Below are positions 1 through 32,000 of a stretch of 32,000 nt of DNA, piece by piece. The stretch comes from Chthonomonas sp. (lineage in GTDB: Bacteria > Armatimonadota > Fimbriimonadia > Fimbriimonadales > Fimbriimonadaceae). The stretch lies in NCBI GenBank assembly GCA_031425375.1, contig JANPJF010000006.1, positions 224,123-256,122 on the forward strand. The letters run 5' to 3'. A program made the translations under genes and the position numbers. The notes under the pieces are model-generated. The model was not told the DNA's origin. It saw nothing but the letters and a program-made list of their open reading frames with translations, and made no database searches. Position 1 is the stretch's first letter, and each line of letters begins with the position of its first letter.

Positions 1-556
1 TGACATCAACCTTGTCGCCCGGCACCGAGAACGACCGCTCGACCTGCCCCTTCATGAAGTCGGAACAAACGATCACCCGCCACGCTTCGTAGGTCAGCCA
101 ATACTCCATCTCGTGGATGTACTTTTGCATCGGCGTGAAGATGCCGCCGTTACGCCCTTCCTCGGTGGCGTGGACCGTGGCGACGACCGGAAGTTGGTAT
201 TCGTACTTCAATTCCCGCGCCGATTCGAGCGAAAGCCAGTCGTGAGCGTGGAAGATGGTCGGCTGACCGCCAGGACGCCAGTCTTCGAGCAATCGCCGGA
301 CTCTGAGGTCGGTCGCTTTATTCAGAAGCTGAATTTCATGGACAAAATTGTCCGGCTCCTTCTCCAGGTGGACACGATGGACATGGACCCCGCTCGGCTC
401 AATCTCCTCGTCAGGGGCGAGCGCGGTGTTCTTGGTCACGACATGAACCTCGATACCGAGTTTCACGAGTTCCTTGGAGAGATCGTAGACGTGGGGGCTG
501 ATTCCGCCAACAATCCGCGGAGGGTATTCCCAAGACAGCATCACCACGCGTAGCAC
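1..556 (-). CDS. Glycosyltransferase family 4 (GT-B, group 1), N-terminal ~185 aa; the C-terminus lies beyond the window edge
   Basis: My own minus-strand translation reads (V)LRVVMLSWEYPPRIVGGISPHVYDLSKELVKLGIEVHVVTKN...TIFHAHDWLSLESA...VVATVHATEEGRNGG...VIVCSDFMKGQVERSFSVPGDKVDV. The EYPP-x-x-GG and HAHDW motifs are typical of the GT4 N-domain. The ORF is missing from the track because it has no stop codon in the window. I prefer GTG at 556 over ATG at 541 because it keeps the first beta strand (RVVMLS). The track ORF 113..553 (+) is its antisense shadow. Confidence 0.75.
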   Translation of the reverse strand, partial: MLRVVMLSWEYPPRIVGGISPHVYDLSKELVKLGIEVHVVTKNTALAPDEEIEPSGVHVHRVHLEKEPDNFVHEIQLLNKATDLRVRRLLEDWRPGGQPTIFHAHDWLSLESARELKYEYQLPVVATVHATEEGRNGGIFTPMQKYIHEMEYWLTYEAWRVIVCSDFMKGQVERSFSVPGDKVDV

Positions 557-595
557 GGCTCATTTTAGCCAACTGCCGCGCCCATAATCTGGGAC
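557..595. promoter_or_regulatory. 39-bp divergent intergenic region with back-to-back -10-like hexamers (minus-strand TAAAAT at 562-567, plus-strand CATAAT at 583-588)
   Basis: TAAAAT ends 5 nt before GTG 556 on the minus strand. CATAAT ends 7 nt before ATG 596 on the plus strand. Neither start has a Shine-Dalgarno sequence and no convincing -35 is present. These are candidate leaderless promoters. Confidence 0.3.
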
Positions 596-2332
596 ATGGA
601 CGAAGCTTCAGCGAGAGTGGTGGAAACCGCGAAGCGCAAATTGGGAATGGGAGACGGGGAGGGAGCCGTGTCCTTGTTACGCGGCGCCCTTTCTCGCACC
701 CCCAATGACCCTGCGGTTAAGCTCGTGCTCGGACAAATTTTAATCGAGCTTGGAAAGCCTGCCGAGGCGATCATCGAGCTCACGGCGGCACTGGAAATCG
801 ATAAGTCTTCGGTCTCGGCGGCGTCTGCATTAGCTCTGGCGCTCCATCAAACCGGCGAGACCCTGGCCGCGCATGCGGTATTGCTTCCGTTTATCACGGC
901 TCATTTCGCCTCCTACGACGCGTATCTGAATTTTTCTCAAGTTTGTCTTGCCCTTGATCTGGGAAAGGAAGGAGCGCAGGCCGCGCGAAGGGCACTCGCT
1001 CTCGAGCCCAACTCCGCGGCGGCAGCAATAAACCTGTTTCTGTGCAACCGAACAGCAGATGACTTACAAGCGTGGCGCGAATTGTATGAAACCGCACTCG
1101 CACAGCCTGGCCTAGCTACTCTAAAGGCGGCAGCCGCGGAATCGCTCTACCTCTCCCGTCTCACCGAAGCCGAGGTAACCGCCGTCCACCAAGAGGTCGG
1201 AGACCGCCTCGCGAAGAACATCGCGCCAACTAGGCGCCACTCCGGTTCACGCGACCCGGAGCGACCTCTCAAGGTCGGATTCATTTCCCCCGACTTCCGT
1301 AGCCACCCCGTTGCGTCATTTGCGCTGAGCTTCTTAAATCATTGGAACGCTGAGCAGCTCCCTCCGACCTTTTACTCCCTGAACCCTCTGGAGGACGAGG
1401 TCACCGAGCGCTTCAAAGCGATGGGTCGTTGGCGTCCCTCGGCGGGTCAAAAGGCAACGGCGCTCGCATCGCAAATCATGGCCGACGGCATCGACGTCCT
1501 GGTTGACCTCGCGGGATACACCGTGGGCGGCAGACCGGAAATTCTCGCCATGCGCCCATCCCCAGTGGTCATATCTGCTATCGGCTACCCAGCCTCATTG
1601 CATCTGGAGCGGCTCGACGGCGAGTTCACCGATGAAATCGCTGCTCCGAGTGGCGTGACTGATTGGGTAAATCCGATCCGGCTCCCTAATCCATTCCTGT
1701 GCTACGCCCCGGTTGAGTCGATTCCCGACATTTCGGCAGCACCGAAGGAGAGCTTCCGCTGGGGAGTTGCGTGCAACGCAAAGAAGATCAACGTTGCCAG
1801 CGTCGAGCTTTGGGCATCGGTTCTTAACGCCACCCCTGGTTCGACCTTGCATTGTGGCTGCCCCGAGTTTAGTCGAGCCTCCGAGCTCGAGCGAGTGCGG
1901 CGCCTCTTCGACGAGGCAGGTGTCTCAGACCGCTGCGTTTTCTTCACCGGCGTCCGAAACTACTCACAGTATATGACTTTGTATAACTCCCTTGACACTG
2001 TGCTAGACACCTTCCCCTTCAACGGCGCGACCACGACGATGGACGCGCTTTTGATGGGGGTGCCCGTACTCAGCCTTTCCGGTGTATCGCATCGCTCGCG
2101 GGTGGGGGCATCGTTGCTCTCCGCGTTGGGCCGGCCAGATTGGGTCGCCAACACGCCGGAGTCGCTCCTAACGAAGGCCGTGAAGGTGCACAATGCCGGC
2201 AGTCCCGACCTAACTGCCCGAAAAACTCTCCGCGAACAAGTACAGAAATCCCTCCTCATGGACGGTGTCGAGTACGCGAAGAACTTTGCGCATGAGGTTC
2301 GAAATGCCTGGCACCGCTACTGTATTTCCTAG
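596..2332 (+). CDS. TPR-repeat protein fused to a GT41 (O-GlcNAc transferase / SPINDLY-like) glycosyltransferase domain, paralog 1 (most divergent)
   Basis: 578 aa. The N-terminal ~215 aa are TPR-like helices (GAVSLLRGALSRTPNDPAVKLVLGQILIELGKPAEAIIELTAALEID). The C-terminal blocks are RDPERPLKVGFISPDFRSHPV, IDVLVDLAGYTVGGRPEILAMRPSPVVISAIGYP, LDTFPFNGATTTMDALLMGVPVLSLSG and a terminal WHRYC. The usual FGSFNNxxK block is replaced by WGVACNAKK. Confidence 0.8.
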   Translation: MDEASARVVETAKRKLGMGDGEGAVSLLRGALSRTPNDPAVKLVLGQILIELGKPAEAIIELTAALEIDKSSVSAASALALALHQTGETLAAHAVLLPFITAHFASYDAYLNFSQVCLALDLGKEGAQAARRALALEPNSAAAAINLFLCNRTADDLQAWRELYETALAQPGLATLKAAAAESLYLSRLTEAEVTAVHQEVGDRLAKNIAPTRRHSGSRDPERPLKVGFISPDFRSHPVASFALSFLNHWNAEQLPPTFYSLNPLEDEVTERFKAMGRWRPSAGQKATALASQIMADGIDVLVDLAGYTVGGRPEILAMRPSPVVISAIGYPASLHLERLDGEFTDEIAAPSGVTDWVNPIRLPNPFLCYAPVESIPDISAAPKESFRWGVACNAKKINVASVELWASVLNATPGSTLHCGCPEFSRASELERVRRLFDEAGVSDRCVFFTGVRNYSQYMTLYNSLDTVLDTFPFNGATTTMDALLMGVPVLSLSGVSHRSRVGASLLSALGRPDWVANTPESLLTKAVKVHNAGSPDLTARKTLREQVQKSLLMDGVEYAKNFAHEVRNAWHRYCIS

Positions 2333-2355
2333 CCGGCCATAACGTCCACTGGCGA

Positions 2356-4122
2356 TTGGGCCAAAATAGCTCTGTGATTACCCTTGCAGACCAAGCCATC
2401 GAGCACGCGCTTCAGCTCTTCGCGAACGACCATCGCGAAAAAGCTCATGAGATGCTGGTGAAATTAGTCGAGGAAAATCCAGAAAAGGCGAAGGCGGTTC
2501 ATAGCCTCGCAATGATCCTGATGAACATGGATCGGGCGAATGAGGCTCTTCCCCACCTTCTCAAATCAATCGAACTGGAACCCAATAATTCGGTTTTCTA
2601 CTGCAATTTGGGCGCGTACTACACGCGGGTCAATGAACACGAACAATCTCTGATCGAGCTTTTCAAGGCGGTCGAAATCAACCCAAATTACACCGACGCG
2701 ATGCTGAACATCGGGCACGTGATGAGCATGTTGGGGCGATTTGATGAAGCCATCGAATGGGCCTCGAAGGCTCACGCCATCGTGCCTCAAGACGAGCAGC
2801 TCACGATGAACCTGTACACGTACCTGCGCGATCAAGATTTTGAGCGCGGGTTTAAGTTCCTCCGCGAGGCGTTGGTGAAGTATGACCGCCCCCACTTCTG
2901 GCGAGTGGTCTGCAGCGACTCTCTTTATTCAGATCAGATCAGCGAAGAGGACGTGGATGCGGTTCACTTTGAACTTGGGCAGAAAATCGCTTCCGGACTG
3001 CCCGCCACCCGCCGCTACATCAACAAAGCCGACCCGGAACGAAAAATTCGCATTGGGTTTATGTCGAGCGACTTGCGGCGCCATTCGGTGTCGTTTTTCC
3101 TCAAAGAGTGGCTCAGCAAACTCGACAAGGGTCGGTTCGAGATTTATTGCTACCTCGCCATGGGTGCGCGTGATGACATCAGCGACATGTACGAGGAGTT
3201 CTCCACGTTCAAGGTTGTACATGCCTCAAAGATCCAGTCGCTGGTGAACGTGATTTACAACGACGGAGTCGACATTCTGTTTGATCTGAATGGTCTCACC
3301 ATCGGTGGCCGACCGGACGTGCTTGCCGTCAAGCCTGCCCCGATCATCGTCTCGGCCATCGGCTACGCCCACTCCATTGGTCTTGACCGTATCGATTACC
3401 GAATCTCGGACGCAATTACCGACCCCGAGGGTAGCCAAGTTCACTACGCCGAGAAACTTGTCACCCTCGAAGGATGCTTCCTTTGCTACGGCGTGCTAGA
3501 CCCACTCCCGGATGTCGCCGAGATTGAGGACCGCCCCGTCACTTTTGGCTCGTTTAATAACCACCTGAAAATCAATCCGAGCACCGTGAAACTGTGGTCC
3601 GATGTCGTAAAAGCTAACCCGGGATCGGTGCTGGTTCTCAAGGCGCTTGGGCTTCGCCACCCACCCATCCGAAAAGCGGTGCTCGGATGGTTCGATCATG
3701 AAGGCATTGCCGACCGAGTGCGAATCTTGGAGCCGCAAGACGAAGTCGTGGCCCACCAGGCCATGTATAAGGAGATTGACATCACGCTTGACACCTTCCC
3801 CTACAATGGAACTACGACCACGATGGAATCGCTACTCATGGGCGTTCCGGTCATGACCCTTCAAGGCGACGTGCACCGAAAGCGCGTCAGCAGTTCCCTC
3901 CTCATCAACGCGGGATTCCCCGAATGGGTAGCCATGACCCAAGAAGAGTTCGTTGCGCTATCCCAAAAGATGGCCGCTGATATCAAGTCCATCCGAGCCG
4001 GACGAAAAGCCCTCCGCGCGAAGGTCTTCGCATCGCCGGTCATGGACTCCGACGCCTACTCAAAAAAGATGGCAGCGTTTATGGACAAAGCATGGCGCGA
4101 CTACTGCTCGACTAAGGCGTAA
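2356..4122 (+). CDS. TPR-repeat + GT41 (OGT/SPINDLY-like) glycosyltransferase, paralog 2
   Basis: 588 aa. TPR-like N-terminus (LEPNNSVFYCNLGAYYTRVNEHEQSLIELFKAVEINPNYTDAMLNIGHVM). GT41 blocks: DPERKIRIGFMSSDLRRHSV, VDILFDLNGLTIGGRPDVLAVKPAPIIVSAIGY, RIDYRISDAITDPEG, FGSFNNHLKINPSTVKLW, LDTFPYNGTTTTMESLLMGVPVMTL and a terminal WRDYC. The track start at 2356 is TTG, so the exact start is uncertain (in-frame GTG at 2374, and an in-frame ATG at codon 32, position 2449). Confidence 0.85.
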   Translation: MGQNSSVITLADQAIEHALQLFANDHREKAHEMLVKLVEENPEKAKAVHSLAMILMNMDRANEALPHLLKSIELEPNNSVFYCNLGAYYTRVNEHEQSLIELFKAVEINPNYTDAMLNIGHVMSMLGRFDEAIEWASKAHAIVPQDEQLTMNLYTYLRDQDFERGFKFLREALVKYDRPHFWRVVCSDSLYSDQISEEDVDAVHFELGQKIASGLPATRRYINKADPERKIRIGFMSSDLRRHSVSFFLKEWLSKLDKGRFEIYCYLAMGARDDISDMYEEFSTFKVVHASKIQSLVNVIYNDGVDILFDLNGLTIGGRPDVLAVKPAPIIVSAIGYAHSIGLDRIDYRISDAITDPEGSQVHYAEKLVTLEGCFLCYGVLDPLPDVAEIEDRPVTFGSFNNHLKINPSTVKLWSDVVKANPGSVLVLKALGLRHPPIRKAVLGWFDHEGIADRVRILEPQDEVVAHQAMYKEIDITLDTFPYNGTTTTMESLLMGVPVMTLQGDVHRKRVSSSLLINAGFPEWVAMTQEEFVALSQKMAADIKSIRAGRKALRAKVFASPVMDSDAYSKKMAAFMDKAWRDYCSTKA

Positions 4123-4128
4123 TCCAGA

Positions 4129-5919
4129 ATGGCGCAGCTCCCCCAGGAAGATTCTTCGTCGATGCAAAAAGTGCAGCGGCTAATGCTTTTAGGAGACTTT
4201 GCCGGGGCCATAATCCAGTGCGATAAGCTCGTTGAGGCGCATCCAGACGACGTTGTTCTTTTGCTCTTTCGGGCTAGGATTGCCGATCAGGCTCAGCACA
4301 CGGCTTATGCGGAAATCTTCTTTCGACGCGCAGCGACCGCGAGCACCCTTTCCCCGCTCGGGCACCGCCACTTGGCTGCATGGCTGCAGTCTCAGGGCCG
4401 GTCAAATGATGTCCTCGCGGCGGTTGATGATGGGCTAAAGCTCTTTCCCGATGACCTTCCGCTGCTGTCTATAGGGTTCAGAGCCGGAGCAAACGACGAC
4501 AACATAGCTTCCGCAATTCAGCGTCTGGAGGAACTCATACTCACTGAAGATGATGCGCAGGTGCTCTCGGATACGCTAAACCTGCTCAGCCCACTGTTCC
4601 AATCATTCGGAGAATCTGCATTCGTTGAGCGGTTGATCGGGCGCCTCGTTGAAATCGAACCCGCGAGTATTGACAACCGTCGGTGCCAAGCCTTCACGTC
4701 GCTTTACAACGATGCACTAGATCCAACAGATTTGGCGAAAATTCACTTTGAGTTTGGACAAATGGTCGAGGCCAGCATCGCGCCAAAATGGCCCCAGTTC
4801 TCCAACAATCGAAATGCGGATCGCAAGTTGCGGATCGGCTACCTCTCGCCAGATTTCAGAGCCCATGTCGTCGCAAACTTCAATCTGGGTTGGATAGAGA
4901 TGCACGATCCAGATGAAGTTGAAGTAACACTGTACATAGGAAACGCCCCCGACACGGTGACCGAGCGATTCATTGCCGCGTCAGAAAAGCACCGTTTCAT
5001 AAGAGACCTCTCCCCGATCGCAGTTGCGGAGAAAATCAAATCCGATAAGATCGACATCCTCGTTGACTTTGCGGGTCACACAACCGGTAGCTTGACTGCA
5101 ATGCTGGCCTTACGACCCGCTCCGGTCCAGGTGTCCTATGTTGGCTATGCCGCTACGACGGGTCTCTCGCGAATCGACTATCGCATTGTTGATGGCATCA
5201 CCGATCCTGAGGGAGCGGAGGAGCTGGCTAGTGAACGCCTATACCGCCTCGACCGGTGTTTCCTCGGGTACAAGCGGATCACCGAGTTGCCAGCACTAAG
5301 TAGCGCCTTACCTGACGTTCCTACCGCCGGGACGTTCAACAATCTCATTAAGGTATCCGACAGCACCCTCCGCGCCTGGGCAAGGATTCACCAATTGCAC
5401 CCAGAAGCACACCTCATCACCAAATGCCACCTCCCCACCTCTGAACCCCTGAGGCTCTTCAAATTGGCCAAGATGCGCGAAGTTTTAGAGAGGGCTGGGG
5501 GGGATCCTGACCGATTCGATTTGCTACCGTTCATCCTCAGTTATGAAGAGAGCCAACTTGCGTATGGTCAGTTAGACATCGCGTTAGACCCATTCCCATA
5601 CAACGGTACGACGACGACCTTCGAAGCTCTATCTATGGGCATCCCAGTTGTAACCTTACTGGGAACGGACCACCGCTCGAGGGTGAGTGCCAGTATCCTA
5701 GAGCATGTCGGCCTAAACCAATGGATTGCGAATTCGGTCGAAGAGTACGCCGAAATCGCGGCAGACTTGCTCAACAACCGAAAAGAGATTCTTGAGAAGC
5801 GCCCTGCGCTACGGGACTTGCTCCTCCAATCCGATCCCTGCAACCTTTCGGCGCATGTGACAGCTCTTGAGGATGCGTACCGCACCATGTGGCGGGACTA
5901 CTGCGAGGCTAAGGCGTAA
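4129..5919 (+). CDS. TPR-repeat + GT41 (OGT/SPINDLY-like) glycosyltransferase, paralog 3
   Basis: 596 aa. ATG lies 6 nt after the stop of paralog 2. Blocks: ADRKLRIGYLSPDFRAHVV, IDILVDFAGHTTGSLTAMLALRPAPVQVSYVGY, RIDYRIVDGITDPEG, AGTFNNLIKVSD, LDPFPYNGTTTTFEALSMGIPVVTL and a terminal WRDYC. Confidence 0.85.
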   Translation: MAQLPQEDSSSMQKVQRLMLLGDFAGAIIQCDKLVEAHPDDVVLLLFRARIADQAQHTAYAEIFFRRAATASTLSPLGHRHLAAWLQSQGRSNDVLAAVDDGLKLFPDDLPLLSIGFRAGANDDNIASAIQRLEELILTEDDAQVLSDTLNLLSPLFQSFGESAFVERLIGRLVEIEPASIDNRRCQAFTSLYNDALDPTDLAKIHFEFGQMVEASIAPKWPQFSNNRNADRKLRIGYLSPDFRAHVVANFNLGWIEMHDPDEVEVTLYIGNAPDTVTERFIAASEKHRFIRDLSPIAVAEKIKSDKIDILVDFAGHTTGSLTAMLALRPAPVQVSYVGYAATTGLSRIDYRIVDGITDPEGAEELASERLYRLDRCFLGYKRITELPALSSALPDVPTAGTFNNLIKVSDSTLRAWARIHQLHPEAHLITKCHLPTSEPLRLFKLAKMREVLERAGGDPDRFDLLPFILSYEESQLAYGQLDIALDPFPYNGTTTTFEALSMGIPVVTLLGTDHRSRVSASILEHVGLNQWIANSVEEYAEIAADLLNNRKEILEKRPALRDLLLQSDPCNLSAHVTALEDAYRTMWRDYCEAKA

Positions 5920-7673
5920 TGGTTCCATTAGCGGCGTTGATGCGCCTTGTTCAGAGTTCCGGAGTTTTCGCGGCTGCAAAAGAAAGTAGTAGAGAGTTTG
6001 AAGCGGGACGGTCCGATAGGGACTTTTTGCAACTGCATGCAAAGTTGTTAGAGGCAACGGGACGGCGACCTGAAGCTATTGATATCTGCCTTCAGCTTGT
6101 TTCGTCACACCCCCACGACGCGACCCTGATCTCCGAACTAGGTGTACTCTACGAGAATTCCGGCAACTATGAGGCCGCTCTGGAACTCCATGAAAGGGCT
6201 GTCAAAGTCGAACCAACGTCCCAGCGACACGACCTCGCAGTTAGACGGTGTCAAGTTCACTTAAAGGACTTCTTTTCCGGGCTCGATGCGCTCATCGCTG
6301 CAGCAGAGGGCTGTCCAGACGACAGCGTATGCTATGAGAACTTCTACGCCGCAATGCACTTCGCCAAATCGGTTGGCGATCTTCCCAGAGCGACGCAGGT
6401 GGCCAAGCACTTGCAGACGCGGTTTGCACGAAACACGATAGCCGAGCTGCTGCTCCCGGTGCTGGCTTTGTACAGTGAAGAGGAGACCGGAGAGAGTCTT
6501 GATCTCCATCATACGACGTCCATGAAAACCCTGGACCCACGCACTCCATTCGGTCGAGGTACGTACAACTTAAATCAAAATCCAGATCGTGACCTGCGAG
6601 TCGGGTTTATCAGCGCCGATTTTCGGCGACATTCAGTGGCGCACTTCGTGCAAGCTTTGTTATCGCATTCCTCAGACTCGCGTCTACGCGTGATGGCATA
6701 TATGGTTGGCACCGCAGATGACGTCACGCCATCCCTCGTGGGCGCCGCTGACCGCGCCAGGATCTTTGAAGTTACGGATGTAACTCGCATTTGTGCGCAA
6801 ATTCGGGCTGACAAAATTGATGTTTTAGTTGACCTTTCGGGACCGACTTCAGCCACCATCGTCGAAATCATGCTCCGCTCGCCGGCCCCTGTTCAGATAA
6901 GTATGATTGGCTACCCCCACCACTTTGGTTCAGATCGAGTGCCTTATCACGTATCGGACTCGATTGCTGACCAATCAGCTTCGGTAGGGCGCGCCATGAA
7001 ACTGCGGATGAATCGCTGCTTTCTAAACTATGTCCCGTTGGAAGGTCAACCGCCCAGCCCCATTCCGTTGAAGCAGGCGTTCGGCAGTCTAAACAACCCG
7101 TTGAAGCTGGAGCCGAGCGTCCTCGCTGCATGGAGTCAAATCCTGGGGCAGTGTCCTCACGCAAGCTTAATCCTGAAAGGCGCCAGTTACTTTGGAGAAA
7201 GCTACCGACGTGCAGGAGCGAAACGTCTGCATGAGAGCTTCGCTCGACTGGGGGTCGACCCTGAAAGGATCATCGTTCAGGATTACACTCGTGATCATGC
7301 TGAACCATTTGAAACCTATCGCGAAATCTCGGTTGCCCTTGACCCGTTTCCGTATAACGGAACAACGACTACTCTAGAGGCACTCGCCGCCGGTGTACCT
7401 GTCGTGACGCTAGAAGGGCATGATCACAGGAGTCGGGTAGGAGTCAGCGTTCTTTCCCACCTCGGAAAAAGTGAGTGGGTCACGCCAAACATCGAGGGTT
7501 ATGTACAAACCGCCGTGCGTCTGATGGAGGACACCCAGACCCTCTCGCAGATTCGGGAAGATCTTCCAAGTCAGCTAAGGAAGAGCCAAATAATGGATGG
7601 GGCCAGCTATCGAGCTGAGTTCGAGAATCTAGTCCGTCAAGCATGGACTACTTGGTGCGAGAACTCTGACTAG
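5919..7673 (+). CDS. TPR-repeat + GT41 (OGT/SPINDLY-like) glycosyltransferase, paralog 4
   Basis: 584 aa. The start overlaps the stop of paralog 3 (TAATG). TPR-like N-terminus (ISELGVLYENSGNYEAALELHERAVKVEP). Blocks: PDRDLRVGFISADFRRHSV, IDVLVDLSGPTSATIVEIMLRSPAPVQISMIGYP, FGSLNNPLKLEP, LDPFPYNGTTTTLEALAAGVPVVTL and a terminal WTTWC. Confidence 0.85.
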   Translation: MVPLAALMRLVQSSGVFAAAKESSREFEAGRSDRDFLQLHAKLLEATGRRPEAIDICLQLVSSHPHDATLISELGVLYENSGNYEAALELHERAVKVEPTSQRHDLAVRRCQVHLKDFFSGLDALIAAAEGCPDDSVCYENFYAAMHFAKSVGDLPRATQVAKHLQTRFARNTIAELLLPVLALYSEEETGESLDLHHTTSMKTLDPRTPFGRGTYNLNQNPDRDLRVGFISADFRRHSVAHFVQALLSHSSDSRLRVMAYMVGTADDVTPSLVGAADRARIFEVTDVTRICAQIRADKIDVLVDLSGPTSATIVEIMLRSPAPVQISMIGYPHHFGSDRVPYHVSDSIADQSASVGRAMKLRMNRCFLNYVPLEGQPPSPIPLKQAFGSLNNPLKLEPSVLAAWSQILGQCPHASLILKGASYFGESYRRAGAKRLHESFARLGVDPERIIVQDYTRDHAEPFETYREISVALDPFPYNGTTTTLEALAAGVPVVTLEGHDHRSRVGVSVLSHLGKSEWVTPNIEGYVQTAVRLMEDTQTLSQIREDLPSQLRKSQIMDGASYRAEFENLVRQAWTTWCENSD

Positions 7674-8605
7674 TCCAGATAGTCCAACTCTTTAAGCATC
7701 CGAGGGTTCTGCCGCCACTCGGTTCGAACCTTCACAAATAATTCCAGGAAGACCGGTTTGCCCACGATCGCTTCAATCTCGGCCCGAGCCTCGGTGCCGA
7801 TGCGCTTGAGCATCTCCCCGCGCTTGCCGATGAGGATCGCTTTCTGACCATCCTTTTCGACCACCAGAGAAACCAGAATTCGCACAACGTTTGGCTCATC
7901 GGTCCAGTCGTCAACGATTGCGGCTAAGGCGTGAGGAACCTCTTCCCGAGTCAGGCGCAAGGCCTTCTCCCGAACCAATTCCGAGGCTAGACGACGCATC
8001 GGTTGATCGGTCACTTCGTCTTCCGGGTAAAGCATCGGGCCTTCCGGCAAGTGCTCCAGGATCATTTCGACGAGCTTGTCCACGTTGCGAGTCTTAGTGA
8101 GGCTCGTCATCATGATTCGGTCGGTGCCGAACAGCTTCCCGAACCGCTCGTAATGATCTTGAACATCCACCGCTCGCAAAAGGTCCATCTTGTTCAGACA
8201 GAGGATCACATTCGGCTTTGCCTTCCCATCCGCCTCAATCCAATTCTGCTGACGCAGCATCTCGGCGAGGGCTTCCTCGTCCTTATCCGGCTTGCGGGAG
8301 GCGTCCACCATCACGATGAGAGCATCGGCTCCATCCATGCTCCCCTGTGCCGTCTCATTCAGGATCTTGCCAAGGTGGGTGTGAGCCTTATGAACACCCG
8401 GCGTGTCAATCAAGATGAGTTGATAGTCGGCCTCCGTGACAATGCCCAACATACGGTGACGGGTGGTCTGCGCTTTGTCGCTGACAATACTCACCTTCTG
8501 ACCCACCAGAAGGTTGGTCAGCGTGCTCTTGCCAGTGTTCGGCTTGCCAACGAGCGCGACCATTCCGCTGCGGAACGGCTTAGTCTCGTTTTCTAAAGAC
8601 AACAT
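7670..8605 (-). CDS. era: GTPase Era
   Basis: 311 aa. FRSGMVALVGKPNTGKSTLTNLLVGQKVSIVSDKAQTTRHR (G1 and G2), LIDTPG (G3), LNKMDL (G4), and a C-terminal KH-like region (ILVSLVVEKDGQKAILIGKRGEMLKRIG). A GGAG lies 4 nt upstream of the ATG, inside the upstream gene. Confidence 0.95.
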   Translation of the reverse strand: MLSLENETKPFRSGMVALVGKPNTGKSTLTNLLVGQKVSIVSDKAQTTRHRMLGIVTEADYQLILIDTPGVHKAHTHLGKILNETAQGSMDGADALIVMVDASRKPDKDEEALAEMLRQQNWIEADGKAKPNVILCLNKMDLLRAVDVQDHYERFGKLFGTDRIMMTSLTKTRNVDKLVEMILEHLPEGPMLYPEDEVTDQPMRRLASELVREKALRLTREEVPHALAAIVDDWTDEPNVVRILVSLVVEKDGQKAILIGKRGEMLKRIGTEARAEIEAIVGKPVFLELFVKVRTEWRQNPRMLKELDYLD

Positions 8606-11600
8606 TCATCTCCGAGATATCAAAATCGCTGGTCGCGGCTGGCTTGCGGTCGCTTGATCCATCCGGGCGTCGCCCCCGCCGCCGACGGCCCCGATGCCTC
8701 TCGCGGCGCTCGTCTGCGCTCGCATCCGTGGACTCCTCGGCCTCAGTGGCCTGCTCTTCCATCACCGAGGGTCGGAAGACAAGGTCAGTGGCCATCTCTT
8801 CGGTCCAGCCCTCTTCCACCCAATCGTCCACCTTCATGATCGCCACGTCAAAGTGGATGTCGTCTGGGTGGACCGTGTTCTCGGGCCGTTCTGGGAGCTC
8901 GTCGACCTTCAACAGGTCTTCGGACGGGACCTTCAGAATGGCCTCAATCTCGCTCTTCAAACCAATCAAGAACGATTGGGTCTGACCGTCAATTGCGGCA
9001 AACCTAAACTGAGCGCCCTCAATCGTGGCCCACTCTTCGCGCTGCAGATTGTAAGCCGCCGCCTTATCTGGAAGGGCCAAAGTACGAGATCCGCTTCCGT
9101 TGCAATGCAACGTGACGAACGGCGCCCTAGCATGGACCAAGTCTTCGTGGTAATTCCAGACGTGGGCTCCTGCCATTTGGCCGAGCGCACGGAAGAATCC
9201 TGGAGTCACCACCGGCTCACCCAGGAAGACACTCTTCCAAGACTGACCAGGGCTTTCGCCTTTAAACTCTCGCATAACGAAGCTCGGCAATCCGGTCGCG
9301 GAGTACTCGCCAAGCACAATGCCGTCTTCGGGAATCGCGAAGTAGCTGGGCTCGAGTTCGCCGCCGCTGCTGAGCATCTTCTCGGGAAGCGGCTCGCAAA
9401 GCGGATGCTTCTTGTGGACGATATGGGTTCCGCTTCGGCTCGCGAATGGCTGCCGCTTCAAGGCGATGCCGGTCACTTCGCGTACTCGCTCCAGAGCATC
9501 TCGACCTGCGTCAAAGAGACCCGCCGCGTACATCCAGAACAACACCTTGTTGTCGCGCTGGAGGCGCGTCTTAATCGCGCTTCGCACTTCGGGCCGAATG
9601 TCCCACGCATTCAAAAATACGTAAACTTTCGCCTCAGGGAACTGCTCCCGATGGGCTAGGTCGCTCAGAAGATAAAAGCCAGCACTCAGACCTGATCGGA
9701 GGATGGATTCGCGGACATTCTGCACCAACAACGCAAATGCCTTTTGATCCACCAAATACGCCAACGAACGCTCGTCAATGAACACCGCCACATCTGGATC
9801 GCCGAGAGGTACGGCCATGCGATTGACGAGAGCCTTGCGAATCTGAGCCGCACGATCCCAAATTCCGGTTGATTTAAGCCATCCATTGCCCCAGAGGTCC
9901 ATCCAGCAGATGCCTCCAGCGTGGGCCGCCGCCGCTCCGTAACCACGCCAGTGCACTGTTTCAAGAGACTGGGGCGTTTTCATCACCGGGTTGAAATCGT
10001 CCGGCTCGTGCTTCGCCGTGATCGGAGTCTTGAAGTCTTCTTCGCTGATGTACAATTTGCCATTCAGCGCAAAGCTGTCAATCGGCCCAGGGAACGGACA
10101 GGTCCCGCCCGGCTCGCGATTCTTGTAGCTCGGCGGCCCCGCGATGAAGTCCACCTCAGGATTGCGTAAGAGCTTGCCGAGAGAAAGGTGACCACTGGCT
10201 GGATGACTCCACTCGAAGGTGTAGCCATAGCTAACCCCCACGAGGAAATAACCATCACTTGCCTTCTTAGCGACATGGGCGAGCTTGCCGATGCGCTCCA
10301 CCGTGATGTCACTGAGGAACAGGTGGTAATCCACCCACCGGCGGGCTTTCCGTCCCGTCCGAACGAACTCTTCCCCGCTGCGGGTTTCTCCTCGGTATTC
10401 GGGCACGCTGAGCGTCTCGAACTGGGCTTGTCCGTCAAACCAACTGGCGCACAGGGCCACGTTGTCGTTGCGGTAGCGCATTCGAACCCACTCGCGAAAT
10501 TCCAATTGGGCCGCTGGCGACGTGTCGTAGCCCCATCCGGCAGCGAAGAACCACTCTCCGCGCTCTAAATGAACGCCCATCACGTGCTCGCGGTTCGGCA
10601 ACAGGCGCATCTTCGCGACGAAGTCCTCAAGGCAGTGCTCGGCATCGCCCCAGAAGATGTCATCGCAAACACTGGGGTCTCCAAGGCCGCCGCTCTCTGC
10701 GACGTACTTCGCCTTCGGATAGACAGTTTCCCATCCTTGCGCCGCCGTAAACACGACGCGGAATAAGACTTGAGCGTCGGGAGCGACTTCTAGGGACTTG
10801 TTCAACAAGTAGGCGGCGAACTGCACCGATGCGTCGGCGTCGCCATCTCGGTTGACCTCGAGGTCAACGTAGTGAACGATGACTCCAATGCCGGACTCAC
10901 TCGCGTACTTGATCTCCTCAAGCACCGTTTCCATGCGCTTTTCGTCGGAAGCGTTGCCAAAGAAGAAGATGGGCGGGAAGACCTTGCCGTCTCGAACTAG
11001 TGTAGGATTGCCGTCGCGCAGGAACACTTGCGGGGCATCAGAAGGAATCTTGACGTACTCCCTCGGAGCGACAACCGGGGGCTCTGGTTTGACCGGGGCC
11101 GGCTTGGCTCTGGGCTCGCGAACTTGAACCGCCGGGGCATCATTTTCGCTAGTCAGAAGGTCTTTTCGGCCTCGGTTTCGATTACGATCTCGATCTCGGC
11201 CGCGGGCCGGTCGATCCGTCACGACAGCAGACTCTTCGGAGTCTTGATCAACTTCCTCCTGGGCCGCAGGAACGACGCCGCGAGCGCGGAACATAGGGAC
11301 GGGCACAGATTCACCCGCTTCAAGTTCCATCGTCATGAGGTCGGGAACGGCTCGCTCGGTTCGATCAACGGCAGGCTGGGCCTCGTTGCGACGCGGACGC
11401 GCGGGCCTATATTCCGGTGTCGGAGTGGACTGCTGTTCAGATTCCTGTTTGCGCGGTCGGCCGCGACCACGCGTAGGCTGCGCTTCTACCGGCGCAGGCT
11501 CCTTTCGAGGTCGTCCTCGCCCACGCTTTGGCTCGTTTACGGCGGCCTCGTCCACGGGTTTCCGTGGTCGTCCTGGTCCACGCTTTGGAGCTTCCGGGTC

Positions 11601-11780
11601 TGCCGCCACGACCGGATGCTTGCGCGGACGCCCTGGTCCACGTCGAGCCGATTCTGCTGACTCCGTTCTGGCTTCTTGAGCCGGAGCAGGAGTTGGAGCA
11701 GGATTTGCGGGCGCCGTCTCAGCAGGCTTCTCTGCTTTCGGAGCTACGGGCTTGATACGTTTTGAATTGTCGAATAACAT
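8580..11780 (-). CDS. Large cytoplasmic protein: a disordered N-terminal region with four AT-hook motifs, a central GH42-like (beta-galactosidase-like barrel plus trimerisation-like) body, and an acidic then Arg-rich C-terminal tail
   Basis: Uninterrupted 1066-aa ORF with an ATG start and no signal peptide. Hooks are RRGPGRPRK, KRGPGRPRK, KRGRGRPRK and TRGRGRPRK. GH42-like motifs: GWGYDTSPAAQLEFREWVRMRYRNDNVALCASW, and VAVFIDERS...AKVYVFLNAWDIRPEVRSAIKTRLQRDNKVLFWMYAAG. Tail: EEQATEAEESTDASADERRERHRGRRRRGRR. The CDS call is solid. The fold and function assignment is inference. Confidence 0.75.
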   Translation of the reverse strand: MLFDNSKRIKPVAPKAEKPAETAPANPAPTPAPAQEARTESAESARRGPGRPRKHPVVAADPEAPKRGPGRPRKPVDEAAVNEPKRGRGRPRKEPAPVEAQPTRGRGRPRKQESEQQSTPTPEYRPARPRRNEAQPAVDRTERAVPDLMTMELEAGESVPVPMFRARGVVPAAQEEVDQDSEESAVVTDRPARGRDRDRNRNRGRKDLLTSENDAPAVQVREPRAKPAPVKPEPPVVAPREYVKIPSDAPQVFLRDGNPTLVRDGKVFPPIFFFGNASDEKRMETVLEEIKYASESGIGVIVHYVDLEVNRDGDADASVQFAAYLLNKSLEVAPDAQVLFRVVFTAAQGWETVYPKAKYVAESGGLGDPSVCDDIFWGDAEHCLEDFVAKMRLLPNREHVMGVHLERGEWFFAAGWGYDTSPAAQLEFREWVRMRYRNDNVALCASWFDGQAQFETLSVPEYRGETRSGEEFVRTGRKARRWVDYHLFLSDITVERIGKLAHVAKKASDGYFLVGVSYGYTFEWSHPASGHLSLGKLLRNPEVDFIAGPPSYKNREPGGTCPFPGPIDSFALNGKLYISEEDFKTPITAKHEPDDFNPVMKTPQSLETVHWRGYGAAAAHAGGICWMDLWGNGWLKSTGIWDRAAQIRKALVNRMAVPLGDPDVAVFIDERSLAYLVDQKAFALLVQNVRESILRSGLSAGFYLLSDLAHREQFPEAKVYVFLNAWDIRPEVRSAIKTRLQRDNKVLFWMYAAGLFDAGRDALERVREVTGIALKRQPFASRSGTHIVHKKHPLCEPLPEKMLSSGGELEPSYFAIPEDGIVLGEYSATGLPSFVMREFKGESPGQSWKSVFLGEPVVTPGFFRALGQMAGAHVWNYHEDLVHARAPFVTLHCNGSGSRTLALPDKAAAYNLQREEWATIEGAQFRFAAIDGQTQSFLIGLKSEIEAILKVPSEDLLKVDELPERPENTVHPDDIHFDVAIMKVDDWVEEGWTEEMATDLVFRPSVMEEQATEAEESTDASADERRERHRGRRRRGRRPDGSSDRKPAATSDFDISEMNVVFRKRD
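11448..11645 (-). repeat. Four in-frame coding repeats of the AT-hook motif (K/R/T)RG(P/R)GRPRK, spaced 18-20 codons apart
   Basis: Residues 46-54, 66-74, 85-93 and 103-111 of the 1066-aa ORF. For example, plus-strand cttgcgcggacgccctggtccacgtcg is the reverse complement of the sequence encoding RRGPGRPRK. Confidence 0.8.
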
Positions 11781-12472
11781 GGTTCTTTCTTTAAAATTGT
11801 CTGTTCGACCCAGGTTTCTAGGTCGGAGGGGGTGAGTACTAATTCGTTTGGTTTAGATTCGGCGAGAGCCGACTCGGACATCGCGCCATAGGCGACCGCC
11901 ACGGAGAAGGCTCCGGCAGCGTGCGCACTCTCAACATCGTGGATCGCGTCCCCGATGAAGCAAACTTCTGCGGCGTGAACACCGAGCAATTCGCAAGCGC
12001 GGAGAACTGGCTCTGCATGCGGCTTCGGGTGCGTGACATCCGATGCAGACACCGTAACCTGAGCACCTTGAAACTGAGGAAATTCACCTAAAATCCAGGT
12101 GAGTTCGTCTCGGTTTCGACTGGTAACCAGGCCACACGGAATCCCCGCATCAATTACCGCCCGAAATGCCCGCTCGGCAGGCTCCAAGGCGATAATTTTG
12201 TCGGAATGGGCAACGTAACGATCCATCGTGTACCGGACTCTTGACTGAAGGGTCGTCTCAGTGGAGCTGTCCATCCCAAACATCATCATCTGGGCGGAAA
12301 GGGGGGTGCCGATCAGAGACTTGATAAATACATCATCGGGACGGTTGCCGGTGAAGTGCTCGAAAGCATCTCCGAGTCCAGCAACGATCATTGGAATCGT
12401 GTTGACGAGCGTGCCATCTAAATCAAACAAAACGGCGCGAAACTCTCGCGTCTGTAACGTGCACTCCATCAA
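11744..12472 (-). CDS. HAD-IA family hydrolase (phosphoglycolate phosphatase / PpaX-like)
   Basis: 242 aa. Motif I is AVLFDLDGTLVNT. It also has a LVTSRNR Ser/Thr motif and a C-terminal FIGDAIHDVESAHAAG motif. The stop lies 37 nt inside the downstream AT-hook ORF. Confidence 0.85.
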   Translation of the reverse strand: MMECTLQTREFRAVLFDLDGTLVNTIPMIVAGLGDAFEHFTGNRPDDVFIKSLIGTPLSAQMMMFGMDSSTETTLQSRVRYTMDRYVAHSDKIIALEPAERAFRAVIDAGIPCGLVTSRNRDELTWILGEFPQFQGAQVTVSASDVTHPKPHAEPVLRACELLGVHAAEVCFIGDAIHDVESAHAAGAFSVAVAYGAMSESALAESKPNELVLTPSDLETWVEQTILKKEPCYSTIQNVSSP

Positions 12473-12570
12473 CCGCCAAATTATGACAGATGGAAGTCAG
12501 TTAATTCCGAAAAATCCTGCTAAATATTCCGGGGCCACCAACCGAACATCTGAAAGGTAGGTCTTACCGG

Positions 12571-14220
12571 ATGCAAATTGATCTTCAAAATTTATTGGGC
12601 GCGGGAGCCCAGATCAGTTCGACCGCCCCCACTCTTGGGATGGCGGGTGAGTTTGATCTGGTGCTTGCACAAACCCAATTTGAAGGTGCAAGCCCACCAG
12701 GGGTTGCCCCGCCGCCGTTCCTTCTTGGAATGGTGAGCGCAAATGGGACCGAAGAAGTGAGCCAAATTCAGCCGAATGCTGTGGCCTCAAAACTGGACTT
12801 CCTCCCAACCGACACCGAAGTCAAAATTTCAGAATCTGCCAACGCGCAGAATCCCTCGCTGGACTCCCTCCTCGCGGCGATGAATCTCTCATTCCGCTCC
12901 CTAGAGCCCATCGTGGTGAGCTCAGTCCCACCCGCTGCGGCGAGCATGGTGGTCAGCGCTTCCATCGTTTCTGCGCCCAACACTCAACTCTCGCCTATTT
13001 CATGGGCTCCGGCAGCCATGAAGGTTGCGGATTTATTGGGAGCCCGTGGGGTTCAACATTCTCAAGCCAATCCAACTTTTCACGAAGGAGATTTTGCTCC
13101 CTTAAGCCATCTCTTCCAAAGTGATCCTCTTGAATCGACACTCGTACCTGTTTCTCTTCCGTCGGTGTTGATCGAAGGACTCAGCCGCCAATTTGGCGCG
13201 AAGCAAGTGCTAGACCCTGAGATGGTCTCTCAACTCGGCCTGCAATCAATGAAGGCGGCGCCACTCGGCCCCGGGTTTAGCTCGGTTGATTCGACCACCC
13301 TCGACGAATTTCGAGCCACTCGCCCGGAACTGGCGGTGTCGACACCCGAACGTAAGGTTGCCGACTCTAAACTCCTCGGATCCGAAGTGGCAACAAAGTC
13401 GCCGACCTCAGCTCCGGTCGTTGCTGTTGCTTCGATGACGCAGGGCGAGACCCTTAAGCCAAATGGGGAACCTCAGGTTAAAGCTTTGGGTCTCGAAAAG
13501 AAGAACTCGACCAAGACAACCTCCGCAGCACTTCTACTGGGCGACCCGGAAATCCCGAGCGATGCTGCCGCTGAGAGCCGTATTGACGCCGGTCCAGACA
13601 AGCTTCTAGGCTCCGAAAAGAAAGCCGTTTCGGCAACGACCGTCACTTCAGGGCCATTCGAGAATTCCAACCCAGTTACCGAAGAATTGGAGCTCGTCCA
13701 ACCCATTTCGGAGTTAACCGCGGGTGCCCCAATCGCCACTCGAGAACCACTCGCAACCAGCCGCACTGACGAGGTCGCCAAACCGGCCCAACTCCCCGAG
13801 CGAACTCAGCGTGAAGTAGTTCAGCAGACCGTGGACCGCATCGAGGCCATGGCGATTCAACGCCCGATGAGCCAAGTCGTCATCCACTTGAATCCAGAGC
13901 ACCTGGGCGAGATCGCGATCAAGGTGCGGATGATGGGCAATCGCTCCGAGGCCGAAATCACGGCAACCGATGAGCGCGTCGTACAGGCTCTCGACGGCAA
14001 CCGCCCTCAACTCGTTCAAGCCATCGAGAGTAAGGGCTTTGCGCTCAGCTCGCTGACGATGCAATTCGGCGGCGAACGCGGCGACCAAAACCCCGCCCAG
14101 CGCGAAGATTTCGCCCGAGCCATGAACAGTTTCCAAAACGCGTCAACTGACGGAGGCGAAACCGCCGCCGTCCCGACCTACGGATCATCGCAAAACGGCG
14201 GTCTGAACTTAGTGATCTAA
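12571..14220 (+). CDS. fliK: Flagellar hook-length control protein FliK
   Basis: 549 aa. Long, low-complexity S/P/A/T-rich N-terminal and central region. The C-terminal Flg_hook-type domain reads VVIHLNPEHLGEIAIKVRMMGNRSEAEITATDERVVQALDGNRPQLVQAIESKGFALSSLTMQF. It sits directly upstream of flgD. Confidence 0.8.
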   Translation: MQIDLQNLLGAGAQISSTAPTLGMAGEFDLVLAQTQFEGASPPGVAPPPFLLGMVSANGTEEVSQIQPNAVASKLDFLPTDTEVKISESANAQNPSLDSLLAAMNLSFRSLEPIVVSSVPPAAASMVVSASIVSAPNTQLSPISWAPAAMKVADLLGARGVQHSQANPTFHEGDFAPLSHLFQSDPLESTLVPVSLPSVLIEGLSRQFGAKQVLDPEMVSQLGLQSMKAAPLGPGFSSVDSTTLDEFRATRPELAVSTPERKVADSKLLGSEVATKSPTSAPVVAVASMTQGETLKPNGEPQVKALGLEKKNSTKTTSAALLLGDPEIPSDAAAESRIDAGPDKLLGSEKKAVSATTVTSGPFENSNPVTEELELVQPISELTAGAPIATREPLATSRTDEVAKPAQLPERTQREVVQQTVDRIEAMAIQRPMSQVVIHLNPEHLGEIAIKVRMMGNRSEAEITATDERVVQALDGNRPQLVQAIESKGFALSSLTMQFGGERGDQNPAQREDFARAMNSFQNASTDGGETAAVPTYGSSQNGGLNLVI

Positions 14221-14223
14221 CCC

Positions 14224-14856
14224 ATGTCTGTCAATTCTATCGATCCAATGGCCTCCCAATTTTTTGGAGCGACCCCCGTCAAGCAGAAATCTGCGCTGGA
14301 CATGACTACCTTCATTCGCCTGCTGACGGTTCAGCTCGCGAACCAAAATCCGCTGGAGCCCATGTCAGACCGTGACTTCTTCGCGCAAATGGCGCAGCTC
14401 GGTCAAGTTCAAGGTACCGATAAGATGACCAAGCAGTTGCAAACTCTTCAGGCCAGCACGCTTATCGGCAAGACCGTCCGGGCAACGATCACCCGCGCTG
14501 AAGGCGCCCCGGCCGAGGAAATCATCGGACGCGTCATCGGCATGGACGTTAAGAACGGCGAGCAAATTTTGAAGGTGCAGGAAGCCGACGGCGGGCTGGT
14601 GGACGTCAAGTTCGATAACATTACCAGTTTCACCGACATCCAAGTTCAACAAATTCCCACGCCGACGCTCTCGGATGCCAGCCAACTTATTGGCCGCAAC
14701 ATCAAGTTCTGGGAAAACCAGGAATCAGATGGCACTCTGGTGGAGGGACAAGTGGTTCGCGCCTCGATGGTCAACGGCGTTGCCATGCTGACGGTTCGCA
14801 CTCCGGCGGGCGAAGTGCAGGTTCGATACGACTCGGTTCGAGAAGTCCTCTCCTAG
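14224..14856 (+). CDS. flgD: Flagellar hook capping / assembly protein FlgD
   Basis: 210 aa. Has the conserved FlgD N-terminal motif FIRLLTVQLANQNPLEPMSDRDFFAQMAQLGQVQG. Starts 3 nt after the fliK stop. Confidence 0.9.
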   Translation: MSVNSIDPMASQFFGATPVKQKSALDMTTFIRLLTVQLANQNPLEPMSDRDFFAQMAQLGQVQGTDKMTKQLQTLQASTLIGKTVRATITRAEGAPAEEIIGRVIGMDVKNGEQILKVQEADGGLVDVKFDNITSFTDIQVQQIPTPTLSDASQLIGRNIKFWENQESDGTLVEGQVVRASMVNGVAMLTVRTPAGEVQVRYDSVREVLS

Positions 14857-14901
14857 AATCGTTGAACTCAACTCCAACGTCATCAACACGGAACACGACC
14901 C

Positions 14902-15276
14902 ATGAGTAGCCCAATTCAAAATAATCGAATCGCGGATCTGCTGCAACAGCAGCAGATCCAGCCGGGCACGTCCAAACCGGTCGCTCCTGCCGATCAGAAT
15001 GCGTTCAGCGAGATTCTAGAAAATCGGCTTAAGGTGAGCGGCCATGCTGAAACTCGGCTCAATAGTCGAGAGATCCAACTCGATCGCGCCGCATGGGAGC
15101 GCGTGATTGAAGGGGTGGAGAAGGCAGCTCTCAAGGGCGCGAAGGAATCTCTCGTCTTGGTGGACGACATTGCGCTTGTGGTCTCGGTGAAAAACAAGAC
15201 GGTAATCACGGCGGTGGACCAGGCGAAACTGAAAGACAATGTGTTCACCAACATTGACAGCGCCATCGTGGTCTAA
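14902..15276 (+). CDS. Small flagellar operon protein of the TIGR02530 type
   Basis: 124 aa. SGHAETRLNSREIQL...VEKAALKGAKESLVLVDDIALVVSVKNKTVITAVDQAKLKDNVFTNIDSAIVV matches my recollection of the family pattern (SxHAxxRLxxRxI ... KG ... VITA ... NVFTNIDSAV). It occupies the classic flgD-flgE position. Confidence 0.7.
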   Translation: MSSPIQNNRIADLLQQQQIQPGTSKPVAPADQNAFSEILENRLKVSGHAETRLNSREIQLDRAAWERVIEGVEKAALKGAKESLVLVDDIALVVSVKNKTVITAVDQAKLKDNVFTNIDSAIVV

Positions 15277-15287
15277 ACCCTCGGATC

Positions 15288-15313
15288 GGTTTGTTTTTGA
15301 ACTCAAACAAACC
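15288..15313 (+). other. Perfect 9-bp stem hairpin (GGTTTGTTT, 8-nt loop, AAACAAACC) 12 nt after the TIGR02530-type gene stop
   Basis: Read directly from the sequence. The stem is AT-rich and no U-tract follows, so it may be a weak attenuator or processing site rather than a strong terminator. Confidence 0.3.
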
Positions 15314-15533
15314 TAAAGTAGATTGCCAACGTTAAGGCCTAACGATCCCCTGAGTTCCCCCGATATTAATACTGGAATCATCCAAAGGCTCCGAACAAGA
15401 AGAAGAAGCTAGTGACCGGAACGGTGGTCTCGACCCCCGTAAGTCCTGCGCAATAAGGCCGAATGCCTGCGCACGAAAAGCAAGCTCCCTCCTCTTCGAA
15501 GAGTCTCGAAAATCGAAACGAGAAACGAAGACT

Positions 15534-16811
15534 ATGCTACAGGCAATGCTTGCTGGCGTCGCGAGTATCAAAGCTCAGCAGACGCGAATGAATATCATCG
15601 GAAACAACCTCGCCAACGTGAACACCACAGCGTTCAAAGGCGGCAGGGTTACTTTCCAAGACATGATCGCCCAAACGATCAAAGGCGCCAGTCGCCCGAA
15701 CGGAAGTAGCGGCGGTACCAACCCTATCCAATACGGACTCGGCGTACTGGTAGCCGGAACTGACGTCAACAACGAACAAGGCTCGCTGAGTGCGACAAAT
15801 CGACCCAGCGACTTGGCAATCCAAGGCAACGGGTTTTTCCTCGTCTCTAACAGCAGCCGGATCGCTTACACACGAGACGGTGCGTTCGACCTTGACGCCA
15901 ACGGCGTCTTAGTTCAACGATCTACCGGCGAACGGATGGTCGGCTGGCAGGCCGACGCCAATGGCAACATTGACACCTCTGGCCCCGTGAACAACAACAG
16001 CTACATCAGCATCCCGCTCGGTTCGCTAGACGCGGTTCAAGCCACTACCCGGGCTAGCCTGAAAGGCAACTTGAATGCTGATGCACTCGCCACTGACACT
16101 TGGGATGTCATCACCACTGTGTACGACTCGCTCGGCGGCGCCCACGACATTCGCGTTCAGTTCAAGAATCGAGCCACGCCACCGGGCGGTACCCCTCCAA
16201 CTGGAGCAACCACAAGTTGGGAGTGGGAAGCCTTTGAGGGGACAACATCAATCGGTGGTTCTGCGACCACCGGAAACGCGATGTTGTACTTTGACGGGGC
16301 TGGGAAGTTGATGAATCCCACCGCTGTGGCAGCGATCACCCTTCCGACGAGTGGCGGCGCTACTCCAACTTCGATCGCCTTAGACTTTAGTAAAATCAGC
16401 CAGCTCAAGGCCGACAGCAACGTGACGCCCTACGACCAAAACGGCTATCCGCCAGGATCGTTGCAGGGTTACTCGATCGGCGGGGACGGCATCGTCACCG
16501 GACTCTTCACCAACGGTCTTACTCGAGATCTCGGTCAGGTCGCCATGGCGGTCTTTTCGAACCCAGGCGGTTTGGAGCGAATGGGAAACAACCTGTGGCG
16601 ACAAACCGACAACTCCGGCATCCCGGTGAATGGTGCGCCCAAATCCGGCGGCCGAGGCAGCATCAATGCTGGCTTCCTTGAGCAGTCCAACGTGGACATC
16701 TCCAATGAATTTACCGACCTAATCATCACTCAGCGTGGCTTCCAAGCCAACACGAAGGTGGTCTCGACGGTAGACGAGATGCTTCAAGACCTCATCAACA
16801 TGAAGCGATAA
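15534..16811 (+). CDS. flgE: Flagellar hook protein FlgE
   Basis: 425 aa. N-terminus GVASIKAQQTRMNIIGNNLANVNTTAFKGGRVTFQDM. C-terminus GFLEQSNVDISNEFTDLIITQRGFQANTKVVSTVDEMLQDLINMKR. These are the conserved rod/hook terminal domains. Confidence 0.93.
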   Translation: MLQAMLAGVASIKAQQTRMNIIGNNLANVNTTAFKGGRVTFQDMIAQTIKGASRPNGSSGGTNPIQYGLGVLVAGTDVNNEQGSLSATNRPSDLAIQGNGFFLVSNSSRIAYTRDGAFDLDANGVLVQRSTGERMVGWQADANGNIDTSGPVNNNSYISIPLGSLDAVQATTRASLKGNLNADALATDTWDVITTVYDSLGGAHDIRVQFKNRATPPGGTPPTGATTSWEWEAFEGTTSIGGSATTGNAMLYFDGAGKLMNPTAVAAITLPTSGGATPTSIALDFSKISQLKADSNVTPYDQNGYPPGSLQGYSIGGDGIVTGLFTNGLTRDLGQVAMAVFSNPGGLERMGNNLWRQTDNSGIPVNGAPKSGGRGSINAGFLEQSNVDISNEFTDLIITQRGFQANTKVVSTVDEMLQDLINMKR

Positions 16812-16835
16812 CCCGCTAAGTGAACTTCATCGAAT

Positions 16836-16860
16836 GGCCCACGCTCCACGAGCGTGGGCC
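16836..16860. terminator. GC-rich hairpin between convergent flgE and doxX (11-bp perfect stem GGCCCACGCTC / GAGCGTGGGCC, 3-nt loop)
   Basis: Seen in the sequence 25 nt after the flgE stop and 6 nt after the doxX stop. Neither side has a clean U-tract. Confidence 0.45.
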
Positions 16861-16866
16861 GGTCTC

Positions 16867-17277
16867 TTATGATTTTCGGCGAGCCCACAATGCGTCGAGG
16901 CTCCATGGTCCGGCACCGTAGGCGGCAAAGAACAAGTAGATGAAGCACATTAGCACGGCGGGCGCGCCACCATTTTGGGCTGGCCAGGTCCCACCGGGCT
17001 GATGAAACTGGAAATAGGCCACCGCCATCATGCCCGAGAGGAGGAAGGCCGTCGGACGAGTTAATAGACCGACCATAAGCAAGGGGCCGCCAATGACTTC
17101 CAGCAACGCCCCAATTCCTATCTGAGAAGTTAAACCAGGAGCAGGTGCACCACCCGGCATACCGCCGAGCCATCCGAAAAGTTTCATACCACCGGCTTGC
17201 ATAAGCAAGAGCCCCGATACCACCCTGAGGGCCGTCAAGGTTATAGTGGTGAGTTTTGCTTGCGTAGCCTCATTCAT
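16867..17277 (-). CDS. DoxX family integral membrane protein
   Basis: 136 aa with four predicted TM helices. LTALRVVSGLLLMQAGGMKLFGW...GALLEVIGGPLLMVGLLTRPTAFLLSGMMAVAYF is typical of DoxX. Confidence 0.8.
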   Translation of the reverse strand: MNEATQAKLTTITLTALRVVSGLLLMQAGGMKLFGWLGGMPGGAPAPGLTSQIGIGALLEVIGGPLLMVGLLTRPTAFLLSGMMAVAYFQFHQPGGTWPAQNGGAPAVLMCFIYLFFAAYGAGPWSLDALWARRKS

Positions 17278-17310
17278 GTAGCTACGGACGTGAAATGAGA
17301 TGCAAGTGGC

Positions 17311-17742
17311 TCAGGTTTTCGAGCTTGCTCGGCACCCGGGACAGCTACGATGCGACTTCACCGAGTTCCCCACATGGAAGCCAATGACGAATGAGGCACC
17401 CACGAGCGACAGTGCCGTCGACACCGGATCAATACCGTGGTTATGTCCCGCGTGATCATGAGCAAAAAACACCTGTCGCGCGATTAGAATCGCCAAACCG
17501 ATGATCAACGCGACCGCGAGTCGCGCGTCGCCATGCCGCCGGAAGCCCGTGACGGCAGCGAACGTACCGGCGATCACCGCGATGCCGAGGAAAAGCCAGT
17601 CCACTCTGGAATCCGTGAAAAACCCAAGCCCAAGCGTAGAAAGGAGGCCGAGCGCAACGCCTGACAATGCGCAGTGAATCGCGCATAGGAAGCTTGCGGT
17701 GCCCCCTACTCGATCCCAATTCACCCCTCTCGGTGCTTTCAT
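17311..17742 (-). CDS. MerC-domain-like small membrane protein
   Basis: 143 aa. DRVGGTASFLCAIHCALSGVALGLL near the N-terminus and a C-terminal GFHVGN resemble the MerC family pattern (SxLCAxHC ... H..N). Four hydrophobic segments. Confidence 0.55.
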   Translation of the reverse strand: MKAPRGVNWDRVGGTASFLCAIHCALSGVALGLLSTLGLGFFTDSRVDWLFLGIAVIAGTFAAVTGFRRHGDARLAVALIIGLAILIARQVFFAHDHAGHNHGIDPVSTALSLVGASFVIGFHVGNSVKSHRSCPGCRASSKT

Positions 17743-17786
17743 GCCCTACATTGTTGCATATTTATTGCATTAAGCCACCAAGTCCC

Positions 17787-18458
17787 ATGGCCCATAATCA
17801 ACAAACGATGAATGAGTTGCTGCTTCGAGAGAAGGTGTGCGAGATCGGGCGGCTGCTTTGGGATCGGCACCTCATCGGCGCACTCGAGGGAAACATCTCC
17901 TGCCGCCTAAGCCCAACGCGATTTCTCTGTACTCCTGCTGGACGAAACAAAGGCCTGCTCGACCCTGCTGACCTCGTCGTGATTGACCTCAGCGGATCCC
18001 CAGCGGGTGCAGGCCGGCCTAGCAGCGAAATTCGTCTCCACCTGGAGTGCTACGCCCAGCGACCGGATTGTCAAGCGGTGGTCCACGCCCATCCTCCATT
18101 TGCCACCGCTTTTGCATTAACAGGCCGAACACTCCCAGGCAACCTCCTGCCTGAGGCAGCCGTGATCTTGGGTGACGTGCCATTAGTCCCATTCGCGATA
18201 CCGGGAACAGACACTATGCGCGACGCGATCCGACCATTCCTTGCCCTCCACGACGTGTTCTTGCTCGCGAATCACGGGGCGTTGGCGATCGGCGAGGATC
18301 TGGATCAAGCCTTTGGCAAAATGGACACCCTGGAGCGGGTGGCCGCAGTCGTTTTCCGCGCGATGCAGATTGACAAACCCGTCCCGCTGTCCCCAGAAGT
18401 TTGTGAGTCGCTCCGGAAACTTGGCCCCCAAGCTAAACTAGAGCAAGCCGAACGATGA
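17787..18458 (+). CDS. Class II aldolase/adducin-domain protein (fuculose-phosphate aldolase / MTRu-1-P dehydratase-like)
   Basis: GALEGNISCRL, SSEIRLHLECYAQRPDCQAVVHAHPPFATAFA and LLANHGALAIGEDLDQAF are family motifs. I chose ATG 17787 because the longer track ORF (start 17667) would overlap the divergent MerC-like gene. The stop overlaps the hisS start (ATGA). Confidence 0.8.
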   Translation: MAHNQQTMNELLLREKVCEIGRLLWDRHLIGALEGNISCRLSPTRFLCTPAGRNKGLLDPADLVVIDLSGSPAGAGRPSSEIRLHLECYAQRPDCQAVVHAHPPFATAFALTGRTLPGNLLPEAAVILGDVPLVPFAIPGTDTMRDAIRPFLALHDVFLLANHGALAIGEDLDQAFGKMDTLERVAAVVFRAMQIDKPVPLSPEVCESLRKLGPQAKLEQAER

Positions 18459-19708
18459 GATACCAAGCACCCCGAGGCACCCACGACGTCCTACCCAAGG
18501 AATCCCACGCCTGGCAACACGTCGAGCGCACCTTTGCCGACCTGGTCAGGCGCTATGGCTTCGCGGAAATCCGCACACCCATGTTCGAGGAGACCGAACT
18601 CTTCGCTCGTACAAGCGGTGACACGAGCGAAATTGTTACCAAACAGATGTATCAGTTCCTCGACAAAGGCGGTCGAGACGTTACGCTGAAGCCCGAGGGC
18701 ACCGCGGCCGCAGTGCGCAGTTATCTTGAACATCACCTGGGCGAGCAAGGCGCGCTTACCAAACTTTGGTACGAAACCCCTGTCTTTCGGTACGAGCGTC
18801 CCCAGAAGGGCCGCTTCCGCCAACATCACCAACTAGGAGTGGAACTGCTCGGATCGCCTTCACCCATGGCCGACGCTGAAGTCATAGAAATTGCAGTCCG
18901 CTTCTTCCAATCACTTGGGTTAAAGGATTTGGAAGTTTCCGTCAATTCGATCGGGCGCGCTGAGACTCGCGACCGTTACCGAAACGCGCTCCTAGGGCAC
19001 GCCGCGTCGTATCTAAGCGAACTTGACGAGCAAGAAAGAGCAAGAGCAGAGCGGAATCCTCTGAGACTCCTGGACAGCAAGGACCCCAAGGCGATTGAAC
19101 TGTTGCAAAACGCACCGAGCATCCTGGACCACCTCGAAGACGCGAGCAAAGCGAGTTTCGAACGACTGCTAGAGCTCCTTGAAAGCGCAAACATCCCTTT
19201 CTCGGTGCAACCGCGCATCGTTCGGGGGCTCGACTACTACACCGACACCGTTTTCGAGGTTCAAAGCACCGCCTTGGGAGCGCAGAGCGCGCTGTGTGGG
19301 GGAGGTCGCTACGATGGGCTTGTTAAAGCGATCGGTGGGCCCGATACGCCAGCCGTCGGATTCGGTATCGGCATTGAGCGTCTAATGCTGGTGCTAGAAG
19401 CCCAAAATGTCTTGCCGCCATGTCCAAAACTGGACGCATTTCTGGTTGCCGCAACCGAAGCCGCAAGACCTTCGTTATCTAGTCTTGCCAGCGGCTTGCG
19501 GCAAGCCGGTTTTTCCGTAATGCTTGATTTTGACGGCAAGAACCTGAAATCTCAGTTTAAGCAAGCCGACCGAAGCGGAGCGCGCTTCGCAATTGTGATC
19601 GGGGACGACGAACTTGCCGCGAACAGCGTGTCGCTTCGCAACCTACAGGCGAGCACACAGAATTTGGTCCCACTGACAGCTTTGCATGAGGCGTTGCGTG
19701 CGGGTTAG
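18455..19708 (+). CDS. hisS: Histidine--tRNA ligase
   Basis: 417 aa. PRGTHDVLP, FAEIRTPMFEETELF, RYERPQKGRFRQHHQLGVELLG, GGGRYDGL, GFGIGIERL, and a C-terminal anticodon-binding domain. Confidence 0.95.
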   Translation: MRYQAPRGTHDVLPKESHAWQHVERTFADLVRRYGFAEIRTPMFEETELFARTSGDTSEIVTKQMYQFLDKGGRDVTLKPEGTAAAVRSYLEHHLGEQGALTKLWYETPVFRYERPQKGRFRQHHQLGVELLGSPSPMADAEVIEIAVRFFQSLGLKDLEVSVNSIGRAETRDRYRNALLGHAASYLSELDEQERARAERNPLRLLDSKDPKAIELLQNAPSILDHLEDASKASFERLLELLESANIPFSVQPRIVRGLDYYTDTVFEVQSTALGAQSALCGGGRYDGLVKAIGGPDTPAVGFGIGIERLMLVLEAQNVLPPCPKLDAFLVAATEAARPSLSSLASGLRQAGFSVMLDFDGKNLKSQFKQADRSGARFAIVIGDDELAANSVSLRNLQASTQNLVPLTALHEALRAG

Positions 19709-20570
19709 CCTGGCCCTCGCGGTGTCTCTGGGGCTGGCGCATTCCGCCCTCGCCCAAGTGCCCGATGTCAGCATCGTCACCGATGTGCGTTCGACCTTGC
19801 AGTTCTCTCAAAAAGACGCCAAGACACGATTTTACGATCCGTTCGGGCGGATCAGTACGGTAACTCTCCAGCTCATCTTGGAGGGCTTCTATGTAGTTCG
19901 ATTGAGCGAGCGATTCGCCCGTATCCCAGGCGACACGATGGGAAAGCAACTTGAATACGCCTATTTCGAGTACCCCGGCCTATGGCGCGTCGGTGTAATC
20001 CCTGCCCGATTCGGGCGCGGATGGCTCATCCGCGAATACGGCCTCGGCGGAGAAATACGAACCAATCTTCTCTTTGACAACCTTCCCTTCTCGATCGGCG
20101 CGATAGACGACGGCGAGCGCCGCACCCGCGGCGTCATGGCGAGGGCCGGGGGTCGAGTGGGGGTGAGCTTTGCCTCGGGCAACCACTTCGCCGCTTCTGG
20201 CACCTCACTCACCGCCATCCGCAGCCCCGAAGAGGCCCCTGGGATTGGTCGTGGATACAAGACTTTATATGGCGTCGACGCGTCTGGCCGCTTTGGACCT
20301 TGGCGTGGTAGCTTTGAGGCGGTGAGTCTCAAGCAAGGCCAAACGAGCCTCGACAAAGATGAAAAAGTCCTAGACTTCGAGCTGGCCTACCAGCTCTCAC
20401 CCCTTGGAAATGAGTACCGAATCGGCTACGCGCGCACCTTGCGCGGTCGATCCGACCATCTCCGCGCCGAGGTTGAGGCACCCGTAGATCAGAAGCTAAG
20501 CATTACCGGCCAGTTCCGGCTGGACTCGGGTCGAGCGCTCTACGCCATCGGCCTCCGCGCCCGATTTTGA
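19686..20570 (+). CDS. Secreted hypothetical protein, putative outer-membrane beta-barrel
   Basis: 294 aa. Signal peptide MRRCVRVSLALAVSLGLAHSALA-QV. Alternating hydrophobic pattern with many G/R/Y residues. The C-terminus ends in YAIGLRARF, and a terminal aromatic residue is typical of OMPs. Overlaps the hisS end by 23 nt. I recognised no named family. Confidence 0.5.
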   Translation: MRRCVRVSLALAVSLGLAHSALAQVPDVSIVTDVRSTLQFSQKDAKTRFYDPFGRISTVTLQLILEGFYVVRLSERFARIPGDTMGKQLEYAYFEYPGLWRVGVIPARFGRGWLIREYGLGGEIRTNLLFDNLPFSIGAIDDGERRTRGVMARAGGRVGVSFASGNHFAASGTSLTAIRSPEEAPGIGRGYKTLYGVDASGRFGPWRGSFEAVSLKQGQTSLDKDEKVLDFELAYQLSPLGNEYRIGYARTLRGRSDHLRAEVEAPVDQKLSITGQFRLDSGRALYAIGLRARF

Positions 20571-20598
20571 GATTGAACCGTATAATCGAAGGCACACC

Positions 20599-21000
20599 AT
20601 GAGTGGAGAATTTCAGCGAGCAGTCGGCCTGGTCAAGGGGTATGTGAATCGGGAATGGGAGCGCATCAACGCAGTCGAGACGCTTGACGCCCGAAGCGAG
20701 CTTGACGACATAAGTCGCAACCCATCATCGCGTCCCAGCCGCGCAGAGGACACCGTCATCGTACGCGACGCAGCTCATGCTCGGCGTATTCTAGACGTCG
20801 CCGAAGGGGCTGATTACGAGGCTATTAAAACCGCTTACGAGAATCTAAGCGCGCAGTCAAAGCCGGAGCAATTCCCCACCGGGACAGAAGAATTCTCAAG
20901 GGCGACACGGATTCAGCGCAGTATCCACACGGCGTACACCCTTCTCATCGAAGAATTTGGCACCACAGAGCGCCGCTTTAAGTCCCTAGAGATCGACTGA
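20599..21000 (+). CDS. Small hypothetical protein with a degenerate J-domain-like segment (no HPD tripeptide)
   Basis: 133 aa. RRILDVAEGADYEAIKTAYENLSAQSKPEQFPTGTEEFSRATRIQRSIHTAYTLLIE aligns by eye with the J-domain pattern (ILGV...EIKKAYRKLA..HPDK......F..I..AY..L), with KPE in place of HPD. Confidence 0.45.
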   Translation: MSGEFQRAVGLVKGYVNREWERINAVETLDARSELDDISRNPSSRPSRAEDTVIVRDAAHARRILDVAEGADYEAIKTAYENLSAQSKPEQFPTGTEEFSRATRIQRSIHTAYTLLIEEFGTTERRFKSLEID

Positions 21001-21005
21001 AGTGC

Positions 21006-21929
21006 CTAACGGCGGAACATCGACTTCAAGATAAACCACATGTTCGCGGGCCGCTCGGCCAGCCGCCGTGTGAAGTACGGGTACCAACTGTCGCCATACG
21101 GCACGTAAACGCGCACGTTGTAGCCTTCCGCAGCAAGTCCATCCTGCAAATCGCGCCGGATCCCGTACAGCATCTGCCACTCGAACCGCTCCTTGCCAAT
21201 CCCCTCGGCAATGGCGAACGCCTTCAATTCAGCGATAATTTTCTCGTCGTGAGTAGCGATCGCGGGGTAATTCCCTTCGCGCATCAGCATCTTTGACATC
21301 TCAATGTACTGCCGATCGGTCTCCGCTTTGGAGCTGACCACTACATTCTCGGGCTCCAGATAAGCACCCTTCACCACCCGAATCCGCACCCCAAGAGCGA
21401 TCATCCGACGCGTATCATCTAGCGCCCGGATCAGATAGGACTGCAAAACCGTGCCCGTATTCTTGAAGTCGCCGAAGACCTTCTCGATCATAGTCAGCGT
21501 GCGCTCCGTGTACTCGCTCGCCTCCATGTCCACTCGAACAAAAGTGTCCGACTCCGCCGCTTGCCAAAGCAACTGGCGATAGTTGTCTTCCGCCCAGCTT
21601 GGGTCAATATCGAGACCGCATTGCGTGAGCTTGATCGAGATATTGATCTTTTTCTGGTGCGGGCTCTGAGCGATGGCGGAGACAATCTCCCTGTACATCT
21701 GGCAAGCGTGCACCGCCTCTTCTCGAGTTGAAGTGTTTTCCCCCAAATAGTCCAGCGAAACGTTGAGTCCCCTAGAGGCGAGCGACTCGGCGGCGCGCAT
21801 CGCGGACGAAAGGTCGTCTCCGGCGATGAATCGCGAGACCATGGGCCTAAAGAGAAAGGAGCGCCGCACGAGCCGCTCGATGGGGCCGAGCGCGGCGGTT
21901 TTGAGAATGATTGCACGACCTAACGACAT
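21006..21929 (-). CDS. Proline dehydrogenase (monofunctional PRODH)
   Basis: 307 aa. FIAGDDLSSAMRAAESLASRGLNVSLDYLGE, VRVDMEAS, RVVKGAY, ATHDEKII, YGIRRDLQ and VRVYVPYG..WYPYFTRRLAERPAN are typical PRODH barrel motifs. Confidence 0.85.
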   Translation of the reverse strand: MSLGRAIILKTAALGPIERLVRRSFLFRPMVSRFIAGDDLSSAMRAAESLASRGLNVSLDYLGENTSTREEAVHACQMYREIVSAIAQSPHQKKINISIKLTQCGLDIDPSWAEDNYRQLLWQAAESDTFVRVDMEASEYTERTLTMIEKVFGDFKNTGTVLQSYLIRALDDTRRMIALGVRIRVVKGAYLEPENVVVSSKAETDRQYIEMSKMLMREGNYPAIATHDEKIIAELKAFAIAEGIGKERFEWQMLYGIRRDLQDGLAAEGYNVRVYVPYGDSWYPYFTRRLAERPANMWFILKSMFRR

Positions 21930-21963
21930 TGTTGGGCTTCCAGTTCAATTGTACTTGAGCCGC

Positions 21964-24012
21964 TCAGCCGCCCATGGCCCGAGTCGCCTGATTCACGAGC
22001 ACCGCACAGACCCAAGCCAATCCCGTCATGTAGAAAAACACAAACGTGGGCCATTTCCAAGAATTTGTTTCCCGGCGGATCGTGGCGAGCGTCGCTCCGC
22101 ACTGGCAGCACAGCGCAAAGAAAATCATAAGCGCGAACGCGGTACCCGTAGTCATCAGTGGTCGCCCATCCGGCCACTTCGCGTTCTTAATCGCCCCTCG
22201 TAAGTCGGACGACTCTTCGTCCTGATCCCCGCCCAGGTCAAAAATGATTCCCAGGGAACTCACCAAAACTTCTCGGGCCGGGAAGGCAGCCAAGATCGCA
22301 GTACTAATGCGCCAATCGAATCCGGCGGGAACAAAAACGGGCTCGATGAACTTGCCAAACCTCCCCAAGTAGGAATCCTCTAGCCTGCGGGCATCGACGA
22401 AATTCTCAAACGTTGAAACCACCTTCGCGCGGGACTCCTCGTCATCTGGCAGCGGGATATCCGAATGACCGTCCAGCTTTTCCGCACCGGTCGCCGAAAA
22501 CTTGGAGTAGAGTTCGACCCCCGCCGGGCTCCGATAAAGCTCTTGCTCGTACAGTCGGTCCGCCGCATCGCTGCGCGGGAAGTAGAGCAGTCCCCAAATG
22601 ATCACCGACATGACGATAATGATCGTGCCCGCGGTCTGCAGAAAGACTTTCGCTCGACCAAACATGGCGCGGCCAACTTCCTTCCACTTCGGAAATTGGT
22701 AAGGCGGGAGCTCCATCAAGAACGGCAATTGTTTGCCGCGAAGCACCTTGCGATTCAGGATGAAGATGATGGGAATCGAAATGATCGCCCCGATGGCGTG
22801 CATTCCAAAAAGGGTGAGCCCGGCAACCCAAGGTCCATATCTCGGCTCAATGATCGCCCCGATGAGCAAGATGTACACCGGTAAACGGGCCGAACAGGAC
22901 ATCAGCGGCGCGACCAAAATCGTGACCAGTCGGCTCTTAGCGTCCGGCATGATACGCGCCGCCATGATCCCTGGAATCGCGCAGGCGAACGAACTCAGCA
23001 GCGGTATAAATGCCTTCCCATTGAGGCCGCACCAGCCCAGCGACTTATCCATCAAGAAGCTGGCCCGGGCTAGGTAGCCAGACCCTTCCAAAATCGCCAC
23101 AAACCCGAATAGGATCAAGATCTGAGGCAGAAACACGGCGACTCCGCCGATGCCCGCGATGATCCCGTCTACGACCAGCGATTGAAGCCACGGGATCGGG
23201 GCCAATGCCCCGCCAACAAAATCTCCAACCCAGCTAAAGCCAAATTCGATCACGTCCATGATCGGGCCGGCGAGAGTGTAAACACTCTGGAACATCCCGT
23301 ACATGACCAGCAGGAAAAAAACCAACCCGAAGACCCGGTGGGTCAGCCAGAAGTCAATTTTGTCCTGCCGTGCCCGCAGCTTCAGAGCAGGGTTTTCTTT
23401 GAACGTAGCCGCGTGAACAGTCTCTGCCCAGGCGTAGCGAGAATCGACCGAATCAAAGGTCAGAGTCGAGGGCTCCTGCCCTTTATCGATAACGCTTTTC
23501 AGCACCATCTTTAGCCGAGAGATTCCATGTGATTTGTGTGAAACCACCGGCACAACCGGAACTCCCAGCAGTTGCTCCAAGGCAACCAGGTCCACCTCGA
23601 TCCCCTTGCGCTTCACGATGTCGCTCATCGTAAGAACCGCGATCATCGGGATTCCAAGCTCGATGACTTGGCTGAAGAAGAAGAGATTCCGCTCGAGATT
23701 GGTCGCGTCCAACGCGATCAACATTACATCGGCCCGGCGCTCGTCGTCGCCCGTGCCTTTGATGGCTTCGGTAGCAATCACCTCGTCCATCGACATCGGG
23801 GTGAGCGTGTACAGCCCTGGAATATCTACAATCTCGACCTCAACGTCGTCGATATGGAATCGGCCGCTGAGTTTCTCGACCGTGACACCCGGGTAGTTGC
23901 CGACCTTAGCGTCGCCCCCGGTCAGGGCATTGAAAATGGAAGTTTTGCCTGCATTTGGGTTACCAATCAGGCCGATAAGAGTGGTTTTCTTCCAGGCCGC
24001 GGTTCCGGGCAT
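21964..24012 (-). CDS. feoB: Ferrous iron transporter FeoB
   Basis: 682 aa. N-terminal G domain LIGNPNAGKTSIFNALTG...VGNYPGVTVEK...IVDIPGLYTL, followed by a polytopic membrane domain. Confidence 0.95.
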   Translation of the reverse strand: MPGTAAWKKTTLIGLIGNPNAGKTSIFNALTGGDAKVGNYPGVTVEKLSGRFHIDDVEVEIVDIPGLYTLTPMSMDEVIATEAIKGTGDDERRADVMLIALDATNLERNLFFFSQVIELGIPMIAVLTMSDIVKRKGIEVDLVALEQLLGVPVVPVVSHKSHGISRLKMVLKSVIDKGQEPSTLTFDSVDSRYAWAETVHAATFKENPALKLRARQDKIDFWLTHRVFGLVFFLLVMYGMFQSVYTLAGPIMDVIEFGFSWVGDFVGGALAPIPWLQSLVVDGIIAGIGGVAVFLPQILILFGFVAILEGSGYLARASFLMDKSLGWCGLNGKAFIPLLSSFACAIPGIMAARIMPDAKSRLVTILVAPLMSCSARLPVYILLIGAIIEPRYGPWVAGLTLFGMHAIGAIISIPIIFILNRKVLRGKQLPFLMELPPYQFPKWKEVGRAMFGRAKVFLQTAGTIIIVMSVIIWGLLYFPRSDAADRLYEQELYRSPAGVELYSKFSATGAEKLDGHSDIPLPDDEESRAKVVSTFENFVDARRLEDSYLGRFGKFIEPVFVPAGFDWRISTAILAAFPAREVLVSSLGIIFDLGGDQDEESSDLRGAIKNAKWPDGRPLMTTGTAFALMIFFALCCQCGATLATIRRETNSWKWPTFVFFYMTGLAWVCAVLVNQATRAMGG

Positions 24013-24015
24013 GGA

Positions 24016-24255
24016 TTACTTGTCAACCTCGACTTCGATGCCTGCCATTTCGCTCCGGCGAAGGCAAAGACGACAGCGACGGAATTGAACCTCTACCGGG
24101 TCGCCAAGAGGGGCTTGCTTCACCACCTCGATCTCCGTACCCACGCAAAGCCCCATTTCTTGGAGTCTGAGCGTGCATTCATCTTCGCAAAGGTACCGAA
24201 CAACCTTTCCCTTCGCTCCCGGCTTCATCTTGGACAGATTCGCTTCGTTGGCCAC
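24016..24255 (-). CDS. feoA: FeoA family iron transport protein
   Basis: 79 aa. LSKMKPGAKGKVVRYL...RLQEMGLCVGTEIEVVKQAPLGDPVEV is an SH3-like FeoA. The start codon is GTG. The gene lies 3 nt upstream of feoB. Confidence 0.85.
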   Translation of the reverse strand: MANEANLSKMKPGAKGKVVRYLCEDECTLRLQEMGLCVGTEIEVVKQAPLGDPVEVQFRRCRLCLRRSEMAGIEVEVDK

Positions 24256-24358
24256 AGCAGTCTCTCAAATGTAAAGGTACCTTAACAAGCCCGCTCAGAA
24301 CGAATTTTGCCGTCGAGGCGTTCACTTAAAGTAATCTTTCCTAAAAAGTATAGACGCC

Positions 24359-25435
24359 ATGATTTCAGAATTGCTCAGTCTCGGGACCTTAAAATCGGAA
24401 AACCGTTTGGTGCTCGCACCCATGACCACCTACTCTAGTGATGAGGCCGGCATTATCACTGCGGGCGAACTGGAATTGCTGAACTCCCGCTCCCTCGATG
24501 GGTTTGGGATCGTGATGACGGCCGCGTGCTACGTTCACAAAACCGGGCACGCCTTCAAGGGCCAGTGGCGATGTGATACGGACGACGCCATCGCACCTTC
24601 CCTGCGCCCCGCTGCCGATGCGATTCGGTCGGGCGGGGGCAAGTCCGTATTGCAAATCCATCACGGTGGGCGAGCCTGCTCGGCCAAATTGTGCGGCCAG
24701 GTTCTCAGCGCTTCGGCGATACCGGCCGTTCGGGATGGCGCAGAAACCCCCGCCGAAATGACTCCTGAGCAGATTTTCGAGGTCATCTCGGCCTTTGGTT
24801 CAGCGGCCCGTCGAGCAGAGGAAGCCGGATTTGACGGCGTCGAAATCCACGGTGCAAACACCTATCTCCTCCAACAATTTGTGAGCCCCCACTCTAACCG
24901 CCGTACCGATGAGTTTGGCCAAAACCGCCTGCTGTTCTCAAAGCTTGTCGTTGAAGCAGTGTTAGAATCCGTTTCCCCCGGCTACCCCGTCGGATACCGC
25001 TTCTCGCCAGAGGAAGTCGAAGTCCCAGGCATTCGCCTGCCCGACACGCTCAAGCTAATCGATCTCCTTTGCGAATACCCTCTCGCCTGGTTGCACATTT
25101 CCCTCGGGGATTTCCAGCAGACCAGCCTGGTGGATGACTTTAAGGAGCCCACCTTGGAATTGGTCTTGAATCACCTGGATAATCGGCTACCGCTGATCGG
25201 AGTAGGGAAACTCACATCTAGGGAAAGCATTGATGAGTGTTTGCAGATGGGATGCGCCGCCGCTGCGATCGGAAAAGCCGCGATCACCGATCCAAAATTT
25301 GCAAGCAAAGTGCTCAACGGTGAATCACCGATATTGAAATTCCCCAAAGCAAATGCTGCCAAAGACCTTCAAATTCCAGAGGGACTGGCGCAGCGCATTC
25401 TAGGCGCACCGGGCTGGTTTGAGGTCGAGGACTAG
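24359..25435 (+). CDS. NADH:flavin oxidoreductase, Old Yellow Enzyme family
   Basis: 358 aa. NRLVLAPMTT, SVLQIHHGGR and AGFDGVEIHGANTYLLQQFVSPHSNRRTDEFG are typical OYE TIM-barrel motifs. Confidence 0.8.
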   Translation: MISELLSLGTLKSENRLVLAPMTTYSSDEAGIITAGELELLNSRSLDGFGIVMTAACYVHKTGHAFKGQWRCDTDDAIAPSLRPAADAIRSGGGKSVLQIHHGGRACSAKLCGQVLSASAIPAVRDGAETPAEMTPEQIFEVISAFGSAARRAEEAGFDGVEIHGANTYLLQQFVSPHSNRRTDEFGQNRLLFSKLVVEAVLESVSPGYPVGYRFSPEEVEVPGIRLPDTLKLIDLLCEYPLAWLHISLGDFQQTSLVDDFKEPTLELVLNHLDNRLPLIGVGKLTSRESIDECLQMGCAAAAIGKAAITDPKFASKVLNGESPILKFPKANAAKDLQIPEGLAQRILGAPGWFEVED

Positions 25436-26151
25436 CGGCGAACCACTCGGTATAGCTTCTCGTCCCCACCATCTCCCACCTTGACGTTCACAGTCCACTG
25501 TGAAACGACGGCAATCGGCTTCTCCCCTGGAACGGACAGATTTTCGTTCACCGTGTAGCGTAAGACATCTCCCTCGGGAGAAATGGCGAGGATGTATTTG
25601 CCGGTGATTGGCGCGCTGGCGTAGGCTCGCCAATTGCCCGCGATTAGGCCCGCCTGCCCCGGCTCGGGCTCATTCCCGTTGTGCCACCCCACGCTAGCGA
25701 GTTGCCCTCGGAAAAACCGCAGGTGCTCGGTCTTCGCAATCAATAGGTCGAGCACGGGTGACTGACTGAGCAACCCTGGCTGCGCAATGGTGTACACATC
25801 CACGATCGAGTTGACCACTCCTTTCTGATTCTGAAGCTCGTAAAGCCGATCCCCTGCTCGCTGCGCGAGATTATCGGGCATCTCATAAGTGAACATGGTG
25901 CCATCCGCCACGGTGAGCCCTACGAGCTTCCTGTCCCTCCGCTCCTCCCGAATGTAGAGCTTGTACGGGCGTTCGTACTGAATGACGGTGTCGAACAGAG
26001 CGGTAACCCCGCCCCCCGATTGCCGGAAACTAACCGTGCCGGAGAGCTTCTTGGCGTCCGCATACTTCGCGAACATTTTGGATGCCAATTGGGAGGGCGT
26101 TACCTGTGCCGGAGCAGAGATGACGGAGGCGGCAAGCAATGCGGTAATCAT
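25432..26151 (-). CDS. Secreted hypothetical protein, LolA-like / lipoprotein-sorting-fold candidate
   Basis: 239 aa. Short signal-like N-terminus MITALLAASVISAPAQV. The segment KLSGTVSFRQ...YERPYKLYIRE...LTVADGTMFTYEMP resembles LolA-like family proteins. The assignment is weak. Confidence 0.4.
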   Translation of the reverse strand: MITALLAASVISAPAQVTPSQLASKMFAKYADAKKLSGTVSFRQSGGGVTALFDTVIQYERPYKLYIREERRDRKLVGLTVADGTMFTYEMPDNLAQRAGDRLYELQNQKGVVNSIVDVYTIAQPGLLSQSPVLDLLIAKTEHLRFFRGQLASVGWHNGNEPEPGQAGLIAGNWRAYASAPITGKYILAISPEGDVLRYTVNENLSVPGEKPIAVVSQWTVNVKVGDGGDEKLYRVVRR

Positions 26152-26161
26152 GATTCTAAGG

Positions 26162-26713
26162 TTAGCGTTCGGTGCGCCCGAGCCACTTGATGTCGCTCAC
26201 TTGCGCGCAGTGATTGGCGAACCGCGCGAACGTGAACAACCAATCGGACAGACGATTAATATAGATGAGGGTTTCCTCGCGGAATTCGTTCTCTGCTTGG
26301 CTCAGCAGCATCTGGATCTCGGCCCGCCGACATACCGTTCGACAAAGATGCAGGTGGGTAGAAAGCAGACTCCCCCCGGGCAGAATGAAGTTTCGAAGCG
26401 GCTCAAGCTGGTCTGTCCAGACATCAATTTCGCCCTCTAGTTGCGATATGTCTTCCGGGAAGATTGAAGGCTTAAAGTAAGGACTATCGTGCGGCGTCGC
26501 AATCTCCGCCCCCAGGTCGAAGAGCTGACTCTGCACTCGCTCGATGGTGGCCGCGTGGACGGGCTCCGAGGCAGAACTGCGCGCTAATCCGAGGTGAGCA
26601 TTGAGCTCGTCAATCACTCCAAGACACTGGATCCGAGCGTGGACCTTGCCGACCCGATCCCCGCCCACCAAGCCGGTTTCTCCTTGATCACCCGTCTTTG
26701 TATAAATTTTCAT
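26162..26713 (-). CDS. ATP:cob(I)alamin adenosyltransferase, PduO/MMAB type
   Basis: 183 aa. MKIYTKTGDQGETGLVGGDRVGKVHARIQCLGVIDELNAHLG is the hallmark PduO-type N-terminus. Also has ILPGGS and LHLCRTVCRRAE. Confidence 0.9.
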   Translation of the reverse strand: MKIYTKTGDQGETGLVGGDRVGKVHARIQCLGVIDELNAHLGLARSSASEPVHAATIERVQSQLFDLGAEIATPHDSPYFKPSIFPEDISQLEGEIDVWTDQLEPLRNFILPGGSLLSTHLHLCRTVCRRAEIQMLLSQAENEFREETLIYINRLSDWLFTFARFANHCAQVSDIKWLGRTER

Positions 26714-27459
26714 TTCGATTTAAGCACCAACCACACGAATCGGGGCAAGTTCTTCAGGTTCTTGATCTTGGTTGGATTTTGAATCGCCCGCCAAAGCCAC
26801 TCCAGTCGAAGTCGTTGCCAAAAAACGGGGGCGCGCTTCACCCGTCCACTGAACACGTCGAACGACCCGCCAACCCCAATCCCGACGCAAGGCCCGAGGA
26901 TATCTCGCACGCTGAGAAAGAATCGCTCCTGTCTAGGCATCCCCATAGCGATGAACACGATATCTGGAGTGGTTGCGGCGACTTCTGCCGCGATCAGATC
27001 GTCATCCGCCGACGGAAAGTACCCATCGTGAACGCCGACGATGTTGCATCCAGGAAACCTGAGCCGCAGCCGTTCAGCCGCCTCTGCTGCTACTCCAGGC
27101 GCCCCGCCAAGAAAATAGAGTCGGTACCCCTTATCTGCGCTGAGTCGGCAGAAGCTTTCAAGAATGTCCACTCCGGTGACCTTCGGAATTCCGGGATGCC
27201 CCTGCTTGGAAAGCGCCCATTGTGTTCCGGCTCCATCTGAGGTCACGAGGCCCGCCTTCTGAATCTCCGAAGCAAACTTCGGATCGTCGTGAGCCAGCAC
27301 AGCGGCGATCGCATTCGCGGTCACCACGAGTTCGCTCCTCTGATCAGCGATAAACCCCTCAATGACCAGCAGGGCCTGAGGTAGATCAACGAGCGCCAGC
27401 GGCACCCCGAGAACTGGGGCAACATCGAACTTCCGGTCCTGGGCCTGCGCAATTATCAC
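26710..27459 (-). CDS. WecB/TagA/CpsF family glycosyltransferase
   Basis: 249 aa. VVTANA......LVTSDGAG..W......KVTGVD, YRLYFLGGAPGVAAEAAERL, PDIVFIAMGMPRQERF and a C-terminal EWLWR match the family. The stop overlaps the downstream adenosyltransferase start (ATGA). Confidence 0.85.
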   Translation of the reverse strand: MIIAQAQDRKFDVAPVLGVPLALVDLPQALLVIEGFIADQRSELVVTANAIAAVLAHDDPKFASEIQKAGLVTSDGAGTQWALSKQGHPGIPKVTGVDILESFCRLSADKGYRLYFLGGAPGVAAEAAERLRLRFPGCNIVGVHDGYFPSADDDLIAAEVAATTPDIVFIAMGMPRQERFFLSVRDILGPCVGIGVGGSFDVFSGRVKRAPVFWQRLRLEWLWRAIQNPTKIKNLKNLPRFVWLVLKSK

Positions 27460-27637
27460 GGGAGCACCGCGATTGTACCTACAGCCATACGATTGCTCAA
27501 TCTCCCGAAAAAAGTACGTGTTTTGGGAGAACCATTTCTTTGACGAACGTATCTATGTCATAGTGCGTCGTTAACGCAGGGACAACATCTTTGCGGAACG
27601 ACTACTTCCTTGCATAGGCAGGAGCCCTCTACCAAAA

Positions 27638-28564
27638 ATGCGCAATCGTAAAGCCTTCACGCTCATCGAACTGCTCGTTGTGATCGCGATCATCGCCATC
27701 CTCGCAGCAATTCTCTTCCCCGTCTTTGCCCAAGCCCGAAACGCCGCCAAGAAAACTGCTTCAATCAGTAACCTTAAGCAGCTCGGCCTCGGCGTTGCGA
27801 TGTACACCGGCGATAACGACCAGTGCTACCCGCAGAGTGCATACTCGATCACCACGACAACGATCGACGCCTCAGGCAACCCAGTCCCGGGAGCCGGTGC
27901 CCAAATCTTCTCCGTGTACGATGCACTTCAGCCAAACATGAAGAACATCGACATCTTGAAGTCACCAGGCGAGCCACAGGCGATCAACTGGCAGACCGCG
28001 CTCAGCGCTGTGGGCTGGGTTCGACCTACCACCAATCCAATCCAGTTTGCTGGTTACGCTCCCAACTTCGCCGTATTTGAAGATCCAGGCATCGCTCCTT
28101 CGACCGGTTCAAACGATCCAGTTTGCAGCGAAGGCCTGATCGGATTCCAATCCGAAACGGTGCTGTTCTACGATGCGCAGTTCCGTGCTGTGAACGCAGC
28201 GCCTAAGCTTCCTTCTGGAGAGACTGCTACTTATCAGACGACCTGGTTGAACTCTGTTCCGGCCACGGTCCGAGGTGCATTCCCGAATGGCGTGGCCGCC
28301 TACATTGGCGCGCTCCCTGCCCTGGGTCAGATGAGCCGATACCAGTTCCCTGGCGTTGACCGATATAGCGGCAACATCACGGTTAACTTTGCTGACACCA
28401 GCACGAAGGCAATCCGCTACAACAGCCGATTTGCTAACTCCCTAGATCGAAATGGTGCGATGCAAGTGGTTGGCGGTGCAGAAGTTCCCAACGCGGGCCT
28501 CGCCTACTACCCGCCGTATGACTTCAACGGCATCCCCGGTGTCATCGCCGAACCGCGAAACTAA
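27638..28564 (+). CDS. Prepilin-type N-terminal cleavage/methylation domain protein (pseudopilin-like, DUF1559 / H-X9-DG-related)
   Basis: 308 aa. [56 protein letters not shown] is a class III signal plus a pilin-like helix. Confidence 0.85.
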
Positions 28565-28589
28565 TTCGCAGTCGACGTAACACCAAGAA

Positions 28590-28622
28590 ATCGCCCGGCC
28601 AATTGGCCCGGGCGATTTTTTT
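28590..28622 (+). terminator. Rho-independent terminator after the pseudopilin gene
   Basis: Stem ATCGCCCGG (28590-28598) pairs with CCGGGCGAT (28608-28616). A run of 7 T follows immediately. Confidence 0.8.
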
Positions 28623-28675
28623 GTGCGCTGACCCTGATGCCCCGGCGTACGTAAGGCTAAAATAGAAGTGACGCT

Positions 28676-29455
28676 ATGCCGAGCAAAATTCGCCTAAAAG
28701 TCCACCGTCAAGTGAGCAAGGACGCTCAGTCCCACTTCGACGTGTTCGAGATCCCCTACAAGGAGAACATGAACGTGATCTCCGCCCTGATGGAGGTTCG
28801 CAAAAACCCGGTGACTATTGAAGGCACTCGCGTCGCCCCCCCGATTTGGGATGCAGCCTGTCTCGAAGAAGTCTGCGGCTCCTGCACGATGAATATTAAT
28901 GGCGGCATTCGCCAAGCCTGCAGCGCGTTGATCGAAGACTGTTCCACCGCCGTCGGGGACGCTTACGAAGTCACGCTCGAGCCGATGAAGAAATTTCCGC
29001 TCGTGCGCGACCTCAGCGTGGACCGCTCCCAGATGTTCGAGAACCTCAAGAAGGTCAAAGCATGGGTGCCCATTGACGGTTCCTATGATCTCGGCATGGC
29101 CCAAGCCCAAGACGATCACGTACGCCAACTGCGCTACGCCTTGAGCCGATGTATGACTTGCGGTTGCTGCATCGAAGCCTGCCCACAGATTAACGAGAAA
29201 TCCGAGTTCGTCGGCCCCCAGGCGATTGGCCAAGCCCTCCTCTTCAACCTGCATCCGGTCGGGAGTAGCCTCACAGAAGACCGTCTGGAGTACCTCACCA
29301 CCAGCGAAGGCATCACGGGTTGTGGCAACGCCCAGAACTGCGTCAAGGTCTGCCCCAAAGGCGTCCCCCTCACCGTCGCCATTGCCCGCCTAAACCGCGA
29401 CACCACCGTTTACAAACTAAAGCGCTGGATGGGCTTTGCTGGGAACGACAAGTAA
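28676..29455 (+). CDS. sdhB: Succinate dehydrogenase / fumarate reductase iron-sulfur subunit
   Basis: 259 aa. Has the 2Fe-2S motif CLEEVCGSCTMNINGGIRQAC and two cluster motifs, CMTCGCCIEACP and GCGNAQNCVKVCP. Confidence 0.9.
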   Translation: MPSKIRLKVHRQVSKDAQSHFDVFEIPYKENMNVISALMEVRKNPVTIEGTRVAPPIWDAACLEEVCGSCTMNINGGIRQACSALIEDCSTAVGDAYEVTLEPMKKFPLVRDLSVDRSQMFENLKKVKAWVPIDGSYDLGMAQAQDDHVRQLRYALSRCMTCGCCIEACPQINEKSEFVGPQAIGQALLFNLHPVGSSLTEDRLEYLTTSEGITGCGNAQNCVKVCPKGVPLTVAIARLNRDTTVYKLKRWMGFAGNDK

Positions 29456-29490
29456 CCGGCCCCCAACCGGGCCACTCGGCTAAAATGGAA

Positions 29491-29515
29491 CCTAATCCGC
29501 TGGGAAGGGATTAGG
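29491..29515 (+). promoter_or_regulatory. 5-prime UTR hairpin (8-bp perfect stem CCTAATCC / GGATTAGG, 9-nt loop) whose 3-prime arm overlaps the AGGA Shine-Dalgarno of dsbD
   Basis: Seen in the sequence. AGGA is at 29513-29516 and the ATG at 29522. A TAAAAT -10-like hexamer sits at 29481-29486, just upstream. Confidence 0.35.
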
Positions 29516-29521
29516 AATTCT

Positions 29522-31321
29522 ATGAATCGATTGGTCGCACTGCTCGTGCTCTTGATGGGTGTCTTTGGCTTGGTTTTCGGCCAAGACTCCCCGCCCACCC
29601 TCAAAGTCGAGTTGAAGTCGACCACCGCCGCCCCCGGGCAGCTCGTCGAAGGCACCGCCACCGTTACCTTCGGCCCCAACCTCCACGGTTATCAGAACCC
29701 CCAGGAGGATGAGTCCATCATCCCCATCGTTCTCTCGGCCACGGGTGCAACGCTCGACAAAATCGAATATCCCACGGGCGAAAAGAAGATTGTCGGTGGC
29801 TTGCCGGACCCCTACTTCGTGCACTCTGGCACGATTCAGATTCCATTCAGCTTCAAGGCCCCAAACGAGGTGACCGCAGACGGGATCAAGTTCACCTTCT
29901 CTTACCAGCAGTGCGACGATAGCCAGTGCTTCGCGCCCTCGCAAGTAGAACAGGCCGTCGCGCTCACCGTTTCCGGCGAAGCCGTGGAAACCACGCCCCC
30001 GCCACCCGCGCAAGTCACCTCCACTGAGGCAGGCGGGCTCGGCAAGTTCTTACAGGATTCCTTCGCGAACAAGAATTGGGTCGGATTGGCCCTCGTGTTG
30101 ATCCTCATTGGCCTCGCGATTAACCTCACGCCCTGCGTCTATCCGCTCATCCCGGTCACCATCAGCTTCTTTGCGGGGCAGGCCAATGACGATGGCAAAG
30201 GGCGGGCTGCGCTTGCCGCAACCTACATGTTCGGCATCGCGATCAGCTACGGCATAGTCGGCGCGATCGCAGCGGTTTCCGGTGGCGTCTTCGGCCAGCT
30301 CTTCCAGCTCGCCTGGTTCAACATCGCGCTGGGCGTGTTCATGATCGTGCTCGCACTTTCGATGTTCGATCTTTATCAAATCGGCATCCCGCCGGCGCTC
30401 AGCAAGCACTTGAAGGGGCGCTCTGGACCGGTCGGGGCGTTTCTGATGGGCATGCTCGTCGGCATTGGCGCGGCGCCTTGCGCCGGTCCGATCATCGTCC
30501 TCCTGCTCACCGAATTGACCAAGGTCAACATCCCAACCCTCTCGGTGGTGTCATTCTTGCTCGTGGGATTCGGCATGGGCATCCCCTATTTCGTGCTCGG
30601 CCTGGTCAGCAATCCGCGCTCTGCGCTGCCCAAGGCGGGCGGATGGATGAAATCCGTCAAGGCCATCATGGGCCTCGCCGTGATCTACTTCGGCATTCAG
30701 TACTTCATTCAAGCAATGCCTCAGCTCGCCGACCCAGCGGTCGAACCGAAGATCTGGATCGCCTTCTTCCTCGCTAGCGCGCTGTTCCTCTTCTGGTGGG
30801 ATCGCAAAGCCGCCGACGCCCGAACGTGGAACATCAAGGGCGCGGGCATCCTCCTCGCCGGGATTCTGGCGGGCACCGCCTACTCCGGGATGATCGCCGA
30901 GCAGAAGCTCGACGCCACCCGCGAAGAGTTTAAAAAGCTCCTCGGAAGCGGCGGAACGACCAAGGTTTCTGAGTTCGATAAGTTCACCAACGAGAGTTGG
31001 GAGGCCGCCAAGGCCAGCGGGAAACCGATCTTTGTGGACTTCACCGCCAACTGGTGCGTGAAGTGCAAAGTCATTGAGAAAGAGGTCTTCGAAGATCCCC
31101 GATTCATCGGCGCAACCCAAGATGTTGTCCTCCTCAAAGTAGACCACAGCACGGGAATTGACCCCAAATACATCGAAGAGACCACCAAAATGTTCGGCGT
31201 GCGCGGCTTGCCGCACATGGTCATCGCCAAACCAGGCGGGGACATCGGATTGACCTTCAACGAACTGCATTCGGTCGCGGAACTCGAGGAGTTCTTCGTG
31301 AAAGCTGGAGTAACGAAGTGA
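29522..31321 (+). CDS. dsbD: Thiol:disulfide interchange protein DsbD-type (N-terminal DsbD-alpha-like domain, central CcdA-like membrane domain, C-terminal thioredoxin)
   Basis: 599 aa. Signal peptide. YQQCDDSQCF is the alpha-domain Cys pair. The TM region carries LTPCVYPLIP and GAAPCAGPI. The C-terminus has FTANWCVKCK, a CxxC thioredoxin motif. Confidence 0.85.
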   Translation: MNRLVALLVLLMGVFGLVFGQDSPPTLKVELKSTTAAPGQLVEGTATVTFGPNLHGYQNPQEDESIIPIVLSATGATLDKIEYPTGEKKIVGGLPDPYFVHSGTIQIPFSFKAPNEVTADGIKFTFSYQQCDDSQCFAPSQVEQAVALTVSGEAVETTPPPPAQVTSTEAGGLGKFLQDSFANKNWVGLALVLILIGLAINLTPCVYPLIPVTISFFAGQANDDGKGRAALAATYMFGIAISYGIVGAIAAVSGGVFGQLFQLAWFNIALGVFMIVLALSMFDLYQIGIPPALSKHLKGRSGPVGAFLMGMLVGIGAAPCAGPIIVLLLTELTKVNIPTLSVVSFLLVGFGMGIPYFVLGLVSNPRSALPKAGGWMKSVKAIMGLAVIYFGIQYFIQAMPQLADPAVEPKIWIAFFLASALFLFWWDRKAADARTWNIKGAGILLAGILAGTAYSGMIAEQKLDATREEFKKLLGSGGTTKVSEFDKFTNESWEAAKASGKPIFVDFTANWCVKCKVIEKEVFEDPRFIGATQDVVLLKVDHSTGIDPKYIEETTKMFGVRGLPHMVIAKPGGDIGLTFNELHSVAELEEFFVKAGVTK

Positions 31322-32000
31322 ATCCGTTCAAGATTCGGGAGCTCGAAGTTGGCACCGGCAACCTGACGATCATCGCCGGCCCGTGCCTGGCCGAATCACG
31401 CGAGCTGTGCTTCGAGGTCGCCGAGCGCATGAAGGCGCTTTGCGGGCAGTTTGGGTTCGGCTACGTCTTCAAAGCCAGTTTCGACAAGGCGAATCGCACC
31501 AGCGGCGGCTCCGTTCGCGGCGCGGGCATGGAGGCTGGGCTCGAAATCCTAAGCGATATCGCGCAAAAGCTCGATTTGCCGGTGACTACCGACATCCATT
31601 TGCCCGACCAGGCCGCGCCCGTCGCAGAGGTCGTGGATATCCTCCAAATCCCGGCGTTTCTCTGCCGTCAGTCGGACATCTTGGAAGCCGCCGCGAAGAC
31701 CGGCAGGCCCGTCAACGTCAAAAAGGGCCAGTTTCTCGCCCCTTGGGACGCCAAAAACATCGTCGAAAAGCTGCGCTCGTTCGACGCGAACGGCATCATG
31801 CTGTGCGAGCGCGGCACCAGCTTCGGCTACAACACGCTGATCGTGGACTTCCCCGGCTTGGAAACGATGCGCTCCTACGGCGTCCCGGTTTGCTTTGACG
31901 CGACCCACAGCGCCCAGCGTCCGGGCGGCGCGGGCACCAGCACCGGCGGCGTCCGCGAGTCCATTCCGGCGATGGTCCGAGCCGCGCTCGCGGTGGGCGT
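31318..32000 (+). CDS. kdsA: 3-deoxy-8-phosphooctulonate (KDO-8-P) synthase, N-terminal ~227 aa; continues beyond the window
   Basis: My own translation from GTG 31318, which overlaps the dsbD stop (GTGA): VNPFKIRELEVGTGNLTIIAGPCLAESRELCFEVAERMKALCGQFGFGYVFKASFDKANRTS...VTTDIH...LQIPAFLCRQSDIL...VNVKKGQFLAPWD...CERGTSFGYNTLIVD...FDATHSAQRPGG. It is missing from the ORF track because it has no stop in the window. Confidence 0.9.
   Translation, partial: MNPFKIRELEVGTGNLTIIAGPCLAESRELCFEVAERMKALCGQFGFGYVFKASFDKANRTSGGSVRGAGMEAGLEILSDIAQKLDLPVTTDIHLPDQAAPVAEVVDILQIPAFLCRQSDILEAAAKTGRPVNVKKGQFLAPWDAKNIVEKLRSFDANGIMLCERGTSFGYNTLIVDFPGLETMRSYGVPVCFDATHSAQRPGGAGTSTGGVRESIPAMVRAALAVG

What the first reader, a model, noticed from the sequence alone, without database searches (positions are those of the whole stretch)
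596..7673. Array of four tandem, translationally coupled TPR + GT41 (OGT/SPINDLY-like) glycosyltransferase paralogs
Four consecutive same-strand ORFs of 578, 588, 596 and 584 aa share one architecture. Each has a ~220-aa N-terminal TPR-like helical region, and these regions are essentially unalignable between paralogs. Each also has a ~360-aa C-terminal domain with shared blocks: DPER-x-(L/I)(K/R)(V/I)GF(I/M)S-x-D(F/L)R-x-H, D(V/I)L(V/F)D(L/F)-x-G-x-T, RP(A/S)P(V/I), FGSFNN-x-x-K, LD(P/T)FP(Y/F)NG(T/A)TTT and a terminal W-x-x-(Y/W)-C. By eye these blocks align with the catalytic lobes of human OGT: SSDFGNHP with His498, NFNQLYK with Lys842, and LDTPLCNGHTT. They also fit the ~570-aa Xanthomonas XcOGT architecture. 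All four keep the His and a Lys in the equivalent blocks. Intergenic distances are 23, 6 and -1 nt, so this is one operon. In TPR-GT enzymes the TPR moiety selects the protein substrate. Conserved chemistry combined with four unrelated TPR domains therefore suggests a dedicated multi-substrate, or sequentially acting, cytoplasmic protein O-glycosylation system. A GT4 gene is divergently paired with the array, and a flagellar hook operon lies 5 kb downstream. TPR + GT-B enzymes such as Caulobacter FlmG modify flagellins. Flagellins (not in this window) or the pseudopilin-like proteins are therefore plausible targets, but this is speculation. I am not aware of a characterised four-gene OGT array. 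Paralog 2 also looks more AT-rich than paralog 1 by eye, which needs computing.
Basis: partly seen in the sequence, partly recalled or inferred. Interest (0 to 1): 0.75.

Follow-up and report, generated by a model that had tools for sequence, protein, structure and literature searches.

The report
Variable array of SPINDLY-like protein glycosyltransferases
Four neighbouring genes in an uncultured Armatimonadota bacterium encode relatives of the plant sugar-adding enzyme SPINDLY (not of animal OGT); one is a conserved core gene and three are fast-changing extras that come and go between close relatives, an uncharacterised but genomically common arrangement.

Summary
Four same-strand ORFs (578, 588/582, 596 and 584 aa; gaps 23 or 41, 6 and -1 nt) all match Pfam GT41 and carry N-terminal TPR-like helices. 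A GT4 gene is divergent, and a hook operon lies 4.9 kb downstream.

The interpretation needs four corrections.

1. All four proteins are closer to Arabidopsis SPINDLY, a GDP-fucose protein O-fucosyltransferase, than to OGT or XcOGT. None has the OGT donor triad (L866/R904/C917). G2-G4 carry SPY-type Lys689 and Tyr744.
2. The chemistry is not uniform. Base-contacting residues differ in each paralog, and G1 has a distinct pocket that its orthologs share.
3. The array is not a fixed unit. Relatives carry 1, 2 or 3 genes at the same GT4|…|era site. G2 is the core gene (dN/dS 0.014). G1 and G3 evolve about ten times faster. G4 has no relative above 34% identity among 5.8 billion proteins, has the lowest GC3 in the window, and lies on a 1,754-bp indel bounded inside the conserved 3' tails.
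4. Tandem GT41 arrays are common: 27 of 79 loci from other species hold two or more, and runs reach eight.

Targets remain unknown. Flagellins and pilins are precedent-based guesses. I rate this a new member of a known kind, of moderate interest.

The parts
1..541 (-). 5' part (180 codons) of a divergently transcribed GT4 glycosyltransferase resembling GlgM, glycogen synthase and sucrose-phosphate synthase. It is the conserved left flank of the array.
   Evidence: Translation. The full 463-aa protein comes from L008, which is 100% identical to the window. Best NCBIfam match is TIGR02149 glgA_Coryne (E 3.5e-45, below cut-off). Best PDB matches are 6kih (Tll1590), GlgM 6tvp and Pyrococcus GlgA. 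It is 79-98% identical in all relatives and has dN/dS 0.016.
542..595 (.). 54-bp divergent intergenic region between GT4 and G1. It is the presumed bidirectional promoter region.
   Evidence: Coordinates. The sigma-70 consensus scan found nothing here, which is uninformative for this phylum. The promoter role is inferred.
596..2332 (+). G1: accessory TPR + GT41 paralog with a divergent donor pocket. TPR-like region is about nt 596-1210; the catalytic domain starts at DPER, nt 1253.
   Evidence: PF13844 E 3e-33. SPY is the best PDB match, 3e-53. Pocket residues are C661/G689/Y728/L731/F744/A747/D752 in SPY numbering. C661, Y728, F744, A747 and D752 are shared by the G1 orthologs in L006 and L003. 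Identity to the L006 ortholog is 83% with dN/dS 0.154. G1 is absent from L001, L002 and L005.
2356..4122 (+). G2: the conserved core TPR + GT41 enzyme. The likely true start is GTG at 2374, giving 582 aa. The catalytic domain starts at nt 3031.
   Evidence: PF13844 E 1e-46. Orthologs at 59-97% identity occur in every close relative next to the GT4 gene. dN/dS is 0.014, equal to era and GT4. AF2 model has pLDDT 94.2; the top fold match is SPY 7y4i, TMq 0.90. Donor residues are K689/H728/M731/Y744/E752. Asn is kept at all three panel-consensus TPR Asn columns.
4129..5919 (+). G3: accessory TPR-like + GT41 paralog. The catalytic domain starts at nt 4813.
   Evidence: PF13844 E 4e-41. Only two orthologs were found, at 92% (L006) and 61% (L007). 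dN/dS is 0.124. AF2 model has pLDDT 93.2, with 12 N-terminal helices followed by a GT-B fold; top fold match is SPY, TMq 0.82. The triad K689/A731/Y744 matches SPY exactly, but H728 is Ser. None of the three consensus Asn columns is kept.
5919..7673 (+). G4: genome-specific TPR + GT41 paralog. Its start overlaps the G3 stop (TAATG). The catalytic domain starts at nt 6579.
   Evidence: PF13844 E 5e-35. Apart from its own genome (100%), the best of 5.8 billion proteins is 34% identical. GC3 is 0.552, the lowest in the window. SPY is the best PDB match, 1e-71. Donor residues are K689/P728/T731/Y744/E752.
5897..7650 (+). 1,754-bp segment, the G4 cassette plus a replaced G3 tail, that is absent from the closest relative.
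   Evidence: L006 is 87-89% identical by blastn and collinear over window 1-5896 and 7651-12420, with nothing in between. G3 in L006 and L007 ends WCENP(V/D)*, like window G4 (WCENSD*). Window G3 ends DYCEAKA*, like G2 (DYCSTKA*).
7670..8605 (-). era GTPase gene, the conserved right flank. It is convergent, and its stop overlaps the G4 stop by 4 nt.
   Evidence: Pfam MMR_HSR1 + KH_2. It sits in the same position in L001-L003, L006 and L009.

Best explanation
**What it is.** The locus is a copy-number-variable tandem array of soluble, SPINDLY-like (GT41, GT-B fold) protein glycosyltransferases. It belongs to an uncultured bacterium whose nearest assemblies are labelled Chthonomonas sp. (Armatimonadota).

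**Expression (inferred).** The four genes are probably transcribed together from the 54-bp region shared with the divergent GT4 gene. They appear translationally coupled. The G2 and G3 tails end in AAGGCGTAA, an SD-like sequence for the next gene. The G3 stop overlaps the G4 start as TAATG.

**Catalysis (inferred from SPY and OGT).** Each protein has about 12 N-terminal helices forming TPR-like hairpins. These are expected to present an acceptor polypeptide to the C-terminal catalytic cleft. There the invariant Lys (SPY K665 = hOGT K842) and the T-T loop hold the diphosphate of a nucleotide sugar, and the sugar is transferred to Ser or Thr.

**Roles of the four genes.**
- G2 is the ancestral core enzyme. 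It is under housekeeping-level constraint, keeps the three consensus TPR Asn positions, and has a SPY-type pocket.
- G1, G3 and G4 are accessory cassettes. They were gained or lost by recombination within the conserved 3' tails, evolve fast but remain under purifying selection, and have altered both the TPR surface and the base-binding residues.
- I therefore expect them to extend the system to further acceptors, other sugars, or both.

**Donor (inferred).** For G2-G4 the donor is probably a GDP-linked small hexose or 6-deoxyhexose such as GDP-fucose, not UDP-GlcNAc. G1 probably uses a different donor.

**Acceptors.** These are unknown. Filament subunits (flagellins, type IV pilin-like proteins) are the best guesses by precedent.
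For: - Family and fold: PF13844 in all four. SPY is the best PDB sequence match for all four. AF2 models of G2 and G3 (pLDDT 94 and 93) superpose best on SPY, TMq 0.80-0.90.
- Donor residues: the triad that separates SPY (K689/A731/Y744) from hOGT (L866/R904/C917) is defined in PMC10027727 and PMC9715652. G2 has K/M/Y, G3 K/A/Y, G4 K/T/Y and G1 G/L/F. K665, T748 and T749 are invariant.
- Variable array: relatives carry [G2] (L001, L002, L005), [G1][G2] (L003), [G1][G2][G3] (L006), at least [G2][G3] on the cut contig L007, or two other GT41 genes (L009) at the same GT4|…|era site.
- Selection: dN/dS is 0.014 for G2, 0.154 for G1 and 0.124 for G3, against 0.016 for era.
- G4: it is an orphan with outlier GC3, on an indel whose ends lie in the conserved tails.
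- Acceptor surface: Asn at the three panel-consensus TPR columns is kept 3/3 in G2, 2/3 in G1, 1/3 in G4 and 0/3 in G3.
- Precedents for filament targets: S. elongatus Ogt, a TPR + GT41 enzyme next to pilA, is required for PilA glycosylation (PMC9306852). FlmG, a TPR + GT-B enzyme, glycosylates flagellins through its TPR domain (PMC7591256). Elsewhere GT41 arrays sit next to pilin genes (L083) or flagellin genes (L029).
Against: - No activity, donor or acceptor has been measured for these proteins or for any bacterial SPY-like enzyme that I could find.
- The triad rule was derived mainly from eukaryotic SPY and OGT. Prokaryotic 'intermediate' proteins show mixed patterns. The stacking His728 is kept only in G2.
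- S. elongatus Ogt is reported to use UDP-GlcNAc, so residue-based donor calls may fail in bacteria.
- Co-transcription is inferred from spacing only. The promoter and terminator scans were uninformative.
- No flagellin gene, pilin operon or nucleotide-sugar pathway lies in the 32 kb. Flagellar synteny is confined to a subclade and is interrupted by era, the 1066-aa gene and HAD on the other strand.
- The direction of the G4 indel (gain vs loss) rests on parsimony over three genomes.
Confidence: 0.75

Rival explanations
1. These are true O-GlcNAc transferases (OGT/SEC/XcOGT type) that use UDP-GlcNAc.
For: They belong to the same Pfam family and share the TPR + GT-B architecture. Many database homologs are named 'protein O-GlcNAc transferase'. 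S. elongatus Ogt hydrolyses UDP-GlcNAc, and PilA there reacts with a GlcNAc lectin.
Against: - None of the four has Leu, Arg or Cys at the three OGT-defining positions.
- All have a bulky aromatic residue at the C917 position. That residue clashes with the N-acetyl group in SPY.
- SPY beats hOGT by 15-40 orders of magnitude in E-value and by fold for G2 and G3.
- TtOGT and XcOGT, which also have Tyr at this position, showed no or almost no O-GlcNAc activity.
- The database names are automatic.
Confidence: 0.12
2. The array is a dedicated flagellin glycosylation system, functionally like FlmG. Each paralog would serve a different flagellin or add a different sugar before export.
For: - In this genome the array lies between flgB-flgC-fliE-fliF (upstream, from L008) and fliK-flgD-flgE (downstream).
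- The same block adjoins the flagellar operon in L001-L003.
- FlmG has the same TPR + GT-B layout and binds flagellins through its TPR domain.
- L029, L050 and L066 have flagellin genes within 10 kb of GT41 genes.
Against: - No flagellin gene and no flagellin-type sugar pathway (pseudaminic or legionaminic acid) lies in the 32 kb.
- Unrelated housekeeping genes on the opposite strand separate the array from the hook operon.
- In L004, L005 and L009 the orthologous or equivalent genes have no flagellar neighbours.
- Only 3 of 79 GT41 loci elsewhere had flagellin genes nearby.
- Homology to FlmG itself could not be tested.
Confidence: 0.2
3. The targets are type IV pilin-like or pseudopilin (N-methyl/DUF1559) proteins, as with cyanobacterial Ogt/OgtA and PilA. 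The expansion of GT41 genes would track the large pseudopilin families of this lineage.
For: - S. elongatus Ogt and N. punctiforme OgtA are needed for PilA glycosylation or stability, and ogt lies next to pilA.
- The 8-gene GT41 array in L083 directly follows two pilin genes.
- 5 of 79 GT41 loci had a prepilin-motif gene within 10 kb.
- The window encodes an N_methyl/DUF1559 protein at 27638-28564.
Against: The nearest such gene is 20 kb away and unlinked. There is no pilus assembly operon nearby. The association in other genomes is modest and rests on a crude motif scan.
Confidence: 0.15
4. G1, G3 and G4 are redundant or decaying duplicates, or pseudoenzymes, with no distinct function. Only G2 matters.
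For: dN/dS for G1 and G3 is about ten times that of G2. They are dispensable in relatives. G1, G3 and G4 have lost the stacking His728, and G1 has lost K689, Y744 and N661.
Against: - All are intact full-length ORFs, and dN/dS of 0.12-0.15 still indicates purifying selection.
- The essential Lys, the T-T loop and the H495-equivalent His are invariant.
- The unusual G1 pocket is conserved down to 51% identity, which argues for specialisation rather than drift.
- The G3 model is confidently folded, pLDDT 93.
- The coupling signals are maintained.
Confidence: 0.1
5. The GT41 enzymes work with the adjacent GT4 on a non-protein glycan such as an alpha-glucan or exopolysaccharide. The divergent pair would then be one pathway.
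For: GT4 next to GT41 is the only adjacency kept in every relative, including L005 and L009 where the other neighbours differ.
Against: - All characterised GT41 members act on proteins.
- GT4 is near-invariant (79-98% identity, dN/dS 0.016), while the GT41 complement changes completely; L009 has no G2 ortholog.
- No polysaccharide export or polymerase genes are present in the window.
- The adjacency may simply be inherited synteny within one lineage.
Confidence: 0.05

Closest known systems
Arabidopsis SPINDLY (SPY), a GT41 nucleocytoplasmic protein O-fucosyltransferase (PDB 7y4i, 8dtf-8dti)
   Same: SPY is the best sequence match for all four proteins (E 3e-53 to 1e-76) and the best fold match for G2 and G3 (TMq 0.80-0.90). 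Both have N-terminal TPRs and a GT-B catalytic domain with no intervening domain. G2-G4 have K665, T748/T749, H495, Y744, K689 and E752.
   Different: - About 5-6 TPR-like hairpins instead of 11.
- Only about 28% identity.
- A731 is kept only in G3 and H728 only in G2.
- G1 lacks K689, Y744, N661, T747 and E752.
- The proteins are bacterial, and they are encoded as a variable tandem array rather than a single gene.
- Fucosyltransferase activity is untested.
Bacterial TPR-GT41 proteins with structures: Thermobaculum terrenum TtOGT (5djs) and Xanthomonas campestris XcOGT (2jlb)
   Same: Similar size (520-570 aa), short TPR + GT41 architecture and an aromatic residue at the hOGT C917 position. 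TtOGT is the second-best PDB family for G3 and G4 (E 1e-47 to 1e-56).
   Different: XcOGT is a much weaker match (E 1e-22 to 3e-38), and its active site is described as OGT-like. Neither has an established physiological substrate.
Cyanobacterial Ogt/OgtA (Synechococcus elongatus Synpcc7942_0051; Nostoc punctiforme OgtA)
   Same: Cytoplasmic TPR + GT41 enzyme with an essential catalytic Lys. It has a genetic link to a surface filament subunit, PilA.
   Different: It is a single gene next to pilA and is reported to use UDP-GlcNAc. No pilin gene adjoins the array in this window. Sequences were not compared directly.
Caulobacter crescentus FlmG flagellin O-glycosyltransferase
   Same: About 600 aa, with an N-terminal TPR domain that binds the acceptor and a C-terminal GT-B transferase domain. 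It is cytoplasmic and lies in a flagellar context.
   Different: It transfers pseudaminic acid. Its CAZy family and its homology to these proteins were not tested. No flagellin or Pse genes are present in this window.
Tandem GT41 arrays in other genomes (e.g. L083 Burkholderiales MAG, 8 genes; L075 Planctomycetia MAG, 4 in tandem and 6 in total)
   Same: Same-strand, tightly packed runs of TPR-GT41 paralogs. Of 79 sampled loci, 27 have two or more GT41 genes within 10 kb.
   Different: They occur in other phyla with other neighbours (pilins, YfhO and GT2 in L083). None has been studied experimentally, as far as the literature searches showed.

Membership tests
CAZy GT41 / Pfam PF13844 (Glyco_transf_41) | Significant profile match covering both catalytic lobes | tested here: met
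   All four score 115-160 bits against a cut-off of 25, with two stretches each spanning the N- and C-lobes.
CAZy GT41 / Pfam PF13844 (Glyco_transf_41) | GT-B two-lobe fold that superposes on solved GT41 structures | tested here: met
   G2 and G3 AF2 models (pLDDT 94.2 and 93.2) match SPY at TMq 0.80-0.90, hOGT at about 0.70 and XcOGT at about 0.70. G1 and G4 were not modelled.
CAZy GT41 / Pfam PF13844 (Glyco_transf_41) | Essential diphosphate-binding Lys (hOGT K842 = SPY K665) and Thr-Thr loop (hOGT T921/T922) | tested here: met
   K, T and T are invariant in G1-G4. In the 60-sequence panel the Lys and first Thr are invariant and the second Thr is kept in 59 of 60.
CAZy GT41 / Pfam PF13844 (Glyco_transf_41) | Glycosyl transfer to a protein acceptor | not testable with these tools
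   This needs enzyme assays or glycoproteomics.
OGT/SEC-like clan (UDP-GlcNAc:protein O-GlcNAc transferases) | Donor triad L866 / R904 / C917 (hOGT numbering; PMC10027727) | tested here: not met
   G1 has G/L/F, G2 K/M/Y, G3 K/A/Y and G4 K/T/Y. None has Arg at 904 or Cys at 917.
OGT/SEC-like clan (UDP-GlcNAc:protein O-GlcNAc transferases) | Closer to OGT than to SPY by sequence and by structure | tested here: not met
   SPY E-values are 3e-53 to 1e-76 against 1e-61 to 6e-32 for hOGT. For G2 and G3, TMq is 0.80-0.90 against 0.70.
SPY-like clan (GDP-fucose:protein O-fucosyltransferases) | K689 (guanine contact) and Y744 (fucose contact; excludes GlcNAc) | tested here: met
   Met in G2, G3 and G4 (K and Y). 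Not met in G1 (G and F), and the G1 orthologs have G or M together with F.
SPY-like clan (GDP-fucose:protein O-fucosyltransferases) | A731 (small residue that makes room for K689) and stacking H728 | tested here: inconclusive
   Position 731 is Ala only in G3 (M in G2, T in G4, L in G1). Position 728 is His only in G2 (S in G3, P in G4, Y in G1). No paralog has all five of K689, H728, A731, Y744 and E752.
SPY-like clan (GDP-fucose:protein O-fucosyltransferases) | GDP-fucose-dependent O-fucosylation activity, and a GDP-fucose pathway in the genome | not testable with these tools
   No gmd/fcl genes are in the 32-kb window.
FlmG-type flagellin O-glycosyltransferases | N-terminal TPR plus C-terminal GT-B architecture | tested here: met
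   compared with the description in PMC7591256.
FlmG-type flagellin O-glycosyltransferases | Sequence homology to FlmG, and linkage to flagellin or nonulosonic-acid genes | not tested
   No FlmG sequence was available to the tools. No flagellin or Pse/Leg genes are in the window; only hook, rod and MS-ring genes are nearby.
HMW1C-like N-glycosyltransferases (GT41 NGT) | Match to NCBIfam NF049992 above its cut-off, with an all-alpha AAD domain instead of TPRs | tested here: not met
   Scores are 20-46 bits against a cut-off of 1000, and TPRs are present.

The most novel reading that the evidence does not exclude
The GT4|…|era site may be a cassette-exchange hotspot at which whole TPR-GT41 genes are swapped by recombination through their conserved W-x-x-(Y/W)-C-coding tails. 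The tails also carry the ribosome-binding site for the next gene.

Under this reading each cassette pairs its own acceptor-binding TPR surface with its own nucleotide-sugar pocket. Strains would then differ in a combinatorial cytoplasmic O-glycosylation code, for example on flagellar or pilin-like filament proteins. G2-G4 would be the first bacterial GDP-sugar (fucose-type) protein O-glycosyltransferases.
Probability: 0.15. Interest if true: 0.65.

Novelty: new member of a known kind. Interest (0 to 1): 0.4.

Why it matters
Bacterial SPY-like GT41 enzymes are very numerous. Thousands of homologs were found here, mostly auto-named 'O-GlcNAc transferase', yet almost none has a known donor or substrate.

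This locus offers a natural comparison set within one lineage:
- a strongly constrained core enzyme (G2);
- three accessory paralogs whose acceptor surfaces and donor pockets have both diverged;
- relatives that carry 1, 2 or 3 of the genes.

That makes it a convenient system for testing whether the SPY/OGT donor triad predicts sugar specificity in bacteria. It could also show how TPR changes retarget a protein glycosyltransferase.

The result also cautions against reading 'OGT' annotations as evidence of O-GlcNAc signalling in bacteria. The genomic pattern itself, a tandem GT41 array, is common and not surprising.

Tried and rejected
- **Anti-phage defence reading of the variable array.** There were no PADLOC hits for G1-G4, the 1066-aa neighbour or GT4.
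- **The conserved 1066-aa neighbour as an OGA-like 'eraser'.** It has no Pfam, NCBIfam or PDB match even at permissive thresholds. Only AT-hook-like repeats were seen. The idea is dropped as unsupported.
- **Promoter and terminator scan of 1-8800.** It found 1 promoter-like site against 3.7 expected and 10 terminator-like sites against 8.0 expected, with none at gene boundaries. This gives no information for or against an operon.
- **Recent in-situ duplication as the origin of the array.** This is rejected. The paralogs are as distant from each other (33-36%) as from GT41 proteins of other phyla (up to 41-45% over the catalytic domain). An NJ tree without bootstrap puts them on long separate branches, loosely grouped as (G1,G2) and (G3,G4,L009a/b).
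- **HGT signal from the G1 vs G2 GC difference.** This is rejected. The difference is at codon position 2, not GC3.
- **Literature link between FlmG and GT41/SPY.** No paper in the library holds both terms, and no characterised bacterial SPY-type O-fucosyltransferase was found.
- **Motif-based count of pilin and flagellin genes near GT41 loci.** The count (5 and 3 of 79) is crude. The regex missed the window's own N_methyl gene, so I treat it only as a hint.

Full report
**1. What is in the sequence**

All are on the + strand, with gaps of 23, 6 and -1 nt. I call them G1 to G4.

Each matches Pfam Glyco_transf_41 (PF13844) far above its cut-off, at 115-160 bits against 25, in two stretches that cover both catalytic lobes. 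Each also matches TPR models in the first ~200 residues, although G3 matches only TPR_14.

Pairwise BLAST gives 33-36% identity over the ~365-aa C-terminal domains (E 1e-65 to 1e-85). The N-terminal halves give weak matches (G1/G2 22% over 190 aa, E 1e-9; G2/G4 E 0.006) or no match.

A profile of the catalytic domain finds exactly four such ORFs in the 32 kb.

On the minus strand, a GT4 gene starts at 541 and runs off the window. The flanks downstream are as follows:
- era (7670-8605, minus strand), whose stop overlaps the G4 stop by 4 nt;
- a 1066-aa protein with no recognisable domain;
- a HAD hydrolase;
- fliK-flgD-flgE, starting at 12571.

**2. Details that needed correction**

- **G2 start.** G2 orthologs are 581-585 aa and align from residue 7 of the window ORF. 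This includes one genome where no GT41 gene lies upstream. The start is therefore more likely GTG at 2374, which makes the G1-G2 gap 41 nt.
- **The 'FGSFNN-x-x-K' block.** It is literal only in G2. G1 reads WGVACNAKK, and only the second Asn and the Lys are invariant.
- **The conserved His.** The His in S-x-D-(F/L)-R-x-H is not the equivalent of hOGT His498. The HMMER alignment to SPY places this motif at SPY D491…H495. Zhu et al. equate SPY D491/H495 with hOGT D554/H558, and hOGT H498 with SPY L439 (PMC9715652). At the H498 position G2 has Ser. The His is still functionally relevant, because SPY H495A and H495F are inactive.
- **GC content.** G1 is more GC-rich than G2 (0.590 vs 0.542). GC3 is the same (0.661 vs 0.681); the difference is at codon position 2 (0.478 vs 0.357), which reflects amino-acid composition. 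The true compositional outlier is G4, with GC3 0.552. The 21 other genes average 0.669 +/- 0.053 with a minimum of 0.580.

**3. These proteins are SPINDLY-like, not OGT-like**

Against all PDB sequences, the best hit for every paralog is Arabidopsis SPINDLY.

| Paralog | SPY E-value | human OGT E-value |
|---|---|---|
| G1 | 3e-53 | 4e-37 |
| G2 | 2e-76 | 2e-61 |
| G3 | 2e-76 | 4e-36 |
| G4 | 1e-71 | 6e-32 |

XcOGT scores only 1e-22 to 3e-38.

AlphaFold models of G2 (pLDDT 94.2) and G3 (pLDDT 93.2) show about 12 N-terminal helices followed by a GT-B domain with no intervening domain. They superpose best on SPY, with TM-score 0.80-0.90 normalised to the query. Human OGT gives about 0.70 and XcOGT 0.68-0.73.

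SPY is a GDP-fucose protein O-fucosyltransferase. Kumar et al. (PMC10027727) identify three residues that separate SPY-like from OGT/SEC-like enzymes:
- K689 contacts guanine, where hOGT has L866.
- A731 replaces hOGT R904, which reads uracil.
- Y744 hydrogen-bonds fucose and clashes with an N-acetyl group, where hOGT has C917.

Zhu et al. reach the same conclusion for Y744.

I mapped these positions through the SPY alignment, a 60-sequence alignment and an ortholog alignment.

| Paralog | 689 | 731 | 744 | 728 (stacking His) | Other changes |
|---|---|---|---|---|---|
| G2 | K | M | Y | H | none |
| G3 | K | A | Y | S | none |
| G4 | K | T | Y | P | none |
| G1 | G | L | F | Y | C661, A747, D752 |

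The diphosphate ligands K665, T748 and T749 are invariant. No paralog has the OGT pattern.

Within the 60-sequence panel, K689 occurs in 57 sequences, Y744 in 59 and H728 in 52. G1 is the only sequence with C661, G689, Y728 or F744.

These substitutions are not decay. The G1 orthologs at 83% and 51% identity share C661, Y728, F744, A747 and D752. The G3 orthologs share S728 and A731.

So the catalytic core (Lys, T-T loop, His495) is conserved, but the part of the pocket that reads the nucleotide base and the sugar differs from paralog to paralog. This contradicts the 'conserved chemistry, variable TPR' picture. I infer a GDP-linked small sugar for G2-G4 and something different for G1. This is inference only, for two reasons. 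Prokaryotic 'intermediate' GT41s show mixed triads. The cyanobacterial Ogt is reported to use UDP-GlcNAc.

**4. The acceptor side also diverges**

In the 60-sequence panel, three N-terminal TPR columns carry Asn in 32, 36 and 41 of 60 sequences. I take these to be the Asn ladder that Kumar et al. describe as tethering the acceptor peptide in SPY.

| Paralog | Residues at the three Asn columns |
|---|---|
| G2 | N/N/N |
| G1 | A/N/N |
| G4 | E/A/N |
| G3 | H/I/L |

The G3 N-terminal region is nevertheless a confidently predicted stack of paired helices.

**5. The array is not a fixed four-gene system**

Exact-protein look-ups and a genome scan recovered the same site in relatives. The nearest assemblies are labelled 'Chthonomonas sp.' MAGs and belong to Armatimonadota. 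The site is bounded by the near-invariant GT4 gene and by era.

| Locus | Content at the GT4\|…\|era site | Note |
|---|---|---|
| L001/L002, L005 | [G2] | G2 orthologs at 74% and 59% identity; L005 has a different right flank |
| L003 | [G1][G2] | |
| L006 = L010 | [G1][G2][G3] | closest relative, 87-89% DNA identity |
| L007 | at least [G2][G3] | contig cut on the left |
| Window (= L008, 100%) | [G1][G2][G3][G4] | |
| L009 | two other GT41 genes | more distant relative; only 34-38% identical to G3/G4; no G2 ortholog |

Window vs L006 comparison:

| Gene | aa identity | dN/dS |
|---|---|---|
| era | 98% | 0.016 |
| GT4 | 98% | 0.016 |
| 1066-aa protein | 97% | 0.029 |
| G2 | 97% | 0.014 |
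| G3 | 91-92% | 0.124 |
| G1 | 83-84% | 0.154 |

G2 is therefore a core gene under housekeeping-level constraint. G1 and G3 are accessory genes, roughly ten times less constrained but still clearly under purifying selection. Their TPR halves evolve slightly faster than their catalytic halves.

G4 is found only in this genome. Its next-best match among 5.8 billion proteins is 34% identical.

The paralogs are as far from one another as from GT41s of other phyla, which reach 41-45% identity over the catalytic domain. An NJ tree without bootstrap places them on long separate branches. The array is therefore not a recent local duplication.

**6. How cassettes are gained or lost**

Window and L006 are collinear over window 1-5896 and again over 7651-12420. 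The 1,754 bp in between (5897-7650) are missing from L006. Both breakpoints lie inside the conserved C-terminal tail that encodes W-x-x-(Y/W)-C.

- In L006 and L007, G3 ends WCENP(V/D)* and abuts era.
- In the window, that tail (WCENSD*) sits on G4.
- G3 in the window has instead acquired a G2-type tail, DYCEAKA* (compare G2, DYCSTKA*).

By parsimony over L006 and L007, G4 was inserted. It arrived together with the 3' tail of a G2-like upstream gene, by recombination through the short conserved tail sequences. Two independent deletions are the alternative.

Tails that precede another GT41 gene end in …K-(G)A*. The codons are AAGG(C/G)…TAA, an SD-like sequence 5-11 nt before the next start. G2 orthologs that are last in their array have Gln (CAAGCG) or other residues at that point. 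The TAATG overlap at G3/G4 and the 6-nt G2/G3 gap fit translational coupling. Co-transcription itself is inferred from spacing only, because the promoter and terminator scans were uninformative.

**7. How unusual is a tandem GT41 array?**

It is not unusual. The genome scan returned 79 GT41 loci from other species. Within +/-10 kb:
- 27 held two or more GT41 ORFs;
- 19 held a same-strand tandem pair;
- L075 (a Planctomycetia MAG) held four in a row, six in total;
- L083 (a Burkholderiales MAG) held eight in a row.

The protein hit lists also show several pairs of homologs sharing a longest-contig length. No paper in the searched library describes such arrays functionally.

**8. What the enzymes act on**

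Nothing in the window identifies the acceptors.

*Flagellar context.* The context is real but weak. In this genome the array lies between flgB-flgC-fliE-fliF (upstream, seen in L008) and fliK-flgD-flgE. The same block adjoins the flagellar operon in L001-L003. However, three opposite-strand genes with no evident flagellar role intervene. L004, L005 and L009 lack flagellar neighbours. No flagellin gene or flagellin-type sugar pathway is present.

*Precedents.* They exist for both filament types.
- FlmG, a TPR + GT-B enzyme, glycosylates Caulobacter flagellins through its TPR domain (PMC7591256).
- The TPR-GT41 Ogt of S. elongatus is encoded next to pilA and is required for PilA glycosylation (PMC9306852).
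- In the sampled loci, the 8-gene array of L083 directly follows two type IV pilin genes. It is followed by YfhO, GT2 and methyltransferase genes.
- L029 has three GT41 genes beside two flagellin genes.
- A crude motif scan found pilin-like genes near 5 of 79 GT41 loci and flagellin genes near 3 of 79.

*The GT4 partner.* Its adjacency to GT41 is the only one kept in every relative. Its best matches are GlgM, glycogen synthase and a Thermosynechococcus GT4 (Tll1590, PDB 6kih). It is almost invariant, while the GT41 complement turns over completely. I therefore read this adjacency as inherited synteny or a shared promoter region rather than a shared pathway.

**9. Verdict**

- The family assignment (GT41 with TPRs) is secure.
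- The 'OGT/XcOGT' label should be replaced by 'SPY-like'.
- The four genes are best seen as one conserved core enzyme plus three accessory cassettes at a recombination-prone site. Both acceptor and donor determinants have diverged.
- Donor identity (GDP-sugar for G2-G4) and acceptors (filament subunits or other proteins) are inferences that need biochemistry.
- The kind of system, a bacterial SPY-like TPR-GT41 in tandem arrays, is already abundant in genomes although uncharacterised. I rate this a new member of a known kind with moderate interest.

Noticed in passing
window 8580-11780 (-): A 1066-aa protein has no Pfam, NCBIfam, PDB or PADLOC match. Its N-terminus carries 4-5 AT-hook-like 'KRG(P/R)GRPRK' repeats (aa ~45-112) and its C-terminus is Arg-rich. 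In relatives it always follows era, and a HAD hydrolase follows it in the window, L006 and L009 (57-97% identity).
   Followed up: partly
L008 1-2040 and window 12571-16811: The flagellar cluster is split in this genome. flgB-flgC-fliE-fliF lie on the minus strand about 1.2 kb beyond the far end of the GT4 gene. In relatives L001-L003, fliK-flgD-flgE-flgB-flgC-fliE-fliF are contiguous. A rearrangement has therefore left the GT4/GT41 block embedded in the flagellar region.
   Followed up: partly
window 4096-4122 and 5893-5919; L006, L007, L001, L003: GT41 genes followed by another GT41 gene end in …K-(G)A* (AAGG(C/G)…TAA), which doubles as an SD-like sequence for the next gene. G2 orthologs that are last in their array lack it (Gln, CAAGCG, in L001; other tails in L003 and L005).
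   Followed up: partly
L083 1432-21072 (Burkholderiales MAG JACZJT010000047.1): Eight tandem TPR-GT41 genes directly follow two type IV pilin genes. They are followed by YfhO-family membrane protein, GT2 and methyltransferase genes. This looks like a candidate pilin glycosylation island.
   Followed up: partly
L029 901-15917 (Gammaproteobacteria MAG WFPC01000025.1): Three GT41 genes lie next to two flagellin genes that carry the SSGLRINSAKDDAAG motif. This looks like a candidate flagellin glycosylation island that uses GT41 enzymes.
   Followed up: no
window 7670-7673: The convergent genes G4 and era overlap by 4 nt at their stop codons. The same overlap exists between G3 and era in L006.
   Followed up: no
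window 1-541 (-) and L008 3232-4623: The GT4 enzyme has a ~75-aa C-terminal extension beyond the GT-B domain. It is unusually conserved (79-98% identity) compared with era (63-98%) across the same genomes.
   Followed up: no
window 27638-28564 (+): A prepilin-type N-methylation motif protein with a weak DUF1559 match, typical of the large pseudopilin-like families of Armatimonadota and Planctomycetota. It is conserved in position in L001-L003.
   Followed up: no
window 17311-17742 (-) / 17667-18458 (+): The MerC-family ORF and the class II aldolase ORF overlap by 76 nt at their 5' ends as listed. One start codon is probably called too far upstream.
   Followed up: no

Follow-up and report, generated by a model that had tools for sequence, protein, structure and literature searches.

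Why should a bacterial protein carry AT-hooks of the kind known from DNA-binding proteins on a body that resembles a glycosidase? This question is raised by a 1066-aa ORF located between the genes for a HAD-IA hydrolase and the GTPase Era in the 32-kb window, i.e. the whole stretch of DNA analysed here. An earlier note had described its product as a cytoplasmic protein with four AT-hooks and a GH42-like body, and the ORF, the basic runs and the body motifs quoted there were all found as stated (Table 1). Our favoured reading, to which we assign a probability of about 0.45, is that of a nucleic-acid-tethered GH42-like scaffold or enzyme, which would be a housekeeping, cytoplasmic and Armatimonadota-specific protein.

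Table 1 Features of the 1066-aa protein and its immediate neighbours (all on the minus strand).
Feature	Position (nt)	Strand	Residues	Basis or remark
era (GTPase Era)	7670..8605	-		26-nt overlap with 3' end of the ORF; conserved downstream partner in Fimbriimonadales
Whole ORF	8580..11780	-	1-1066	ATG start; disordered N-tail, GH42-like three-domain body (predicted), disordered C-tail
C-terminal motif SDFDISEMNVVFRKRD	8583..8630	-	1051-1066	F1062 and R1063 invariant
C-tail Arg run RERHRGRRRRGR	8670..8705	-	1026-1037	charge/composition
Acidic C-tail segment	8706..8825	-	986-1025	net charge -12
Domain 3, C-terminal beta-sandwich as in GH42	8901..9200	-	~861-960	AF2, Foldseek
Domain 2, GATase-like/ThuA-like	9201..9815	-	~656-860	counterpart of GH42 trimerisation domain; Foldseek, ThuA PF06283 in homologs
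GH42-like (beta/alpha)8 barrel	9816..11045	-	~246-655	AF2 and Foldseek against GH42; family profile against PDB
E580 codon (KLYISEEDF), inferred nucleophile	10041..10043	-	580	C-terminal end of predicted 7th barrel strand (DSSP of model)
E409 codon (in HLERGEWF), predicted acid/base	10554..10556	-	409	aligns with Glu of GH42 'NE' (GNE/DNE); preceding residue Gly, not Asn
N-terminal disordered tail	11046..11780	-	1-245	P/A/E/R/K-rich, alternating basic/acidic blocks; AF2 pLDDT, charge blocks
Second basic run RGRDRDRNRNRGRK	11163..11204	-	193-206	at the family's N-tail Arg-run position (RRxRRRR)
Motif SVPVPMFRAR	11280..11309	-	158-167	family consensus DLPxPxWR; R165 invariant in 94 orthologs
AT-hook 4 TRGRGRPRK	11448..11474	-	103-111	canonical R-G-R-P core
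AT-hook 3 KRGRGRPRK	11502..11528	-	85-93	canonical R-G-R-P core, basic flanks
AT-hook 2 KRGPGRPRK	11559..11585	-	66-74	P-G-R-P variant
AT-hook 1 RRGPGRPRK	11619..11645	-	46-54	GRP core, P-G-R-P variant
HAD-IA hydrolase	11744..12472	-		37-nt overlap with start of the ORF; upstream in about half of orthologous loci

An architecture of this kind could in principle result from an assembly error or frameshift that fused a hook gene to a glycosidase gene, or could belong to an exported enzyme such as a flagellar type III substrate. A divergent fliK-flgD-flgE cluster indeed adjoins the locus and is found again at about every second orthologous locus, and disordered N-termini are typical of type III export substrates. 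We nevertheless regard this explanation as extremely improbable. An independent MAG contig of a GTDB species representative (JAYUVF010000039.1) encodes the same 1066-aa architecture with four hooks and a 98%-identical body, and in 74 full-length orthologs the N-tail runs on into the body without a break; since this second ORF is joined by about 80 syntenic orthologs, a fusion artefact is excluded and the reading frame is independently confirmed. The conserved N-terminus (MLFD.../MPRKK; MLFDNSKRI among close orthologs) backs the annotated start. In line with the proposed cytoplasmic location, the protein contains no hydrophobic segment, signal peptide or transmembrane segment (maximum Kyte-Doolittle 19-residue mean of 1.07), and the flagellar neighbourhood is missing from the Chthonomonadales and Armatimonadia loci despite the presence of the tails there. 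The chromosomal setting is one of housekeeping genes.

Searches with the protein itself against Pfam, NCBIfam and PDB sequences returned nothing at E ≤ 1, and its assignment therefore depends on a predicted structure and on transitive homology. The AF2 model of the body (pLDDT 84, pTM 0.87) aligns over its full length with GH42 beta-galactosidases in Foldseek (3tts, 4uzs, 1kwg and others; E about 4e-22 to 3e-19, TM ~0.6-0.67), a profile of the protein's family matches GH42 PDB sequences at E = 4.8e-13, and distant homologs score above the gathering cutoff of Pfam GH42 (e.g. P0262 with 48 bits). The ortholog of Armatimonas rosea is named 'GH42 N-terminal domain-containing' in UniRef. Hence, as modelled, the body is a GH42-like three-domain fold, which bears out the suggested TIM barrel and glutamine-amidotransferase-like domain, the latter also by ThuA matches in distant homologs. 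The protein shares this architecture with the GH42 beta-galactosidases/alpha-L-arabinopyranosidases of Thermus thermophilus A4 (1KWG), Bifidobacterium (4UNI, 4UZS) and Bacillus circulans (3TTS), and profile-to-sequence homology is detectable in barrel strands 1-5; however, identity amounts to ~13% and the protein fails the Pfam GH42 model. The next Foldseek neighbours were GH164, GH167-type, GH112 and GH14 structures, of which the GH164 beta-mannosidase 6T5O (E ~1e-14) and the GH112 galacto-N-biose/lacto-N-biose phosphorylase 2ZUS (E ~1e-11) are weaker multi-domain matches, less similar in structure and sequence than GH42 and without disordered tails.

Characterised GH42 enzymes likewise lack disordered charged tails, whereas the protein studied here has ~245 aa of such sequence at its N-terminus and ~80 aa at its C-terminus. 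AF2 pLDDT values fall below 50 for most of aa 1-217 and most of aa 987-1066, which fits intrinsic disorder of both tails. As a whole, the N-tail is only mildly basic (net charge ~+11) and represents a block polyampholyte, while the Arg runs have charges of +6 and +7. A basic N-tail with ~20% K+R was found in essentially all full-length orthologs (80 species genomes), and basic disordered N-tails together with Arg-rich C-tails are common to all three cultured classes of Armatimonadota. Arg runs flank the body in 84/87 (N-tail) and 85/87 (C-tail) of the proteins of at least 1000 aa matching a Chthonomonadales query, and sampled sequences of the Armatimonadia clade have the same layout. Among 74 Fimbriimonadales orthologs, 71 keep the C-tail Arg run and 73 a C-terminal end of the 'FRKR' type. 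In the AF2 model, the short conserved motifs are not docked against the body.

The four AT-hooks were found in the disordered N-terminal region at exactly the residues given in the earlier note. The tail's own composition predicts ~5e-6 occurrences of RG[RP]GRPRK instead of the four observed, and no further AT-hook occurs in the six frames of the window. Since the hooks differ in their codons (nucleotide identity of 63-73%) and no DNA tandem repeat was detected by TRF across the region, it is selection, not recent duplication, that maintains the peptide motif. The array has a net charge of +14. Its hooks have a single origin in a small subclade (11 of 106 leaves), in which 3-6 copies per protein are retained. 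The hook extension is thus lineage-specific, as had been asked, but the basic tail beneath it spans the whole phylum; judging from the sequences, the hooks are not the defining feature of the protein but a single-origin elaboration of a basic disordered tail conserved phylum-wide. The GC content of the hook-clade loci (52.5-56.7%) is not markedly lower than that of the other loci (58.5 ± 4.7%; genome ~57% GC).

Hooks with a GRP core are shared with eukaryotic HMGA1/HMGA2, and hooks 3-4 (KRGRGRPRK) correspond essentially residue for residue to what we take to be the first HMGA hook. In contrast to HMGA, the present array is bacterial, consists of four copies at regular intervals of 18-20 residues, of which hooks 1-2 have a P-G-R-P instead of the palindromic R-G-R-P core, and is part of a ~1066-aa protein with a large folded enzyme-like core. 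HMGA hooks place the GRP core within (P/G)RGRP with one or two basic flanking residues and are unstructured without DNA (PMC4482583). A further parallel is CarD of Myxococcus xanthus, likewise a bacterial protein, in which four RGRP-type hooks lie beside a highly acidic stretch in an intrinsically disordered region. According to PMC8156234 (citing Garcia-Heras 2009), this HMGA-like domain binds AT-rich DNA, and in experiments histone H1 or the disordered basic region of H1 could take its place; the interchange of hooks and H1-like tails in CarD by experiment thus has a counterpart in the natural variation of our orthologs. However, CarD has its hooks C-terminally on an RNA-polymerase-binding Tudor-like domain (PF02559), which Pfam did not detect in the present protein, whose hooks are N-terminal on a glycosidase fold; the tails are analogous only, without homology.

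Is the body still an enzyme? Its acid/base Glu takes the GH42-equivalent position and a second Glu is found where strand 7 ends, E580, which may be assigned as nucleophile by position; the two are 171 residues apart, presumably the same spacing as between E141 and E312 of 1KWG. The doubt expressed earlier about the canonical NE motif was justified for the Asn of this clan GH-A motif, which is Gly here, but not for the Glu, since E409 of HLERGEW aligns with the acid/base. Because this Glu is present and E580 and Y552 are invariant (as are E409 and D582) among 106 close orthologs, the body of this copy looks catalytically competent. On the other hand, 18 of 97 Fimbriimonadales-type sequences have E409 replaced by G, Q, R, N, S, I, L, P or D, or E580 by L or D. 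Synteny was checked for ten of these 18, and era lies downstream in 10/10; at the loci of P0122 and P0130, the HAD gene is present upstream as well. Such repeated losses set the family apart from GH42. As these syntenic orthologs lost E409 or E580 yet kept their tails, the conserved role seems to tolerate loss of catalysis. The suspicion that the body may be non-catalytic hence applies to relatives, not to this copy with its intact residues.

If the protein were simply a cytoplasmic glycosidase from a divergent GH42-like family, its tails having no specific ligand (serving solubility, spacing or condensates) and its hooks having arisen by incidental low-complexity drift, this would fit the intact catalytic residues invariant in 106 orthologs, the HAD phosphatase encoded upstream at about every second locus and the wider family, whose members are typical carbohydrate-active enzymes (forms with a signal peptide or a CBM as well as stand-alone ~700-aa proteins, one of which adjoins GH127 and GH38 genes). 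We consider this quite improbable, as position and charge pattern of the tails are conserved over three classes, their short motifs contain invariant residues (R165, F1062, R1063), the hooks are held at 3-6 copies by peptide-level selection, and the catalytic Glu was lost repeatedly among orthologs but the tails never. Could the substrate instead be sugar-modified nucleic acid, e.g. glycosylated DNA or RNA bases, to which the tails bring the active site? Glycosidase active site and nucleic-acid-type tails are combined in one protein, the Asn normally reading the sugar 2-OH is absent, and R555, K575 and R612 of the barrel domain, invariant in close orthologs and the wider family, could bind an anionic substrate. 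This idea is purely speculative and highly improbable, given a housekeeping instead of a defence or phage-related context and the dispensability of catalysis in many orthologs.

A serious alternative, albeit on the unlikely side, concerns RNA. Both canonical and extended AT-hooks are able to bind RNA, which the latter bind ~10-fold better than DNA, and Arg-rich/RG-type runs bind RNA as well (PMC4615771). In ~76 of 80 Fimbriimonadales species genomes, also where the ortholog has lost catalysis, era has the same orientation as the ORF and adjoins or overlaps it, and RRRRRRGGRGRGRR-type runs occur on both sides of the body phylum-wide. The protein might thus be associated with RNA or ribosomes, its Arg-rich/RG runs and hooks binding rRNA or structured RNA, and work with Era in small-subunit maturation or RNA turnover. 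In the C-terminal half of RNase E, Arg-rich patches that bind nucleic acids and short conserved motifs for docking are set in long disordered stretches, and a scaffold of that type would resemble our protein in its disordered Arg-rich layout and its genomic link to the RNA-maturation gene era; without a nuclease domain or sequence similarity, this likeness is functional speculation. In one Chthonomonadales locus, the next gene downstream is recO, which usually follows era. Nevertheless, era linkage is confined to Fimbriimonadales and absent from Chthonomonadales and Armatimonadia loci, the protein has no RNA-binding or RNase domain, its hooks include KRGRGRPRK, of the canonical type whose best-documented target is the DNA minor groove, and the K/P/A-rich H1-like tails of many orthologs are typical of DNA binders.

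We thus return to the tethered GH42-like protein as our preferred reading. Its core would probably form a trimer, by likeness to GH42 enzymes, and in this copy retains the putative residues of a retaining glycosidase (acid/base E409, Tyr552 and nucleophile E580). Through the tails, the folded core would be anchored to a polyanion, with nucleic acid as the likeliest candidate; most members of the phylum would use histone-H1-like K/R/P/A-rich sequence and Arg runs for this, and the target may be DNA or the nucleoid. The invariant motifs ..PxPx[FW]R in the N-tail and ..VVFRKR[DE] at the C-terminus presumably recruit a partner. Because orthologs that lost a catalytic Glu keep tails, motifs and the adjacent era, the conserved role is likely that of a tethered scaffold or a binding function, and this lineage appears to have kept glycoside hydrolysis as an activity that is not indispensable. 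Our literature search found no description of a bacterial glycosidase with AT-hooks, in agreement with the view that a DNA-tethered glycosidase-like architecture is new. As far as its sequence reveals, the protein pairs a sugar-cutting enzyme fold with tails of a nucleic-acid-binding type, a pairing previously unreported, in the little-known phylum Armatimonadota.

Protein X combines a GH42-like body with disordered tails at both ends, and its reading frame bears out what the earlier note had read from the sequence alone: the four AT-hooks, the second basic run, the acidic stretch near the C-terminus with the basic sequence after it and all quoted body motifs are present in the translation (see table). 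Each hook has a GRP core with basic residues on both sides, the definition of an AT-hook used here (PMC4615771, PMC4482583). Hooks 3 and 4 contain the canonical palindromic (P/G)-R-G-R-P as GRGRP; in hooks 1 and 2 the sequence is GPGRP, which departs from this palindrome and keeps the GRP core (P-G-R-P) and the basic flanks. The pattern RG[RP]GRPRK is seen four times in X, compared to ~5e-6 occurrences expected from the tail's own amino-acid composition, and none of the reading frames of the 32-kb window contains a further hook-like motif. The spacing between hooks is 18-20 residues. As the hooks differ in synonymous codons (over 30 nt, 63-73% of the nucleotides are identical) and no repeat was detected in the region by Tandem Repeats Finder, recent tandem duplication of DNA is ruled out as their source, indicating that the peptide motif was kept by selection.

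Features of protein X, of the window and of other loci (L, genome loci carrying orthologs or relatives of X; P, homologous proteins)
Feature	Located in	Coordinates	Strand	Remarks
ORF of X	window	8580-11780	-	1066 aa, ATG start
Hook 1	X	aa 46-54	-	RRGPGRPRK; RG[PR]GRPRK at aa 47-54
Hook 2	X	aa 66-74	-	KRGPGRPRK; RG[PR]GRPRK at aa 67-74
Hook 3	X	aa 85-93	-	KRGRGRPRK; RG[PR]GRPRK at aa 86-93
Hook 4	X	aa 103-111	-	TRGRGRPRK; RG[PR]GRPRK at aa 104-111
Basic run	X	aa 193-206		RGRDRDRNRNRGRK
Acidic stretch	X	aa 986-1025		net charge -12; followed by RERHRGRRRRGR
Four tandem TPR + GT41 genes (OGT-like, PF13844)	window	596-7673	+	578, 588, 596 and 584 aa
Flagellar hook cluster fliK, flgD, flgE	window	12571-16811	+	divergent from HAD-X-era
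294-aa ORF	window	19686-20570	+	no Pfam match at E<=1e-3, no NCBIfam match at E<=1e-5
239-aa ORF	window	25432-26151	-	no Pfam match at E<=1e-5
73-79 aa ORF	L084	9342-9563		no Pfam match in locus tables
73-79 aa ORF	L085	10635-10859		no Pfam match in locus tables
73-79 aa ORF	L086	9825-10064		no Pfam match in locus tables
Gene after era	L002	10311-11231		306 aa, weak ZipA_C match
P0262 (697 aa), GH127, GH38	L089	6001-13268		P0262 directly upstream
Catalytic-loss orthologs of X	L047, L061, L064, L068, L074, L076, L081, L083			also P0122-P0137

That X is an artefact or an exported protein is extremely improbable. The reading frame recurs in an independent MAG contig (JAYUVF010000039.1, locus L004), which encodes a 1066-aa ORF with the same MLFDNSKRI start, four hooks and a body 98% identical to that of X, and the tail is contiguous with the body in 74 full-length orthologs from species-representative genomes, which excludes a gene fusion or frameshift. 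No signal peptide was found in X, in agreement with the earlier reading, nor any hydrophobic segment (maximum 19-residue Kyte-Doolittle mean 1.07).

X could not be assigned to a family directly by sequence: searches of Pfam, of NCBIfam and of the PDB sequences gave no match at E<=1, and the assignment had to go through distant homologs, a family profile and a predicted structure. All 305 close homologs are annotated as 'hypothetical' and come from Armatimonadota MAGs, and the wider family comprises 3434 cluster representatives at E<=1e-3 in a library of 1.8 billion proteins. Distant relatives exceed the gathering score of 21 of the Pfam GH42 model (PF02449, Glyco_hydro_42) with 48.4 (P0262), 29.9 (P0205) and 26.3 bits (P0236), these three of ~700 aa, and with 22.6 bits (P0160), and one distant relative also touches ThuA, a GATase-like fold, in Pfam. 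The profile of the wider family matched crystallised GH42 beta-galactosidases among the PDB chains (E=4.8e-13). An AF2 model of residues 236-1007 (pLDDT 84, pTM 0.87) aligned over its whole length (~770-800 columns) with 26 GH42 chains, including 3TTS, 4UZS, 4UNI, 5XB7 and 1KWG (E 4e-22 to 3e-19, probability 1.0, TM 0.58-0.68, ~13% identity), followed by weaker matches to GH164, a carrageenan-active GH42-like enzyme, GH112 phosphorylase and GH14. All three domains of the GH42 fold are seen in the predicted model: the (beta/alpha)8 barrel and the GATase-like trimerisation domain, both anticipated by the earlier note, and, in addition, a beta-sandwich. X is hence a member of a GH42-related superfamily by fold and transitive homology, not by the Pfam criterion; we do not file it under GH42 itself because it is not matched by the Pfam model and has no Asn in the NE motif. 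The stand-alone P0262, a distant relative of the X body, is encoded directly upstream of GH127 and GH38. Its position in such a typical glycan-degradation cluster indicates that the wider family consists of ordinary carbohydrate-active enzymes.

The doubt raised previously about the acid/base residue, for which the NE motif was not obvious, could be settled by HMM alignments, in which the family's '..tgEWf' aligns with 'GNEYG' (E164 of 4UNI) and 'DNE' (1KWG) of GH42. The Glu of HLERGEW (E409) is thus the acid/base equivalent, and only the preceding Asn of the clan GH-A 'NE' motif is absent, replaced by Gly408, which does not vary among close orthologs and is found in most members of the wider family. 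In the AF2 model, E409 lies three residues after barrel strand 4, Y552 comes after strand 6 and E580 (KLYISEEDF) sits at the C-terminal end of strand 7 (predicted strand 576-582). The distance of 171 residues between E409 and E580 is presumably the same as that in the catalytic pair E141/E312 of 1KWG. As modelled, the placing of E409, Y552 and E580 is the clan GH-A layout, with E580, by its position, as the putative nucleophile. Among 106 close orthologs, no substitution is seen at E409, Y552, E580, D582, H531, R555, K575, R612 or D628. With acid/base, Tyr and putative nucleophile in place and invariant, X, as encoded in the window, looks catalytically competent.

Catalytic residues are lost in 18 of 97 Fimbriimonadales-type sequences, E409 being substituted by G, Q, R, N, S, I, L, P or D and E580 by L or D; E-Y-E-D is kept in 75 of the 97 and in all hook-bearing proteins. 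Orthologs with a lost catalytic Glu still have the tails and the FRKR motif at the C-terminus, and era followed X in every case checked; synteny was confirmed for ten of them (P0122 and P0130, both with the HAD-X-era arrangement, and the eight affected genome loci). Judged from the sequences, the catalytic Glu was replaced repeatedly, in different ways and independently. Such repeated loss with architecture and synteny kept argues that the conserved role of the family tolerates loss of hydrolysis, which points to a scaffold or binding function of tails, motifs and folded core. The suggestion that the body may be non-catalytic thus does not hold for X, whose E409 and E580 are invariant in its 106 orthologs, and applies to those relatives in which a Glu was lost. 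Enzymatic activity is predicted to be dispensable in the family and retained in most lineages, including X. We consider it unlikely that X is a plain cytoplasmic glycosidase with non-specific tails; the intact active site would be in keeping with that explanation, and the tolerated loss of hydrolysis speaks for a role of the tails.

Full-length AF2 modelling left most of residues 1-217 and 987-1066 at pLDDT <50 and free of secondary structure, and the hooks lie within this unstructured region (pLDDT 36-45 over aa 1-220, a proxy for disorder only). Docking of the conserved tail motifs in cis on the body found no support, as both tails stay below 50 in this model. The scan of species-representative genomes gave 80 loci, whose titles read Fimbriimonadales or Armatimonadota in nearly all cases. 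An N-tail of 150-400 aa (~20% K+R, 15% D+E, 43% P/A/S/T) is present in essentially all full-length orthologs; of the 74 full-length Fimbriimonadales orthologs, 71 have a C-tail with an Arg run and 73 end in ..[VM]FRKR[DE]. An alignment of 94 sequences shows no variation at R165, located in SVPVPMFRAR of X (family consensus DLPxPxWR), at F1062 or at R1063, so that each tail holds a short phi-phi-F-R-x-R motif. Chthonomonadales, including Chthonomonas calidirosea, have Arg runs such as RRRRRRGGRGRGRR at the N-terminus of 84 and at the C-terminus of 85 of 87 proteins, and the same tail layout is found in Armatimonadia, including Armatimonas rosea, whose ortholog is named 'GH42 N-terminal domain-containing' in UniRef. 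On this comparison of sequences, basic tails appear as a conserved peculiarity across three cultured classes and hooks as a local variant. The question of lineage specificity can be answered in the affirmative within the homolog survey: AT-hooks occur in only one neighbour-joining clade (11 of 106 leaves, 3-6 hooks per protein). Two members of this clade show zero hooks; in P0008 (locus L010) they lie upstream of the start as called, and P0016, with 930 aa, is probably another truncated sequence. Outside the clade, the N-tail is K/R/P/A-rich and histone H1-like. GC content gave no clear signal (52.5-56.7% in the hook clade vs 58.5 +/- 4.7% in the others). Armatimonadota-type X also appears under the labels 'uncultured archaeon', 'Methanoregulaceae archaeon', 'Archangium gephyra', 'Chloroherpetonaceae', 'Fibrella' or 'Akkermansiaceae' (L015, L037, L056, P0284, P0408, P0410). 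L015, L037 and L056 have era downstream of X too, and all six are probably mis-binned or mislabelled MAG contigs.

In Myxococcus CarD, according to PMC8156234, a four-hook HMGA-like domain beside an acidic stretch binds to AT-rich DNA, and histone H1, or the disordered basic region of H1, can take over the function of this domain; AT-hooks are called rare in bacteria there. The natural interchange of hooks and H1-like tails among X orthologs resembles these domain swaps. Unlike CarD, X lacks PF02559, the RNA-polymerase-interacting Tudor-like N-terminal domain, and its folded part is entirely GH42-like; hence X is not a CarD homolog and its tail is merely analogous. The parallel is the strongest, albeit indirect, argument that the tails of X may bind nucleic acid. 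Since AT-hooks and Arg-rich segments bind RNA too (PMC4615771), both DNA and RNA are possible ligands.

We suggest, with a probability of roughly 0.45 for the mechanism as a whole, that X is a nucleic-acid-tethered cytoplasmic protein with a GH42-like, probably trimeric core. Its two polycationic disordered tails would tether this core to nucleic acid, the four AT-hooks of the hook subclade would add minor-groove binding to AT-rich DNA, and the invariant F-R motifs may recruit a partner, with glycosidase activity probably retained. Binding, oligomeric state, activity and biological role are what we infer here.

The window is ordinary chromosome, in which four TPR-GT41 paralogs are followed by era, X and a HAD-IA hydrolase gene on the reverse strand and, beyond the latter, by the divergent fliK-flgD-flgE cluster, hisS, feoB and others. 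X shares 37 nt with HAD and 26 nt with era. In ~76 of 80 Fimbriimonadales genomes, era lies directly downstream of X on the same strand, often with overlaps of 1-4 nt; only about half of the 80 loci have the upstream HAD gene and only about half the flagellar cluster, whose divergent arrangement with HAD-X-era likewise recurs in about half of the genomes. As era was not found next to X in the Chthonomonadales or Armatimonadia loci examined, the link is order-specific, and Era was rejected as a universal partner. Chthonomonadales have a conserved ORF of 73-79 aa after X instead (~64% identity between loci; followed by recO in L086), which lacks a counterpart both in the window and in the loci of Fimbriimonadales; no conserved neighbour was found in Armatimonadia. 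The era link is thus suggestive, not decisive. An RNA- or ribosome-associated partnership of X with Era is conceivable though rather doubtful: it would agree with the synteny in Fimbriimonadales and with RNA as a possible ligand of the tails, and the linkage stops at the limits of that order. In one Fimbriimonadales genome (L002), the gene after era encodes a protein weakly matching ZipA_C. ZipA_C is the FtsZ C-terminal-peptide-binding domain, and we take the tail motifs of X (..PxPxFR.., ..VVFRKRD) to be loosely similar to the FtsZ C-terminal peptide.

The GT41 paralogs of the window have N-terminal TPR repeats and converge on era. They found no support as a sugar-cycling link to X, being absent from both other Fimbriimonadales loci listed (L001, L002). 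The HAD protein was considered as a beta-phosphoglucomutase, a hint of phosphorylase chemistry, and turned out to be only a generic HAD-IA member (PpaX/PGP-like), far below equivalog cut-offs. That X is an enzyme acting on glycosylated nucleic acid would unite its apparently intact active site with its tails; we regard this as very improbable.

What is directly established for X comprises the ORF, motifs, fold, conservation, synteny and, by proxy, disorder. Enzyme fold and AT-hook motif are already known; their combination, its phylum-wide conservation and the drift toward a pseudoenzyme are new. In the literature searched, no bacterial glycosidase fold is described that carries AT-hook or H1-like tails, as the earlier note had supposed, and X stands as a second, independent bacterial case of AT-hooks beside CarD, the documented one. 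Architecture and evolutionary pattern are surprising, and the function is entirely inferential. A bolder reading, which we hold to be unlikely, is that Armatimonadota converted a GH42-type glycosidase into a multivalent organiser of the nucleoid or of RNA that is specific to the phylum: a trimeric hub with six disordered tails (H1-like, Arg runs or AT-hooks), whose active site decays to a pseudoenzyme or, more radically, acts on sugar-modified nucleic acid. If this is true, X would represent a new type of chromatin or ribonucleoprotein scaffold in bacteria.

A glycosidase fold permanently equipped with tails of nucleic-acid type is here conserved throughout a phylum that has been little studied, and in one order it is linked to era. 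The loss of catalysis with the architecture kept provides a natural series for studying the change from enzyme to scaffold, and the family is experimentally tractable in the culturable species Fimbriimonas ginsengisoli, Chthonomonas calidirosea and Armatimonas rosea. If the tails bind DNA or RNA, X would be a candidate for an Armatimonadota-specific organiser of the nucleoid or of ribonucleoprotein.
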